From IMG/VR virus record IMGVR_UViG_2049941000_000043: 64,000 nucleotides of DNA; one strand, 5' to 3'. Both the position numbers and the translations under genes were made by a program. Below the pieces are notes generated by a model. That model saw only the letters and a program-made list of their open reading frames with translations. It ran no database searches and was not told the DNA's origin. Source of the stretch: an uncultured virus (IMG/VR IMGVR_UViG_2049941000_000043) (lineage: Duplodnaviria; Heunggongvirae; Uroviricota; Caudoviricetes). Numbering within the stretch: position 1 is the stretch's first letter; each line of letters opens with the position of its first letter. Below are positions 1 through 64,000 of the stretch, one piece after another.

Positions 1-8
1 TGACAGAC

Positions 9-150
9 TATAATACTAATATAATATATATAATATATAGTTATAATAATAGTATATAATAATATATAGTTTATATATATAGTATAGTATAGTATATAGT
101 ATATAGTATAGTACAGTATAGTATATATTATATATCTATATAGCATTATA
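9..150. repeat. AT-rich low-complexity tract with tandem TATAG/ATAGT units
   Basis: e.g. atagtatagtatagtatatagtatatagtatagtacagtatagt at about 79-122. Confidence 0.85.
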
Positions 151-880
151 AAAAGCCGCTTTTCCCGGCCCAATTTCCCCGGCTTTATTTTCGGAAGATC
201 CCGCCCCGCCTGGAATGCGCTTTACCGTCAAATTGCACAATTAACCGGGCTTTTCGGCTTTGTCTCATAAGTTAACAGTTTTGATACAGTACACCCCGCC
301 GGACAGCCTTTCCCCGCCTTTTTTTGGTGTGGTGTGCTGTCATTGTGTGCGGTATCTGTTACTGTTGGCCTTTGTTGTCAGTTTGCTATCTAATCCGACA
401 GACAAGATTTGACTGCTGTTTGTATAGCACACATCGCACACCCATGGGGATATATAATCTATTGGATTAGGTCGGGGTGACCCCCTCGTCCACACTTCAG
501 ACAAAAAGCCCCTTTGTTGGGTGCGGCTCTCCCGTCTTACAAAACATAGGGGATACCGACTTTGACAGCCTACAGGGTTGGATGTCAGAAGCATCCGTGT
601 TCAGCGCATAGCAGTAGGATCTCCCATCATCCTATCCTGTCTGCTTACAAAGGTTGGCATACGGACAGCCAGGATATAGGGCGTGTTCCCATGTTCACAA
701 TGTTCACAAAATTCAATAATACATACATAACATACATAGCTTATATATTATATATTCCGGGTGTACGCAATTAGTTAGCTTGCTAACTTTTTGACTGTTT
801 CAATTCGCCTACTCACATGGTAGGCTGGTAGGCATAAAGAGACACAACCAAAAAGTTGTAACAAGTGGCAAACGAAATAG

Positions 881-910
881 TTGACAAGCCTTATTTGTTG
901 GTGGTAGAAT
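881..910 (+). promoter_or_regulatory. sigma70/sigmaA-type promoter
   Basis: TTGACA (881-886), 18 nt, TGgTAGAAT (extended -10, 902-910) upstream of the HTH gene. Confidence 0.6.
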
Positions 911-936
911 GGGTATAGATTGGAAGGGGGATAGCG

Positions 937-1198
937 ATGACGGGCAAGGAGATAGTGAGGGCGATAATGGATCGTCTAGGCGTAGGGGTATCGCAGATGG
1001 GTCGNNNNNNNNNNAGGCGGTACGGACACACGGGATCTGACCCTGGAGAAACTTGGGGAGATGTGCAAGGTACTGGGGTACAAGGTGGTAATCGTTCCCG
1101 AATGGTGTTTCGTCAATCCTGATGGTTTTACCTATACCGGGGAGAATGATATTCTGAAAGGAGATAAGGGCGATGACATACGGGTATGCAAGGGTTAG
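937..1198 (+). CDS. HTH transcriptional regulator (frame broken by N gap at 1005-1014)
   Basis: [22 protein letters not shown] continues after the gap in another frame as [22 protein letters not shown] to TAG at 1196-1198; XRE-like pattern. Confidence 0.6.
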
Positions 1199-1709
1199 CA
1201 CGAAAGGACAGGACAGGTACGGCAATTCCAGGGAAGCACAGCAGATCGCTCTGACGGAAGCCGGAGCAGACAAGGTTTTCTATGATTCGTTTACTGGGAC
1301 GAAGAAGCACCGCCCCGCTTTGGACGAGATGCTGTCCATTCTGTCTGCCGGAGATACGGTCATCGTGACGAAACTGGATCGTATCGCAAGAAACACCAGG
1401 GATGGCATTGACATCATTGACAGTATCGTGAACAAGGGATGCTCTGTCAGGATCCTGAACATGGGTATGTTTGACAACACTCCGACAGGCAAGCTGATGC
1501 GTACTATGATGCTTGCGTTCGCCGAGTTTGAGCGTGATATGATTGTTCAGCGCACACAGGAAGGTAAAGCCATCGCACGGCAGAGAGAGGACTTCCGGGA
1601 AGGACGGCCTACACTGAAAGTGGATTTCTCAAAAATTTTTGAAGAAGAAAAAGGCGGTGCTTCTATAAGCGAACTGTGCGAGACTTACGGAATCAGCCGT
1701 GCAAGTTAT
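1173..1709 (+). CDS. Small serine recombinase (resolvase/invertase family); stop lies in the gap
   Basis: YGYARVST catalytic motif, [22 protein letters not shown]-terminal HTH ([15 protein letters not shown]). Confidence 0.93.
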
Positions 1710-2014
1710 NNNNNNNNNNNNNNNNNNNNNNNNNNNNNNNNNNNNNNNNNNNNNNNNNNNNNNNNNNNNNNNNNNNNNNNNNNNNNNNNNNNNNNNNNNN
1801 NNNNNNNNNNNNNNNNNNNNNNNNNNNNNNNNNNNNNNNNNNNNNNNNNNNNNNNNNNNNNNNNNNNNNNNNNNNNNNNNNNNNNNNNNNNNNNNNNNNN
1901 NNNNNNNNNNNNNNNNNNNNNNNNNNNNNNNNNNNNNNNNNNNNNNNNNNNNNNNNNNNNNNNNNNNNNNNNNNNNNNNNNNNNNNNNNNNNNNNNNNNN
2001 NNNNNNNNNNNNNG

Positions 2015-3302
2015 GGGCATTGTTGTACGATGCTCCTTTTTGTTTTGACAGTTATCTGCAATATCTTGAAATTAACAGACCCGCAAAGGACAGGTTCTAT
2101 CTACCCAGACGGAAGACTCTGAAGGTTTTGGTTGATGCGATGCAGAAACTTGCAGACGATGAACTGGACGAACTGTTTCTGTCTATGCCACCAAGGGTTG
2201 GAAAGTCTACTGTACTGCTGTTTTACGCTACCTGGGTCATAGGCCGGAACTCTGAAAGCAGTAATCTGTACTCCGCTTTCTCCGACATTATTACCAAAGC
2301 GTTCTACAACGGCGTATTAGAGGTTATCAACGATCCCGTCACCTACACTTGGCGGGAAATATTTCCTTCCTGCAAGGTGGCATCAACCAACAGTGCAGAG
2401 GAAACGCTGAACATTGATCGGAAAAAGAGGTATCCATCCCTTACCTGTCGGTCATTGTACGGCACTTTGAACGGTGCTTGCGACTGCAACGGCATCCTAA
2501 TCTCCGATGACCTCATTGGCGGTATTGAGGAAGCTCTTAATCAAGACCGTTTGATTGCATCGTGGGCAAAGGTGGACAATAACCTCATCCCCNNNNNNNN
2601 NNCGAGCGGTTTGCCGGACGGCGGTATCAGATAATCAACATTCCGGCTCTGAATGAAAACGATGAATCTAACTTTGAATATTTATACGGAGTTGGATTTT
2701 CTGCCGATTACTACAAACAGAGAAGGGCATCCTTTGAGCGGAACAACGATATGGCATCGTGGACGGCACAGTATATGGGGCAACCAATAGAGCGTGAAGG
2801 TGCTTTGTTTCTGCCGGAAGGANNNNNNNNNNNNNNNNNNNNNNNNNNNNNNNNNNNNNNNNNNNNNATCTACGTTCACGATGTGGTCTACGATAACAAT
2901 GATAAGAAGATCACACAGCCTCTGCTTGCCAAAGCCATCCAGGAATACGGCATTAAGTCGGTTAGAGTTGAGGCGAACAAGTCTACGGAAGCCTATAAAG
3001 AGGGCATAGAGCAGATTTTGAAGGAAAAAAGCATCCGCATTAACATGGAAACCAAAGCTGCGCCAAACAGCGTGTCCAAGAATCAGAGAATTTTTGACAA
3101 AGCTCCTGACATCAGGGAGATGATGGTTTTCAGAGAGAGCGGTAAGCGGAGCAAACCATACGATTTGTTCATGCAGAATGTGTTCTCATTCAAAATGGTA
3201 GGCAAAAACAAGCATGACGATGCCCCGGATTCGCTTGCTATGGCAATAGATATGGTGGTATCTCCATCCCGCAAACCGAGCGTTTTTAAAAGAATTGTAT
3301 AA
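2015..3302 (+). CDS. terL: Terminase large subunit (start in gap, three gap-separated pieces)
   Basis: Walker A MPPRVGKS, Walker B-like ILISDD, C-terminal KNKHDDAPDSLA nuclease motif; directly upstream of portal. Confidence 0.9.
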
Positions 3303-3382
3303 TCTGTCCCATTTATTGGACAGTTTCTGTACCATAAAACGGACAGTTTTTGAAAAAGTTGCAAAAAACGGCAAAATCGGTG

Positions 3383-3482
3383 TTGACAGAGCGTTTCTTT
3401 TATGGTAATAACAAGGTGGGTTGTAAGGTTTTCCTTTCCGGCCCGCCCACCCGGAGAGCGATACTCCTTTACCTTACAACCC
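3383..3482 (+). promoter_or_regulatory. Putative late promoter plus structured leader before the portal gene
   Basis: TTGACA 3383-3388, 17 nt, TGgTAATAA; perfect 12-bp stem GGGTTGTAAGGT (3418-3429) / ACCTTACAACCC (3471-3482). Confidence 0.5.
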
Positions 3483-3511
3483 TCTCCCTAAAAAGCATAG
3501 GTGGTGATACC

Positions 3512-4975
3512 TTGACTGACGGAATCGTGTCTTTCGGCAGAGAAAAGATCTACACGGACTACGATGTGGTAACTGCCGGTAATGTTCTGGACATTTTGGA
3601 GCATTCGTTTGATAAGCACAGCGACAACGCACGGGAGATAGACTACCTGTATGAATATTACAAGGGAAATCAGCCCGTGCTGAATCGCACGAAAGAATAC
3701 AGAGAAGAGATCCTGAACAAGATCGTGGTCAACAGGGCCAATATGATCGTGGATTTCAAGACAGGATACCTTGTTGGCGAACCCATCCAGTATGTAAACC
3801 GCTCCGGCGAGGACAATGTGTCCGAGTATATCAATACTTTGAATGATTATATGTTCGCCGAGGACAAATCAGGGCGAGACAAGGAACTTGCAGACTGGAT
3901 GCACATTGCCGGAACAGGCTACCGCATGGCAATGCCTGACAGCAGCGTGGAACTGGAAGAGGACGAGAGTCCTTTTGAGGTTTATACCCTTGATCCGAGA
4001 TATACTTGGGTGGTTTATCACAGCGGTCTTGGCGAGAAGCCGAAGGTGGCGTTCAAGTACATCGTCCGTCAGGATGGAACAAACGTGTTTTCCGCATATA
4101 CTGACAGTATGTACTACGAAATCATTGACGGCAACATTGTCCGTGCTGAACCGCACAGTTTGGGCATGATTCCCATTATTGAGTATCCGGCAAACAACTC
4201 AAGGCTTGGGTGCTTTGAAATCGTGCTGTCTCTGTTGGATGCCCTGAACGAAGCTGAAAGCAACCGGCTGGATGCCGTAGAGCAGTTTGTGCAGAGCCTG
4301 TTGGTTTTCAAGGGAGTTGACATAGACTCCGATGATTTTTCCGCTTTGAAGATGCTTGGCGGTATAAAGATTCCCCCGGACGGAGATGTCAAGTATCTTG
4401 TCCAGGAGATGAATCAGACATCCACGCAGACATTGGTGGACGATCTGTTTGAAACGATACTGACCATCTGCGCTGTGCCGTCACAGGCTATGGGAACGCA
4501 AAGCGATTCCAGTAACAACGGTGCGGTCATTCTTCGCAACGGATGGCAGTCCGCTGAAGCAAGGGCAAAGGACACCGAACTGATGTTCAAGCAGTCGGAG
4601 AAGGTATTCCTGAAACTGATTCTCCGCATTTGTGACACGCTTGGACAGATGCCCATCAAGGTGTCTGACATTGAGATCCGCTTCACTCGCCGGAATTATG
4701 AGAACATTCAGTCCAAGGCACAGGTGCTTTGCGAGATGCTTTCTTCAGAGAAAATCCATCCGAAACTGGCATTTGCTTCGTGCAATCTGTTCCCGGATGC
4801 TGAACTTGCATATACGATGTCTATGGAGTACTGGGAAGAGCGAAAGAAGCAGACCCTTGCAGAACTTGCTTTTGACGAAGCACAGGAGACTACCGATCAG
4901 ACCCAGTTAGGAACGGCAGCCGAGGAGAACGGATTTGGCGGTGCTGATGCGGGTGGCTATTATGAGAACCGCTGA
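3512..4975 (+). CDS. SPP1 gp6-like portal protein (probable TTG start)
   Basis: YLYEYYKGNQ, IVDFKTGYLVGEPIQY, IPIIEYPANNSRLGCFE motifs; RBS AGGTGGTGA before 3512. Confidence 0.9.
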   Translation: MTDGIVSFGREKIYTDYDVVTAGNVLDILEHSFDKHSDNAREIDYLYEYYKGNQPVLNRTKEYREEILNKIVVNRANMIVDFKTGYLVGEPIQYVNRSGEDNVSEYINTLNDYMFAEDKSGRDKELADWMHIAGTGYRMAMPDSSVELEEDESPFEVYTLDPRYTWVVYHSGLGEKPKVAFKYIVRQDGTNVFSAYTDSMYYEIIDGNIVRAEPHSLGMIPIIEYPANNSRLGCFEIVLSLLDALNEAESNRLDAVEQFVQSLLVFKGVDIDSDDFSALKMLGGIKIPPDGDVKYLVQEMNQTSTQTLVDDLFETILTICAVPSQAMGTQSDSSNNGAVILRNGWQSAEARAKDTELMFKQSEKVFLKLILRICDTLGQMPIKVSDIEIRFTRRNYENIQSKAQVLCEMLSSEKIHPKLAFASCNLFPDAELAYTMSMEYWEERKKQTLAELAFDEAQETTDQTQLGTAAEENGFGGADAGGYYENR

Positions 4976-5591
4976 CCTTCCGTTTGAGGAATTAAATAAG
5001 ATAATTTATCAGTATGACTATTCGGACAAACTGATAGACCAGTTGAAGAAGCGAATCATAGAAACCTTTGCCAATTGCAAGCTGCGTATAAGAAGCACTT
5101 TCTACAATCCGAAAAAGACCATTGATTACGGAAAGCGGATGTACGATGGGCTTTGGCGGGATTGCAACAAGACATTGCTCCGAATTGCCAAGCATTACTG
5201 GAGCGAGTGCGATGACGAATGGCTCTACCTGTTTCTGACGGACTATGACCCTGTTTGGAAAGTGATCTATCAAAATGAACAGGACAGAAAAAGGGCGAGG
5301 TTCGTTGAAGGTGTTCTTTCGTCAGAATCCGTAGCGGATAAAAGTAACTTTATAGACCGTTCCATGCGTGACTGGGCAAGGATGATAAGCAATATGGGCA
5401 TTGAGGTTGTTGACAGGGCGATGATAGACAACTTCAAGGAACAGGGAGTTAAAAAGGTAATGTGGATCACTACCCCGGACGAACGAGCCTGTTTGGAGTG
5501 CCTTGCAATGGACAGGAAAATCTATCCCATAGACAAAGTTCCGGCAAAACCGCACCCCAACTGCCGATGCAGATTGTTGCCTGTTAAGTAG
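4962..5591 (+). CDS. MuF-like minor head protein
   Basis: W...DERACLEC...HPNCRC signature; follows portal. Confidence 0.85.
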   Translation: MRTADLPFEELNKIIYQYDYSDKLIDQLKKRIIETFANCKLRIRSTFYNPKKTIDYGKRMYDGLWRDCNKTLLRIAKHYWSECDDEWLYLFLTDYDPVWKVIYQNEQDRKRARFVEGVLSSESVADKSNFIDRSMRDWARMISNMGIEVVDRAMIDNFKEQGVKKVMWITTPDERACLECLAMDRKIYPIDKVPAKPHPNCRCRLLPVK

Positions 5592-5603
5592 GCTTACAAT
5601 ATG

Positions 5604-5678
5604 AGTCAGGGAAGACTTTAAAACGCAAACAGAGTAAACTGTAAATCAGAGATAGTCAGGGAAGACTTAAATCGCAAA
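5604..5678 (+). repeat. Tandem hairpin repeats upstream of the scaffold gene
   Basis: AGTC-AGGGAA-GACT..AA(A/T)CGCAAA at 5604-5629 and 5654-5678, with ACAG-AGTAAA-CTGT between them. Confidence 0.75.
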
Positions 5679-5689
5679 GGAGAGTTAAA

Positions 5690-6264
5690 ATGAACATTGA
5701 TATTTCTTCCATCCCCGGTTATGCCGAAATGACGGCAGAAGAGAAGGTGAAAGCCCTTGAGGAATATTCCTTTGAACTGCCCAAAGTGGATAGCGCAGAA
5801 ACTGACAAACTGAAACAGGCTGTCAGCAAAGCGAACGCTGAAGCGGCAGAGTGGAAGCGCAAGCACAATGCATTGCTATCCGATGACGAAAAGAAACGGC
5901 AAGAGTCACAGGAAGCCTTTGAGAAGATGGAACAGGAACTTACCGCACTCCGCAAGGAGAAAGTAATTGCAGAGCATAAAGCAAAGTTTCTGTCTCTTGG
6001 GTACGAAGAATCCCTTGCCGTGGAAACCGCATCAGCATTGGCTGACGGGGATCTGAACAAGGTTTTTGCCAACATGGCGGCGTTTCAGGAAACGCACGAT
6101 AAGGCCGTGCTGGCGCAGAACCTTAAGTCTACGCCTGTTCCCCCCGCCGGAACATCTACTGTTGACACCAAGTCGGCATATGACAAAAAGATTGCCGAAG
6201 CACAGCAGAGAGGTGATATGGCTGCGGTTGCAGCCTATATGCGCTCACATGGTAGGCTGGTAGG
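5690..6264 (+). CDS. Capsid scaffolding protein (DUF4355-like); end in gap
   Basis: Charged coiled-coil protein between MuF and capsid genes. Confidence 0.75.
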
Positions 6265-6341
6265 NNNNNNNNNNNNNNNNNNNNNNNNNNNNNNNNNNNN
6301 NNNNNNNNNNNNNNNNNNNNNNCTATTTGAGGTGAAAGAAA

Positions 6342-7367
6342 ATGTCAACGAATGAATCCTATGTAATGACTTCGCATAATCTGCTGAACTACAGCGGAAT
6401 GCTCTTCAACACGGGGAACACCAGGACCCCGTTTTCCACCCTGATCGGCGGTAAATCCCGCAACACCAATTCGTGGAAGTTTACTACTTCCCTGACCTAC
6501 GCTACTGGCGGTGGTCTTTCACAGCCCTCCATCACGGAAACTGCTTCTCTTACTGCTCCGAACCCGGAGTTTGTGACGAGATCGCAGAATGTCAACGTGT
6601 GTCAGATTTATCAGAGAGCGTTGGCTATCTCCTATGCCAAGGCATCCAGTATGGGTCAGCTTTCCGGGCTGAACCTCGCAAATGTTTCCGCTAATCCGGC
6701 TACCGAACTGGACTTCCAGGTTGCCAACACGATGGCGGCTATGGCGAACGATGTGGAGTACACCTTCATCAACGGTGCGTATAAGGATGGCACTTACGAT
6801 GATGTAGCCTACAAGACCAAGGGCATCATCGCAGCCATTACCACGAACGCCACCGCTGCTTCTTCTGCTCCTCTTGGTTTTTGGCTTGTTGCCGAAGCCA
6901 TTGAGGGCATCTCTTCCCACAACGCTCCTACTGACAGCCTGGTGCTGATGACCAACCCGGTTCACATCATGCAGATCAATGCGGATGCTTCTTCCAACGG
7001 CATGACCATCGTTCCGGCTTCCCGTAACATTAACGGTCTTGCAATTGACACGCTGATTACTCCTTTCGGATCTATCGGTCTGCTTGCAAACCCGTATGTT
7101 GCCGCCGGAAATGCCGTCATCGTGAACCCGACCGTCTGCGCTCCTGTGTACCTGGATGTTCCCGGCAAGGGCAACTTCTTCCTTGAGCCTCTCGCCAAGA
7201 CGGGTGCTGCCGACAAGTATCAGATCTACGGTCAGGTTGGTCTTGACTTTGGTGCGGAGAACTACCACGCCAAGATCACTGGCCTTGCTACCACGTTCAC
7301 CGCTCCGACTTATCATCAGTCTGTGTATGTGGCTGGCGGTACTGTTCAGACCACTTCCGGCACTTAA
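6342..7367 (+). CDS. Major capsid protein
   Basis: 341 aa, position after scaffold; EPLAKTGAADKYQIYGQVGLD motif typical of Clostridia phage capsids. Confidence 0.85.
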   Translation: MSTNESYVMTSHNLLNYSGMLFNTGNTRTPFSTLIGGKSRNTNSWKFTTSLTYATGGGLSQPSITETASLTAPNPEFVTRSQNVNVCQIYQRALAISYAKASSMGQLSGLNLANVSANPATELDFQVANTMAAMANDVEYTFINGAYKDGTYDDVAYKTKGIIAAITTNATAASSAPLGFWLVAEAIEGISSHNAPTDSLVLMTNPVHIMQINADASSNGMTIVPASRNINGLAIDTLITPFGSIGLLANPYVAAGNAVIVNPTVCAPVYLDVPGKGNFFLEPLAKTGAADKYQIYGQVGLDFGAENYHAKITGLATTFTAPTYHQSVYVAGGTVQTTSGT

Positions 7368-7388
7368 TCGCAAAAGGGGTGAGCGGAT

Positions 7389-7703
7389 ATGACGATGAAT
7401 GAAAAACTTACCTACACCGCTACCCTTCTTGACAGAACTGTTTCTTCCGAGATCCTTACTGCCTACCTTGAAGCCGCTGCTGAAGGGATTCTGCGTAAGC
7501 GGTATCCCTTCGGCTCAAGCGGGAAAGAAGTGCCGGATCAATACTCGCATCTGCAATGTGAGATAGCCGCCTACCTCATCAACAAGCGTGGTGCAGAAGG
7601 GCAGTTGTCCCACAACGAGAATGGTGTCAGCCGTTCCTACGAAGCATCCTACATTCCGTCATCCATGCTCAAATGGGTACTTCCGTATTGCGAGGTGCTA
7701 TGA
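7389..7703 (+). CDS. Head-tail connector (gp6/gp15-like)
   Basis: NKRGAEGQLSHNENGVSRSY motif; position. Confidence 0.8.
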   Translation: MTMNEKLTYTATLLDRTVSSEILTAYLEAAAEGILRKRYPFGSSGKEVPDQYSHLQCEIAAYLINKRGAEGQLSHNENGVSRSYEASYIPSSMLKWVLPYCEVL

Positions 7704-7706
7704 GTC

Positions 7707-8063
7707 GTGAGAGGAATGGTGCGAAATCAGCAATCCTTTTGGTACGCCTTGTATCAGGGAGCGACAGATGTAGTAGACGGCAATGGCTATCTGACAGGAG
7801 AAAAGGCTATCAGCTATACCGAACCCGTCAAGGCAGATGCAAGTATTTCAAGAGCGACAGGGATAACCTTTACCGAGGAGTTTGGCACGGAAGCAGACTA
7901 TGACAAGGTGATCGTAACCTTTGATATGGACTGCTCCATTGACGAACACAGCGTACTGTATGTGGATGTCACTCCCGGTGAAGGAGTAGAGCCGGATTAC
8001 ATCGTGCAAAGGGTGTCCAAGTCTTTGAACAGCATTTCCATAGCCATCAAGAAGGTGAGGTAA
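7707..8063 (+). CDS. Head closure protein
   Basis: Position and size in the neck module. Confidence 0.6.
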   Translation: MRGMVRNQQSFWYALYQGATDVVDGNGYLTGEKAISYTEPVKADASISRATGITFTEEFGTEADYDKVIVTFDMDCSIDEHSVLYVDVTPGEGVEPDYIVQRVSKSLNSISIAIKKVR

Positions 8064-8603
8064 ATGGCACTCTCGCCCATAGGAGTATCCATCAAGGTTG
8101 AAGGTGTGGATCTCGCAGTTCAGCACATCTCCAAGAAGATGAACCGCCTACAGGATAAGATGCACACGTTTGCGAATAAACTCGCAGAAATAGGTGTCAG
8201 TTTTATGAATGTAGGATTCCGCACAGCGGTCTATGACGGCACTCCTGATGTTCAGATAGGCAGCCCTTCATGGGTGAGCGATATGGTCTTGGAGATCCCC
8301 GTGACAGGCTCTACAGTAGCGTTCATTGAGTTTGGTACTGGTGTCCATTACGGAGAGAGTCATCCGAAAGCAGCCGAACTGGGTGCTGTTAGGGGAGAGT
8401 ACGGACACAAGAGAGGACGGAACGATACCTGGAAATACTACGGCGATCCCGGCAGTATGGGATGGTATCAGACCACAAACGAACGAGCCAAGGGACTTGT
8501 GACCACGCACGGCAATCCACCGAACAGCGTGATGTACAACGCATCCAAACAGATGAGGATGCAAATACTTGAAATTGCGAGGAGTGTGTTTGCTGATGAT
8601 TGA
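8064..8603 (+). CDS. Neck protein (HK97 gp10-like)
   Basis: AFIEFGTG motif; position. Confidence 0.7.
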   Translation: MALSPIGVSIKVEGVDLAVQHISKKMNRLQDKMHTFANKLAEIGVSFMNVGFRTAVYDGTPDVQIGSPSWVSDMVLEIPVTGSTVAFIEFGTGVHYGESHPKAAELGAVRGEYGHKRGRNDTWKYYGDPGSMGWYQTTNERAKGLVTTHGNPPNSVMYNASKQMRMQILEIARSVFADD

Positions 8604-8997
8604 TGTAGAATCTCAAATCTATACCAAGGTGGCAACCGCACTCCTTGCTTACAATGCGGACATACAGGTGGTAAGCAGAACGATCTACGAACCTTCCTCT
8701 TACCCCTGTGTCTGCATAGAGCAGACGGACGGATACTCCGTCTTGCAGACAAGAGACACGGCTTCCAACGAAAACCACATTACTGTGACATACACCGTCA
8801 ACGTGTACAGTCGCAAAGAAAACATTTCCAAGAGCGAAGCGAAAGCAATTATGGCTATCGTGGATGATACCCTGATAGGGCTTGGCTTTACTTTGTTAGG
8901 ATGCGTTCCCGTGGTAACGGACGAAGCACAGAAATACCGACTGACTGCACGATATTCCGCAGTTGTCGGTACAGATGAAACTATATATAGGAGTTGA
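8596..8997 (+). CDS. Tail terminator/completion protein
   Basis: YPCVCIEQ...VNVYS...GF pattern; directly before major tail gene. Confidence 0.7.
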   Translation: MIDVESQIYTKVATALLAYNADIQVVSRTIYEPSSYPCVCIEQTDGYSVLQTRDTASNENHITVTYTVNVYSRKENISKSEAKAIMAIVDDTLIGLGFTLLGCVPVVTDEAQKYRLTARYSAVVGTDETIYRS

Positions 8998-9002
8998 GAA
9001 AC

Positions 9003-9425
9003 ATGGCTATTTCCACTTATCAGGCTTTTCTGATGAAGGGTAGCGGGTCAGGTACTGTAACCTACACCAAACTGGTGGACATCAAGAGCTTCGGCGACCT
9101 TGGAGGCACTCCCGAACAGCTTGAAACCACCACGCTGACCAACGGTGCGAGAACCTACATCCGTGGCATCCAGGATCAGGAAGCGATTGAGTTTACCTGT
9201 AACTACACGGCTGCCGACTACACCACCCTCTCCGCTATCACGGAAGCAACCCCGTTTGCGGTGTGGTTTGGTGCTGGATCTAACGGCACTCCTGACGGAC
9301 ACAACGGCAAGTTCTCCTTTACGGGCGAACTGTCCGTATATGTCAATGGCGGCGGCGTGAACGAAGTGGTGGATATGACGGTGACAATCCTGCCGACCAC
9401 CGACATTACCTTCGCAGCGACCTAA
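9003..9425 (+). CDS. Major tail (tube) protein
   Basis: DLGGTPEQLETTTL, GGGVNEVVDMTVTI motifs. Confidence 0.8.
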   Translation: MAISTYQAFLMKGSGSGTVTYTKLVDIKSFGDLGGTPEQLETTTLTNGARTYIRGIQDQEAIEFTCNYTAADYTTLSAITEATPFAVWFGAGSNGTPDGHNGKFSFTGELSVYVNGGGVNEVVDMTVTILPTTDITFAAT

Positions 9426-9447
9426 TTAAGAAAGGACGGGCATTGAA

Positions 9448-9777
9448 ATGGCAAAGACCATTACGCTGACCTATGAGGGAAGAGAGTATACTCTTGAGTT
9501 TACTCGCACTACGATAGCCGAAATGGAAAGGAGAGGTTTCCGTGCTACGGATATAGAAGCGAAACCCATGAGTACGCTTCCATCTCTCTTTGCCGGGGCA
9601 TTTTTGGCACATCACCGCAATGTAAAAGCTAATGTGATTGATGCCATATTCAACAAGATCCCGAACAAACAGGACTTCATCTTCGCTCTTGGCGAGATGT
9701 ACAACGAACCGCTGGAGAGCCTGACGGATGAACCTGAAGAAGCCGAGGGAAACGCAGAGTGGAGTCAGAACTGGTAA
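9448..9777 (+). CDS. Tail assembly chaperone (gpG-like)
   Basis: Between major tail and tape measure genes; in-frame slippery heptamer G GGA AAC at 9747-9753. Confidence 0.8.
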   Translation: MAKTITLTYEGREYTLEFTRTTIAEMERRGFRATDIEAKPMSTLPSLFAGAFLAHHRNVKANVIDAIFNKIPNKQDFIFALGEMYNEPLESLTDEPEEAEGNAEWSQNW

Positions 9778-10220
9778 CGGGTTCTGATTCCAATAATGGG
9801 GGCGAAGATAACTCGCCCCCTATTCGTTACACAGACTACTTTGAGAAAGCCTGTCCGTACTATCTCTCCATAGGAATGACCTGGGAGCAGTACTGGGATG
9901 GGGATAACACGATGGTGAAGTACTTCCGGCAAGCAGACAATCTGCGGTCTGAAACAAAAAACGCAGAGTTGTGGCTTCAGGGATTGTACATCTACCGGGT
10001 GATGGAAGCGTTCGCCCCCATCCTTCCTGCTTTCCCAAAGAAAAATGCCCGTGTCGGCGACTATCTGTCCGAGCCTATTCCTTTGACGGAAAAAGATGCA
10101 AAGAACAAGGAAGACAGAGAAGCAAAAGCAGAAGCTGACAAGGGGATTACCACGATGACCGCTTGGATGGAAAAGATAAATGCCAAGCGTAAAGAAGGTG
10201 GTGAAACAAATGGCAATTGA
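9759..10220 (+). CDS. Tail assembly chaperone extension (gpT-like), reached by -1 frameshift
   Basis: Lies in the -1 frame relative to 9448-9777, open from the slippery site; YLSIGMTWEQYWDGD motif. Confidence 0.75.
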   Translation: MESELVTGSDSNNGGEDNSPPIRYTDYFEKACPYYLSIGMTWEQYWDGDNTMVKYFRQADNLRSETKNAELWLQGLYIYRVMEAFAPILPAFPKKNARVGDYLSEPIPLTEKDAKNKEDREAKAEADKGITTMTAWMEKINAKRKEGGETNGN

Positions 10221-13200
10221 AGGAACTGTAGACACCCTAAACATACAGGTACAGACCCAGGGTGTAGCGAAAGCGCAGAAGCAGTTAAACAGCCTTGTCG
10301 GAACGCTGAAGATGTTCAAAAGACTTGGCGGTACGATGACGGGAACCGGAGAAGCAACAAAGGAAGCCGGAGAAGATGCCAAAGATGCTTCACAAGATAT
10401 AGCACAGGCCGGAGAAACCATAGAAGTAACAGGAGAAAAGGCCGGTAGGACTTCTGCCACCGTAAAGAAACTAGGTGCTTCTTTTCGCAGTGCCGGAAAA
10501 GATGGAGAGAAATCAACGGGACTGTTTGCACGGCTTGGTGCTTCCTTCAAAAAAACCACATCGCATATTGCATCGTTTGCATCTGCCCTTAAACGAATTG
10601 CGATGTATAGGTTTTTGAGAAGCGTTATCAGAGCAATCACATCAGCCATCGGTGAAGGTATTACGAACATCTACAATTACAGTAGGATCGTAGGCACATC
10701 TCTCGCTCCGGCAATGGACAAAGCGAAGTCGGCAACGCTTACTTTTAAAAACAGCATTGGAGCGGCGCTTGCTCCCGTGCTGGAAGCGTTGATCCCTGTT
10801 CTTGTGAGAGTGTGTAACTGGCTGACAACCTTTAACAACCTGTTGGCGGCGATCTTTGCCGGACTGTCAGGGAAGTCTTCCTACACGGCTGCTGTGGAAG
10901 CGACCGCTACTTGGGGAGACAATCTGTCAAGCGCAGCCGGGGCAGCCAAAGAACTGAAAAGACAACTGCTTGGATTTGACGAACTGAATGTCCTGAACGA
11001 TCCTTCGTCCGGCGGCGGTGGCGGTGGAGCAAGCACTCCTGATTATGCCAGTATGTTTGAGGAGCGAAATCTGCCACAAGGAATGTTTGACTGGCTTCAG
11101 GATTTCAGACTGGTCTTCTCTGATGTAGTCCTTGACTGGAGCAACATCAATGGTGAGCAGCTGGCTGAAAAAATAATCAGCGGTATCTTCACAGTAGCCG
11201 GACTGATCGTTGGCGGTGTTCCAGGGGCGGTTGTTGGATTCTTGCTTTCCCTTCTTGTCAACAAAACTCTTTTTGATCAAGACGGAGAAATCAGCAGAAA
11301 TGAATGGGCGAAAATAGTTGAAGGAATGTTTGGAGCCATAGGCGGTGCATTGATAGGGCTAACTGTTGGCGGTGTGCCAGGGCTTTTAGTTGGTGCGGTA
11401 CTTGGATTTTCGTTCACTACATTGCTTGGAAGCATAANNNNNNNNNNNNNNNNNNNNNNNNNNNNNNNNNNNNNNNNNNNNNNNNNNNNNNNNNNNNNNN
11501 NNNNNNNNNNNNNNNNNNNNNNNNNNNNNNNNNNNNNNNNNNNNNNNNNNNNNNNNNNNNNNNNNNNNNNNNNNNNNNNNNNNNNNNNNNNNNNNNNNNN
11601 NNNNNNNNNNNNNNNNNNNNNNNNNNNNNNNNNNNNNNNNNNNNNNNNNNNNNNNNNNNNNNNNNNNNNNNNNNNNNNNNNNNNNNNNNNNNNNNNNNNN
11701 NNNNNNNNNNNNNNNNNNNNNNNNNNNNNNNNGACGAAGACGGGACAAAGTTTTCAAAACTACTCGCAACTCCATTTGGTGTTTTGAAGTATGACTGGGA
11801 AAAGATTGTAGTTCCTTGGTGGGAGAACACATTTATTCCAGGGCTTGAAGGATTGCTTGAAAAATTTCAAAACACAAAAATGTACAAATGGTTGACAGGA
11901 CAGAGCGAAGATGAGAGCTTTTTTGCCAAACTACGAAATCATATTTTTGGAACTGTCACAGGAGAAAACATAGACAAACAAATAACTGTGTTCACAAGCA
12001 TTTTTGACGCTATAATAGCCGACTTTGACAGAAGTTTTGGCGAACTGTTCAAACTGTTTGACGAGTACGGAGATCGCTTTATAACGGCTTTTGCAAAAAT
12101 CATTGATGCTATTGATCAGGGGGACNNNNNNNNNNNNNNNNNNNNNNNNNNNNNNNNNNNNNNNNNNNNNNNNNNNNNNNNNNNNNNNNNNNNGCGTGGC
12201 AAGGATTCAAAGATTTCTTTGCAACGATTGGTGACTTTACAATAGATCTTACTGGTTTGTTTGGTGCAAAAACAGAAGTCCTTCCCGCTGTTGAAAAGAC
12301 TGGGGAAGAAATTGGAAGCGCATTTGTCGGCGGTGTTGAAAACAGCGTGACCAAGAAAGCAAAAAGGCTTGGAATAACATCAAGCAAGTACTGGAACGCA
12401 ATCCCCGAAGGTGTAGAAAAGGCAATCAAGAGAACCAATGTGAACGATCCGTTGGACAAAATTCAAAACGATATTGAAACTAAAACCAAACGGACACGGG
12501 ATTTCGTAGATGTTAGTGCCATTGGAATCCGGCGAAAAGTGGAAAAGGAACTTGCGAACACGGATGTAGTAACACCTCTCACAGCTATACACACGGATAT
12601 GCAGAGAGAGTGGAACACGATTGTAAATGGGACGGCAATCAATGCAGGAGCAGTATCCAAGACAATCACGGACAAGTTGAACGGGACAAATGTAATCAAT
12701 CCTATGAAACGCATTGAATCGGATCTTGGCAACAGCTTCAATCTGTTCAACGCTTTGACAGACACCAAGATGACCCAAGTTGGCGGTACGATCACCGGAA
12801 AATTACGAAACACGGATATCAATTCTCCAATGGAGTCCTTGAAAGAAAAGATGGCTCAAAAACTGGATGAGATGCGACAGACCACAAGCACAGTCGGAAC
12901 GAGTATCACACCCAATATCACATCCGCTTTCAATAACATGAAGAGTGATGTGATAACCGCAGTAACCGCTATGAAAAATGGTGTGCGGCAGCCATTCAAC
13001 GCAATTAGCAGCGGAGCCGTCACAGTTGCCAACAATGTGGCAGGAAGCGTCCGAGATGCCGTATACAGTATGAATCAGATCAAATTCGTAGTTCCTACTT
13101 GGGTGCCGGGAGTCGGTGGTAAGACCTTTGCTTTCAACGCTACGATTCCCTATCGCAACAAGTATGTACCGGAACTGATGGCAGAAGGTGGTCTTGTCCG

Positions 13201-13450
13201 ACAGGGACAGCTCTTTATCGCCCGTGAACGGGGGCCGGAACTGGTAGGTACTTACAACAATCACACGGCTGTCATGAATAACGATCAGATTGTGGATTCC
13301 GTAGCGGAAGGTGTCTATCGTGCTGTGTCTGATGCTATGGGTGGACAGTCTACCACAGTACAGATTGACGGCAGGACGCTGTTTGAGATCGTCACGGAAC
13401 GCAACAACGCACAGGTACGCAGGACGGGCAGAAGTCCTCTGTTAGTGTAA
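10210..13450 (+). CDS. Tape measure protein (interrupted by two N gaps)
   Basis: Long helical Ala/Gly-rich ORF pieces, [11 protein letters not shown]-terminal AEGGLV...[10 protein letters not shown] motif. Confidence 0.88.
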
Positions 13451-13464
13451 GGGGGTGCTGAAAG

Positions 13465-13836
13465 ATGGCCTTGATAACCATTACAAAAGCAAACGGTACA
13501 TCCGTAGCACTCCCGGATCCTTCCGCTTTCCAGTTTGATGTACAGGATGTAGACGGCTCCACGGCAGGACGAAATCAAAGCGGATATATGTTTCGTGACA
13601 GGGTAGCGGTAAAGATAAAGGTGGAATGCCAATGGCAACATCTCAAACAGACCCAAGCTGCTACCATCCTCAATGCCATTACCGACCAGTTTTTCACAGT
13701 CACTTGCCCGGATCCCCGGACTGGATCCAATATCAGTTTCACAGCATACTGCGGTGACCGGACAGTTCCTGCTTACAATCTCCGCACGGGAAAGTGGATA
13801 TGGAGTGAACTGAATGTGAACTTTATTGAGAGGTGA
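13465..13836 (+). CDS. Distal tail protein-like
   Basis: AGRNQSGYMFRDRV, AYCGDR motifs; follows tape measure. Confidence 0.7.
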   Translation: MALITITKANGTSVALPDPSAFQFDVQDVDGSTAGRNQSGYMFRDRVAVKIKVECQWQHLKQTQAATILNAITDQFFTVTCPDPRTGSNISFTAYCGDRTVPAYNLRTGKWIWSELNVNFIER

Positions 13837-13841
13837 GTCTT

Positions 13842-15572
13842 ATGGGTTTCTACAATAATCAATGGGAATCCGTAGGGCTTGCCCCGGCAAGGAACATTTG
13901 GATAGGTGCTATCTTCAATCCTAACGATCCAAACACTTATGACTGGGCAGTAGACAACACAGGAAACGCATTTACGCTGACAGGAAAAGACGCTATCAAA
14001 ACCTGTACCATTACACAGGAATATGGCAATGACCAGGGGCTGACCTTCGGTCTATGCAATTCCGCTCAGTTGAAACTGACAGTCTTCAATCCTTCGCTGA
14101 CGAATCTGAACATCCCTGCCAGTAAACTGGTGTGGCAGAACAGTATGGTGAAGGTGTGGTTTGGTGTCACGGATGACAACGGGGATTTCTATGATGAATC
14201 CGGGTGGGCCAAGCCGTCCTACAATCTGATAGGAACATTCTTCATAACGGAAGTGTCTTCCACAGACGGATGGCAGACCATCAATCTTGTCGGATACGAT
14301 TACCTGTCCAAACTGAATGTCATATACGAACCGAGCATCTCCTTCCCTGCCCGTGCTTTGGATATCTACAACGATATCAAACTCCAGTACTTTTCTTCCG
14401 GCGGTGCGTGGATCATAGGGTATTACCGATACCACGAAAACCAGTCTGTGACATCTCCCACGGATGTAGACTTGGACGCTACCTTGGACGCATATCTTGA
14501 CGGAACTGTAGCGGATTATATCGGATGGCTTGCGGGGCTGTTAGGAACAAACGCAATGATGATGCCGAACAATGCTCTGTACTTTTCCGATCCTCTGCAA
14601 AGCGGAAGTGACTTTAAGCTCAAACAGGATGTTCAGTATATGTCCGGCCTGGATATGCAGGATGAAGAGCCGTTTGTACTGCAAAGCATTACAAGTGGCA
14701 CACAGGAAAATCCCATCACAAGCGGTAACGGAACAGGCATCAGCTACACGAATCCGCTGATGACACAGAGCATACTGGACGGGATACTGACACACTATGA
14801 CCGCTTTACCTACTACCCTATGTCCTGCTCCTGGCGGTGCTACCCGGAAATCTTTGCCGGAGATTGCATCCGTGTTCAGCAACATGACGGAATCTACTAT
14901 CCTACGCTGATCTTCACACAGGTTTTTACTGTGGATGGTGGGCTGAAGAGCGACATCACATCCCGTCCCACACAGGCACGGGTGGAATTCTCCACCAGTC
15001 CTATGGAACGGAAGATTGAGAGGATGTATACCAACCTGTCGGAAGCCATCGCCACGGCAACAGACAAACTGAGCGGGGCAAAGGGTGGTGTATTCCGACT
15101 CACGGACAGCAATAACGATGGTGTAAACGATGGGTTTCTCATTACCCAGGATCCGACAGCCACGGCTGTCACAAAGTGTATCGTAGCTAACTATGAAGGG
15201 ATAGGCTTATCCACGGATGGCGGTGCTACTTATACACAGGCGATCACTCACGATGGCATCAACGCTGATGTTATCAACGCAGGACACATCAATGCGGAAC
15301 GCATCAAAGTGAGCGGAGAAACGCTTGCCGATTATCTTGACATTGGTGTCAATGGTGACGGCAAGGTGCAGCTCACGATAGGTGCGAGAGATTCTTCCAT
15401 CCGACTGGCAGAAGTAAATGATCAGATTGCTTTTGTGGATGGAGATAACAACGCATTGATGTCCATGACGAGTACCACTTTTGATATGGGCGGTATGCAG
15501 AGATTCCGACTGGGAAATGTGATGTTCATCATAATGCCGAACGGCAGTCTGTCTTTGGTGGGGGTGACTTAA
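13842..15572 (+). CDS. Baseplate hub/tail tip (Tal-like) protein
   Basis: Position; C-terminal GIGLSTDGGATYTQAITHDGINADVINAG motif. Confidence 0.7.
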   Translation: MGFYNNQWESVGLAPARNIWIGAIFNPNDPNTYDWAVDNTGNAFTLTGKDAIKTCTITQEYGNDQGLTFGLCNSAQLKLTVFNPSLTNLNIPASKLVWQNSMVKVWFGVTDDNGDFYDESGWAKPSYNLIGTFFITEVSSTDGWQTINLVGYDYLSKLNVIYEPSISFPARALDIYNDIKLQYFSSGGAWIIGYYRYHENQSVTSPTDVDLDATLDAYLDGTVADYIGWLAGLLGTNAMMMPNNALYFSDPLQSGSDFKLKQDVQYMSGLDMQDEEPFVLQSITSGTQENPITSGNGTGISYTNPLMTQSILDGILTHYDRFTYYPMSCSWRCYPEIFAGDCIRVQQHDGIYYPTLIFTQVFTVDGGLKSDITSRPTQARVEFSTSPMERKIERMYTNLSEAIATATDKLSGAKGGVFRLTDSNNDGVNDGFLITQDPTATAVTKCIVANYEGIGLSTDGGATYTQAITHDGINADVINAGHINAERIKVSGETLADYLDIGVNGDGKVQLTIGARDSSIRLAEVNDQIAFVDGDNNALMSMTSTTFDMGGMQRFRLGNVMFIIMPNGSLSLVGVT

Positions 15573-17537
15573 TTGGCAATTGATACTTTGATTCTCACCA
15601 CAGAAACGAAAGCCGATGTGGCACAAAAGCAATCCTGGATCAGCGTGTCCGTAGTAGTAACCGGGGGAAGCGGAACCATTTCCGGCGGTGCTGTCAGTTT
15701 GAAAGGCCCCACGGATTCCGCATACACGCAGATAGGAACGATGAATGGAGTCAGCGTGTCGGCAGATACGGCAACCACAGTCTTCTCCTATAGCGGAGTT
15801 GTGGCCCATCAAGACACGGGCGGTGGCACAGTATCCATACAGACGGCTGCTTATACCCTAGGCGGTGTGAGTGTGGCAAGCAAGACTGCTACCTATACTC
15901 TTCAGCAGATCCCCATCCCAAACACGCTGACCTTCGGAACTCTGACGGCAGGAACCAACGCTATCATTATGATAGCAAGAGGAAAGTCTACTTACAACAG
16001 TACGATAACCGCCACGGCAAACGGACAGACACTCAGCATACTGAGCAATAGTAATCGTTCCGCAACTGTATATACCTTCGCCAAATCTCTGTTTAACGAT
16101 GGTGTCTACATGGCACGGAAAGAGATGCCGATAACCATCAGCATCAAGACTACAGATACGGCAAACAATAATATGGTGATAGGCACACGGAGATACAATA
16201 CCACATTGTATTTCCCGGATTCACCGCCTGTACTGAGCGGTATGACCTTCACATATGCCTATGCGTCAAATCCACCGGGGCAGAGCTATATCAATGCGGA
16301 AACGCTTACGGGAAAGTTTTATAACAACGGGCTGACGAACCTACAGATATCCGGCAGCGTGACACCGGACAACAGCAGGATCAAAACCATCACTCTTGAC
16401 GGGGATTTCGGAAGTCATCTGCTCTACGATTCCAGTACGGCTCCCCCTGTCGGCGGTGACGGCACGATCAATATTAATACTGTTGTGGAGAGATTGTATG
16501 GCAACAATGGCTCCAACACGGCAACTCTGCGGGTAACAGACTTGAGAGGTGCTGTCAGCACAGCGACAACCACGCAGACCTTTTATGTGGCCCAGGCTCC
16601 TAGCTTGTCAAACGCAAGTCTGACAAGAGGAACATATTCCGGCGGTACTTTTACTGTAGACGATGAAGGAACGGCTATCCGATATACTGCTACACTATCA
16701 TCGGAAACAACCTTTGGCATCCTGTCATTCTACAATGCCGGACAATACATAGGAGAAAGTCAGTACGCAACAGGAAGTGTGACCTACTACTTTACAGGAG
16801 TAGATCCAACAGTAAATTCGGAGCTGCGAGTAGATGTACACAACTGGTTATCCCAAGCATCGTACATCTACATTGCTCCACTCAGTATGCCGGATTTCAA
16901 TTACAATCCTTCGCTACACGGGATTGCTTTTGGAAAACAGGCAGCAACAGCAAACAGCGTTGAAAACGAGTGGCGATTGATCCAAAAAGGACAGGTGTGG
17001 CTATACAATGACATCATATTTGATGACCTTGCACAGACCACGCAGCGAAACATCCGGTTTGCGAACGCATCCAGTAGTACGAATCATCACGATATCGTTC
17101 TTTTCGGTGGTAACCCGTCCTCTGCAAACGCTTTCGGTATCTATGACAACATCAACAGCAGATTCCTCTTGAAGTATTCCGGTGGCAAATTGGAATACTG
17201 TAAGGACGGAGATCTCACGATGACCCGTACTAACAACAGTTATGTGGATGCGACCAGTTTTGGTAGGATGACGGCACGGAGAAGAAGTAACATTCTCTTC
17301 CTACAAGGTAATTTGTCTGTCAGCAATCTTCCGTCCAATAGTACTAGCTATCAGATAGGTACTATCAGCGGATGGAACGCTACAGACAATGTCTACCTGG
17401 ACATTCCCTGTCAGACCGGGACGGGAGTGCTTCTTCTGACTGTGACATCTGCCGGAGTAATCAGCATTCTTAACGCAAGCGGATCTACGATCAACGGCTT
17501 CTGCCGTTTTCAAATTGCTATTCCAACTAGCGATTAA
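15573..17537 (+). CDS. Tail fibre/receptor-binding protein
   Basis: 654 aa Thr/Ser-rich beta protein with GIAFGK motif and a C-terminal beta-sandwich head. Confidence 0.7.
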   Translation: MAIDTLILTTETKADVAQKQSWISVSVVVTGGSGTISGGAVSLKGPTDSAYTQIGTMNGVSVSADTATTVFSYSGVVAHQDTGGGTVSIQTAAYTLGGVSVASKTATYTLQQIPIPNTLTFGTLTAGTNAIIMIARGKSTYNSTITATANGQTLSILSNSNRSATVYTFAKSLFNDGVYMARKEMPITISIKTTDTANNNMVIGTRRYNTTLYFPDSPPVLSGMTFTYAYASNPPGQSYINAETLTGKFYNNGLTNLQISGSVTPDNSRIKTITLDGDFGSHLLYDSSTAPPVGGDGTININTVVERLYGNNGSNTATLRVTDLRGAVSTATTTQTFYVAQAPSLSNASLTRGTYSGGTFTVDDEGTAIRYTATLSSETTFGILSFYNAGQYIGESQYATGSVTYYFTGVDPTVNSELRVDVHNWLSQASYIYIAPLSMPDFNYNPSLHGIAFGKQAATANSVENEWRLIQKGQVWLYNDIIFDDLAQTTQRNIRFANASSSTNHHDIVLFGGNPSSANAFGIYDNINSRFLLKYSGGKLEYCKDGDLTMTRTNNSYVDATSFGRMTARRRSNILFLQGNLSVSNLPSNSTSYQIGTISGWNATDNVYLDIPCQTGTGVLLLTVTSAGVISILNASGSTINGFCRFQIAIPTSD

Positions 17538-17592
17538 GGCTGTGAATTAAATGAAACTAGATTTGATACATTTATCTTAAGAGGTGACTGAA

Positions 17593-18087
17593 ATGAAATA
17601 CGATTACATCCCCTTGAACGCAGTACCGACATCGGAAACCATCAGCGACACAGCCAAGGTGCTTGTGGTTGATGATGGTGCTGTCAAGCAGACAGCCAAA
17701 TCCAACGTGGGCGGCGGCTCGTCCGACCCGTATGCCGGGTACGATGTAGTAATCGCAACCGAGGCATTTTCAACGGATGTTGCGGATTATGAAGTCATAA
17801 AACTGGACTATGACTCCCTGCTAACAAAAGTAAGAGCAGGAGAACTCGTTACTGGTGTTCTCTGTTTGCATTACAACTATGATGCGGATGTGGAAGGGGG
17901 AACCCATATTGAACCCATCCCGTTGATGGAAGTATATATGACCTCTGCTGATAATGTCCTGAATTTCTGTAAGGTGTCATCCGATATCCAAAATTTCATC
18001 AAGTCCAAGCGTGTTTCTTTGAATTTTTCGGACGAAGGAACGATTTTGCAAGCTAGATACACTCTTTGGGAGAAAAACTTGACTTGA
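17593..18087 (+). CDS. Hypothetical accessory virion protein
   Basis: RBS GAGGTG; short N-terminal anchor plus GGGSS linker. Confidence 0.5.
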   Translation: MKYDYIPLNAVPTSETISDTAKVLVVDDGAVKQTAKSNVGGGSSDPYAGYDVVIATEAFSTDVADYEVIKLDYDSLLTKVRAGELVTGVLCLHYNYDADVEGGTHIEPIPLMEVYMTSADNVLNFCKVSSDIQNFIKSKRVSLNFSDEGTILQARYTLWEKNLT

Positions 18088-18461
18088 TTGTAGTCATAGG
18101 CTTGCCGAACGCAGGAAAGACAACCTACTCCGAACGCTTTACGGATGTTCTTCATTACGATGAAATCAGCAAGTACAGCCGAGCGGAAAGAGAGGATATA
18201 TACCGCTCTTTTCACGGCAACTGCATTGAGGGCATCTACAACAGCAAACAGAGCAGAGAGCGGTTACTTTCCTGTTTGGAAGACAATAGCAGAAAGGTAT
18301 GCGTGTGGATTGATACCACGGAAGACGAGTGCATCCGCAGGGAGAACAGGGGAAGACCGAGCAGACTGGTAAGTCTACACGCAGAAACCTTTGAGCCACC
18401 CACCCTGGATGAAGGATGGGATGAGATAATCAGACTTCAAGGTGGTGAAGACAATGGTTAG
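18066..18461 (+). CDS. Small P-loop kinase (AAA_33/polynucleotide-kinase-like); start uncertain
   Basis: VVIGLPNAGKTT Walker A; ECIRRENR lid; EPPTLDEGWDEI C-terminus. Confidence 0.75.
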   Translation: MGEKLDLIVVIGLPNAGKTTYSERFTDVLHYDEISKYSRAEREDIYRSFHGNCIEGIYNSKQSRERLLSCLEDNSRKVCVWIDTTEDECIRRENRGRPSRLVSLHAETFEPPTLDEGWDEIIRLQGGEDNG

Positions 18462-18789
18462 AATCAACGGCAATACCATCAGCATGACAAGGGGAGATAC
18501 GCTGTCTGCTGTTGTGGAGATCTTCCAGCCGAACGGAGACCCCTACACCCCCGTGGAAGGTGACAGCATCCGCTTCGCAGTCAAGCAGAAGGGCAAGCGT
18601 GGCAACGAGCAGATGCTCATGCACAAGGAAATCCCCATCAGCACTCTGCTCCTTGTCCTTGAGCCGGAAGACACGGAACACCTTGCCTACGGGGAATACG
18701 GATATGACATTGAAATCACAAGAGCCAATGGTGTAGTAGATACCTTCATAGCGGAAGCGACTCTTGAAATAAGGTGGGAAGCTGACTGA
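18454..18789 (+). CDS. BppU-like baseplate/fibre adaptor
   Basis: ISMTRGDT...YGYDIE...GVVDTFI; homologue at 51240. Confidence 0.65.
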   Translation: MVRINGNTISMTRGDTLSAVVEIFQPNGDPYTPVEGDSIRFAVKQKGKRGNEQMLMHKEIPISTLLLVLEPEDTEHLAYGEYGYDIEITRANGVVDTFIAEATLEIRWEAD

Positions 18790-19058
18790 TGGACGGCAAG
18801 TTGACTGGCAGACTTTCTGCCGTGGGTGGCCTTCGTGGTACGCTCTCCCCTGTCGGCGGTTTGCGAGGAACGCTCTCCCTTGGATCAGGAACGGTCATTC
18901 CATACACAGGGGATTACGAAGTGACACCCACCTTTGACGAACAGTATCTCTACACCAATGGCAAACTGATGACGGACGATGTCAATGTCCACAAAATTCC
19001 TGTAGTACGCACAAGCAACCCCCATGGGGGAATTACAGTAGTGATAGGAGTGAATTGA
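18789..19058 (+). CDS. Small accessory tail protein
   Basis: LxGxLS repeats, YTGDYEVTP; homologue at 51575. Confidence 0.6.
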   Translation: MDGKLTGRLSAVGGLRGTLSPVGGLRGTLSLGSGTVIPYTGDYEVTPTFDEQYLYTNGKLMTDDVNVHKIPVVRTSNPHGGITVVIGVN

Positions 19059-19059
19059 T

Positions 19060-19665
19060 ATGGCAAACAATCAGTATGTAAACCAGGTAGGACTGGCTGA
19101 TGGAACAATTCTCATTGATCTGACATCTGATACTGCGGAGAAAGCAGATGTCCTGTCGGGCAAATATTTCCATCTGAAAACGGGAGAACGCACCACGGGT
19201 ACTTGTACCTATGACAGTAACACCACAGATGCGAACGCTTCCGCAAGTGAGATCCTGTCCGGCAGAACAGCCTATGTAAACAAGGTAAAAGTCACGGGTG
19301 AGATGACCAACAATGGTGCTGTGTCCGGCACGATTTCCACGAAAGCCGGAACTTACACCATCCCGGCTGGCTACCACAACGGACTGGGAAGTGTCGGTAT
19401 TGACAGTACCGAACAGGGAAAAATCATCGCATCCAACATTAAATCCGGCATCAGTATCCTTGGAGTAACGGGCAACTATTCCGGCGAAGCGGTTACGGCT
19501 GGAGCGGTAAATGTGACTCCGTATCTGACGGCACAGACTGTGTTGCCGTCTTCCATTAGCAAAGACTACATCAGCCAGGTGAATGTCGCAGCTATTTCCG
19601 TTACGGAAAGTGACAACGCTGCTGGGGGAAAGACTGTTACCATAGGAACAGTAGCACCGACTTGA
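19060..19665 (+). CDS. Accessory tail fibre protein
   Basis: LIDLT.DT, IPAGYHNG, NIKSGISILGVTG repeats; homologue at 51853. Confidence 0.65.
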   Translation: MANNQYVNQVGLADGTILIDLTSDTAEKADVLSGKYFHLKTGERTTGTCTYDSNTTDANASASEILSGRTAYVNKVKVTGEMTNNGAVSGTISTKAGTYTIPAGYHNGLGSVGIDSTEQGKIIASNIKSGISILGVTGNYSGEAVTAGAVNVTPYLTAQTVLPSSISKDYISQVNVAAISVTESDNAAGGKTVTIGTVAPT

Positions 19666-19681
19666 TAGGGGGTGATGCTTT

Positions 19682-20410
19682 ATGGCATCCAATCCTTATG
19701 TAAACAAAGTAGATCTTGCCAACGGCACAACCCTGATTGACCTGACGGCAGATACCGCCACTCAAGCAGATGTCGCACAGGGGAAATATTTTCATCTCCC
19801 TACTGGCGAACGGGTGCAAGGTACGGCATCAGGCGGTGGCGGTACTGGCGGTGTGACGCAAGACCAGGACGGGTACATTGTATTGGATGATCAACCCGGT
19901 GGGGGTGGCGGTAGCGGAGCAACAGTAGTAGCAAGCGGAACATTTACTGGCCCAAACACATATTATATTACAATTCCTGTTGGTACAACTTGTCCTACTA
20001 CTAATTTTATATTTCTTCTTTGGACAGAGGCAGAAGTACCGTATGATGCCAATTACAAAATAGTACAACTTACAATGACTTTGGATTCCGAATACGGGAA
20101 GGCTGAATATTATAGCAGTAGTGAATATCGTATTGTTCCAAAAAAAACCATAGACGAAAACAATGCAGGAACAATAACCACACTAGATGTCTTGGTTTCT
20201 CCCATGGCATTTACAACCATTAGACAGGGCAGTAGAGCTTACTCCGGCTATTCCGGTGGAGTTGAAAATCCTAAATTCCCTGTTAATAGTAGTTCAATAT
20301 CTATTTATTGGAGCCGAGGAAACTCACAATACAAATTTCCGGCGGTAATTTATAAGTGGAAACTACTGTATTATGGCTCAGATTATGCCAACGAATCTAT
20401 CAGCATATAA
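19682..20410 (+). CDS. Accessory fibre protein with conserved N-terminal anchor and variable C-terminus
   Basis: First ~68 aa highly similar to those of 52446-53786. Confidence 0.65.
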   Translation: MASNPYVNKVDLANGTTLIDLTADTATQADVAQGKYFHLPTGERVQGTASGGGGTGGVTQDQDGYIVLDDQPGGGGGSGATVVASGTFTGPNTYYITIPVGTTCPTTNFIFLLWTEAEVPYDANYKIVQLTMTLDSEYGKAEYYSSSEYRIVPKKTIDENNAGTITTLDVLVSPMAFTTIRQGSRAYSGYSGGVENPKFPVNSSSISIYWSRGNSQYKFPAVIYKWKLLYYGSDYANESISI

Positions 20411-20416
20411 GGGGAC

Positions 20417-20662
20417 TTGGATATGAGATATTACAAATCAGTAATAGACAATATTGTGTCCGTTTCTACACTTGATGCTGATGGAAACGGGAACATTACC
20501 GAGCAGGAATATAACACGATTCGTAATCTGTTATTGAACGCTCCTGCCGGAAAAGTTGTTGTAGAAGACGGCAATGGATATGCTTATGCCGATGCTCCAT
20601 CAACAGATGAACTAGAGGACGCAGAAGCCCTTGCCATCATTCTTGGGGGTGATTCCGAATGA
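20417..20662 (+). CDS. Hypothetical protein (fibre assembly-like)
   Basis: ORF in tail operon ending EALAIILGG. Confidence 0.5.
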   Translation: MDMRYYKSVIDNIVSVSTLDADGNGNITEQEYNTIRNLLLNAPAGKVVVEDGNGYAYADAPSTDELEDAEALAIILGGDSE

Positions 20663-21054
20663 CTAGAACAGAAGCACTCCGTATCCGTCAGATGATTGAG
20701 GACACAGCAGCACTCCTGCCGGACGATGATGCGGTAGAACGGGTCATCCTATTCCCCGTGTGGAAGACCAATGTGACATATCATATCGGTGACCGCTTTC
20801 GGTACAACGGCACTTTGTATAAGGTGGTACAGGATCATACCAGTCACGAAGCATATACACCTAATGTCACAGTCAGTCTGTATGCGGAAGTACTGCCGGG
20901 GCAGGATGGCGAGATTGGTGACTGGGTACAACCGGACAGCACAAACCCGTACATGAAAGGCGATAAGGTACGGCACAACGGCAAAGTGTGGATATCCACG
21001 ATAGACTACAATGTCTCTGAGCCAGGAATCGCCGGATGGGAAGAGGTGGTATAA
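20659..21054 (+). CDS. Carbohydrate-binding (CBM5/12-like) protein
   Basis: WKTNVTYHIGDRFRYNGTLYKV and WVQPDSTNPYMKGDKVRHNGKVW repeats. Confidence 0.75.
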   Translation: MTRTEALRIRQMIEDTAALLPDDDAVERVILFPVWKTNVTYHIGDRFRYNGTLYKVVQDHTSHEAYTPNVTVSLYAEVLPGQDGEIGDWVQPDSTNPYMKGDKVRHNGKVWISTIDYNVSEPGIAGWEEVV

Positions 21055-22563
21055 GTGGCAACAGATACTCTAGAAATTTTTGGAACAGAATATACAGGTG
21101 TTACTGGCATCAAAGCTACTGATGATAATGGTGATGTATTAGCGTATATTAGGCCGTTGACCATTCCGGTTACGTTTGTTAATCATAGAAATGTATCAAC
21201 ATCAATTAGATATACACCTTCATTTACAAATAATATGCCGGTAAATTCCAGTGGCTATATTACTACTAACGTTGTTAAATTAATATCTAGCAATAGTCAA
21301 GTAGATACTTTGTTCTTCAAGAATGCTTTTGTCAGTATAGAGAGTACCGAAGCAAATGGCGATTTTGAATTACGTAGTAATAACACTGTTATCGCCCCTA
21401 AGTACCAATATAAATATTGGAGTGGAATAAGATATTATTACTATAAATGTTATACATTTTCTTCTACAGTATTACCAGATACCGGTGGAACTATTGATAT
21501 TTACGATTGTTCTGATCCAGTACCAGAAGCGGTGACGATAGACACTTTGTCAGTAACTACCAATGATACTTATACTGCCCCAGCAGGAACGGCATATAGC
21601 GAAGTTACTGTAAATGTTTCTGGTGGAGGATCGCCGACACTACAGACGAAAACAGCAACTCCTACTGAATCTGCCCAAGTAATTACTGCCGATAGCGGAT
21701 ACGATGGTTTGGATGAGGTTGATGTTGCGGCTATAAGCCCAACCTATGTTGGTTCTGGCATTACACGGAGATCGTCTTCAGATCTTACGGATAGCGGTGC
21801 GACTGTTACTGTGCCGAGCGGTTATTACGAATCGCAGGCGAGTAAAACGATTACAAATGGCATGGTTAATCCTCCGGGAACAATTACAGCTACAGACGCT
21901 ACTGTAAGTACGGGAACAAATACTCTTACATTATCTAAGTCAAACATTTCTACTGCAACAAGTGTCGTTTTCGCTGGATATGTTAGCTCAAGCACAAGCG
22001 GTTATACGACAGCCACTTTGACTGCCAGTGTGCCAACTAAAGCCGCAGCGACAATTACTCCAGGTACTACAGATCAGACTATTGCAAGTGGAACATATTT
22101 GACTGGTGCACAAACCATTAGCGGAGATGCCAATCTTGTAGCAGGGAACATAAAATCCGGCACTACGATCTTCGGTGTGACAGGTAATTACTCCGGTGGT
22201 GGATCGGTAAACATTGCTTCTACTACTTGGACTTGTTCCAACACCTCAACACTAAGTCATGAGTTTACTGGCTTAAATGGTACACCTAAAGCAGCGTTTC
22301 TGCGGTGTACTACCCAATTGACCCGTTCATCCAGTCAATCATATTACTATATTGCTGACATAGTATGGGATGGAACGGAATGCCGTGGTAACTATCATCT
22401 AAGATCTAATGGTACTTATACTAACTGCACAGCTACGGCTGCGTCCCACTATACTGTAACAGTTGGCACGAATAGTATCACTTTCAATTCCCAGGCTACT
22501 AGTCGCAGTTACGCTCCTGGTAGTTTTTATAACGGCACATACGAACTCGTTTATATTTATTAA
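21055..22563 (+). CDS. Accessory fibre protein
   Basis: Thr/Ser-rich; N-terminus shared with 53799; GDANLVAGNIKSG motif. Confidence 0.65.
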   Translation: MATDTLEIFGTEYTGVTGIKATDDNGDVLAYIRPLTIPVTFVNHRNVSTSIRYTPSFTNNMPVNSSGYITTNVVKLISSNSQVDTLFFKNAFVSIESTEANGDFELRSNNTVIAPKYQYKYWSGIRYYYYKCYTFSSTVLPDTGGTIDIYDCSDPVPEAVTIDTLSVTTNDTYTAPAGTAYSEVTVNVSGGGSPTLQTKTATPTESAQVITADSGYDGLDEVDVAAISPTYVGSGITRRSSSDLTDSGATVTVPSGYYESQASKTITNGMVNPPGTITATDATVSTGTNTLTLSKSNISTATSVVFAGYVSSSTSGYTTATLTASVPTKAAATITPGTTDQTIASGTYLTGAQTISGDANLVAGNIKSGTTIFGVTGNYSGGGSVNIASTTWTCSNTSTLSHEFTGLNGTPKAAFLRCTTQLTRSSSQSYYYIADIVWDGTECRGNYHLRSNGTYTNCTATAASHYTVTVGTNSITFNSQATSRSYAPGSFYNGTYELVYIY

Positions 22564-22566
22564 GGA

Positions 22567-22824
22567 GTGATACAAATGATTCTCCCGGATAAAATTTATG
22601 ACTGCATTCGGTTTGTAGCAGAACTCCTGCTTCCCGGACTCGCCACTTTGTATGCGGCTTTAGCTCCCGTGTGGGGCTTCCCATACGCACAGGAAATCGT
22701 GACCACAGTAATTGCTGTTGACACTTTCCTTGGTTTGTTTGTAAACTATCTGCGGAAGCGTTACAACCTGAATCCCGATCCAATCATTGACGAAAGGAGC
22801 GATGACGATGAAAGTGACTCTTGA
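22567..22824 (+). CDS. Holin (Dp-1-like)
   Basis: LPGLATLYAALAPVWGFPY; two TM segments; precedes amidase. Confidence 0.8.
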   Translation: MIQMILPDKIYDCIRFVAELLLPGLATLYAALAPVWGFPYAQEIVTTVIAVDTFLGLFVNYLRKRYNLNPDPIIDERSDDDESDS

Positions 22825-22892
22825 AGAGGGAGTGGAAACCAACAACGAAACCCTGGACGAACTGACGAACGGGAAAGGAGAGGAGGAGGAAA

Positions 22893-23874
22893 ATGAGCAA
22901 CAGTAAACTTGTTTCCGTGACCGTCCTGTCCCCAAACAACAGCGGAACAAGGACTATGAAAATAGATCGAATCACTCCGCATTGCGTTGTAGGGCAGATG
23001 TCAGCCGGATCGTTGGGAACGTGGTTCTCCCATTCCAGTACCCAGGCATCCAGCAACTACGGCATAGGGTGGGACGGCAAAATCGGTATGTATGTGCCGG
23101 AAGATAAGCGGTCCTGGTGTTCCAGTTCATCTGCCAACGATCAGAGGGCCGTAACCATTGAATGCGCCAGCGATACCACCGCCAAGACCGGTTACGCAAT
23201 GAAAGATGCGGTGTATGCTTCGCTCATCAAACTGTGCGTAGACATCTGTCAGCGGAATGGCAAGACCAAACTCCTGTGGATTCCTGACAAGGCGAAAGCA
23301 CTCGCCTATACTCCCAAAAAAGATGAAATGCTTTTGACTGTCCACAGGTGGTTTGCCAACAAGTCCTGTCCCGGCGAGTGGCTTTACTCCCGCCTGTCAG
23401 ACTTGGCAAACAAGGTGACAAAGGAACTGACCCCAGTAGAACCGGCTCCCGCTCCGTCTACGGGAAGCAAGGCAATTGAAGCGGGTGCTACGATTGCCCT
23501 GAAGAACGAACCTCTGTATGCTTCGTCCACAAATAAGACGGTGGCAAACAGGGTTACTGGCAATTACTACTATTGGGGTGGCCCAGTGGTGAATGGGAGA
23601 ATCCGTNNNNNNNNNNNNNNNNNNNNNNNNNNNNNNNNNNNNNNNNNNNNNNNNNNNNNNNNNNNNNNNNNNNNTGGGGATTTCGGGACAGGTAACAGGA
23701 TGGATTGACAAACCTTCCGATGTAGGTTATATTGTCTATGTGGTTCAGTCGGGCGATACTCTTCGGAAGATAGCTACGAAGTATAGCACAACCATCGCCA
23801 AGATTGGCGAAATCAATAATATCAAGAACCTGGATCTCATCAATGTCGGGCAGAAGTTGAAGATCCCCGTATAA
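22893..23874 (+). CDS. Endolysin: Amidase_2 domain, SH3-like segment, LysM (gap 23607-23674)
   Basis: ITPHCVVG, ASSNYGIG, TIECAS, HRWFANKSCPG; C-terminal YVVQSGDTLRKIA LysM. Confidence 0.9.
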
Positions 23875-23876
23875 AG

Positions 23877-24101
23877 GTGGGATTAAAAGTGATTGACAGA
23901 GAAGACATTGAACGGTTGAAAGAGATATTCGTTACCCGTCAGGAGTGTGACTCTACCGTGGACGAAATCAACAAGAAACTCGCCAATGACATGACAGAGT
24001 TTGCCGTTATAAAGACAAAGCTGAACGCTATCTTGTGGGGCATCGGCGTGATTGGGAGTGCCGTTATCGGTGTTCTCATCAAGATGATTTTTGAGAGGTG
24101 A
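23877..24101 (+). CDS. Small coiled-coil membrane protein
   Basis: C-terminal hydrophobic helix ILWGIGVIGSAVIGVLI. Confidence 0.6.
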   Translation: MGLKVIDREDIERLKEIFVTRQECDSTVDEINKKLANDMTEFAVIKTKLNAILWGIGVIGSAVIGVLIKMIFER

Positions 24102-24104
24102 CCT

Positions 24105-24407
24105 ATGCCTGACTGTAGTGCTTGCAAAGAAAACAGACTGGCTACCGAGCCTGTTCCCTACATAGTCCACGAAGCTGCCTTGGCACGGCTTGAGAGAACC
24201 GTGAAAAGGTTGTGGATTCTCGCTTTGGTTGCCGTTGCTCTATTGGTGGCTACCAATGCCCTTTGGATATGGTATGAGGGTCAGTTTCAAGACGAGAGCT
24301 GGACATATGAAGCAACCACAGACAATGGTGGTACTGCTATCGCAAGTGACGGCGAGGTGAATTATTATGGCAACGGCGAGAATAACGCACCGCAGACGGA
24401 GCCGTAA
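24105..24407 (+). CDS. Single-TM hypothetical protein
   Basis: VPYIVHE...KRLWILALVAVALLVATNALWIW. Confidence 0.65.
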   Translation: MPDCSACKENRLATEPVPYIVHEAALARLERTVKRLWILALVAVALLVATNALWIWYEGQFQDESWTYEATTDNGGTAIASDGEVNYYGNGENNAPQTEP

Positions 24408-24483
24408 GTACGGCGGTAGCACGGGCTACAGGAAGTGCCGGAACTGCGGTGGCGGTGGAAGAGTAAAAATCCGCAGAAGGTAG
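24367..24483 (+). CDS. 38-aa basic mini-protein with CxxCxGxG (not in ORF track)
   Basis: MATARITHRRRSRKYGGSTGYRKCRNCGGGGRVKIRRR*, RBS GAGGTG upstream. Confidence 0.55.
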   Translation: MATARITHRRRSRKYGGSTGYRKCRNCGGGGRVKIRRR

Positions 24484-24489
24484 TCTGCT

Positions 24490-24687
24490 ATGAAAGACTA
24501 CACCAACAGCCACATCACTTTTCTCATTGATGAACATATCCACAACAAGCGTGACCGGGAAATCATGAAGATGCACTATGTTGATGGTCTGTCTGCCGAA
24601 ATGATTGCCAATCAGATAGACTTATCTCCACGGCGCATCAGCCAAATCCTTTCTGACAGATTAATGGAGATTTCTCCGTTTCTGTAA
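24490..24687 (+). CDS. Sigma70 region-4-like HTH protein
   Basis: RDREIMKMHYVDGLSAEMIANQIDLSPRRISQIL. Confidence 0.7.
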   Translation: MKDYTNSHITFLIDEHIHNKRDREIMKMHYVDGLSAEMIANQIDLSPRRISQILSDRLMEISPFL

Positions 24688-24710
24688 TATTCTTCTACCT
24701 TCCTTCCGTA

Positions 24711-24751
24711 AAGATTCGCTCTTACTTCATAGTAAGGGCGAGTCTTTTTTT
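24711..24751 (+). terminator. Intrinsic terminator
   Basis: AGATTCGCTCTTACT / AGTAAGGGCGAGTCT stem followed by a T run. Confidence 0.75.
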
Positions 24752-24782
24752 GTACCCTATAGGCAGAAAGGGGCGATGCTTT

Positions 24783-25160
24783 ATGTGGGAACTATACAAC
24801 ACTAATCCGACAGGAAAGCACGTTGGTGACTGCACAGTAAGAGCGTTGTGCAAAGCCTTGGATATTGAGTGGGACAAAGCGTATATGAAACTCGCCGCCA
24901 AAGGTTTTGAGATGTGCGATATGCCGTCAAGCAATGCAGTCTTCGGTGCGGTTCTCCGAGAAAACGGATTTAAACGAGAAACGATTCCCAATGAATGTCC
25001 TGATTGCTACACCTTGGAAGACTTCGCTAATGACCATCCGACAGGAACATATGTTGTCGGCATGAGCGGACACGTTGCCACGGTCATTGATGGTGTCATT
25101 TACGATGCATGGCATTCAGAAGCGGAGATCCCGCTCTACGTTTGGAGAAAGGATGATTAA
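24783..25160 (+). CDS. Papain/C39-like putative cysteine peptidase
   Basis: NP...GDCTVRA (Cys), GHV (His), IYDAW (Asp). Confidence 0.6.
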   Translation: MWELYNTNPTGKHVGDCTVRALCKALDIEWDKAYMKLAAKGFEMCDMPSSNAVFGAVLRENGFKRETIPNECPDCYTLEDFANDHPTGTYVVGMSGHVATVIDGVIYDAWHSEAEIPLYVWRKDD

Positions 25161-25162
25161 CA

Positions 25163-25666
25163 ATGGCAATGTACCCTAACTACTTCCCGGTAACCTATCA
25201 GCCGAATTATTACAACCCTACGAATCCCTATCAGCCTGTGTATCCCACGCAGACGATGCCGCAGGCACAACCTGTTCAGCAGACACAGCCTGTGCAACCG
25301 CAGAATCCGTCTTCCATCCTATGGGTACGGAACAATCAGGAAGCTGCGATGTATCCAGTAGCACCTAACAATGCCGTAGCACTGTGGGATTCCGGCTCTC
25401 CTGTCATCTATCTTAAACAGGCTGATGCATCCGGGAAGCCTACCATGAAAACCTTTGACCTTGTAGAACGCATTGAGAAGCCGTCAGAGAGCATTTCTTC
25501 GCAGACAAGCGCAGACATTGCCTATGCGACAAAAGACGAACTGGCGGCTCTGGCGGGCGTTGTACGGGATGTAGACGGGGTTATATCCGAACTGAAGGAC
25601 GAGGTTAACAACCTGAAAGCCAAGACCCCAGTGCGGAAGAAGAAGGAAGTGGAAGACGATGGCTAA
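25163..25666 (+). CDS. Hypothetical protein with Tyr/Pro/Gln-rich N-terminus and C-terminal coiled coil
   Basis: WV...YPVAPN..V.LWDS...IYLKQADASGKP core. Confidence 0.7.
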   Translation: MAMYPNYFPVTYQPNYYNPTNPYQPVYPTQTMPQAQPVQQTQPVQPQNPSSILWVRNNQEAAMYPVAPNNAVALWDSGSPVIYLKQADASGKPTMKTFDLVERIEKPSESISSQTSADIAYATKDELAALAGVVRDVDGVISELKDEVNNLKAKTPVRKKKEVEDDG

Positions 25667-25898
25667 TCCGTTCTTCAATGCCCTTGGCGGTAATGCTATG
25701 GGCGGTATGAATCCTATGGCTATGCTTGCCCAGTTGCGGTCTAATCCGATGGGCTTACTGCGACAGGCGGGCTACAATGTGCCGGACAACATATCCAGTC
25801 CACAGGCAATCATTCAGCACTTAATGAACAGCGGGCAGATTAGTCAGCAACAGCTTTCCAACGCACAGAATATGGCTCAACGCTTTGGAATGCGTTAA
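25659..25898 (+). CDS. Small Gln/Met/Asn-rich hypothetical protein
   Basis: NP...IIQHLMNSGQISQQQL motif. Confidence 0.7.
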   Translation: MANPFFNALGGNAMGGMNPMAMLAQLRSNPMGLLRQAGYNVPDNISSPQAIIQHLMNSGQISQQQLSNAQNMAQRFGMR

Positions 25899-25991
25899 CT
25901 GCGTTGGATTCAACGCATATAGGTGATAAATATCAACTTTGCGAGTGTACATAGCGAAGGTGGTAAATATAAGACGAAAGGAATATGAACT

Positions 25992-26222
25992 ATGGCTCTT
26001 ACTGATGAAGGAAGCGGCTCCATTCCTGCAACGATGCTTGTAGGCCCGACTGGTTTTGGTGGTGGTATGCCCTATCCCGTTTACGGCGGTGGCAATTCCA
26101 TGTACTACTACGAAGGTGGAGAAGACTTCGCCGAACAGATGAAGGAACTTATGGAAGATGCTCCCAACGAACAGGTCAAGCAGAGAATGCGCCAGTTGAT
26201 GCAGGATATGCAGCAGATGTAA
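25992..26222 (+). CDS. Hypothetical protein, possibly a deletion-fusion of two genes
   Basis: Gly-rich N-half joined abruptly to a helical ELMEDAPNEQVKQRMRQLM C-half. Confidence 0.55.
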   Translation: MALTDEGSGSIPATMLVGPTGFGGGMPYPVYGGGNSMYYYEGGEDFAEQMKELMEDAPNEQVKQRMRQLMQDMQQM

Positions 26223-26279
26223 CCGAATATCGGAAACCAACATCATAGAATCAGCGATACATTCGGTGATGTCTCATCC

Positions 26280-26314
26280 AAAGAGAGAGTCGGTAACCCC
26301 GGCTCTTTCTTTTT
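26280..26314 (+). terminator. Intrinsic terminator
   Basis: AGAGAGAGTCGG / CCGGCTCTTTCT stem plus T run. Confidence 0.75.
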
Positions 26315-26349
26315 GCTCAAATTTGTATAAAAAAATTATAAAAAAGTTA

Positions 26350-26377
26350 TTGACAAACGGATTCAAACTGTTATAAT
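26350..26377 (+). promoter_or_regulatory. Strong early promoter
   Basis: TTGACA-16nt-TATAAT with an A-rich upstream element. Confidence 0.8.
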
Positions 26378-26410
26378 AAAGACATCCAAGACAGGAAGGG
26401 AGAAGGAACA

Positions 26411-26590
26411 ATGAAAGCGATCAGAGATATTATCTGCCTGTTGGCGGGGCTGTTTATCCTTGGCGTTGCCGGGGGGCTTGAGAAAGGGCTTATCTCCATT
26501 GGCGGTGCGCTCCTTGCGTGGGGCATCTCCGCAATGGTCATCAGCATAGTAATTCTGATAGAAAGGAGTAGGACAAATGATAGGACATAA
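26411..26590 (+). CDS. 59-aa two-TM membrane protein (not in ORF track)
   Basis: MKAIRDIICLLAGLFILGVAGGLEKGLISIGG...; homologous to 58126-58290. Confidence 0.65.
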   Translation: MKAIRDIICLLAGLFILGVAGGLEKGLISIGGALLAWGISAMVISIVILIERSRTNDRT

Positions 26591-26762
26591 GCTGTGGGAT
26601 TTCGGTTTCTGCCCGGAAGACAGGAGAGAACCGCCGGATCTTGACTTCTCTTCGGACGAACTGGACGAGGAAGAGATGTCCTGGGCTTACGAAGACGATC
26701 CGTGGCGGGACTACTACGATGGCGATGAAAACGATCTGATGGGAACAAGAAAGGGGTATTAA
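26577..26762 (+). CDS. Highly acidic small protein
   Basis: D/E-rich (DELDEEE, YEDD, DGDEND); RBS AGGAG. Confidence 0.6.
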   Translation: MIGHKLWDFGFCPEDRREPPDLDFSSDELDEEEMSWAYEDDPWRDYYDGDENDLMGTRKGY

Positions 26763-26763
26763 A

Positions 26764-26967
26764 ATGAGAGCGAGAGAATGTCCGTTCTGCGGATCTCCGA
26801 GGATTGAGTTCGCAGAGGAAGAGATGATGGAAAAGACGGTGTACAAAGTGCGGTGCATGGCGTGTGGGGCATCTGGGCCTGTCAACTTCGTGTCGGAAAC
26901 AAAATGCAAAGCCGTTCAGAATTGGGATCGGCGTAGTGAGTTCCGAACCTACACAGAGGTGAACTGA
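26764..26967 (+). CDS. Lar-like zinc-ribbon protein
   Basis: CPFCG...CMACGASGP...AVQNWDRR. Confidence 0.7.
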   Translation: MRARECPFCGSPRIEFAEEEMMEKTVYKVRCMACGASGPVNFVSETKCKAVQNWDRRSEFRTYTEVN

Positions 26968-27329
26968 TGGAAGACTGCGGACTGAAGAGTTACCAGGACA
27001 TCCGAGAGACGGAAGAGCCGGAATACGAAATCCCGATGGACGAGCCACATCGTGTGGCACTTCTTAAGGTATATGTAGCGGAGTTTTTTACCGATGTAAT
27101 GGATGTACAGGATGACACGAAAGCGAACCTATGGTTTGACTGGATGCCTGACAAAGTGATGGTGTATACCACCACGGGAAGTGCGTGGCATCAGAGTGGC
27201 CCAATAGAGATGATTGCCGAAGCGAACCTGGACGAAATTTACGAATCGTCCATAGAACACATTTTTGATGAACTCCACGAATCCCTGTGGGATTGGAGAG
27301 ACAAGAAACTGGGGGTTGACAATGGGTAA
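26967..27329 (+). CDS. Acidic hypothetical protein
   Basis: Translationally coupled ORF, 120 aa. Confidence 0.55.
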   Translation: MEDCGLKSYQDIRETEEPEYEIPMDEPHRVALLKVYVAEFFTDVMDVQDDTKANLWFDWMPDKVMVYTTTGSAWHQSGPIEMIAEANLDEIYESSIEHIFDELHESLWDWRDKKLGVDNG

Positions 27330-27504
27330 GAAGAAAAAGGGAAACAACAGACGGCGCAACAACACCCTGATGGTGATGCTTGACGATGCCGAAAAAGCGT
27401 TCGTTAGGGAGAAAGCCGAAAGCTATGGGATGACGATGTCCTCTTATGCGAGGTTCAGTCTTCTGATTGGAATGGACAAGGTGAAGCCGAATGACGGAAA
27501 GTGA
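27322..27504 (+). CDS. Ribbon-helix-helix DNA-binding protein
   Basis: LMVMLDDAEKAFVREKAESYGMTMSSYAR. Confidence 0.65.
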   Translation: MGKKKKGNNRRRNNTLMVMLDDAEKAFVREKAESYGMTMSSYARFSLLIGMDKVKPNDGK

Positions 27505-28288
27505 ATACCGACAGAAAGACGGCATCTCACGATCCGAACTGTGGAAGATGATGGAGTCGCCGGAGAAATTCAAATGGTATCAGGAGAATCCCGCTCCTAT
27601 GACTCCGACTTTCATCTTCGGTGCGGCTGCACACAAACTGATGCTTGATTCCGAAACCTGGGGAGAAGAGTTTGCCGTAGCCCCCATTATTGACAGACGG
27701 ACAAAAGAAGGAAAATCTCAATACGCTGAATGGCTTGACAAGGTTGTTGGTCGGGAAATCATCAGTGCAGAGGATTACGAAACCATACAGGACATGGTGT
27801 CCGTTGCAATGGGTATTTCATTCGTGGAGAAACTGCTTGCCGGGGAAAAAGAAACTCCTCTCTTTTGGACGGACGAATTGACAGGAGAGCCGTGCAAGGC
27901 AAGACTTGACTGTGTGACGATGGTTGCAGACAAGCCCGTTATCGTAGACTACAAAACCACCAACGATGCAAGCACGGACGGGTTTATGAGATCCGCTATC
28001 AAGTACGGATATGACTTTCAGGCTGCGATGTACTCTGAAGCATACAAGGCAAACTTTGGAATCGTTCCAACCTTTGTCTTCATAGCACAGGAGAAGACCG
28101 CTCCGTACTCCGTCAATATCCTGCAAGCGGACGATGTGTTTGTTAAGAGAGGGTATGACATCTTCCGTCAGTTGATCGGTACATACCACGATTGTAAGCA
28201 GAGTGGCAATTGGTGGGGCTACCTTGGCCCGTACAATGTGATAAACAACCTTGCCCTTCCGGCTTGGTTGGCGAAGGAGATTGAGTAA
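27491..28288 (+). CDS. RecE/ExoVIII-like PD-(D/E)xK exonuclease (DUF3799-like)
   Basis: ISRSEL, G.AAH, CKARLD, IVDYKTT, YDFQAAMY. Confidence 0.85.
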   Translation: MTESEYRQKDGISRSELWKMMESPEKFKWYQENPAPMTPTFIFGAAAHKLMLDSETWGEEFAVAPIIDRRTKEGKSQYAEWLDKVVGREIISAEDYETIQDMVSVAMGISFVEKLLAGEKETPLFWTDELTGEPCKARLDCVTMVADKPVIVDYKTTNDASTDGFMRSAIKYGYDFQAAMYSEAYKANFGIVPTFVFIAQEKTAPYSVNILQADDVFVKRGYDIFRQLIGTYHDCKQSGNWWGYLGPYNVINNLALPAWLAKEIE

Positions 28289-28587
28289 TGGACAGAGGGA
28301 AACTGGAAAAAGCGAAGAGGTACTTTGCTTACGAAATACGCTTCAACAGCAGTCAGTTTGGCAATGAGGAGATTGTCCCGTATCTCCAGATTGCGTTTTC
28401 TGCAATCAAAGAGAAACTGGAGAACAAAGATCCGATTGAAGATGCCATCCAGTATTTCCGTGAGGAATCCGACCGCTATGCCCGTGCGTCGGAGATTAAC
28501 GGCTGCGAGATGACCGAGGAATGGGCATTCAACAAAGAGATGTGCGAAATCGCCATCAAACTACTTGAGGAGAAATGTGATGTATAA
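28288..28587 (+). CDS. Hypothetical protein
   Basis: Coupled ORF with an internal helical repeat. Confidence 0.5.
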   Translation: MDRGKLEKAKRYFAYEIRFNSSQFGNEEIVPYLQIAFSAIKEKLENKDPIEDAIQYFREESDRYARASEINGCEMTEEWAFNKEMCEIAIKLLEEKCDV

Positions 28588-29443
28588 AAAAGAAATGATC
28601 CCGGTAGAGGATACCGAAATCGTGGAACGGGATGTGATTCCGGGGCCGAATGTTCCCGCTCCCATCAATCTTCCGACAGACACCATCAACCAGGGTACTG
28701 TCGCAATCGAAGCAAGCCGAGCCGTTGCGGAAGCGCAGGGCAAACTGCTGATAGCGAAGAAGTTTCCCAGGGATGAGATTGCTGCCTACTCCAAGGCCAT
28801 TGAAGCCTGTCGGAGAAAGACGATGGCGAAGAAAGCGTTTTATGCCTATCCCCGTGGTGGGCAGACCGTTGAAGGGCCTACGATCCGATTCGCCGAGGAA
28901 CTTGCCCGTTGTTGGGGCAACATTGACTACGGCATCAAGGAACTGTCGCAGGACGGTGGCAAGTCCGAACTTCAGGCTTACGCTTGGGACTTGGAAACGA
29001 ATGCCCAGTCGGTACAGAATTTCACGAATCCCCATCAGCGTGAGGTCAAGGGAAAGATGCAGAGTTTGACCAGTCAGCGTGACATCTACGAAGCGAACGC
29101 AAATATGGCTACTCGCCGCATGAGAGCTAGAATCCTCGCCATCCTTCCGGCGTGGTTCGTAGAGGATTGCATTGCCGAATGCAAGAAGACACTTGCCGGG
29201 GACAACGAAGAACCACTGATTGACCGAGTGAAGAAGATGGTCATCCAGTTTCAGAAATTCGGTGTTTCCCAGGAGATGATTGAACGGCGGTTGAAGCGTA
29301 AAGTGGAAACCATGACCGCTGATGACTTCACCGAGTATATTGGAATCTTCAACGCCATCAAAGAGGGCGAGAGCAAGGTAGCAGAATGGTTCGCTGCCGA
29401 GCCGGAAGCCAAGGATCTGACAGAAGCACTGAAAGGAGAATAA
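28580..29443 (+). CDS. Putative single-strand annealing/recombination protein
   Basis: Between exonuclease and SSB; AKKFPRD, YPRGG..VEGPTIRFAEELAR.WGN motifs. Confidence 0.5.
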   Translation: MYKKEMIPVEDTEIVERDVIPGPNVPAPINLPTDTINQGTVAIEASRAVAEAQGKLLIAKKFPRDEIAAYSKAIEACRRKTMAKKAFYAYPRGGQTVEGPTIRFAEELARCWGNIDYGIKELSQDGGKSELQAYAWDLETNAQSVQNFTNPHQREVKGKMQSLTSQRDIYEANANMATRRMRARILAILPAWFVEDCIAECKKTLAGDNEEPLIDRVKKMVIQFQKFGVSQEMIERRLKRKVETMTADDFTEYIGIFNAIKEGESKVAEWFAAEPEAKDLTEALKGE

Positions 29444-29446
29444 GAT

Positions 29447-29839
29447 ATGGCACTCAATATCATAGCATTGACTGGCAGACTCGTCAGAGAACCGGAAGTC
29501 AACAAAACGCAGAGCGGTGTTTCCGTATGCGGTTTTTCCATAGCGGTGGACAGACCGTACAGAACCGGAGAGGAGAAGAAAGCAGACTTCTTTGACTGCA
29601 CAGCTTGGAGACACAATGCCGATTTTCTGAAGAGGTATTTCCACAAGGGAGATATGGTCGGAGTGTCCGGGCATCTTCAGACAAGAACATGGGAAACCGA
29701 GGACGGACAGAAGCGCAGAGTGGTTGAAGTGGTTGCGGACACTGTTTCATTTTTGACTGGCAAGAAGGAGTCCGATACCGCTCCTGTTCATGGCGACTTT
29801 GCCCCGGTTGATGCCGAAGATGGCGATCTTCCTTTCTGA
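29447..29839 (+). CDS. ssb: Single-stranded DNA-binding protein
   Basis: GRLVREPE OB-fold; acidic DLPF tail. Confidence 0.93.
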   Translation: MALNIIALTGRLVREPEVNKTQSGVSVCGFSIAVDRPYRTGEEKKADFFDCTAWRHNADFLKRYFHKGDMVGVSGHLQTRTWETEDGQKRRVVEVVADTVSFLTGKKESDTAPVHGDFAPVDAEDGDLPF

Positions 29840-29841
29840 CT

Positions 29842-30279
29842 ATGTACATCTTTGACAGCCGAGAAAAGAAGAACGATCACATCAAGGCTTACTTTGACCG
29901 AAACGGCATTCCATACAAAGTGGAAAAACTGGATGTGGGAGACTATATGGTTGAAGGTGGCATCGTGTCTGTAGACAGAAAACGCAATCTGTCAGAACTG
30001 TGTACCAACCTCACAAACAGAGATGACCACGCAAGATTTTGGCGGGAAGTCCGGCGGGCAAAGGAATGTGGCATTAAACTGATAGTCCTGTGCGAACACG
30101 GTGGACAGATCCACGGCATTCAGGATGTTGCAAACTGGAAATCCAAGTACAGTACAGTATCAGGCAGATCGCTGATGGAAGAAATCTATAAGTGCCACAT
30201 ATCCTACGGAGTGGAATTTCTGTTCTGCGATAAGCGGAGTACAGGAAGACGGATTGTTGAGTTGTTGGGGGAAGGGTAA
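29842..30279 (+). CDS. ERCC4-domain nuclease
   Basis: DSREK, KLDVGDY, VDRKRNLSEL. Confidence 0.85.
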   Translation: MYIFDSREKKNDHIKAYFDRNGIPYKVEKLDVGDYMVEGGIVSVDRKRNLSELCTNLTNRDDHARFWREVRRAKECGIKLIVLCEHGGQIHGIQDVANWKSKYSTVSGRSLMEEIYKCHISYGVEFLFCDKRSTGRRIVELLGEG

Positions 30280-30845
30280 TGAATTATTCCTATGAAATAC
30301 GCTCTCGCCTGTCATCCCGTGAGGTATTGGAGTTTTACGGCTTTGATGTGGATCGGGCGGGCTTTTGCCATTGCCCGTTCCATCAGGGCGATAATACTGG
30401 AAGCCTGAAAGTCTACGATGGCAACAAAGGGTGGCATTGCTTCGGTTGCGGAGCGGGGACATCCGTCATAGACTTCGTTATGAAATACTTCGGTCTTTCC
30501 TTCTATGATGCGGAGAAGAAACTGAACGAAGACTTTCGCATGGGTTTGCCAATCGGTGACAGGTTGTCTGACGAGCAGTGGAACGAAGCAAAACGCAAAG
30601 CAGCCGAACGGAAGAAACTACAAGCGGAGAGAGAAGCACAGCACGATAAACTTCTGACGGCTTACCACACGGCTCTTGACCTGTGGATATGGTTAGATAA
30701 GATGAAGCGTGAAAACGCTCCACAATCGCCGCAGGACGGCTTCTGCGAGTCTTATGTGTTCGCCGTCAGTTGGATAGATGCGGTTGGATCAGAGCTAGAC
30801 GAAGCAACGGACAAACTGTTGGAATTTGAAAGGAGTAAAAGATGA
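30279..30845 (+). CDS. CHC2 zinc-finger (primase N-terminal-like) protein
   Basis: CPFH...HCFGCG...VIDFV. Confidence 0.85.
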   Translation: MNYSYEIRSRLSSREVLEFYGFDVDRAGFCHCPFHQGDNTGSLKVYDGNKGWHCFGCGAGTSVIDFVMKYFGLSFYDAEKKLNEDFRMGLPIGDRLSDEQWNEAKRKAAERKKLQAEREAQHDKLLTAYHTALDLWIWLDKMKRENAPQSPQDGFCESYVFAVSWIDAVGSELDEATDKLLEFERSKR

Positions 30846-31670
30846 GAGAGGGAAAGATGATGATTAGGTTATATGATGAAGATTGCGAGACCTTGATTGC
30901 GTTTATTAAGATGCACGAACGTGACGAAATTCCAGAAGATGTGTGGGAAATCTGCATGAGGCTTTATGATGCCGTCTACGGGGAGAGTGATTGGTTGTGA
31001 GACTGATTGATGGTGATGCACTGCGAAAAGCCATGTACCACGAAGCGTTTGAAACGGATACCGATATGCAAAGATGGGAAAGTGGCTGTTGGATTCGGTA
31101 CAAGATGTTTGAGAACGCTTTGGATGCTGCTCCAACCATAGATGCCGCTCCTGTTGTACGCTGCCGGGGTTGCAAGGTCAAAAACGAGGAGCATTGTCAG
31201 TGGTGGCACGGAGTTCCAGCGGATGAGTTCTACGTGCGTGGGGAGAGAGGAAAGACGATGCCTGACACTATTTTTTATCCAAAGGAAAATGCTGAATATG
31301 TCAGAGTAGTTCGGTGCAAGAATTGCAAATGGTGGGGAGACCTTGACCCCCAAACTGACTGGTTTTACTGCTATTGTCATGTGCTTGAATGCTCTACAGA
31401 GCCTGGCTGGTTTTGTGCTGACGGAGAAAGGAAAGATGATGAGACTGATTGATATTGAAGCACCGTGCAAAATCGAAATTGAACTTGACGGTGAAAAGTG
31501 TCACGCAACCGTTACCGCTCCCACCATAGATGCTGTGCCGGTGGTGCACGCGCACTTGATAAACCCCGACCCTTATGGAGACTGTTCAAACTGTGGTTAT
31601 CTCATAGACATTCGGCAAGAGTACAACTACTGCCCTAACTGTGGAGCGAAGATGAGAGAGGCGGGCGACA

Positions 31671-31895
31671 ATGATGGAACTTAAACCTTGCCCGTTTTGC
31701 GGGAGCGATGACATTTACGAGACATATTCGCAAGAGTATTTATTCGGAACTAAAAACCCGGAAATCTTCTGCAACAGTTGCAAGGCTATATTTTCCATTG
31801 AGGACGATAGCCCGTATATGAACTGTGACGAGGATTATGCCTACAGAAAAGCGAAGACAAAAGAAGCGTGGAACAGGAGGGCAAACGATGTATGA
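31671..31895 (+). CDS. Lar-like zinc-ribbon protein
   Basis: LKPCPFCG...CNSC...EAWNRR. Confidence 0.75.
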   Translation: MMELKPCPFCGSDDIYETYSQEYLFGTKNPEIFCNSCKAIFSIEDDSPYMNCDEDYAYRKAKTKEAWNRRANDV

Positions 31896-32289
31896 CGATC
31901 TGGTAAAGACTCTTCGGGAAACCGACTTTTCATACGGATGCCCTTGCGGGGCAGAGCCGCTATGCAAAGACAAAGATTGCATCATTATTCAAGCCGCCGA
32001 TGCCATTGAGGAACTGATGAGACGGTGCGAACAGTTCCAGTATATGCCACTGCCAGCGTGGATTCCCGTGACGGAGCGGTTGCCGAAGATTGACATGAGT
32101 TATCCGCATCATGAGGACTATCTTGTGCAGTACGATTCGGGCAATATGGATGTGGCATCGTGGAGTAATGTAAATCGGTTTTGGACAGACCATGTAACAG
32201 AGCCGCATTGGAACTGCGTACAGTTTGCAGAGGTCATTGCATGGATGCCGTTGCCACAGCCATACAACGGAGAAAGGAAAGAAGAATGA
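31888..32289 (+). CDS. DUF551-like protein
   Basis: QAADAIEEL, WIPVTERLP, VIAWMPLP. Confidence 0.75.
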   Translation: MYDDLVKTLRETDFSYGCPCGAEPLCKDKDCIIIQAADAIEELMRRCEQFQYMPLPAWIPVTERLPKIDMSYPHHEDYLVQYDSGNMDVASWSNVNRFWTDHVTEPHWNCVQFAEVIAWMPLPQPYNGERKEE

Positions 32290-32532
32290 GCACTTGCCCG
32301 TATGTGTGCAACAACAAGACGATTCACGGCTACTGCTGTTCAACGGTATGTATCAACCCGAAGTACAATCAGCGAACAATCAATGGCGGTTTGACGGGTG
32401 ATTATGTACAAGTGGTGCGGTGCAAGGACTGCAAGCACAATCTGCACCCCGGAAAGCCAAACACCGTGTGCGGCCTTAACATTCCAATCTTTGACGGTAA
32501 CGGATACTGTTCGGAAGGAGAAAGGAAAGACG

Positions 32533-32940
32533 ATGTATGACGAACTGGTAAAGCGGCTGAGGGAACTACACCCGGAAGAATTTGGCGATGCGTGGGATTT
32601 CGCTTTTGCTTGCCAACAGGCTATGCACGAAGCCGCCGATGCAATTGAGGAACTGAGCAAGCCCCGCTGGATTCCCGTGACGGCAAGGCCGATGGACGAA
32701 GAAGAGCGGAAAGAGTGGAGCGAAAAACTGGGGTATGACATTGAGTATGACGAGGCTCTGATTTACACCTCGCAACTACCCGATGACGGACAGGAAGTAC
32801 TTGTCTGCGGAAGATACGGAGGCAGATGGATAGACAGGTTTGAGAACGACCCGGATTATGGGTGCTGTTTTGCGGAGAACGGAGATATGGACGGAATCGT
32901 GGCTTGGATGCCTCTGCCAGAACCGCCGAAGGAGGAATGA
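32533..32940 (+). CDS. DUF551-like protein
   Basis: EAADAIEEL, WIPVT, IVAWMPLPEPP. Confidence 0.75.
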   Translation: MYDELVKRLRELHPEEFGDAWDFAFACQQAMHEAADAIEELSKPRWIPVTARPMDEEERKEWSEKLGYDIEYDEALIYTSQLPDDGQEVLVCGRYGGRWIDRFENDPDYGCCFAENGDMDGIVAWMPLPEPPKEE

Positions 32941-33982
32941 GATACAATGAGCATCTTAATCAAGGGCATGGAGATGCCGGATTGTTGCAAAAAGTGTCCT
33001 TTTCTTGATTATGAGTGTGGATACTGTTTTGCAAGAGGGAAAAAGCAAAAAGATGGTTGGTATGATTGCGATCTTTATGTTGGCGATAACGAAAAAAGGG
33101 ATGAGAATTGTCCTCTCGTCCCCGTCCCACCGCATGGGGATTGGATTGACAGGGATGATTTCTTTGCCACTTGCCCGGAACTCGTTGACGGATACAAGCG
33201 CATAACGGATGACCTCGTTGTCATCCCGGCAGAGGAGGGAGAGAGATGAGCGTACTTTATCCGTGCATCTACTGCACAGAGGACGGACATTGCAAAAAGT
33301 TTTCGGATGAGGAAGTGGCTTCATGGTGTGTACTAGGGCCTTGCGAATATGAAAAGCCATCCATCGCCGACCGCATTCGTGCTATGAGTGACGAGAAGCT
33401 GGCAGAATGGTTGGGCTATATTGGCGACGCACACTGTGAGCCTAACGCCGGTTGGCTTGACTGGCTGAAACGGGAGGCAGACGATGAGCGAATATGTCAA
33501 GATTAAAAGACGAATCTACGATGAACTGATAGACATCAAGGCCAAGTATGTTGTGCTGTGCGAAATGCTAGAAGCAATGGAAAAGGTTTATCAAGCAAAC
33601 AGGATGGACGGAGAAAGGAAAGACGATGATAATCCTTAATTTTGGCAAGTGGTGTCATAAAGCCACAGGAATGCTCCTGTATGACAGGGTTTACATGAAC
33701 GGATACAAATGGACACCGCTGTGCGTTGTTCACTTTCGGTATGTAGGATGAGGAAAAGACGATGAGTGAATATATCGTGCGAGAAACAGACTGCGGTTTA
33801 GCCACAAAGCAAGAGATCGTGGGAGAACTGGTGCGGTGTAAGGATTGCAAACATTTGCTTATAGTTACAAACGAGCCGCTGATGGGATTATGTCAGTTGT
33901 CTGCTCCTAAAACTCTTACAATGTGGAGCGAAGATATAGCAACTCATTTTTGTGGGTGGGGAGAAAGGAAAGACGATGCCAC

Positions 33983-34116
33983 TTGATTTTTGCATAATGC
34001 TCACTTATAATGGATTCGTTGATAGTGTTGGGCAAGGTGCTATCAGCGGTAAACTCAATACTATCATCGCATTCCCCCGCTTGCTTCGGACTTGCCCCCG
34101 GAGCGAGTGGGGTTTT
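33983..34116 (+). promoter_or_regulatory. Promoter plus two-hairpin leader with complementary loops
   Basis: TTGATT-17-TATAAT (33983-34011); hairpins 34018-34047 and 34075-34112+TTTT; loops GGGCAAG / CTTGCCC. Confidence 0.65.
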
Positions 34117-34141
34117 CAATTAACCGAAAAGGGGAGAGTCA

Positions 34142-35839
34142 ATGGGAACAGAACTGATGATCCCACAGTATAGCGCAGAGGACTACTATCAGTCTTCCGC
34201 TCCGTATGAGTGGTTATACTCGCATAAGGAAGACAAATTCCTAATGAAACAGCTTACGCAGCAGATGAAAGCACAGGCCGGATCTGTTGGTGTGCGATGC
34301 TTCGTGGCCTTGTTCAATGCCTATTGCGAATCAATGAAGAACCGTCATGGTGAAGTGGTCGGCAAAAGCACAGAGTTTGAGAATCAGCCGTTGGAACTCC
34401 TGTCCGGCGAATACATTTGCAACGAGAACGGTGTTTCCATCATTGACAAATTCGGTTATCCACAGATCATCTGCCGACACGCTATTCTTCCTGTTCGCCG
34501 CCTAATCAACATTGATAGTGGGGAAGAGAGGTTGGAATTGGCCTACAAAAAGGGTAGAGTGTGGAGAAGCATCATCGCAGAAAAGGCCGTTATTGCTTCC
34601 AGTAGTCAGATTTTACAGTTGGCTGCCTACGGCATTATGGTCAATTCCGACAATGCCAAGGCCCTGTCAACATACATCCTGGATATGGAAGAACTGAACT
34701 ACTCCACGATCCCGGAACAGAAGTCTGTTGGACGGCTTGGATGGGTGGTATCCCACGGATTCAGCCCATACTTTGAAGACCTCATCTTTGATGGAGAAAC
34801 GAATTTCAAGCACATTTTCAATTCCGTTCACTCCAACGGAGACAGACAGAAGTGGATTGATGCCATGCTGAAACTCCGTGCAGAGCGATCTCCGGGACGG
34901 CTGTTCCTGGCGGCATCCTTTGCTTCGGTAATCCTTGAGCCGTGCGGATTGCTTCCCTTCTTTCTTCACGCATGGGGCGGTACTGAAACAGGCAAGACTG
35001 TAGGACTTTTGGTGGCAGCTTCCGTTTGGGCTTCGCCGAAGATTGGCGAATATGTCAGCACCTTCAACAGCACCTCTGTCGGGCAGGAGATGACCGCCAG
35101 TTTCCTGAACAGTTTGCCAATGTGTCTTGACGAATTGCAGATACAATCCTCTGCCGGAATCAAAGACTTTGACAAGACCATATATCAGCTTACAGAAGGA
35201 GTTGGACGAACCAGAGGTGCAAAGTCCGGCGGTCTTCAGCGACAGAATACATGGAAGAACTGTATCATAACCAACGGCGAACATCCCATCAGCACAGCAA
35301 ACTCCGGCGGTGGTGCTGTCAATAGGGTGATAGAGTTTGAATGTGCCGATAAAGTGTATTCGGATCTTGTTTGGCTTTGCTCCGTCATCAATGAGAACTA
35401 CGGTTTCGCCGGGAGAGAATTTGTGGCCTATCTGCAATCAGAAGGGGCCTTTGAGCGTGTTAATGATATTCAGAAGGGGTTCTATAGGGAACTGCTAAAA
35501 AGCGATTCTACGGACAAACAGGCGGCTTCTGCGAGTGCTATCCTCGCTGCCGATGCGATTGCTACAGAACTGTTCTTCCATGATGACAACGCTTTGACAG
35601 TTGCAGAAATGGCATCCATCATGACAAAACGAGACGATGTCAACGTGAACCGCCGTGCTTTGGACTATTTGTACGAACTGGTAGCACGGAATCCCGGTCA
35701 CTTTTCCACCAACGATTTCGGAGAGTACAAGACCGAGGTGTGGGGGAAAAAGGACGGCGGGTATGTCTACTTCGTTAAGTCTGTTTTTGATCGTGAAATG
35801 GGGTATGCCGGATTTAACTCCGCAGCGTTCTTGGCTTGG
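34142..35839 (+). CDS. DUF927-containing replicative helicase (3' truncated at gap)
   Basis: VGRLGW, Walker A GGTETGKT, Walker B LDELQ, GRTRG, TNGE, NYGFAG. Confidence 0.85.
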
Positions 35840-35849
35840 NNNNNNNNNN

Positions 35850-36081
35850 GTTGGACAAGCTGAAGGAACTCGAAGCACGCCTATATGCCAGCATGGAGGA
35901 CGCTGACAGCCGGGCGCTGCCTGCCCTGGCGAAGCAGTACCGGGACACGATCCGGGAAATCGAGGAGATAGAAGGACATCATGACAACAACGACGAGATC
36001 GGCAATATTATCGCCCTGCGAGATGCTCATGGGGAGCCAGGAGCCGTCCGTCCGAATCGTACCGCAATACCTGACGACTGA
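35850..36081 (+). CDS. Terminase small subunit-like (5' truncated)
   Basis: LPALAKQYRDTIREIEEI helix; overlaps terL start. Confidence 0.6.
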
Positions 36082-37533
36082 TGGGCCGGATGCCTGTGCG
36101 GTACTTCGTGCCGGCGGGATCAGACTCGACCCGTGGCAGATGGACGTCCTGGATGACTGGCTCGGAAGGACGCCCGGCGGACGATGGGCCAGCCCGGTGT
36201 GCGGCGGAAGCGTACCGAGGCAGAACGGAAAGACCTTGCTCGTGCAGGGGAGAATGGAGCCAGGCATGATCCTGTTCAACGAACAGGTGATATATACCGC
36301 GCACCTCCAGAAGACGGCCACAGAAACCTTCGAGGAGATGCGCGACTTTTTTGAGCATCCGAAGGTGCGGCCGTATGTGGCGGAGATCAAGACCGCCATC
36401 GGACGCGAGCAGATCATCCTGAAGAGCGGAGCCAGGGTGAAGTTCCTGGCGAGAACGAGGAACGGCGGCCGAGGCCAGCACGGAGATCTGCTAATTTTCG
36501 ACGAGGCTCAGGAGCTTGACGAGAACCAGCAGGCGTCGTTCCTGCCGGCAATCTCGGCGAGCTTGAACCCGCAGGTGGTCTATGTGGGAACTCCGCCAGA
36601 TCCGACGGCGACCGGCACAGTGTTTCGGGGCGTCAGGGAGAAGGCGAAGGACTCGAAGCGGACAGCGTGGTTTGAGTTCTCCGTGCCGGAGATCGGGGAC
36701 GTTAAAGACCCTGCGAGATGGGTCGCCGCCAATCCGGCGCTCGGCCGGCGGATTCTGCTCTCGACCATCGAGGGCGAAGTGGAGCAGATGGATGCAGATA
36801 CCTTCGCCAGGGAGCGGCTCGGCTGGTGGTCACCGATAGCTGTGGAAAAGGTCGAGTATGCCCTGGACAAGGAAGCCTGGGCGGCGGCCTGCGCCNNNNN
36901 NNNNNNNNNNNNNNNNNNNNNNNNNNNNNNNNNNNNNNNNNNNNNNNNNNNNNNNNNNNNNNNNNNNNNNNNNNNNNNNNNNNNNNNNNNNNNNNNNNNN
37001 NNNNNNNNNNNNNNNNNNNNNNNNNNNNNNNTGCGGAGCTGTGTGCCCGCCGGAAGGGAAGGCAAGGATCTCTCTGATCGAGAGGAAGCCGACAGGAATG
37101 GGAACCCGGTGGCTGGCCGACTGGCTGAACGAGAGATACAGCAAGGCCAGCTGCGTGGTGATAGACGGCCGGAACGGCGTGGACGTTCTGGTGGACAGGN
37201 NNNNNNNNNNNNNNNNNNNNNNNNNNNNNNNNNNNNNNNNNNNNNNNNATAGCGGACACATGGAAGGCGAAGAACTCCGTGATCAGGCCGAGTGCCCGCG
37301 ACATGGTGGCCAGTGTTGGCCAGCTGACGAACGAGATAAATGAGAAGTCCGTGACATGGTATAAACCGCAGGCGGCGCTGGACCAATCAGCGACAACTGC
37401 AGTCAAGAGGTCATTGGCAGGCGGGTGGGCATTTGGTGGCCAGGATTCCGCGCCAATAGAAGCCTGCGCCCTCGCACTCTGGGGCGCGAGAAACACAAAG
37501 CGCGATCCGACGCGACAAATGAGAATAGGGTGA
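36023..37533 (+). CDS. terL: Terminase large subunit (two gaps)
   Basis: PRQNGKT Walker A, LLIFDEAQ Walker B, GTPP, ANPALG, FARERLGWW. Confidence 0.92.
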
Positions 37534-37537
37534 TCAA

Positions 37538-38926
37538 GTGTTAGAAAACATGGCAAACGCGACCGGCCTCACGCCGGAGGAAGCTGAACTGGTCTCCAAG
37601 CTGGTGGCGACCTACAACCACCACCTCGGAGCGAACAAGAGGAAGCGCCGTTACTACGAAGGGCACGTCACGCTCGGCGAGGTCAACCTCGGCCTGGCAC
37701 TGCCGCACTCCTTCATGAAGCTGGAGGTCGGCTGTGCATGGGGCGAAAAGGCCGTGGACGTTCTGGCGGCCCGGAGTATGTTCGACGGCTTCGTCGGGCG
37801 CTCCGGCGAGGACGCGGAGCTGATGACGAAGATCATGAACGCGAACAGGCTCCGCGCAGAGTACATGAAGGCGTGCCGGGACGAGCTGAAGTACGGGTGC
37901 ACCTTTGCCACGCTGAGCAGAGATCCGGTGTACGGATGCCGCATCCGCTGGCACTCTCCTGAGACGGCCTCGGCCCTCTGGGACGGCGAGAAGCAGCGGA
38001 TCGCCGCAGGGCTTGTCATTATCGACCAGAAGAGGGACGAGACCGATAAGACCTGGAAGCCGGCGGTCGTTCAGCTGCACACAGACTACGCAGTCATCGA
38101 GATCCGGCGCGACCAGTACGACCGGTGGTACGCCACCAGGTATCCGCACAGCCTGGGCCGGCCAATGATGGAGCCTCTGATCTGGAATGCCACCTCGGCG
38201 AAGCCCTTCGGCAGATCCAGACTGAAAGAGCCGGTGCGGAGACTCATCCAGGGCTACGTTCGCACTGTGGCAAACGCCACCATCGGCCTGGAGTTTTCCA
38301 CGTCTCCTCAGAAGTACATCCTGGGCGTGACGGATGACCAGTACGCCGCCATCGTTGACCAGAAGTTCAAGACCTATGTGGGCTCACTGCTGGCGGCCAC
38401 GACGAACCCAGAGACCGGCGAGAAGCCGACCTTCGGTCAGCTGCCGCAGGGCACAATCGAGCCTCATGTGGCCATGATGCGGGTGCTGTCTACGCAGTTC
38501 AGCGCCGCCACGGGCCTGACCGTCACCGATGTGGGAGTCGTGAATGACGCCAACCCCACGAGCTCGGATGCGATCCTGGCACAATCCCAGACACTGGTGC
38601 TTCTGGCCGAGCAGCTGAACACCGGCAACGGCGATGCGCTGTACACGATCTCCCAGATGGCACAGGCCATCGCCAGGAACGTGAGGATGGACGAGCTGGC
38701 GGACGAGGAGAAGGACATCTCCGCACACTTCAAGAATCCTGCCATGCCGTCCGTCAGCGTGACAGCGGACGCGGCGGTGAAGATCGCCACGAGCCGGCCG
38801 ACCTTCGGCAACACCGACGTGTATCTGGAGATGCTGGGCTTCGACCAGGCAGACATCCGTAGGATCAAAGCGCAGGAGGTCCGGGCCAGAGGCCTGAGCT
38901 TCCTGGAGATGGAGTTCGGGAGCTGA
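37538..38926 (+). CDS. Portal protein
   Basis: RRYYEG, KPFGRSR, PQKYILG, NPTSSDA; follows terL. Confidence 0.9.
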   Translation: MLENMANATGLTPEEAELVSKLVATYNHHLGANKRKRRYYEGHVTLGEVNLGLALPHSFMKLEVGCAWGEKAVDVLAARSMFDGFVGRSGEDAELMTKIMNANRLRAEYMKACRDELKYGCTFATLSRDPVYGCRIRWHSPETASALWDGEKQRIAAGLVIIDQKRDETDKTWKPAVVQLHTDYAVIEIRRDQYDRWYATRYPHSLGRPMMEPLIWNATSAKPFGRSRLKEPVRRLIQGYVRTVANATIGLEFSTSPQKYILGVTDDQYAAIVDQKFKTYVGSLLAATTNPETGEKPTFGQLPQGTIEPHVAMMRVLSTQFSAATGLTVTDVGVVNDANPTSSDAILAQSQTLVLLAEQLNTGNGDALYTISQMAQAIARNVRMDELADEEKDISAHFKNPAMPSVSVTADAAVKIATSRPTFGNTDVYLEMLGFDQADIRRIKAQEVRARGLSFLEMEFGS

Positions 38927-38932
38927 TAGAAC

Positions 38933-39685
38933 ATGGTCATAACTGCCGCCGAGTGGGCAAGATACCGAGACAGGCTCAGCCAAATCTCACGAAGAGCGGC
39001 GGAGCTGATGCAGCAGTATGTCTGGGACCACGGCTATGAAGTGAACGACAAGCTTATCGCCTACGCCTACTCGCTTGAGACTCAGTTCGGAGAAGCGGCC
39101 GCAGAGCTTGCCTGCATCATGTACGACGATATGGCTGCATACTGGGCGATGTTTTCTCCGGAGCGGATGGCGTTTGAGTCTGCTATCCCTGCAGAGACCG
39201 CCACCTACGGCGAGACGGCTGCCGCGATGAAAGCGGTCGGAGAGGAATCGCCGAGCACGATCCCGGACGTCGTCGGCCGCATGGTCAAGCGAGCCGCCGC
39301 CGACACGACGATGCAGAACGCCATCCGTGACGGCGCACAGTTTGCCTGGATACCGTCCGGAGACACCTGTGCCTTCTGTCTCACTCTCGCATCGAGGGGC
39401 TGGCAGTACGCCAGCAAGAAGTCCATCAAGAATGGGCACGCGGAGCACATCCACAGCAACTGCGACTGCCAGTACGCGGTGAGATTCGACACCGAGACCA
39501 GGTATGCCGGCTATGACCCGGACAAGTACAAGAAGATGTACGACGAGGCGGACGGTGACACGCCGAAGGACAAGATCAACGCCATGAGGCGCGAGTTCTA
39601 CGAGGAAGACAAGGACAGAATCAACGAGCAGAAGCGGGAAGCATACGCCAGGAGAGCAGAAGAGTCGGAGCTGTATGAGCCATGA
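38933..39685 (+). CDS. MuF-like minor head/capsid maturation protein
   Basis: TCAFCLTLASRG...HSNCDC. Confidence 0.8.
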   Translation: MVITAAEWARYRDRLSQISRRAAELMQQYVWDHGYEVNDKLIAYAYSLETQFGEAAAELACIMYDDMAAYWAMFSPERMAFESAIPAETATYGETAAAMKAVGEESPSTIPDVVGRMVKRAAADTTMQNAIRDGAQFAWIPSGDTCAFCLTLASRGWQYASKKSIKNGHAEHIHSNCDCQYAVRFDTETRYAGYDPDKYKKMYDEADGDTPKDKINAMRREFYEEDKDRINEQKREAYARRAEESELYEP

Positions 39686-40329
39686 AATACATGATACACG
39701 CCTGCCCGCCTCGGATGTGGTATGTGGAGAAGTACCTCGTCCCATCCATGAAGGCTCAGGGCATCACGGACGAGGAGATCATCGTCTGGAACGATGAGAA
39801 GCAGGAGGGGAACCTTCCGGCGTTCATCGCGAGCATGAGGGCCTGCGCCTCACAGCCGGGCGGCGTGTGGCATTTGCAGGATGATGTGATCATCTGCCGG
39901 CAGTTCGCGGAACTGACGAGAGAGAACGACGAGGGGCTTGTCTGCGGGTTCCACTGCAAGAACTTCGGCAAGTACCCGGAGACGCACGGACGGGTGCCGG
40001 CGTTCTTAGCTTGGTACTCGTTCCCGTGCATAAGGATACCGAACGACCTCGCCGCCGGCTTCCTGGAGTGGTTCGACAACGTGGGCGCAAAGCAGTACGG
40101 CTCCCAGTATGTGGACAAGAAGCATGACGACTGGTTCTTCGCCAAGTATTGCGAAGACCAGAAGGATCTCCGGGTGCTAAACCTCAAGCCGAACCTCGTG
40201 GATCATATCGACTACCTCATCGGCGGGACTCTGATCAACCAGGCACGGCTCGCCCAGGTGAACCGGGCGGCGTATTTCCCAGACCCGGATCTGGTGGACG
40301 AGCTGGAGCGAAAACTTAACAATCAATGA
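39682..40329 (+). CDS. Glycosyltransferase-like (GT-A fold) protein
   Basis: MIHACPPR N-terminus, WHLQDD acidic motif, HDD and PNLVDH C-terminal motifs. Confidence 0.6.
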   Translation: MKYMIHACPPRMWYVEKYLVPSMKAQGITDEEIIVWNDEKQEGNLPAFIASMRACASQPGGVWHLQDDVIICRQFAELTRENDEGLVCGFHCKNFGKYPETHGRVPAFLAWYSFPCIRIPNDLAAGFLEWFDNVGAKQYGSQYVDKKHDDWFFAKYCEDQKDLRVLNLKPNLVDHIDYLIGGTLINQARLAQVNRAAYFPDPDLVDELERKLNNQ

Positions 40330-40332
40330 TTC

Positions 40333-40356
40333 AAGCACGAGCAATCGTGCTTTTTT
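40333..40356 (+). terminator. Terminator-like hairpin
   Basis: AAGCACGA-GCAA-TCGTGCTT followed by TTTT. Confidence 0.7.
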
Positions 40357-40410
40357 CATGCCCACGGCTGGCTAAGCCGGAAATTTACGCGAAAGCGGAG
40401 GAGAAACAAA

Positions 40411-40878
40411 ATGGCAGAAACTGTGAATCAGGAACAGGAAACGGAAAAGACCTTCACCCAGGCTGAGCTGAACGCCATCGTGGCGGACAGGCTGAGCAGA
40501 GAACGGGGCAAGTATGCGGACTACGAAGAGCTGAAAGCCAAGGCCGCACAATTCGACGCCGCGCAGGAGGCGGGAAAAACAGAACTGCAGAAAGCTCAGG
40601 AGCTGGCCAGCCAGTACAAGGCACAGCTCGATGAGATGGCGAAAGCGACCGCCGCACGGGACGCCCGTGACAAGGTGGCCGCAGAAACCGGCGTGCCGGC
40701 ATCCCTGCTGACAGGGGAGACGGAAGAAGCCTGCAAGGTTCAGGCCGAAGCGATCCTCAAGTTCAAGGGAACGGCCGCACCCTATCCCGACACCCACGAC
40801 GGAGGAGAGCATCACGCTCCCGTCGGTGGGTCGACCCGTGACCAGTTCAAAGACTGGTACGAGGCAAACATCAAATAG
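40411..40878 (+). CDS. Capsid scaffolding protein
   Basis: KTFTQAELNAIVADRLSRE, KYADYEELKAKA. Confidence 0.85.
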   Translation: MAETVNQEQETEKTFTQAELNAIVADRLSRERGKYADYEELKAKAAQFDAAQEAGKTELQKAQELASQYKAQLDEMAKATAARDARDKVAAETGVPASLLTGETEEACKVQAEAILKFKGTAAPYPDTHDGGEHHAPVGGSTRDQFKDWYEANIK

Positions 40879-40892
40879 AAGGAGATTTGAAA

Positions 40893-41804
40893 ATGGCTGA
40901 CATCAACAGAACCACCAATTCCATGGCGCTGCCTTCCGACATCGCCAGCGAGATCCTGCAGAAGATCAAACAGGACTCCGCCATCATGAGACTGGCTCAT
41001 CACATCCCTCTGCCCGGCCGTGGCGTGACGATCCCTGTGATCACCAACGACCCCAGCGCCGCGTGGGTCAGCGAGACCGCCGCGAAGCCCGTCAGCAACG
41101 CCACCCCGGCGACCAAGCTGATGCAGGCGTTCAAGATCGCCGTCATCGAGACCTTCTCCAAGGAGTTCGTCCGTGACATCCCCGGGCTCTACGATGCTCT
41201 CGTGGAGCGTCTGCCGTCCGCTCTGGCCGGCGTGTTCGACAGCACCGTCGTCGGGGCCACCAACGCTCCCTCTGCGAGCAACTTCGACACCTTCGCGAAC
41301 TGCACGAAGGTGAGCATCCTCAACGCCAACAACGGCACTTATCTCGGCATCGTTACGGCCGACGCCAACATCGCTGCACAGGGTGGCGTCATGGACGGCC
41401 TCGCTCTGGGTGCTCAGGGCCGTGGCCTGCTGCTGACCGCCGTCGATGGTGATGGCCGTCCCCTGTTCCTGGCATCCGCGACCGAAGGCGTCGTGGACAG
41501 AGTCCTCGGCGTTCCCGTGGCGATCAACAAGAACATCTACAAGGCAGGAACGGCCGGCTCTTCCGGCACGCCCGCTGTGGTCGGCGTCGCCGGCGACTGG
41601 AGCAAGGCCTTCTTCGGAACGGTCAACGGCGTGGAGATCTCCGTCTCCGACACCGCGACCCTCACCGTCGGAAGCGGCACCAGCGCCACCCAGATCAACC
41701 TGTGGCAGCAGAACATGGTCGCCGTCCGTGCGGAGATCGAGGTCGGCTTCCGCGCTGACACCGACTGCTTCAACCTGCTGACCGGAGCGATCCCGACCAC
41801 CTGA
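40893..41804 (+). CDS. Major capsid protein (HK97 fold)
   Basis: AAWVSET..KP, DGDGRPLF, GDWS, NLWQQNMVAVRAE. Confidence 0.92.
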   Translation: MADINRTTNSMALPSDIASEILQKIKQDSAIMRLAHHIPLPGRGVTIPVITNDPSAAWVSETAAKPVSNATPATKLMQAFKIAVIETFSKEFVRDIPGLYDALVERLPSALAGVFDSTVVGATNAPSASNFDTFANCTKVSILNANNGTYLGIVTADANIAAQGGVMDGLALGAQGRGLLLTAVDGDGRPLFLASATEGVVDRVLGVPVAINKNIYKAGTAGSSGTPAVVGVAGDWSKAFFGTVNGVEISVSDTATLTVGSGTSATQINLWQQNMVAVRAEIEVGFRADTDCFNLLTGAIPTT

Positions 41805-41920
41805 TGAAGCACGTCACAATGATCCATAACGTGACGGGAGTCCGCATGGAAGTCCCGGAGGATCTTGTGGAGAAGTACAAAGCGGCCGGACACGCTCCGG
41901 CCGCTGAGGCTCCCAAGAAG
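41804..41920 (+). CDS. Small head-associated protein (end in gap)
   Basis: MKHVTMIHNVTGVRMEVPEDLVEKYKAAGH. Confidence 0.5.
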
Positions 41921-42019
41921 NNNNNNNNNNNNNNNNNNNNNNNNNNNNNNNNNNNNNNNNNNNNNNNNNNNNNNNNNNNNNNNNNNNNNNNNNNCCACGA
42001 AGAAAAAGGAGTCCTGATC

Positions 42020-42421
42020 ATGAGCTATGCGACAGTAGAAGACGTTCAGGCGAGGATGACCAGGACGCTCAGCGAAGGAGAAGCGACACAGTGCGAAGTG
42101 CTGCTCGAAGATGCAGCAGTCATGATCGACACTGCCGCACCGTGGGCGTCTACGGACGCAGCGAAGATCGTCAGCTGCCGCATGGTCATACGAGTGCTGG
42201 ACAGCAGCATGGAACTCGGAGTCCCGGTCGGAGCTACGCAGGGCAGCCAGGCGGCTCTCGGATACAGCCAGTCCTGGACGTTCGGCTCCGGAGCAAACGG
42301 CGAGCTCTATCTGTCGAAGGCTGAGAAACGACTGCTCGGCCTCGGAGACAAGATCGGAGCTGGCAACCCGCTCGAGAGGGGGTGGCCGCATGCTGAGGGG
42401 ACGAACTGTAACACTCTATGA
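42020..42421 (+). CDS. Head-tail adaptor
   Basis: YATVEDV, LLEDA, GELYLSKAEKRLLG. Confidence 0.8.
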   Translation: MSYATVEDVQARMTRTLSEGEATQCEVLLEDAAVMIDTAAPWASTDAAKIVSCRMVIRVLDSSMELGVPVGATQGSQAALGYSQSWTFGSGANGELYLSKAEKRLLGLGDKIGAGNPLERGWPHAEGTNCNTL

Positions 42422-42731
42422 GCGCACGCAGACCGGCACGGACAGCTTCAACCGGCCGACCTATACAGAGATACCGGTTGAAGTCGGAAACGTGCTGATC
42501 GCGCCCGTGAGCACCGAGGACGTCATCTCTGAGATGAACCTCACCGGCAAGCGGGCCGTGTATCAGCTGGGCATCCCGAAGGGAGACTCACACAACTGGG
42601 TGAACGCCCATGTGAGCTTCTTCGGCGAAGACTGGCGTACCATCGGTTATCCGGAGGAAGGCCAGGAGGAGCTGATTCCGCTCAGCTGGAACAGGAAGGT
42701 CAAGGTGGAGAGGTTCAATGGCGAAGACTAA
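42390..42731 (+). CDS. Head closure protein
   Basis: GTDSFNRP, IPKGD; position. Confidence 0.7.
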   Translation: MLRGRTVTLYERTQTGTDSFNRPTYTEIPVEVGNVLIAPVSTEDVISEMNLTGKRAVYQLGIPKGDSHNWVNAHVSFFGEDWRTIGYPEEGQEELIPLSWNRKVKVERFNGED

Positions 42732-42954
42732 GATCGAGCTCATCTCCGCCGGAGTGCGGGCCATGCTCCGCAGTGCAGAGATGCAGAGCCTCCTCGCTGA
42801 GCGGGCCTCGGAAATCGCCAGCGCCGCCGGTGACGGATACGAGACCGACATCTATGTCGGACGGAACCGTGCGAACGCCGGCGTCTTTGCCTCGACAGAC
42901 GAGGCCATGAGGGACAACCTCAAAAACAATTCACTACTTAAGGCGGTGAGATAA
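42718..42954 (+). CDS. Neck protein
   Basis: GVRAMLRS...NLKNNSLLKAV. Confidence 0.7.
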   Translation: MAKTKIELISAGVRAMLRSAEMQSLLAERASEIASAAGDGYETDIYVGRNRANAGVFASTDEAMRDNLKNNSLLKAVR

Positions 42955-43287
42955 GTGATCGAGCTGACAGTTCTGCACTACCTGGAGTCTCAGCTGGACG
43001 TCCCCGTGTACATGGAGATGCCGGAGGAGATGCCGGGTAGTTTTGTTCTATTGGAGAAGACCGGCTCAGGCCGGGACAACAGGATCGATAGAGCAACCTT
43101 CGCGATCCAGTCTTACTCGCCGTCAATGGCGGGGGCAGCTGAGCTGAACGAGACAGTGAAAGCGGCGATGGACACCATGGCCGACACGGAGAACGTGTTC
43201 AGAGCAAGGCTGAACTCCGATTACAACTACACGGACACATCCGTGAAACGGTACCGCTACCAGGCGGTGTACGATCTGACATACTAA
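42955..43287 (+). CDS. Tail terminator
   Basis: EKTGS, FAIQSY, YRYQAVYD. Confidence 0.75.
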   Translation: MIELTVLHYLESQLDVPVYMEMPEEMPGSFVLLEKTGSGRDNRIDRATFAIQSYSPSMAGAAELNETVKAAMDTMADTENVFRARLNSDYNYTDTSVKRYRYQAVYDLTY

Positions 43288-43300
43288 GGAGGAAAAACAC

Positions 43301-43852
43301 ATGGCACAGACTGTTGCTAACGTCAGCGCCGCGAAGCCTGCTGTCGGCGGTGCTGTTTCCGTGGGCGCTACCACGGCGACTCTCCCGACCTCGACCGGCG
43401 GGACGCTGACCGGCTTCACCGCTCTCGGATACATCTCCGAGGACGGCCTGACGAACAACAACACGCCGGAGAACGATGAGATCAAGGCGTGGGGCGGCGA
43501 TACCGTCCTCAACCTGATGACCGGCAAGACCGACACCTTCACGTTCACCCTGATTGAGGCCCTGAACATCGAAGTGCTGAAGGTCGTTTTCGGCGCGAGC
43601 AACGTGACCGGCACGTCCCTGTCCAGTGGCTACACCGTGAACGCCAAGGCTGCCGAGCCTGAAGCGCACGCATGGGTCATCGACATGGTGCTCCGGAACA
43701 ACGTGGCGAAGCGGGTCGTGATCCCGAACGGGTCGATCTCCGAGATCGGCGAAGTGACCTATGCTGACGGTGAAGCCATCGGCTACGAGATCACCGTGAC
43801 CGCGTTCCCCAACAGCTCCGGCGTTACTCATTACGAGTACATCAAGGGCTAA
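43301..43852 (+). CDS. Major tail protein
   Basis: LGYISEDGL, IKAWGGDTV, GYEITVTA. Confidence 0.88.
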   Translation: MAQTVANVSAAKPAVGGAVSVGATTATLPTSTGGTLTGFTALGYISEDGLTNNNTPENDEIKAWGGDTVLNLMTGKTDTFTFTLIEALNIEVLKVVFGASNVTGTSLSSGYTVNAKAAEPEAHAWVIDMVLRNNVAKRVVIPNGSISEIGEVTYADGEAIGYEITVTAFPNSSGVTHYEYIKG

Positions 43853-43865
43853 GGAGGAGTAAGTC

Positions 43866-44123
43866 ATGACGCTGACCAACGGATTCGAGCTGACGGTCGA
43901 TGAGAACGCTCTGCACGACTGGGAAGTCGTGGAGACGATCTGCGAGATCGACAACGGGAACTCCACGAAGCTGCCGGCCCTGTTCAACGCCATCCTCGGC
44001 GAAGAGCAGAAAAAGGCACTCGTGGCCTACCAGAGAGAGAAGACCGGAGCCTGCACAGTCGAAGACATGAGCGGGTTCCTGGTGGAGATCTTCAACGCCC
44101 TCAAGACAGCCGAAAAAAAATAA
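43866..44123 (+). CDS. Tail assembly chaperone (gpG-like)
   Basis: Ends GAA AAA AAA TAA: slippery A AAA AAA at 44114-44120. Confidence 0.8.
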   Translation: MTLTNGFELTVDENALHDWEVVETICEIDNGNSTKLPALFNAILGEEQKKALVAYQREKTGACTVEDMSGFLVEIFNALKTAEKK

Positions 44124-44500
44124 TCGCCCTTGCGGGCATGATCACGACCGACGATGACTCGCTGGTCTGCGACATGGCGGAGACTTACCGCATCTATGAC
44201 TATCGAGCACTGCCACCCGGAAGGGCCGCAGTGCTCGCTTGCGGTCTGCGGGATGACTCCAGGATCAAGATGAAGCTCCAGGAAATGAGCGTGCCGCTTG
44301 ACACGCTGTTCCTGGCGGCCATAGCGGACAGGCTGGGACTCCAACTGTGGGCGAACAGTAAAGACGCCAGACACAACAGGAACCGGCCGGAAAGCATCGC
44401 GGAGAAGCTACTGCAAGGGCATGAAGAAGACAAGGTAAACGCATATAGATCGGCGGCAGACTTTGACGCCGAATTTTCAAGACTTACCGGAGGTGAGTAA
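44120..44500 (+). CDS. Tail assembly chaperone extension (DUF5361-like), -1 frame
   Basis: Open in the -1 frame from the slippery run; CDMAETY..YDYRALP, GLRDDSRIK. Confidence 0.75.
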   Translation: MIALAGMITTDDDSLVCDMAETYRIYDYRALPPGRAAVLACGLRDDSRIKMKLQEMSVPLDTLFLAAIADRLGLQLWANSKDARHNRNRPESIAEKLLQGHEEDKVNAYRSAADFDAEFSRLTGGE

Positions 44501-46444
44501 GTGGCTACAGAATTGGCGAAAGCGTATGTGCAGATCGTCCCGTCTGCTCAGGGCATTAAGGGTAAGATCGGCGAGGCGCTTGGAGACGAGCCAGAAAAAG
44601 CCGGTAAGGAAGCCGGAGAAAAATCCGGGCATAGTTTCGGAAAAGCAATCAAGACGATCATCATCGCGGCCGGCATTGGGAAGGTCATCAAGTCGGCCAT
44701 CTCGGAGGGAGCGAACTACGAGCAGCTGGTCGGCGGTATTGAGACCATGTTCGAGGACCTAACGTATGACGTCCAGCAGAATGCGGCAAATGCATACAAG
44801 ACGGCCGGCCTGAGCGCGAACGAGTACATGGAGACGGTCATGGGCTTCTCCGCTGCATTGAACGCCTCCCTGACGAAGACAGAGGGGCACATCGGAAGAG
44901 CGGCAGATCTATCCGACCAGATCATCGTCGACATGGCAGACAACGCGAACAAGATGGGCTCCTCGATGGAGAGCATCCAGAACGCCTACTCTGGATTCGC
45001 GAAGCAGAACTACACCATGCTCGACAACCTCAAGCTCGGATACGGCGGCACGAGGGAAGAGATGGTCAGGCTCCTGGAGGACGCCTCGAAGCTCTCCGGC
45101 GTCAAGTACGACATCTCGAACTTCTCCGACGTGGCGGAAGCCATCCACGTCATCCAGACGGAGATGGGCATCACCGGCACGACGGCAGAGGAAGCGGCGA
45201 GCACGGTATCCGGCTCCCTGGCATCCATGAAGTCCTCGTGGACGAATCTGCTCACAGCCATGACCACAGGAGAGGACATCTCCGGCGTGATCCAGAGCTT
45301 CACAGAGTCCGTGCTTGGATTCGCCGGTAATATCGTCCCGATGCTCCAGACGGTCCTGACGAACCTGATCCCGGCGGTTGGAGAGATCCTCACGCAGTTG
45401 GCACCGATGCTCGTCACGGACATCCTGCCGGTGCTTCTGAGCACGATGGTGACACTGGCCCAGCAGCTGGCGGGGATGCTTCCGGCAATCATCCCGATCG
45501 TCGTGCAGACGGCGGTCGACCTGGTCAACGCTCTGGCAGCCGCCCTGCCGGAGATCCTGCCAGCGGTGATTCCACCCATCATCCAAGGCATCGTAGACAT
45601 CGGCATCGCGCTGATCAAGAATCTTCCACTTTTGCTGTCGGCGATCTGGGAGTGCATAAAGGTGATAGCGGTAACGCTGTACGAACTTCTCAGTGGCCTG
45701 TGGAAGGACACGATCTGGCCGTGGCTGAGCGGGACATTTTCGTCCATCGGTCAGTGGTTCAGCGGCATCTGGTCAAGCATCGGCCAGTGGTTCAGCAACA
45801 TCATTCAAAAGGTCGTTGGCTTTTTCACGAACATCTGGGTCAAGTACAACGAGATCCGCTCGAACGTGCTGAACGCGGTCGGACAGTTCTTCTCGAACAT
45901 CTGGCAGTCCATCTCCCAGTGGTTCACGAAGATCATCCAGAAGGTGGTCACATTTGTAACGAGCATCCCGCAGAAGATCCGCGAAGGATTTGCCAAGGTC
46001 ACGCAGGCCGGCTTGGATCTGGTCAAGGGCCTGTGGAACGGTATCTCCAACGCTACGCAGTGGGTGCTCGATAAGATAAAGGGCTTCGGAAAGTCCATTC
46101 TGAACGGCATCAAGAAGATCTTCGGCATCGGTTCTCCTTCCAAGGAGATGGCCTACTTCGGAGAGATGCTGGACGCCGGCCTTGCCAAAGGTATCGAGGG
46201 GAACACGAGGCCCATCACCAACGCCATTGATGACATCACATCAATGACCACGCGGGGCTTCAGCTCCGAGCTGGGCGTGCACAGCGACTTCCTGGTGGGC
46301 GGCACCAACAGCAGAGGCAACAGCACCTACGACATCAGCATCACCGTGAACGGATCGCCCGGCCAGGATGTGGACGAGCTGGCGACAGCGGTCGCAGAGC
46401 GGCTGTCCTTTGAGATCCAGCGGAGGGAGGCTGCACTGGCATGA
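44501..46444 (+). CDS. Tape measure protein
   Basis: ELAKAYVQIVPSA start, QNYTMLDNLKLGYGGT, 11-aa Trp/Phe repeats, GIGSPSK. Confidence 0.92.
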   Translation: MATELAKAYVQIVPSAQGIKGKIGEALGDEPEKAGKEAGEKSGHSFGKAIKTIIIAAGIGKVIKSAISEGANYEQLVGGIETMFEDLTYDVQQNAANAYKTAGLSANEYMETVMGFSAALNASLTKTEGHIGRAADLSDQIIVDMADNANKMGSSMESIQNAYSGFAKQNYTMLDNLKLGYGGTREEMVRLLEDASKLSGVKYDISNFSDVAEAIHVIQTEMGITGTTAEEAASTVSGSLASMKSSWTNLLTAMTTGEDISGVIQSFTESVLGFAGNIVPMLQTVLTNLIPAVGEILTQLAPMLVTDILPVLLSTMVTLAQQLAGMLPAIIPIVVQTAVDLVNALAAALPEILPAVIPPIIQGIVDIGIALIKNLPLLLSAIWECIKVIAVTLYELLSGLWKDTIWPWLSGTFSSIGQWFSGIWSSIGQWFSNIIQKVVGFFTNIWVKYNEIRSNVLNAVGQFFSNIWQSISQWFTKIIQKVVTFVTSIPQKIREGFAKVTQAGLDLVKGLWNGISNATQWVLDKIKGFGKSILNGIKKIFGIGSPSKEMAYFGEMLDAGLAKGIEGNTRPITNAIDDITSMTTRGFSSELGVHSDFLVGGTNSRGNSTYDISITVNGSPGQDVDELATAVAERLSFEIQRREAALA

Positions 46445-47175
46445 ACGGATACTTTGTTTTTGACGATATAGACACAAGAGACTACGACGTGATCATCCTG
46501 GGCGGCGAAACTTTCAGAGCGCCGGAGAGAGACGTCGACGTCATTGAGATACCAGGAAGGAACGGAACGCTGACGCTGGACAACGGAAGATACATCAACG
46601 TCCCGATCAAGTACCAGGGGTTCATGTGGGGCAACTTCGCTCCCGACTTCGGAGCGTTCAAGGCAGCGATGCTGTCAAAGCTCGGATACCTGGTACTCCG
46701 GGACAGCTATCACTCGGACGGCTTCCGGCTGGCAAGATTTGCAGAAGGCTTTGAACCACAGCAGGGCGTGCAGAACCAGTCCGGGGCCTTTGAAATACTT
46801 TTTGACTGCTATCCTCAGTTCTACCTTGACAGCGGCCAGAGCTACACCACCGTCGCAAACAACGGCACGATCAGCAACCCGACGAAGTTCAATGCTCTCC
46901 CGCTGATCCAGATCGCCTTCTCCTCCACAACGAGGAACGGAACGGTGACGGTGAACGGAAGGACGATAACCATCACCGGCGCGGAAGGAACTCCTCTGTA
47001 CATCGACTGCGAGACGCAGAACGCATACAGAATATCCTCCAACGTGAAGCTGAGCCAGAACGGAAAGATCACTCTGGACAGTGACTTCCCCTTCCTGAAG
47101 CCGGGGAGCAATACGGTGGCATACACCGGAAACATCTCCAGCGTACAGATCATGCCGAGGTGGTGGACGCTATGA
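46441..47175 (+). CDS. Distal tail protein
   Basis: IPGRNGTL, FDCYP, FPFLKPGSN, PRWW. Confidence 0.85.
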   Translation: MNGYFVFDDIDTRDYDVIILGGETFRAPERDVDVIEIPGRNGTLTLDNGRYINVPIKYQGFMWGNFAPDFGAFKAAMLSKLGYLVLRDSYHSDGFRLARFAEGFEPQQGVQNQSGAFEILFDCYPQFYLDSGQSYTTVANNGTISNPTKFNALPLIQIAFSSTTRNGTVTVNGRTITITGAEGTPLYIDCETQNAYRISSNVKLSQNGKITLDSDFPFLKPGSNTVAYTGNISSVQIMPRWWTL

Positions 47176-48884
47176 CCCCTGCACTGTTTGCAGACGGACT
47201 GACCACCGCCCCGGCCTCCGGATCTATCGGGATAGGAAGGCTTTCAGACTGTATCTCCTGCAAGGTAGAGCGGGAAATCAACGGGATGTACGAACTGACC
47301 ATGCAGTATCCTCGGAGCGGTCAGTTCTACGACTCCATCGCGCTCCGGTCACTCCTGCTGGTTGAGCCTGATCAGATAACCGGCCCGCAACTGTTCCGGG
47401 TGTACCGGATAGGCAAGCCCATGAAGGGCATCGTAACAATAAACGCCCGCCACATCTCCTATGACATGGCGGGCTATGTTGTTGAACCGTTCACGGCGCT
47501 GTCCATAGCAACGGCGTTGAGCGGCATCACAGACCACGCCACGCCAGAGTGCCCGTTCTCGTTTTCCACGACCAGGGACACTGCTGCTACGTTCAACGTG
47601 AGGCACCCGGATGCCATCTGGTCGCTCATGGCCGGGCAGGAAGGCTCCCTGCTGGATGTATTCGGCGGCGAGTACGACTTCGATAACTTCTCCGTCACGC
47701 TGGAGAACCATCTCGGAACAGACCGGGGCGTGACCATCCGCTACGGAAAGAACCTCAAGGACCTGAAGCAGGAGGAGAACTGTGCGGCGGTCTATACCGA
47801 TGTATTTCCATACTACTACGACATCACGAACGGCATCCTCGTGACCCTGCCGGAGAAGACGATAGAGGTCGGCGTGACCACGGCCTACGACCGGGTGCTC
47901 TCGCTGGATCTGACGGACAGATTCCAGGAACCGCCGACGGAGGACTCCCTCCGGACTGCGGCGGAGAACTACATCGCCACGAACAACCTCGGCGTCCCGG
48001 AGGTCAGCCTCACCGTCAACTTCGTCCCGCTGTGGCAGACAGAGGAATACAAGGATGTCGGCCTACTGGAGTCCGTGCAGCTGGGAGACACCGTGACAGT
48101 GCAGTTTCCAGAGCTTGGCGTGGATGCTACCGCGAGAGCCGTGGCGTTCGTCTATGACTGCCTGAAGGAAAGATACGAATCAGTCACACTCGGCAGAGTG
48201 AAAACGAGCCTGGCGGCCATCGTGGCGGCTCAGGCAAAGGAAATAGAAGACAAGCCCACCGCCAGCCTGGTCGAGCAGATAAGCACCATGCTGTCGCAGG
48301 CCATGATGGGCGTGCACGGGGGAGCTGTGAGACTGGTAGATACGAACGGCGACGGGATGCCGGACGAGCTGTACATAGCAGACTCACCGAACCCGGAGGA
48401 GGCCGTCATCGTCTGGCGGTTCAATTACCTGGGCTGGGCGGTATCCCAGAGCGGATACAACGGCGACTATGTCATGGGCGCGACCCTGCAGGACGGCCTG
48501 CTGGCAAACTTCGTCACAGCGGCGCACCTGCGAGCCGGCACTATCCAGTCGGCTGACGGCGAGTCGTTCAACTTGGATTTGGACAACGGCATCCTTGAGA
48601 TGAACGCCCAGTATTTTGCGCTGAACGGGAACAACCTGGACGATTATTTTCACATCTCGTTCGAGGGCGGCTCTCCGGTCGTTCGCATCGGCTCAAGTTC
48701 CAACGGCATCGTGCTGAAGCAGATGAGCGACCGCATCTCGTTCTGCGACACCGGCGGAAATGAACTCGCCTATTGGAACAACAACAGCTTCCGACTCACG
48801 GAACTGCAGTCCTTCCAGCTGGGCAACCTCGAACTGGTCAGCCAGCCGAACGGCTCTGTGAGCTTCGTCAAGGCATCATCGTAA
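47172..48884 (+). CDS. Tail spike/Tal (prophage endopeptidase family)
   Basis: INGMYELTMQYP, QLFRVY, RGVTIRYGKNL, VQLGDTV. Confidence 0.85.
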   Translation: MTPALFADGLTTAPASGSIGIGRLSDCISCKVEREINGMYELTMQYPRSGQFYDSIALRSLLLVEPDQITGPQLFRVYRIGKPMKGIVTINARHISYDMAGYVVEPFTALSIATALSGITDHATPECPFSFSTTRDTAATFNVRHPDAIWSLMAGQEGSLLDVFGGEYDFDNFSVTLENHLGTDRGVTIRYGKNLKDLKQEENCAAVYTDVFPYYYDITNGILVTLPEKTIEVGVTTAYDRVLSLDLTDRFQEPPTEDSLRTAAENYIATNNLGVPEVSLTVNFVPLWQTEEYKDVGLLESVQLGDTVTVQFPELGVDATARAVAFVYDCLKERYESVTLGRVKTSLAAIVAAQAKEIEDKPTASLVEQISTMLSQAMMGVHGGAVRLVDTNGDGMPDELYIADSPNPEEAVIVWRFNYLGWAVSQSGYNGDYVMGATLQDGLLANFVTAAHLRAGTIQSADGESFNLDLDNGILEMNAQYFALNGNNLDDYFHISFEGGSPVVRIGSSSNGIVLKQMSDRISFCDTGGNELAYWNNNSFRLTELQSFQLGNLELVSQPNGSVSFVKASS

Positions 48885-48896
48885 GGAGGGAGACAA

Positions 48897-50972
48897 ATGG
48901 CAACACTCGCGACAAGCGTCAGATGGGGGACAGAGACCCCCGCGATATACTTCGATGTCTCCTACACGGCAAGCCGGAGCGGAGCGAACATGGTCTACAC
49001 GGTCAACGTAGACTTCCAGGCTCTGACGAACAACTACGGCAGATACTTCGGATACCCCATTTACCTCGACCTCTCTCTGGACGGCGTGGCGAAGGTCACG
49101 AAGACCACGGTGAAGAACGCATCACCCGGCAACTGGAGCGCGGGACAGGTCTACTACCACTCCTCCTCGTTCAGCGTGGCCAAGACCACCGGCACGACTT
49201 CGCTGGTCATCAAGATCTACTCCGGAGACGGCTCCAGCAGGTCGCAGACGTACACCTACAGCCTCCCGGTATCTCCAGCGGGGTCAGTGCTTTCTCTGCC
49301 GTCGTCTGGGTTCACTATCGGGACAAGCGGTAGTATTTCAATCACACGGTACGACAGCTCATTTACAGACACAGTCGCCTATTCCGTCGGCAGTGCGAGT
49401 GGCACGATCACGACCATCTCAAGCGGAGGATCTACATCGTTCAGCTGGACACCTGCCGTCACTCTGTACTCGCAGATGGGCGGAGCTACGAGCAAGACCG
49501 GCACGATCACCGTCACAACCAAGAGCGGCACGACCACAGTGGGCACGCAGACCTATACATTCACGCTGAATGGCTACGCACCGTCCACGCTGACCTTGCC
49601 GTCTTCGTTCACGGTTGGAACAGCCGGAACAATTCAAATCACGAGGAACAACACATCATTTTATGATTCTATTGTTTATCGAGTTGGAACAGCAGAGGCA
49701 ACGATTCGCGACATTTCCTCTGGCGGCTCTACCTCGTTCTCGTGGACACCGCCCGCTTCTCTGTACTTGCAGATGGTGGGAAAGAGTTCAATAACCGGAT
49801 ATATAGACATATGGACGAGGACATCAAGCAACGGGACAACGGTAGGGGCGAGGACTTACACGTTCACTCTTTACGCCGCGTCCGTGTACAATCCGCCGAC
49901 CCTTTCGTTGTCCTACCAAAGAGGCACGGGGACGGGCAGTGGTTTTGTGGCTTCGGACAACGGGCCGAACATTAAGGTTACGGCTCCCATCACCACCTAC
50001 GGTGGTCAGACCTCAACGTACACGCTCAAATTGGATGGCGTTCAGAAGGACAGCTACGCAGGCTTCACATCCGGCACAAGAGTGACCTATATCGAGAACG
50101 TATCAACGCAGTCATCTCACACGCTCGTGGCAAATCTCGTTGACACTCTCGGAATGACGGCAACTTATACTACCTTTGTCTCTCCGGAAGCCGTGCCGAT
50201 GAATATCAATGTGGATTTGCCCGCCGTCGCGTTCGGGCAGTTGGCGGAAGTGATAAAAGGCGTGACGATCGCCCCGGATTGGTATATGTACAACAACGGA
50301 GTCCCTATGCAGTGGGGGAGCCAGACATCTTTGCCGAATGTCCCGACTTCAGAGCCATACGGGCGGTGGCTTGGCTTCACAATCAATACCGCCAAATATT
50401 ATTTGTATGTTGGCTCGTCAAATGTCCTGTGGGTAGGAACTGACCTCAACGGAACAGGAACAATCACTTGGATAAAGACAGCTATATCTCAAGCCCTTGA
50501 CCTTGGTTCAGGAGATCTGAACAACTACACGAGCTTTGGGTGCTACACGCAGAAGTGGAGTGCCAACGCTACTACGGCAAGGAACTATCCCGTTACTTTA
50601 GCCGGATACCTTGAGGTTATTCCTCTTTCAGACAATGCCTATGTCTTACAACGATACACCGCATATGATTCAAGCAGTATTTGGATTCGTGACTACTATA
50701 ACGGAGCGTGGTCAGCGTGGAACTGTGTGTTTGGGTTAAAGCAACTTGTGAACGAAGACCTTAACAGCGTTACAAATGCCGGTCACTACTATCAAGCACA
50801 GGGGAGCAGAGCGACTACGGCAAACCATTATCCACAGGCCGGGGCGGCAGGATTTATGGAGATTATAAAGGCAACTGATAATTTCTTTATGCAGAGATAC
50901 ACGCTGTACGACGGCACGAAAACGTGGGTGCGGACATACGTCAGCGCATGGAACGCATGGACACAACTATAA
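48897..50972 (+). CDS. Tail fibre/receptor-binding protein with duplicated beta domains and two knob-like repeats
   Basis: Two ISSGGSTSFSWTP repeats; two DLN...YP..AG..E...QRYT...W..W repeats. Confidence 0.8.
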   Translation: MATLATSVRWGTETPAIYFDVSYTASRSGANMVYTVNVDFQALTNNYGRYFGYPIYLDLSLDGVAKVTKTTVKNASPGNWSAGQVYYHSSSFSVAKTTGTTSLVIKIYSGDGSSRSQTYTYSLPVSPAGSVLSLPSSGFTIGTSGSISITRYDSSFTDTVAYSVGSASGTITTISSGGSTSFSWTPAVTLYSQMGGATSKTGTITVTTKSGTTTVGTQTYTFTLNGYAPSTLTLPSSFTVGTAGTIQITRNNTSFYDSIVYRVGTAEATIRDISSGGSTSFSWTPPASLYLQMVGKSSITGYIDIWTRTSSNGTTVGARTYTFTLYAASVYNPPTLSLSYQRGTGTGSGFVASDNGPNIKVTAPITTYGGQTSTYTLKLDGVQKDSYAGFTSGTRVTYIENVSTQSSHTLVANLVDTLGMTATYTTFVSPEAVPMNINVDLPAVAFGQLAEVIKGVTIAPDWYMYNNGVPMQWGSQTSLPNVPTSEPYGRWLGFTINTAKYYLYVGSSNVLWVGTDLNGTGTITWIKTAISQALDLGSGDLNNYTSFGCYTQKWSANATTARNYPVTLAGYLEVIPLSDNAYVLQRYTAYDSSSIWIRDYYNGAWSAWNCVFGLKQLVNEDLNSVTNAGHYYQAQGSRATTANHYPQAGAAGFMEIIKATDNFFMQRYTLYDGTKTWVRTYVSAWNAWTQL

Positions 50973-50985
50973 AGGGGGCGAGTAT

Positions 50986-51237
50986 ATGAACAGCGCAGTC
51001 ATAGCCGCCCTCATCAGCGGAGCGGCGACCATCTTGGTGACCATCATCACCGTCATCTCAACCAACGCGAAGACCAGGAGCGAGATCACCACCAAGCTGG
51101 CGGTCCAGGAACAGAAGATCACAACAATGACCGATGAGGTCAAAAGGCACAATGATTTCGCATCACGCATCCCGGTGATAGAGGAAAGGGTAAACTCCCT
51201 CGATCACCGATTGACAGAACTTGAGAGGGGGCGGTAA
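50986..51237 (+). CDS. Small membrane-anchored coiled-coil protein
   Basis: N-terminal TM segment, VKRHNDFASRIPVIEE. Confidence 0.65.
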   Translation: MNSAVIAALISGAATILVTIITVISTNAKTRSEITTKLAVQEQKITTMTDEVKRHNDFASRIPVIEERVNSLDHRLTELERGR

Positions 51238-51239
51238 CA

Positions 51240-51575
51240 ATGGTAAAGATTAACGGGAACAGGATCTCCATGACGAGGGGAGACACCATGCAGGCGCAGG
51301 TGGAGATCTTCGACGCCTCCGGAGATCCCTATGAGGTGCAGGAGGGCGACCGCATCCGCTTCGCTATGAAGAGCATGAACAAGGACAGCTGCGGCCAGAT
51401 CCTGCTGTACAAGGAGATCCCCAACAGCACCCTCGTCGTCACGCTCCAGCCGGAAGACACGGAGAACCTTCCGCTCGGAGAGTACGGGTACGACATCGAG
51501 CTGACCAAGGCCAACGGCGTGGTGGACACCTTCATCGCGGAGGCCAAGATAGAGCTGCGCTGGGAGGCTGATTAA
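51240..51575 (+). CDS. BppU-like adaptor
   Basis: Homologue of 18454-18789. Confidence 0.65.
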   Translation: MVKINGNRISMTRGDTMQAQVEIFDASGDPYEVQEGDRIRFAMKSMNKDSCGQILLYKEIPNSTLVVTLQPEDTENLPLGEYGYDIELTKANGVVDTFIAEAKIELRWEAD

Positions 51576-51850
51576 TGGACGGCAAGTTAACTGGCAGACT
51601 TTCAGCAGTGGGTGGTCTTAAGGGTACTCTCTCTCCTGTCGGCGGTTTGAGAGGAACACTTTCCCTTGGCTCCGGCACGGCAGTACCCTACACCGGCGAG
51701 TACGAAGTCACCCCGAAGGCACATCAGGATCAGGTCCTGCCGACCAACGGCCTGCTGATGCTGAACGATGTCACGGTCTTTGAGGTGCCGTACTACGAAA
51801 CCAGTAACCTTTTTGACGGCTTAACCGCCTACATTGCTTCGGAGGTATAA
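51575..51850 (+). CDS. Small accessory tail protein
   Basis: N-terminus nearly identical to 18789-19058. Confidence 0.65.
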   Translation: MDGKLTGRLSAVGGLKGTLSPVGGLRGTLSLGSGTAVPYTGEYEVTPKAHQDQVLPTNGLLMLNDVTVFEVPYYETSNLFDGLTAYIASEV

Positions 51851-51852
51851 CA

Positions 51853-52440
51853 ATGGCTAACAATCAGTACATCAACAAAGTAATCTTCGGCGGCTCTACT
51901 CTTATCGACCTTACCGGCGATACCGTAGACGCCGCGCATCTTCTCTCCGGTTCTACCGCTCACGATAAGAGCGGCGCGACCATCACCGGCACTTGCACTT
52001 ACGATTCTGACACTAGCGACGATACCGCTGCCGCGTCTGAAATCCTCGCCGGGAAGACCGCCCACGCACGCGGGGCAGAACTCACAGGCACGATGCCGAA
52101 TAACGGCGCGGTGACCGGCACTATCAGCACCAAGTCACAGCAGTACACAATCGCCGCCGGTTATCACGACGGGTCGGGCAAAGTTTCCATCGCCAGCGCG
52201 GAGCAGAACAAGATTATCGCCGGGAACATCAAAAGCGGCGTGGAGATCCTCGGAGTTACCGGCACATATTCGGGCGAAAGCATCAGCGCCACGGCGGTCA
52301 ACATCACGCCGTCCACCTCGGCGCAGACCATTCTGCCGCCGACGGGATACGACTACATCTCACAGGCGAATGTTGCGGCAATTTCGTATGTGGAAACCGA
52401 CAATTCCGCTGGAGGAAAAACGGCGACGATTGCGGGGTGA
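51853..52440 (+). CDS. Accessory tail fibre protein
   Basis: Homologue of 19060-19665. Confidence 0.65.
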   Translation: MANNQYINKVIFGGSTLIDLTGDTVDAAHLLSGSTAHDKSGATITGTCTYDSDTSDDTAAASEILAGKTAHARGAELTGTMPNNGAVTGTISTKSQQYTIAAGYHDGSGKVSIASAEQNKIIAGNIKSGVEILGVTGTYSGESISATAVNITPSTSAQTILPPTGYDYISQANVAAISYVETDNSAGGKTATIAG

Positions 52441-52445
52441 TTTGA

Positions 52446-53786
52446 ATGGCTTCAAATCCCTATGTAAACAAGGTTGTATATGGAAATTCAACCCTGATTG
52501 ACTTGTCACAGGATACCGCCACGCAAGCAGATGTCGCACAGGGGAAGTATTTCCACTTGCCCACAGGCGAACGGGTGCAAGGTACTGCATCAGGCGGCGG
52601 TGGTACTGGCGGTATCACCCAAGACCAAGACGGCTACCTTGTCCTGTCCCCAGACGGGGGCGGTGGTGGCGGTGGTGTAGGCATCCCCGTGTTTACGGCA
52701 AGATATGACTCAAATTCTGACCTTGAATCATTTTCTTGCAGTATGACCTATGCGGAAACATTGGCTTACTTTGACGGAGGAAATCAGGGTTCTGCAAAAT
52801 TTATAGAATTTGACGAAGACGAAGAAAACCCCGGAGAATATTTTGAGTATAGCAATGCTTGCGCAATGGATATAGACGATTGGGAAGCACAAACCCCAAA
52901 CATAATATGCAGAACAGTTGATGCCTATGGTTTTCCTGTCGCAGAATTTACATACTATCCGAATGGAACGCTTTCCACCCCGGACACCGCAGACATTTAC
53001 GAGTTTCCGACATTAACGCAAAATGGGAACTACTATCCAACGCAAGGGAAAGTGTATTCGGGTGTGTATGTTAATGTAACAGGCGCAAGTGACCCCAATT
53101 TTAAGGCTGTGATTGCGAGGACGAGTGCTACACCAACTCTGCCAAGCGATTTGACAACAATTGGAGCGTATGCGTTTTATAGTTATGATACACTTGCAAT
53201 TACTGCTTTGCCAAGTTCTGTAACATCAATAGGAATGTTTGCGTTTTACGGCTGTCACAACTTGGCATTGACAACATTGCCAAGCACTATAACATCAATA
53301 GGTACATCTGCATTTCAAGATTGTGAAAATTTGACAACAATAACTTGCAACGGAATTATAACAAACCTTGGCAGTAAATGTTTTAATGGTTCGTCTTCAC
53401 ATCCAATGTCATTGCAAACGGCTCACTTCCCTTATTTAGCAACAGCGAGTAATTTTCCACAGGCTTTTGGTTCTCCAAGTGCTTCGACTGCTTGTAAGCA
53501 ATTAACATTGCTTGATATTGGGTCTCCTAACGGAATTGCTGCCGGAGCATTTAATTATTGCAGTAAGTTGCAAACACTAATAATACGGCGAACATCTGTT
53601 TGTTCACTTGCTAATGTTAGTGCTTTTGGATACACTCCGTTCCGTGGAGAAGGTGGGTTAACTGGAACTGTATATGTGCCGTCATCGTTAATTTCTTCGT
53701 ATCAAACGGCGACAAACTGGAAAACACTATATGATGCCGGTACACTAACATTTTCTGCTATTGAAAATAGCATATATGAATTGTAA
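52446..53786 (+). CDS. Accessory fibre protein with BspA-type leucine-rich repeats
   Basis: LPSSVTSIGMFAFYGC-type repeats; VYVPSSLISSYQTATNW cap. Confidence 0.8.
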   Translation: MASNPYVNKVVYGNSTLIDLSQDTATQADVAQGKYFHLPTGERVQGTASGGGGTGGITQDQDGYLVLSPDGGGGGGGVGIPVFTARYDSNSDLESFSCSMTYAETLAYFDGGNQGSAKFIEFDEDEENPGEYFEYSNACAMDIDDWEAQTPNIICRTVDAYGFPVAEFTYYPNGTLSTPDTADIYEFPTLTQNGNYYPTQGKVYSGVYVNVTGASDPNFKAVIARTSATPTLPSDLTTIGAYAFYSYDTLAITALPSSVTSIGMFAFYGCHNLALTTLPSTITSIGTSAFQDCENLTTITCNGIITNLGSKCFNGSSSHPMSLQTAHFPYLATASNFPQAFGSPSASTACKQLTLLDIGSPNGIAAGAFNYCSKLQTLIIRRTSVCSLANVSAFGYTPFRGEGGLTGTVYVPSSLISSYQTATNWKTLYDAGTLTFSAIENSIYEL

Positions 53787-53798
53787 GGGGGCGAGTAA

Positions 53799-54692
53799 AT
53801 GTCAGATACATTAGAAATCTTCGGTCAGGAATGGACAGGAGTAACAGGCTTCAAAGCCACAGACGATAATGACCTTATCAAGACTTTCATTCGCCCACAG
53901 GGGGCAGTATCCATCACAGCCAACGGAACGGGGATAGATGTAAGTCAGTACGCTTCGGCTGATGTAGCCGTGCCGGAAACCAACTTTGTTGTTACTGTTT
54001 CGTGGAACAGCACAACGCAGAGGTGGGAGCCGAATAAGACTTTTTCCGAAATACAGACCGCCTACAATGCCGGGAAGACAATAGCAGTAGTTTCAAGCGA
54101 ACAATCTGGGGACAGTGCGGTTGACGGCGAATACCACACGGGAACAAATCCATATTTTGAATACTGGGTTCGCAAGTATATGGACGGGTATAGCCCTCAA
54201 ACGATAAGGGAGACAGGGTATCATCTCACATCAACAGGGATTAACACAGAGGACGATATAAACTATATTCGCCCAACAGGCAACCTTGCTATCACGCAGA
54301 ACGGCAACAACATAGATGTCGCCAATTACAGCACCGTCTCCGTCAATGTCAGCGGTTCAAGCAAGAACGCACAGGCGGTGACATCCACAACCCGTGTGAC
54401 TTCCACTTCCCTGACTGCTTGTAGTGGTACGATAACAGTTGCCAAGACGGGAACATACGATGTCTACTGGTCAACCCACAGAACATCCACTTCAGGTTCG
54501 TGGTCATCCCGTCTGTACGTCAACAACACAGCAAGCGGAACAGAACAGACAAGCGGATGGAGCAACCACGTCCAGCCGATACATCTTACCAATGTTTCGT
54601 TGACAGCCGGACAGACCATCAGAGTGTACGCAAAGAGCAGGGGCAGTAACTACTATGCCTATGTTCCGCTGCTGGCCATCATTGAATCGTGA
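53799..54692 (+). CDS. Accessory fibre protein
   Basis: N-terminus shared with 21055; ITANG..IDVSQYA..DV repeats. Confidence 0.65.
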   Translation: MSDTLEIFGQEWTGVTGFKATDDNDLIKTFIRPQGAVSITANGTGIDVSQYASADVAVPETNFVVTVSWNSTTQRWEPNKTFSEIQTAYNAGKTIAVVSSEQSGDSAVDGEYHTGTNPYFEYWVRKYMDGYSPQTIRETGYHLTSTGINTEDDINYIRPTGNLAITQNGNNIDVANYSTVSVNVSGSSKNAQAVTSTTRVTSTSLTACSGTITVAKTGTYDVYWSTHRTSTSGSWSSRLYVNNTASGTEQTSGWSNHVQPIHLTNVSLTAGQTIRVYAKSRGSNYYAYVPLLAIIES

Positions 54693-54699
54693 GGTGCGT

Positions 54700-54930
54700 A
54701 TGAGCAATAAAGCGTTTGACATCATCAGACTGATCGGCGAATTGATTTTGCCGTCGCTGGCGACCTGTTACGCGGCCCTGGGAGCGATCTGGGGCTGGCC
54801 ATACATAGAGGCCGTGGTCGGCTCTGCCGCCGCTGTGACGGCCTGCATCGGGGCTATCGTCAACGGCCTGCGGAAAGCCTACAGCAAGAAGGAGGAGAAC
54901 AATGAAGAAGATATATCTGAGTCCGAGTAA
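54700..54930 (+). CDS. Holin (Dp-1-like)
   Basis: ILPSLATCYAALGAIWGWPY. Confidence 0.8.
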   Translation: MSNKAFDIIRLIGELILPSLATCYAALGAIWGWPYIEAVVGSAAAVTACIGAIVNGLRKAYSKKEENNEEDISESE

Positions 54931-55828
54931 CCAGACCGGCAACAAGTTCATCACCGGCAGCACGAGCGAGGGGGCCGTCTGGTACGATATTGCGGTCCGG
55001 CTCCAGAAACTGCTCGGCGAGTACAACTGCGAAACAAAGCTCTCCAAGCCTTCCCAGACGCTCGGCGTACGAGCCGGCGAGGCGAAGGCGTGGGGAGCTG
55101 ATGTTTACATCGCGATGCATTCCAACGCCGCCGGAACGGCGAACAAGGGGGCGCACGGTGTGGAGGTCTACTACGACTCGAACAAGGGCGCGAAGACGAA
55201 ACAGCTCGCGCAGGATGTCCTGGATCAGCTGAAGACGCTCTTCACGAGCAGAGGCCTGAAGACATCCAGCAAGCTCATTGACTGCTACAAACCCGCCATG
55301 CCATCCATCATCGGCGAGTGCGGATTCCATGACAACAAGGCAGACGCGTTGTTAATTCTGAACAACAAGGACAAGATCGCACAGCTGTACTGCAACGCGC
55401 TCGTGAAGTACCTGGGCCTGACGAAGAAGAGCGCACCCGCTCCGGAGCCGGAGAAGCCTGCCGCCGAAGTGATCCTCACCGCCGGCGCGGAGCTGGAGCT
55501 GTCCAAAGAGCCGCTCTACGTCTCCGCCTCCGCCGCCGTGAGATCCAGCACGATCTCCGGCAAGTATTTCTTCTGGGGCGGTTCCGTGGTGAACGGAAGA
55601 ATCCGCATCACGAACAGCAAGAGCCGCGTGGGGATCTCCGGACAGGTCACCGGTTGGATCAACGTCCCGCAGGTGATCGTGATGTACAAGGTCAAGGCAG
55701 GGGACACCCTGGGCAAGATCGCGACGGCGTACCACATCACGCTGAAGGAGCTGCTGGCGGCGAATCCGCAGATCAAGAACCCAGACGTGATCCACGTCGG
55801 GGAGCTTATCAAGATCCCGGTGAAATAA
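54902..55828 (+). CDS. Endolysin: Amidase_3 domain, SH3-like segment, LysM
   Basis: IYLSPSNQ, IAMHSNA, IIGECGFHDN; YKVKAGDTLGKIA LysM. Confidence 0.9.
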   Translation: MKKIYLSPSNQTGNKFITGSTSEGAVWYDIAVRLQKLLGEYNCETKLSKPSQTLGVRAGEAKAWGADVYIAMHSNAAGTANKGAHGVEVYYDSNKGAKTKQLAQDVLDQLKTLFTSRGLKTSSKLIDCYKPAMPSIIGECGFHDNKADALLILNNKDKIAQLYCNALVKYLGLTKKSAPAPEPEKPAAEVILTAGAELELSKEPLYVSASAAVRSSTISGKYFFWGGSVVNGRIRITNSKSRVGISGQVTGWINVPQVIVMYKVKAGDTLGKIATAYHITLKELLAANPQIKNPDVIHVGELIKIPVK

Positions 55829-55863
55829 GATCCAACGCTTCCAACGCCTTGGATGTGTTGGGA

Positions 55864-56098
55864 TCACTGCACACGAAATTGCACACGCGAGGCTTGAAAC
55901 CCGCATAAAATAAGGATTTTAGTTGGGTTCAAGTCCCATCTCTCGCACCATATAGGAAAAACCCGCAGGCCATAACGGTTTGCGGGCTTTTTTCTTTGCT
56001 TGGAACGGGTTACAGACCGCCACTTTTGACGGAATACCGACAAATCTGTCGCCTACACAGCCAACCCTGTCGGTTCACTGCACACGAAATCGCACACG
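55864..56098. other. attP: tRNA 3'-end core flanked by integrase arm-type repeats
   Basis: Core TGGGTTCAAGTCCCATCTCTCGCACCA (55924-55950); 24-nt direct repeats TCACTGCACACGAAAT(T/C)GCACACG at 55864-55887 and 56075-56098. Confidence 0.85.
55957..55993 (+). terminator. Terminator following the tRNA fragment (possibly bidirectional)
   Basis: AAAAACCCGCAGGCC-ATAAC-GGTTTGCGGGC-TTTTTT. Confidence 0.75.
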
Positions 56099-56110
56099 AA
56101 AATCCCATTT

Positions 56111-57160
56111 TTACGGCGTTTCAAAATGAGAAAAGAAGGAGCGCAGCTGCTCCACNNNNNNNNNNNNNNNNNNNNNNNNNNNNNNCGCCGTCATCTGCCC
56201 GGAGGACAGGTGGGTGTAGATTTTCTGCATCGCGTTCACGTCTCCCCAGCCGCCGAGACGAGCGGCCTCAAGGACTGGCACCTGCCTTTCCCAGCATAGG
56301 GAGGCGAACGAGTGCCGGAGACCGTGCACGCCGACTTCCGGGAGGCCTTCCCTGCGGCAGATCCGGTTCACCTGATTGTATACGGAGTTCGGGTGGCCCT
56401 TCATGACGCGGCCTGTCTTGTCCTCCACCTTCCGGAGGGCATCGGTGAGCTGCGGGATCAGGATGGGCACGTCACGCGTGCTGGATTTCGTCTTGTTAGT
56501 CTTCTTCTCTACGAGGCCGTCCGTGCCAATGACCACCGACCGCCGGACGTGGATGATCTCGTTCGTTAGGTCTATGTCCTTCCAGTCGAGCGCAGCTATC
56601 TCTGACCGCCGGAGGGAGCACAGGGCGAGCAGGGCGGGGATTTCACACCGTTCCCCTTGCACTGCCCTACAGAACTGCAAAACCTCCGCAGAGGTCAGCC
56701 AGGGACGCGAGGCGGCGGGCACGGCGGGAAGGTTCACTCCCTCAAAGTCCCTGCCGTATTCCTTCAGCGCGGAGGAGACGAGGCCCCAGGCGTTCCGCAC
56801 AGTCTTCGGGGAGACGAGCTTCGCCTCATCCGAGACCATGCGCTGGAGGGTTCTTCTGTCCAGATCCGAGAGCTTCCGGCCCATGTACGCGGAGAAGCGG
56901 TTCTCGCGGTAGGATCTGTACGCCTTCACAGTCGCCGGAGAAAGCACCGGCTCCCTCAAATCAATATAGTCATCTACCACGGCCCCCAGAGTTAAGTTCT
57001 GGGGGCTTTTTCTTGTATGCCCATCTCTCAACAGGAGGGCCTGTGATATGGCCTCCTGCGGGCTGTCAGCGGTCACAGAGCGGCGCACGCCGTCCACGGT
57101 GACCTGACAACGCCAGGAACCGGACGGCAGCTCTATGGCCTTCGGGTACTTTTTCTTCAT
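56111..57160 (-). CDS. int: Tyrosine integrase (small gap near 3' end)
   Basis: LRRSEIAALDW, KTKSS, HGLRHSFAS, LGGW, IYTHL; adjacent to attP. Confidence 0.93.
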   Translation of the reverse strand: MKKKYPKAIELPSGSWRCQVTVDGVRRSVTADSPQEAISQALLLRDGHTRKSPQNLTLGAVVDDYIDLREPVLSPATVKAYRSYRENRFSAYMGRKLSDLDRRTLQRMVSDEAKLVSPKTVRNAWGLVSSALKEYGRDFEGVNLPAVPAASRPWLTSAEVLQFCRAVQGERCEIPALLALCSLRRSEIAALDWKDIDLTNEIIHVRRSVVIGTDGLVEKKTNKTKSSTRDVPILIPQLTDALRKVEDKTGRVMKGHPNSVYNQVNRICRREGLPEVGVHGLRHSFASLCWERQVPVLEAARLGGWGDVNAMQKIYTHLSSGQMTAXXXXXXXXXXVEQLRSFFSHFETP

Positions 57161-57179
57161 CGGTAGTCCTCCAGCCGGA

Positions 57180-57509
57180 TCAGCCGACCGCGATTCCCTT
57201 TTTATAGGGAGCGAGCAGACCGTCCACGGCTTCCTGGATCGGACGCGGCGCGTCAAGGTATGCGTCCACCATCTTCGGCGTGGCGGAGGAGGAGAAACCG
57301 GCGAGCACGTTCGGCTCGCAGTCTAGAGCCTCGCAGATCCGGAAGAACATCGGCAGGCGCGGCTGGATCTTCCCGGTCGTCCAGTCGGAGACGGTTGCAC
57401 GAGAGACACCGAGGATGGCACCGAGTTCAGCTTTTGACATATCCGCGCGGTCAATCTGCCGGGCGAGATTCCTGGCAAAAATGGCGGCGTATTCCTGTTC
57501 AGTCTTCAT
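57180..57509 (-). CDS. CI-like XRE repressor
   Basis: MSKAELGAILGVSRATVSDWTTGKIQP HTH; divergent from Cro. Confidence 0.85.
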   Translation of the reverse strand: MKTEQEYAAIFARNLARQIDRADMSKAELGAILGVSRATVSDWTTGKIQPRLPMFFRICEALDCEPNVLAGFSSSATPKMVDAYLDAPRPIQEAVDGLLAPYKKGIAVG

Positions 57510-57591
57510 CTTCATGTCCTCCAAGCGTAAGGTGTGGCCTTATTTTATGGGCTGAAAGCGAAAAGTTTTTGACTAAACTGTAAATTAATTA

Positions 57592-57620
57592 TTGACAAGT
57601 GCAAGTTGTAGCCTTACAAT
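57592..57620 (+). promoter_or_regulatory. Early lytic promoter
   Basis: TTGACA-17nt-TACAAT upstream of the cro-like gene. Confidence 0.8.
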
Positions 57621-57652
57621 GACAGCGTAAAACTTGCAGAGGAGGTGAACAC

Positions 57653-57853
57653 ATGACGATGGATCTGAAGACAGCCAGAGTGGCGGCGAAGATGACGCAA
57701 GCGGAAGCAGCCGCCAAGCTGGGGACGACCACGGCAAGCCTGTGCCGATGGGAGCGAGGGGAGAGAACACCGAAGGTGACCACGTTCTTCCGGCTCTGTG
57801 CATTGTACGGAGTCAGCCCTTCGGACATTTTTATGCCTTGGATGCAAGGGTAA
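57653..57853 (+). CDS. Cro-like XRE HTH protein
   Basis: MTQAEAAAKLG...RWERGERTP. Confidence 0.85.
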   Translation: MTMDLKTARVAAKMTQAEAAAKLGTTTASLCRWERGERTPKVTTFFRLCALYGVSPSDIFMPWMQG

Positions 57854-57898
57854 GTTGCAAACANNNNNNNNNNAGGACTGACAAAGTAAGGTGAGAAC

Positions 57899-58129
57899 AT
57901 GAACAGAGGCGACGAGAAGATCCGGGAGGTTTTCGCCGGCTGGAAGGCAGTAAATCAGCTGACCGCGCAGGACGCGGCGGCGCGGACGAAGATCCCGGAG
58001 AGGACATGGCAGAGACGGCAGAAGGACTTCGGAACGATGACCCTCGATGAGTTCCGGAAGCTGGTAGAAGCAACACGAGCCACGGATGAGGACATCATCC
58101 GGATGGTAACTGGAAGGAGAAGAACATGA
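57899..58129 (+). CDS. HTH protein
   Basis: DAAARTKIPERTWQRR...MTLDEFRKL. Confidence 0.65.
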   Translation: MNRGDEKIREVFAGWKAVNQLTAQDAAARTKIPERTWQRRQKDFGTMTLDEFRKLVEATRATDEDIIRMVTGRRRT

Positions 58130-58290
58130 TCCTGGAAGCATTGATTATCCTTTTCGGCCTGTTCGGGCTGGGAGTAGTAGGCGGTCTGGAGCGCGGCCTG
58201 CTGGGCATCGGAGCAAGCATCATCCTCTGGATACTGACGGCGGCAGCCATCACGATCCTCGTGAGCATCCGGAGAGCAGTGCGGCGGTAA
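58126..58290 (+). CDS. 54-aa two-TM membrane protein (not in ORF track)
   Basis: MILEALIILFGLFGLGVVGGLERGLLGIGASIILW...; RBS AAGGAG; homologue at 26411. Confidence 0.7.
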   Translation: MILEALIILFGLFGLGVVGGLERGLLGIGASIILWILTAAAITILVSIRRAVRR

Positions 58291-58636
58291 TGCGTGGCGC
58301 AGCAGTGCATTGGTAATGCGTGGACGGCGAAGGCCATCCCATGCACGGATAGCGGGGGCGCAGCAAGGCATGGATTTGCAACGGCGAAGTGAGCACTGCG
58401 ATGGCATTGAAGAGCATCGCCATGGCATGGCAGTTCACAGCAATGACGTGACAGCAGAGGCAAGGAGGAGCACTGCCGCGAGCGGCACAGAGATGAGCGG
58501 ATTTGCGAAGGCTATGCGCGGGATCGCGATGGCTATGCGTAGACAGGAGAGGCGTAGGCATAGCTTGGCCTCGATGGCAACGGCGAAGTTTGGAACAGAA
58601 AGCAAGGGAATAGAACTGCGTTGAGTAGAAAGGAGG
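58275..58636 (+). ncRNA. Putative guide-RNA array with 5-nt periodicity (NG[C/A]-NN modules)
   Basis: Ten in-register pentamers at 58459-58508 (ggcaa ggagg agcac tgccg cgagc ggcac agaga tgagc ggatt tgcga); NGC-NNN-GG(C/T/A) junction recurs 13 times; expression as RNA is inferred. Confidence 0.65.
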
Positions 58637-58640
58637 ACAC

Positions 58641-58859
58641 ATGAAGACGATGGCACAGGTAGACAAGATCATCGCGCACATCCTGGCATATGGCAGCATC
58701 AGCCAGCTGGAGGCGTTCCAGCTGTACGGATGCTTCCGTCTGGCCTCGCGGATCTGCGACCTGAAGCGAGCCGGCTACAAGATCGGCAAGACCATGGAAG
58801 AGGGCAAAAACCGCTACGGAGAGCCGGAACGGCACGCCCGCTACTTTCTCATCAAATGA
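58641..58859 (+). CDS. Winged-HTH protein
   Basis: GSISQLEA...GCFRLASRICDLKRAGY; strong RBS AAAGGAGG. Confidence 0.8.
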   Translation: MKTMAQVDKIIAHILAYGSISQLEAFQLYGCFRLASRICDLKRAGYKIGKTMEEGKNRYGEPERHARYFLIK

Positions 58860-58876
58860 ACAAAGGAGAACAGAAC

Positions 58877-59470
58877 ATGAAGGAAATGACAATTCGCATC
58901 ACATTCACGGAGGATCTCCTCGGATCTTCCAGCAACGATCCCCATCTGCACGAGAACTACATAGCCAGCAAAGCTCCGGACGCATGGAGCACCGCCGAAG
59001 AGGTCGAGGCCCTCGGCATCGATGCGGTAGTCGAGAACGGCAAGACCATTTTTCCGAAGGACACGGACGGCACGCCCATCTTCTGGGACTACCAGATCAA
59101 GGGATACTTCAAGGAATCCTGCAAGGCCCTGTCCAAAGTGCCCGGTACGCTGTCCAGCAAGCTGAAAGCCTACAAACAGCAGATTGACCTGCGGATCTTC
59201 CCCGCACCCCGCCGGATCAGGATCACGGAGACCGGCAAGCGGTACGACCTGCAGAGGCCTCTCCGGGCCTCCACGCCGATGGGCGAACGCATCGCACTGG
59301 CGAACAGCGAGACGATCCGCGCCGGAGCTTCCATCGAGTTCACCGTGCGCCTGCTGGTAGACGATGACGCGAACCTTGTCCGCGAGTGGCTGGACTACGG
59401 AGCACTCCACGGTATGGGCCAGTGGCGCAACGCCGGTTACGGCAGATTCACATGGGAGGAGATCGCATGA
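58877..59470 (+). CDS. Stand-alone Cas7/Csm3-like RAMP superfamily protein (197 aa)
   Basis: N-terminal strand IRITFTEDLLGS, P....QIKGYFKE helix, ETIRAGASIEFTV, C-terminal Gly-rich loop GMGQWRNAGYGRF; RBS AAAGGAG. Confidence 0.75.
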   Translation: MKEMTIRITFTEDLLGSSSNDPHLHENYIASKAPDAWSTAEEVEALGIDAVVENGKTIFPKDTDGTPIFWDYQIKGYFKESCKALSKVPGTLSSKLKAYKQQIDLRIFPAPRRIRITETGKRYDLQRPLRASTPMGERIALANSETIRAGASIEFTVRLLVDDDANLVREWLDYGALHGMGQWRNAGYGRFTWEEIA

Positions 59471-59751
59471 AGATCCTGAAGAAAGAACCCGGCAAGGGTT
59501 ACTACGCGAAGGAGATCCCGAACACGCTGGAGGCCATGCAGGCCGAAGTGGGCGGGTACATCGAGACGGTGACGGTCGACAGGACTTGCTGCATCGTCTG
59601 CGACGATGAGGGGCGCATCAAGGAGCTGCCCTACAACACCACGCTCGGCGGTATCGAGTTCTACGGCCCCATCTTCATTGTGGGAACAAAGAATGACGGC
59701 TTCTGCGATGTGCCGAAGCTCGTCCAGCAGATCCTGGAGGTGACAGCATGA
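59467..59751 (+). CDS. DUF3846-like protein
   Basis: NTLEAMQAEVGGYIE, CDDEGR..LPYN. Confidence 0.75.
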   Translation: MKILKKEPGKGYYAKEIPNTLEAMQAEVGGYIETVTVDRTCCIVCDDEGRIKELPYNTTLGGIEFYGPIFIVGTKNDGFCDVPKLVQQILEVTA

Positions 59752-60230
59752 CACTGTATGAGATCGCGCAGGAGATGGCCACCCTCATCGACCCGGAGAC
59801 CGGGGAGATCCGGGACTACGAAGCCTTTGAAGAGCTTCAGATGGCCAGAGACGAGAAGATAGACAACACGGCGAAGTGGATCATCGAGCTGGAGGCCGAG
59901 GCGAAGATGGTCAAGGAGAGAGCGGACGAGCTGACCGAGAGGGCCAGAGCGGCGAAGAAGAAGGCCGAACGGCTGCGTGAGTTCCTGCAGGAGTATCTCG
60001 CCGGAGAGAAGCGCAAGACGGCGGACTACACCATCGGCTACAGAAAGACGAAGGCCGTGGAGATCACGGACGAGAAGGCGGCGGAGATGTGGCTTGTCGA
60101 GCATTGCTTCTTTGACTGCATGAAGACCACCACCACGCTGAACAAGACCGCCATGAAGAAGCACATCGAGTTTGGCGACCAGATCCCCGGTGCTGAACTC
60201 GTAGAGCGGCAGACGATGCAGGTGAAGTGA
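59748..60230 (+). CDS. Siphovirus Gp157-like protein
   Basis: MTLYEI, DPETGEI, coiled coil, IPGAELVE. Confidence 0.85.
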   Translation: MTLYEIAQEMATLIDPETGEIRDYEAFEELQMARDEKIDNTAKWIIELEAEAKMVKERADELTERARAAKKKAERLREFLQEYLAGEKRKTADYTIGYRKTKAVEITDEKAAEMWLVEHCFFDCMKTTTTLNKTAMKKHIEFGDQIPGAELVERQTMQVK

Positions 60231-60520
60231 TGGTGAAAGTGATCATACACACGAAGGGCAAGACCCTCCGAGACAAGGTCATGAACGTGACCAGGAAGTG
60301 CATGGAGCTGAAGGATCAGTTCCCCTGCTTCTCGTGGGAGTTCCAGAACTACAGAGGCAGGCTGACCTTCACGGCGGCGCACTGGAGCGGAGACGAGCGG
60401 GAGGAGTTCCAGTTCCCGCTCCATCTGGTCGAAGTCAACGAGGACTACAAGTACATCATGGATCAGCTGAACGAGCTGAAGTGGTCGGCTCTGTTCTACG
60501 AGGAGGAGAACAATGGATAA
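60227..60520 (+). CDS. Hypothetical protein
   Basis: Translationally coupled ORF. Confidence 0.55.
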   Translation: MMVKVIIHTKGKTLRDKVMNVTRKCMELKDQFPCFSWEFQNYRGRLTFTAAHWSGDEREEFQFPLHLVEVNEDYKYIMDQLNELKWSALFYEEENNG

Positions 60521-61103
60521 CTACTTTCAGGAGCTGTACAGCGTCAACGTGAACGACAAGGTCGAAAAGAAGAACGGCCTGTCCTACGTTTCCTGGCCCT
60601 TCGCATGGGCAGAAATCAAGAAACGCCACCCGGATGCCACATACACGATCTACGAGAACGCGAACGGCTGGAATTACCACACCGACGGCTCAACCGCATG
60701 GGTGAAGACCGGCGTGACGGTGAACGGCATCGAGCACATCGAGTATTTGCCGATCATGGACACCCGGAACCGCTCCATCCCGGCGGAGAGCGTGACGAGC
60801 TTTGACGTGAACAAGGCCATCCAGAGATCCCTGACGAAGGCCTGCGCCCGCCACGGCCTCGGCTTGTACATCTACGCCGGCGAGGATCTGCCGGAGGATG
60901 CCGGGACGATGAGCGACACATACAAGACCGGCAAGCCGTACCAGACCATCGTCTGCGAGGGATGCGGGAAGGAGATCCAGCCGACCCGGAACAGCAAGGG
61001 GCAGATCCAGAGCGTGGAAGGTCAGGTGGAGTTCTCGCAGAAGAGCTTCGGCAAGAACTACTGCCTCGCCTGCGCCCAGGAAGCCTGGAGCGGTAAGAAG
61101 TGA
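60513..61103 (+). CDS. Sak3/DUF1071-type single-strand annealing protein with C-terminal Zn finger
   Basis: LSYVSWPFAW, NKAIQRSLTKACARHGLGLYIYAGEDLP; CxxC...CxxC. Confidence 0.85.
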   Translation: MDNYFQELYSVNVNDKVEKKNGLSYVSWPFAWAEIKKRHPDATYTIYENANGWNYHTDGSTAWVKTGVTVNGIEHIEYLPIMDTRNRSIPAESVTSFDVNKAIQRSLTKACARHGLGLYIYAGEDLPEDAGTMSDTYKTGKPYQTIVCEGCGKEIQPTRNSKGQIQSVEGQVEFSQKSFGKNYCLACAQEAWSGKK

Positions 61104-61447
61104 TGGAGCTATACGAGGAGCTTGACAGCAAGAAGAAACAGCTGGACGCGTCCATCAAACAGCTCCGGAAGAACGGCACGGAGTACGCGGAGGCGGAGAG
61201 GGCTTACAAAGTCCTCCTCCGCACCGAGTGCATGAAGCTCCGGGACGAGGGGATGGCCATCGGCATGATCAGCCTGACCTGCTACGGCATCCCCTCCGTG
61301 GCGGAGGCCCGATTCCGGCGCGACATAGCGAAGACCGTCTATGAGGCGAATCAGGAAGCCATCAACTCCCTGAAGCTCCAGCTCCGGCTGATCGAGAGCC
61401 AAATCCAACGAGAATGGGGGTCACCGTCATCGCAAAATCTATCGTAA
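61100..61447 (+). CDS. Hypothetical coiled-coil protein
   Basis: YAEAERAYK...IQREW. Confidence 0.6.
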   Translation: MMELYEELDSKKKQLDASIKQLRKNGTEYAEAERAYKVLLRTECMKLRDEGMAIGMISLTCYGIPSVAEARFRRDIAKTVYEANQEAINSLKLQLRLIESQIQREWGSPSSQNLS

Positions 61448-61725
61448 GCAACGAGCGGCAGTGCTTCATCTGCCACGACACCCGCACCCTGCACAAGCAT
61501 CACATCTATGGCGGCATAGGACGGCGGGAGTGGTCGGAGAAGTTCGGCTGCTGGGTGTATCTCTGCCCCTGGCATCACAACATGAGCGACAGCGGAGTGC
61601 ACTTCAACAAGGTGCTGGATCTGAAGCTGAAGCAGTGGTGCCAGCGCAAATTTGAGGAAGAACACAGCCGGCAAGAGTTCCGGCGGTACTTTGGAAGATC
61701 ATATCTTGAGGAGGAAGACAAATGA
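61414..61725 (+). CDS. HNH-like zinc-binding protein
   Basis: CFICH...HKHHIY...LCPWHH...FGRSYL. Confidence 0.7.
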   Translation: MGVTVIAKSIVSNERQCFICHDTRTLHKHHIYGGIGRREWSEKFGCWVYLCPWHHNMSDSGVHFNKVLDLKLKQWCQRKFEEEHSRQEFRRYFGRSYLEEEDK

Positions 61726-62087
61726 ATAGCATCAGCGTTATAGGCAGGCTCACGGCAGATCCGGAGCTTCGGAAGACACAGAGCGGCATCCCGGTGGCCT
61801 CGTTCACCCTGGCTGTGGACAGGCCCCATGTGAAGGACACCACGGACTTCTTCAGCTGCGTGGCATGGCGGCAGACCGGCGAGTTCGTCGCCCAGTACTT
61901 CACCAAGGGCAGAAAGATGGGCGTGACCGGCTCCATGCAGTCCAGGAAGTACGAAGACAAGGACGGCAACAAGCGCACCGTCTGGGAGCTTGTGGTGGAT
62001 CAGGTGGACTTCTGCGACAAGAAGACCGACAGCCAGCCGGCAGACTTTGAGCCGGTTGAGGTGGACGATGGGGAGCTGCCGTTCTGA
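61722..62087 (+). CDS. ssb: Single-stranded DNA-binding protein
   Basis: GRLTADPELR; ELPF tail. Confidence 0.93.
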   Translation: MNSISVIGRLTADPELRKTQSGIPVASFTLAVDRPHVKDTTDFFSCVAWRQTGEFVAQYFTKGRKMGVTGSMQSRKYEDKDGNKRTVWELVVDQVDFCDKKTDSQPADFEPVEVDDGELPF

Positions 62088-62938
62088 TGGCAGAGAGGAG
62101 AATGTTCGCGAAGACGATCATCGACAGCGACGCCTTCCTCGATATGCCGGCATCGGCGCAGGCCCTCTACTTCCACCTCGCCATGAGGGCCGACGACGAT
62201 GGGTTCATCAACAACCCGAAGAAGGTGATGCGGATCGTCGGCGCGTCGAACGATGACGCGAAGATCCTGCTGACGAAGCGGTTCCTGCTTGAGTTCGATT
62301 CCGGCATCATCGTGATCAAGCACTGGTGGATGCACAACTACATCCAGAAGGACAGATACAAGCCGACCGTGTACCAGGAGGAGCGGGCGCAGCTCTCCAA
62401 AAAACCGAACGGCGCGTACACCTTCGGAGAGGGTGAAAAACTCTTGGATACAGAATGTATACAAGATGTATCCAAAGTGGAAGCACAGGATAGGTTAGGT
62501 AAGGATAGAGATAGAGATAGGTTAGAGTTAGAGTTAGGTGAGAGTAAGAGAAAGATAGACAGTACTGTCAATCTTGCAGACACGCGCGCGCGAGATCCGT
62601 TCTCCGCTTTTGTGATGAATCAGGATGACCAGGACTTGACGGATGCCATCCTCACTTGGCAGTCGGAGATGGCTGGCAGCGGGTCACCGCTTTCGCCGAA
62701 AGAACAGGGAGAGATCCTGGACAAGCTCCGGCTGGAGTTTCCTCGGGCGGAGTGGCTGCCAGCGATCAGAAGAAGCGCGGAGCGGAAGTGGCGCACCGTC
62801 TACCCTCGGAAGGAAGACAAGAAGGCCGTGGCACAGAAGAAGCAGAAGGACGCATGGAGCGAACCTGTGCCGGCAGAGGAGACGGAACGGCTGCTCCGGA
62901 AGATCAAGGAGATGGAGGCGTGGAATGAGACTGATTGA
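62087..62938 (+). CDS. Replisome organiser/replication initiator
   Basis: MAERRMFAKTIIDSDAFLDMP...ADDDGF; internal purine-rich repeats at about 62489-62538. Confidence 0.85.
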   Translation: MAERRMFAKTIIDSDAFLDMPASAQALYFHLAMRADDDGFINNPKKVMRIVGASNDDAKILLTKRFLLEFDSGIIVIKHWWMHNYIQKDRYKPTVYQEERAQLSKKPNGAYTFGEGEKLLDTECIQDVSKVEAQDRLGKDRDRDRLELELGESKRKIDSTVNLADTRARDPFSAFVMNQDDQDLTDAILTWQSEMAGSGSPLSPKEQGEILDKLRLEFPRAEWLPAIRRSAERKWRTVYPRKEDKKAVAQKKQKDAWSEPVPAEETERLLRKIKEMEAWNETD

Positions 62939-63185
62939 TTTAATCAGCCGACAGGCGGCGATTGACGCGATGTATATGGGATGTTATTTAACTCCAAAAG
63001 ATAGGAGCGATTTGGTCAAAGCATTAGAGCGGTTGCCAACCATAGATGCCGTTGAGGTTGTGCGGTGTAAGGAGTGCAAGATGGCAAACTCTTGTTCAGA
63101 CGATAGAGAAATGTACTGCACGTTGAACCATTGCTATAAGCGAAATAATTATTTCTGCGCTGATGGGAGGAGAACGAATGAGTGA
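62925..63185 (+). CDS. Cys-rich accessory protein
   Basis: ISRQAAIDA, PTIDAVEVVRCKEC, FCADG. Confidence 0.65.
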   Translation: MRLIDLISRQAAIDAMYMGCYLTPKDRSDLVKALERLPTIDAVEVVRCKECKMANSCSDDREMYCTLNHCYKRNNYFCADGRRTNE

Positions 63186-63380
63186 TTTAATCAGCCGCCA
63201 GACGGCGATTGATGCGGTGCATCAGGAATTTGATGAATGCCTTGTCTGGGATGAAAGCGGGCAGACTACAGCGGATGAAGTGGAGCGTATTCTTGACTAC
63301 TTGCCATCCGCAGAGCCGAGGTGGATTCCTGTGACGGAGCGGTTGCCGAAGATTGACATGAGTTATCCGCATCATGAGGA
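63178..63380 (+). CDS. DUF551-like protein (truncated by gap)
   Basis: MSDLISRQTAIDA...WIPVTERLP. Confidence 0.65.
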
Positions 63381-64000
63381 NNNNNNNNNNNNNNNNNNNN
63401 NNNNNNNNNNNNNNNNNNNNNNNNNNNNNNNNNNNNNNNNNNNNNNNNNNNNNNNNNNNNNNNNNNNNNNNNNNNNNNNNNNNNNNNNNNNNNNNNNNNN
63501 NNNNNNNNNNNNNNNNNNNNNNNNNNNNNNNNNNNNNNNNNNNNNNNNNNNNNNNNNNNNNNNNNNNNNNNNNNNNNNNNNNNNNNNNNNNNNNNNNNNN
63601 NNNNNNNNNNNNNNNNNNNNNNNNNNNNNNNNNNNNNNNNNNNNNNNNNNNNNNNNNNNNNNNNNNNNNNNNNNNNNNNNNNNNNNNNNNNNNNNNNNNN
63701 NNNNNNNNNNNNNNNNNNNNNNNNNNNNNNNNNNNNNNNNNNNNNNNNNNNNNNNNNNNNNNNNNNNNNNNNNNNNNNNNNNNNNNNNNNNNNNNNNNNN
63801 NNNNNNNNNNNNNNNNNNNNNNNNNNNNNNNNNNNNNNNNNNNNNNNNNNNNNNNNNNNNNNNNNNNNNNNNNNNNNNNNNNNNNNNNNNNNNNNNNNNN
63901 NNNNNNNNNNNNNNNNNNNNNNNNNNNNNNNNNNNNNNNNNNNNNNNNNNNNNNNNNNNNNNNNNNNNNNNNNNNNNNNNNNNNNNNNNNNNNNNNNNTT

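Follow-up and report, generated by a model that had tools for sequence, protein, structure and literature searches.

A probable vrRNA-type array with a relaxed five-base scaffold beside a gene for a predicted Cas7-type RAMP in the early operon of an uncultured temperate phage

VIPR, a CRISPR-related and RNA-guided silencer of DNA, was described in two preprints of 2026 (bioRxiv 10.64898/2026.04.26.720920 and 10.64898/2026.04.26.720927), and the outline given here follows the available portions of those texts. Its parts are Vipr, a RAMP protein of ~20 kDa, and the vrRNAs, which consist of 9–16 YNNGG (GGY/NN) repeats and a 3′ tail that is conserved. Double-stranded DNA is recognised through the NN bases, one target base being skipped per repeat, and the complex represses rival phages and satellites (10.64898/2026.04.26.720920). 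The same preprint distinguishes seven types, lists six accessory genes (vap), and mentions variant repeats of the forms NNNGG, YNNNG, and NNNNG, arrays interspersed with ribozymes, and “staggered arrays with overlapping vrRNAs” (10.64898/2026.04.26.720920). In the portions available, a structured 3′ tail caps each vrRNA in type II and hammerhead ribozymes separate them in some systems of types I and V. One Vipr protomer is bound per repeat, giving a right-handed filament whose turn comprises six subunits in the absence of DNA and five in its presence, and in the Vipr of SUSP1 residues H17 and D177 contact G1, R138 and W178 contact G2, and a pocket with R179 receives Y3 (10.64898/2026.04.26.720927). 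As far as the later texts are available, clusters of 5-mers that are not of the GGY form exist (10.64898/2026.10.21.760802), and stand-alone vrRNAs in satellites redirect the VIPR of a phage (October 2026 preprint). For the Cas7 proteins of CRISPR systems the period is 6 nt (5 + 1) and the spacers are of arbitrary sequence, according to the part of the source at hand (PMC13069675).

We here put forward that a tract at 58271–58636 of the window, by which we mean the whole 64-kb stretch of DNA that was analysed, is very probably the vrRNA array of a phage VIPR system whose effector is the 197-aa Cas7-like RAMP encoded at 58877–59470. The tract belongs to an operon that a temperate phage would express early and rightward, and the features on which the argument is built are these:

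57592–57620, plus strand: early rightward promoter-like site (TTGACA, 17-nt spacer, TACAAT), recognised by 11 of 12 consensus matches only.
58126–58290, plus strand: 54-aa hydrophobic ORF of no family; one contig of run X7 spans the ORF and the array.
58271–58636, plus strand: vrRNA-type array, ~70 modules of the form N-G-(C/A)-N-N with a period of 5.1 nt and no period of 3.
58641–58859, plus strand: 72-aa winged-helix gene between the array and the vipr-like gene (Pfam HTH_39, 2.1e-16; phrog_4973).
58877–59470, plus strand: vipr-like gene, 197 aa, for a predicted Cas7-like single-domain RAMP.

The region contains an integrase and a cI-like repressor (minus strand), the near-consensus promoter, a cro-like gene, the array, the HTH_39 gene, and the 197-aa gene, together with DUF3846 and a Gp157/Gam-like gene. 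The setting is thus viral or proviral, as for VIPR: the window is a virus record, and the locus has integrase, cI-like, cro-like, and Gp157/Gam-like genes on its flanks. No terminator-like site was seen between the promoter-like site and the array, and transcription from this promoter would join the cro-like gene, the array, and vipr in a single operon. Immediately, the array is flanked by the 54-aa ORF and the winged-helix gene; its opening modules overlap the final codons of the former, and its final “modules” are the ribosome-binding site of the latter. Bovine gut metagenome runs contain 97–98% of the sampled words of the window.

The five-base rhythm at 58271–58636 is real, and the tract is non-coding. 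The sequence-only reading had parsed it by hand from 58286 into 13 units, each opening with GG and the first 12 closing with a six-base NGCNNN, and when the module lengths of that parse were replayed they led to 58636 with 69 modules and G at position 2 in 67 of them. On replay GG opens all 13 super-units, each of the 12 closing six-base modules has GC at positions 2–3, and the lengths of the units come out as before (26, 20, 25, 26, 20, 21, 35, 51, 21, 26, 25, 25, and 30 nt; hence 20–51 nt overall). The form N-G-(C/A)-N-N is matched by 62 of the 69 modules, with GC at module positions 2–3 in 41 and GA in 21. Autocorrelation of base identity against 1000 dinucleotide-preserving shuffles gives z values of 4.7, 3.1, 5.2, 5.2, and 4.7 at lags 5, 10, 15, 21, and 26, and the Fourier spectrum has a single sharp peak at 5.10 nt (power 13.0) with a power of 0.8 at period 3. 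These results, and a pattern that is kept in 85 of 95 related loci, bear out the earlier claim of a selected 5-nt grammar that does not come from codons. G is the main carrier of the signal (one phase bin is 73% G), which is continuous from ~58260 to ~58600. Over all 64 kb the 99th percentile of Fourier power is 2.8 (1185 sliding 300-nt segments) and the best segment off the tract reaches 3.0; a relaxed array detector run over all 64 kb reports exactly one array, and the 5.1-nt rhythm is unique within the window. Because Tandem Repeats Finder reported no repeat in the tract, we regard the pattern as degenerate rather than as a satellite of one unit.

In register the array resembles that of type II VIPR (SUSP1 and a Pseudomonas fulva prophage), N1 G2 M3 N4 N5 here corresponding to G1 G2 Y3 N4 N5 there, and in both cases a G-rich pentanucleotide array adjoins the gene on the gene’s strand in a phage or prophage. 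The two differ in what is fixed: type II VIPR fixes GG, whereas here G2 alone is fixed in most modules and G1 appears once per 5–7 modules, and position 3 is C or A here but C or T in type II. The canonical pattern GG[C/T]NN, for which the published caller takes at least four tandem units, is present in 20 of the 69 modules, never in more than two consecutively; since it is so seldom matched, the published caller would miss the array. What the array does fit are the “related consensus” forms NNNGG, YNNNG, and NNNNG, as far as the preprint sets them out (10.64898/2026.04.26.720920), and with the non-canonical VIPR arrays it shares, on the description available, a relaxed scaffold with one fixed G. 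The tract is also continuous over ~350 nt (200–1070 nt in relatives), in contrast to the vrRNAs of ~100 nt with 9–16 repeats and a structured tail each. An Rfam scan of 57000–60000 gave no credible family, hammerheads included (best E 1.4), and RNA folding of the tract was like that of shuffles (z of −0.7 on the plus and −1.3 on the minus strand), so that a reading as a stable structured RNA was dropped, folding on neither strand beating the shuffles. With the continuity of the signal, these scans revealed no tail, pseudoknot, ribozyme, or stable fold interrupting the array, and the lack of tails and ribozymes leaves the “staggered” architecture as a candidate.

A precedent of another kind for a 5–6-nt RNA rhythm with one subunit per unit is TRAP on the trp leader, where 11 (G/U)AG triplets with 2–3-nt spacers make up a tract of ~53 nt; TRAP, however, has no RAMP fold, forms a ring rather than a filament, and has no guide function. 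A TRAP-like ring binder was an early idea that was abandoned after the RAMP neighbour was found, and a G-rich Rho or R-loop tract, likewise considered before that, was set aside for the reasons that tell against the rival readings below.

The 197-aa protein has no Pfam or PHROG match, and none of its homologues, at least 7951 at E ≤ 1e-3, carries a Pfam domain. A profile of 30 sequences matches type VII Cas7 (200 aa; E 5.5e-4) and Csm4 (E 8.7e-3), both matches falling on the C-terminal glycine-rich loop. With an AlphaFold2 model (pLDDT 80.4, pTM 0.74) Foldseek returned 136 PDB chains at E ≤ 1e-3, and among the matches listed all are of the CRISPR Cas7 family, the best being Csm3, type VII Cas7, Cmr4, Cas7-11, and type IV-B Csf2 (TM ~0.55), with a Foldseek probability of 1.00 against Csm3, Cas7, and Cmr4 chains. 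The glycine-rich loop reads G-x-G-Q-W-R, an arginine-rich thumb loop is conserved, and in the family alignment the loop R127–R138 is invariant in places. From this modelled fold the protein is predicted to be a Cas7-type RAMP, and profile and fold together point to what characterises a Vipr effector, namely a RAMP of small size built on one RRM core, to which a glycine-rich loop and a thumb are added. With the Viprs of type II it would share the ~20-kDa single-domain RAMP with G-loop and thumb, and the W and R of the G-loop are kept.

The likeness to class 1 CRISPR Cas7 (type III-A Csm3 and type VII Cas7; 6xn3 and 8yhe; Foldseek E 3e-7, TM 0.55) extends to the glycine-rich loop and, by analogy, may include the periodic flipping of bases on the guide RNA by the thumb. 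The period of 5.1 nt with a sequence-specified scaffold nevertheless differs from the 6-nt register of CRISPR, and neither that register nor a repeat-spacer period of ~60–79 nt nor genes for Cas5, Cas6, or a large subunit were found here. Pfam and PHROG searches of the 10 ORFs in 57180–60520 and the Rfam scan of 57000–60000 revealed no Cas5, Cas6, Cas10, or repeat-spacer array, and there was neither a direct-repeat family of the CRISPR kind nor any other cas-like family among the neighbours.

The 197-aa family shows weak sequence similarity to SUSP1 Vipr. By hhalign the two match end to end over 172 columns with E 0.006 but a probability of 6%, and a comparison of profile against profile is weak (E 0.016) and confined to the G-loop. 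The protein belongs to no PHROG and does not match phrog_4652, to which SUSP1 Vipr belongs, and a tblastn search did not reach SUSP1. As positive controls, the 195-aa ORF at 28474–29061 of SUSP1 has H17, K33, E71, M72, R138, C173, D177, W178, and R179 at the published numbers, and a periodicity scan of SUSP1 (50 kb) ranks the two published vrRNA gaps flanking vipr at the top, with a period of 5.0. A 243-aa protein of two further loci, L012 and L013, which was reached via the HTH_39 gene, is a SUSP1-type Vipr (BLASTP 8e-12; phrog_4652, 1.6e-24), and the arrays of these two loci have a period of 4.9.

The array and the RAMP gene form one module with near-obligate pairing. Ten of the 11 viral contigs with a homologue hold a G-rich array of period 5.1–5.2 within 3 kb, and in the remaining one the sequence is cut near the gene. 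Among 80 loci with a homologue in species-representative genomes, an array at power ≥6 is present in 74, nearly always abutting the gene and on its strand; these arrays are G-rich and have periods of 5.05–5.2, and the six misses have peaks of 4.2–5.9, four of them at the gene’s edge. The 80 loci come mostly from Clostridia, and also from Coriobacteriia, Bacteroidales, Negativicutes, Chloroflexi, Planctomycetes, Acidobacteria, and one archaeal bin. A laxer detector found 101 arrays in 85 of 95 loci (median length 460 nt, range 200–1070), with G exceeding C on the gene’s strand in 100 of the 101. For the 90 loci that have a vipr ORF, the closest array starts or ends no more than 150 nt away in most cases, downstream in 55 and upstream in 15; it runs across the edge of the gene in four, stands at a greater distance in eight, and went undetected in eight. 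As in described VIPR loci, then, a tandem pentanucleotide array adjoins the vipr-like gene on the same strand within a long intergenic gap. The pairing of array with effector is not absolute, because one metagenome contig links a near-copy of the array to a vipr of the SUSP1 type. A search of INPHARED phages by DNA similarity found the gene and not the array.

A homologue of vap1 is absent here, unlike in SUSP1, whose vap1 falls in phrog_5926 and so in a family other than that of the HTH_39 gene (phrog_4973). In L012 and L013, too, a member of the HTH_39 family stands before the vipr of SUSP1 type, and the HTH_39 gene is possibly an accessory, vap-like DNA binder, a putative role. As a conserved partner of the present clade it was rejected, HTH_39 being found in 0 of 84 upstream neighbours from related loci; no conserved partner gene emerged at all, the commonest neighbour family (SSB) occurring in 16 of 91 loci.

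A grammar with two levels emerges when the 101 arrays are parsed with a Viterbi-trained model. The anchor is occupied by G in 92% of modules (68.5% in shuffles) and is followed by C in 55% and A in 28%. Modules of 5 nt make up 81%, those of 6 nt 16.5%, and those of 4 nt 2%, with a mean of 5.148. The 6-nt modules recur at gaps of 5–7 modules in 67% of cases against 20% expected, their commonest distances being 26 nt (24%), 31 nt (24.5%), 36 nt (12.6%), and 21 nt (8%), and a model-free autocorrelation of G, 0.36 at lag 5, rises again to 0.30 at lags of 26 and 31. In modules right after a 6-mer, G stands in front of the anchor in 89%, compared with 25–28% at module indices 1–6 and 37% in the pooled class of index ≥7. 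Phase is kept tighter than random mixing of 5- and 6-mers would give, 67 of 100 arrays having a residual phase variance smaller than the 5th percentile of their permutations. The sequence-only reading had suggested that the six-base modules reset the register, and their spacing together with the GG formed at the junctions strengthens that idea. We also observe that the spacing of the extra base, 5–7 modules, equals the published numbers of protomers per turn (6 and 5).

Variation among relatives respects this grammar in part. In six alignable pairs of arrays G2 mismatches in 7%, position 3 in 22%, positions 4–5 in 29–31%, and position 1 in 25%, and within the 6-mers bases 1, 2, and 6 hardly vary; the indels of at least 5 nt mostly comprise entire modules or super-units, 12 of the 15 having a length of 5k or 5k+1. 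The earlier expectation that variation would be confined to the NN pair therefore holds for the scaffold G, which is conserved, and fails for positions 1 and 3, which vary as well. A conserved scaffold with hypervariable guide positions is what these alignments show, though more than two positions vary. The L012/L013-type arrays retain GG, with mismatches of 8% at position 5 and 20% at position 1, and their Viprs retain the His and have an acidic residue in the place of the other G1 reader. In the 197-aa family the W and R of the G-loop, whose equivalents in SUSP1 Vipr contact G2 and Y3 (on a weak alignment), are invariant, and the G1-reading H17 and D177 align to S/T17 and Q182. Replacement of the G1 readers by S/T and Q fits a relaxed requirement for G1 in this branch, and we infer such a relaxation from a sequence comparison of three clades that rests on a weak alignment.

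Based on these data and on the published mechanism, we propose the following hypothetical scheme for the locus. The early promoter would transcribe the array along with the gene. The RAMP protomers would then bind the RNA, one per 5-nt module, as a helical filament, as they do in type II, and the fixed G with the C or A that follows it would be gripped by the glycine-rich loop and the thumb. The variable bases would be displayed and, again by analogy with type II, would pair discontinuously with the DNA of a rival phage or satellite, resulting in silencing. The binding of one protomer to each repeat, the formation of a filament, the targeting of DNA, and its repression are all carried over from type II and would apply here by analogy. 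For the 197-aa branch we infer the same mechanism with the scaffold N-G-M in place of G-G-Y and with GG plus an extra base every 5–7 modules. That extra base would either delimit guides of 26–36 nt (the “staggered” arrangement) or re-phase a long filament once per turn. The reading of NN as guide bases in the sequence-only account agrees with the published VIPR mechanism, as far as the preprint gives it (10.64898/2026.04.26.720920), and a Vipr-like RAMP gene lies downstream; membership in VIPR supports the interpretation of the tract as an array of guides.

Targets were sought with gapped guides in 1.5 Mb (the window and 95 loci, with arrays masked), a database far smaller than those of the preprints, using 7-module NN seeds with three choices of position and 14–16-nt seeds with six position blocks, and no meaningful excess appeared at skips of 0–3. 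With NN and a skip of 1 nt there were 132 seed matches against 121.7 in controls of shuffled order; the shuffled control is a fair one for the 7-module NN search only, that of the 14–16-nt search being unmatched in query number. A small excess of 6 against 2.0 (positions 2–5, skip 1) shares the array’s own spacing and probably reflects unmasked remnants of arrays. Contigs from an RNA library cover 58325–58693 and parts of the vipr-like gene, and they are a weak hint of transcription of the array, DNA being able to occur in such libraries.

A further reading keeps the array within VIPR and gives it another code. In that case the branch would use either a single long, turn-phased filament of 70–200 protomers or very short guides of 26–36 nt; because one G alone is fixed in each module, up to four bases might be free. 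We consider this possible but would wager against it. The two-level grammar may already correspond to the staggered arrays of the preprint: an offset of 1 nt between successive staggered guides would fit the GG-plus-one-base junctions seen here, in a comparison made with the published description, itself available in part.

Improbable, in our judgement, is a function as a decoy or sponge RNA that Vipr-type proteins would bind but that would carry no targeting information of its own, soaking up or redirecting the effector of a competitor or of the phage itself. Such a role would suit an array that is long, continuous, and free of tails, it has a parallel in the stand-alone vrRNAs with which satellites redirect a phage’s VIPR (October 2026 preprint, as far as it is available), and the contig that couples the array to a different type of vipr could be taken in the same sense. 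The array almost always adjoins its own effector gene, however, and among relatives the variable positions diverge fast and the scaffold is kept, as guides should behave; the lack of local targets, also in keeping with a decoy, comes from a 1.5-Mb database that is far too small for excluding them.

The reading as a VIPR guide array also accounts better for the strand and the period than does a site in double-stranded DNA, in which half-turn repeats (~10.3/2 bp) would be bound by a phage protein, for example at a replication origin or as a nucleoprotein scaffold, and which we consider very unlikely. A period of 5.1–5.2 is indeed near half a turn of B-DNA, the phase is tight (the 67 of 100 arrays below the 5th percentile of permutations), and the array sits in the early or replication region. 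A duplex has no need, however, for the excess of G over C on the gene’s strand in 100 of 101 arrays, and the partner would, from its modelled fold, be an RNA-binding RAMP. The period is moreover 4.9 in L012 and L013 and 5.0 in SUSP1, and the phase-locking arises from the discrete GG plus extra base every 5–7 modules.

Some features of the tract could at first sight suggest decay or translation. A 13-nt direct repeat (family D7) has plus-strand copies at 58378–58390, across a super-unit junction, and at 58577–58589, and a low-depth metagenome contig of run X6 joins 58377 to 58577, lacking the 199 nt between the copies. A 104-aa ORF lies over the array at 58310–58624 on the plus strand, without a Pfam or PHROG match and without period 3, and is judged spurious; a long ORF across the array is absent from most related loci, the exception being L005, in which a 275-aa ORF overlaps the entire array. 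That the tract is a functionless, decaying pentanucleotide satellite or slippage product, or the coding sequence of the 104-aa ORF, is hardly credible, since against the short repeats, the deletion variant, and the ORF that covers it stand the failure of Tandem Repeats Finder to find a unit consensus, the conservation across phyla of a pattern rather than of a sequence, the lack of period 3 and of any protein family match, and the scarcity of long ORFs over the related arrays (L005 excepted).

The essence of our proposal is that this locus belongs to VIPR, a system that is presented, in the portions of the preprints available, as a new route to RNA-guided DNA recognition and as a proposed ancestor of CRISPR. 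VIPR is already known from the 2026 preprints, and the locus represents a divergent, large, and unannotated branch with a relaxed scaffold rather than anything categorically new. VIPR thereby comes to include a phage of the rumen and a protein family that is very large, associated with the gut, and unannotated in databases. What is gained is a quantitative grammar, with one fixed G per module, a GG-plus-one junction at 26, 31, or 36 nt, and gain and loss of whole modules, accompanied by what the alignment suggests is a correlated replacement, in the protein, of both residues that read G1. Automatic detection could be improved, given that the published GG[C/T]NN caller would miss the array. If the branch does follow another rule of pairing or have guides of another length, compact programmable DNA binders would gain a wider design space, and a turn-phased filament or guides of 26–36 nt, if true, would be a pairing rule or architecture new to experiment.

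One contig from run X6, at low depth (2.6), hints that the array can shorten through recombination. Compared with window 58377-58577 it lacks 199 nt, which drops eight super-units (groups of 5-nt modules) with the register kept, and the missing stretch lies between these copies of a 13-nt junction repeat:

58378-58390 (+), 13-nt junction repeat, copy bounding the 199-nt skip
58577-58589 (+), 13-nt junction repeat, copy bounding the 199-nt skip

Masked bases in the window number 1785 and are spread over 15 N runs, such as 57864-57873, 56156-56185 and 63381-63998. Shortly upstream of the array region, one run of 10 bases falls between the cro-like gene and the ORF that follows it.

A single 86-kb contig carries the vipr-plus-array module twice, in the ranges 68347-78964 (L063) and 20454-31071 (L066), with 770-nt arrays that are 100% identical; either the prophage was duplicated or the repeat arose in assembly. 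Some loci have three separate arrays, among them L095, whose bin is assigned to an archaeon, and L064, where the third array has a period of 4.95, against 5.15:

321-1010, 5781-6530 and 6631-6890, arrays of L095
4661-4930, 6251-6760 and 7571-8000, arrays of L064

At one locus, L021, the upstream neighbour of vipr is a metallo-beta-lactamase-fold protein (4248-4940) that matches the anti-Pycsar Apyc1 family below Pfam's cut-off (E 4.7e-6).

Through the HTH_39 gene we reached two viral contigs (L012 and L013, each at 3001-4660) that encode a SUSP1-type Vipr (243 aa, phrog_4652), with the HTH_39 gene immediately upstream and one of two arrays on each side of vipr. The arrays have a period of 4.9 and conserved GG, in an NNNGG-like unit with occasional 4-mers. 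A 1409-nt metagenomic contig from run X7 contains a near-copy of the window's small hydrophobic ORF and array (18 other letters and 26 gap positions, compared with window 58073-58877), 3' of which stand a different 384-nt insert and then a gene whose start is unlike the window's vipr and like the SUSP1-type Vipr of L012. Because this contig joins a window-type array to a SUSP1-type vipr start, its sequence suggests that the two Vipr types have been exchanged at one and the same locus.
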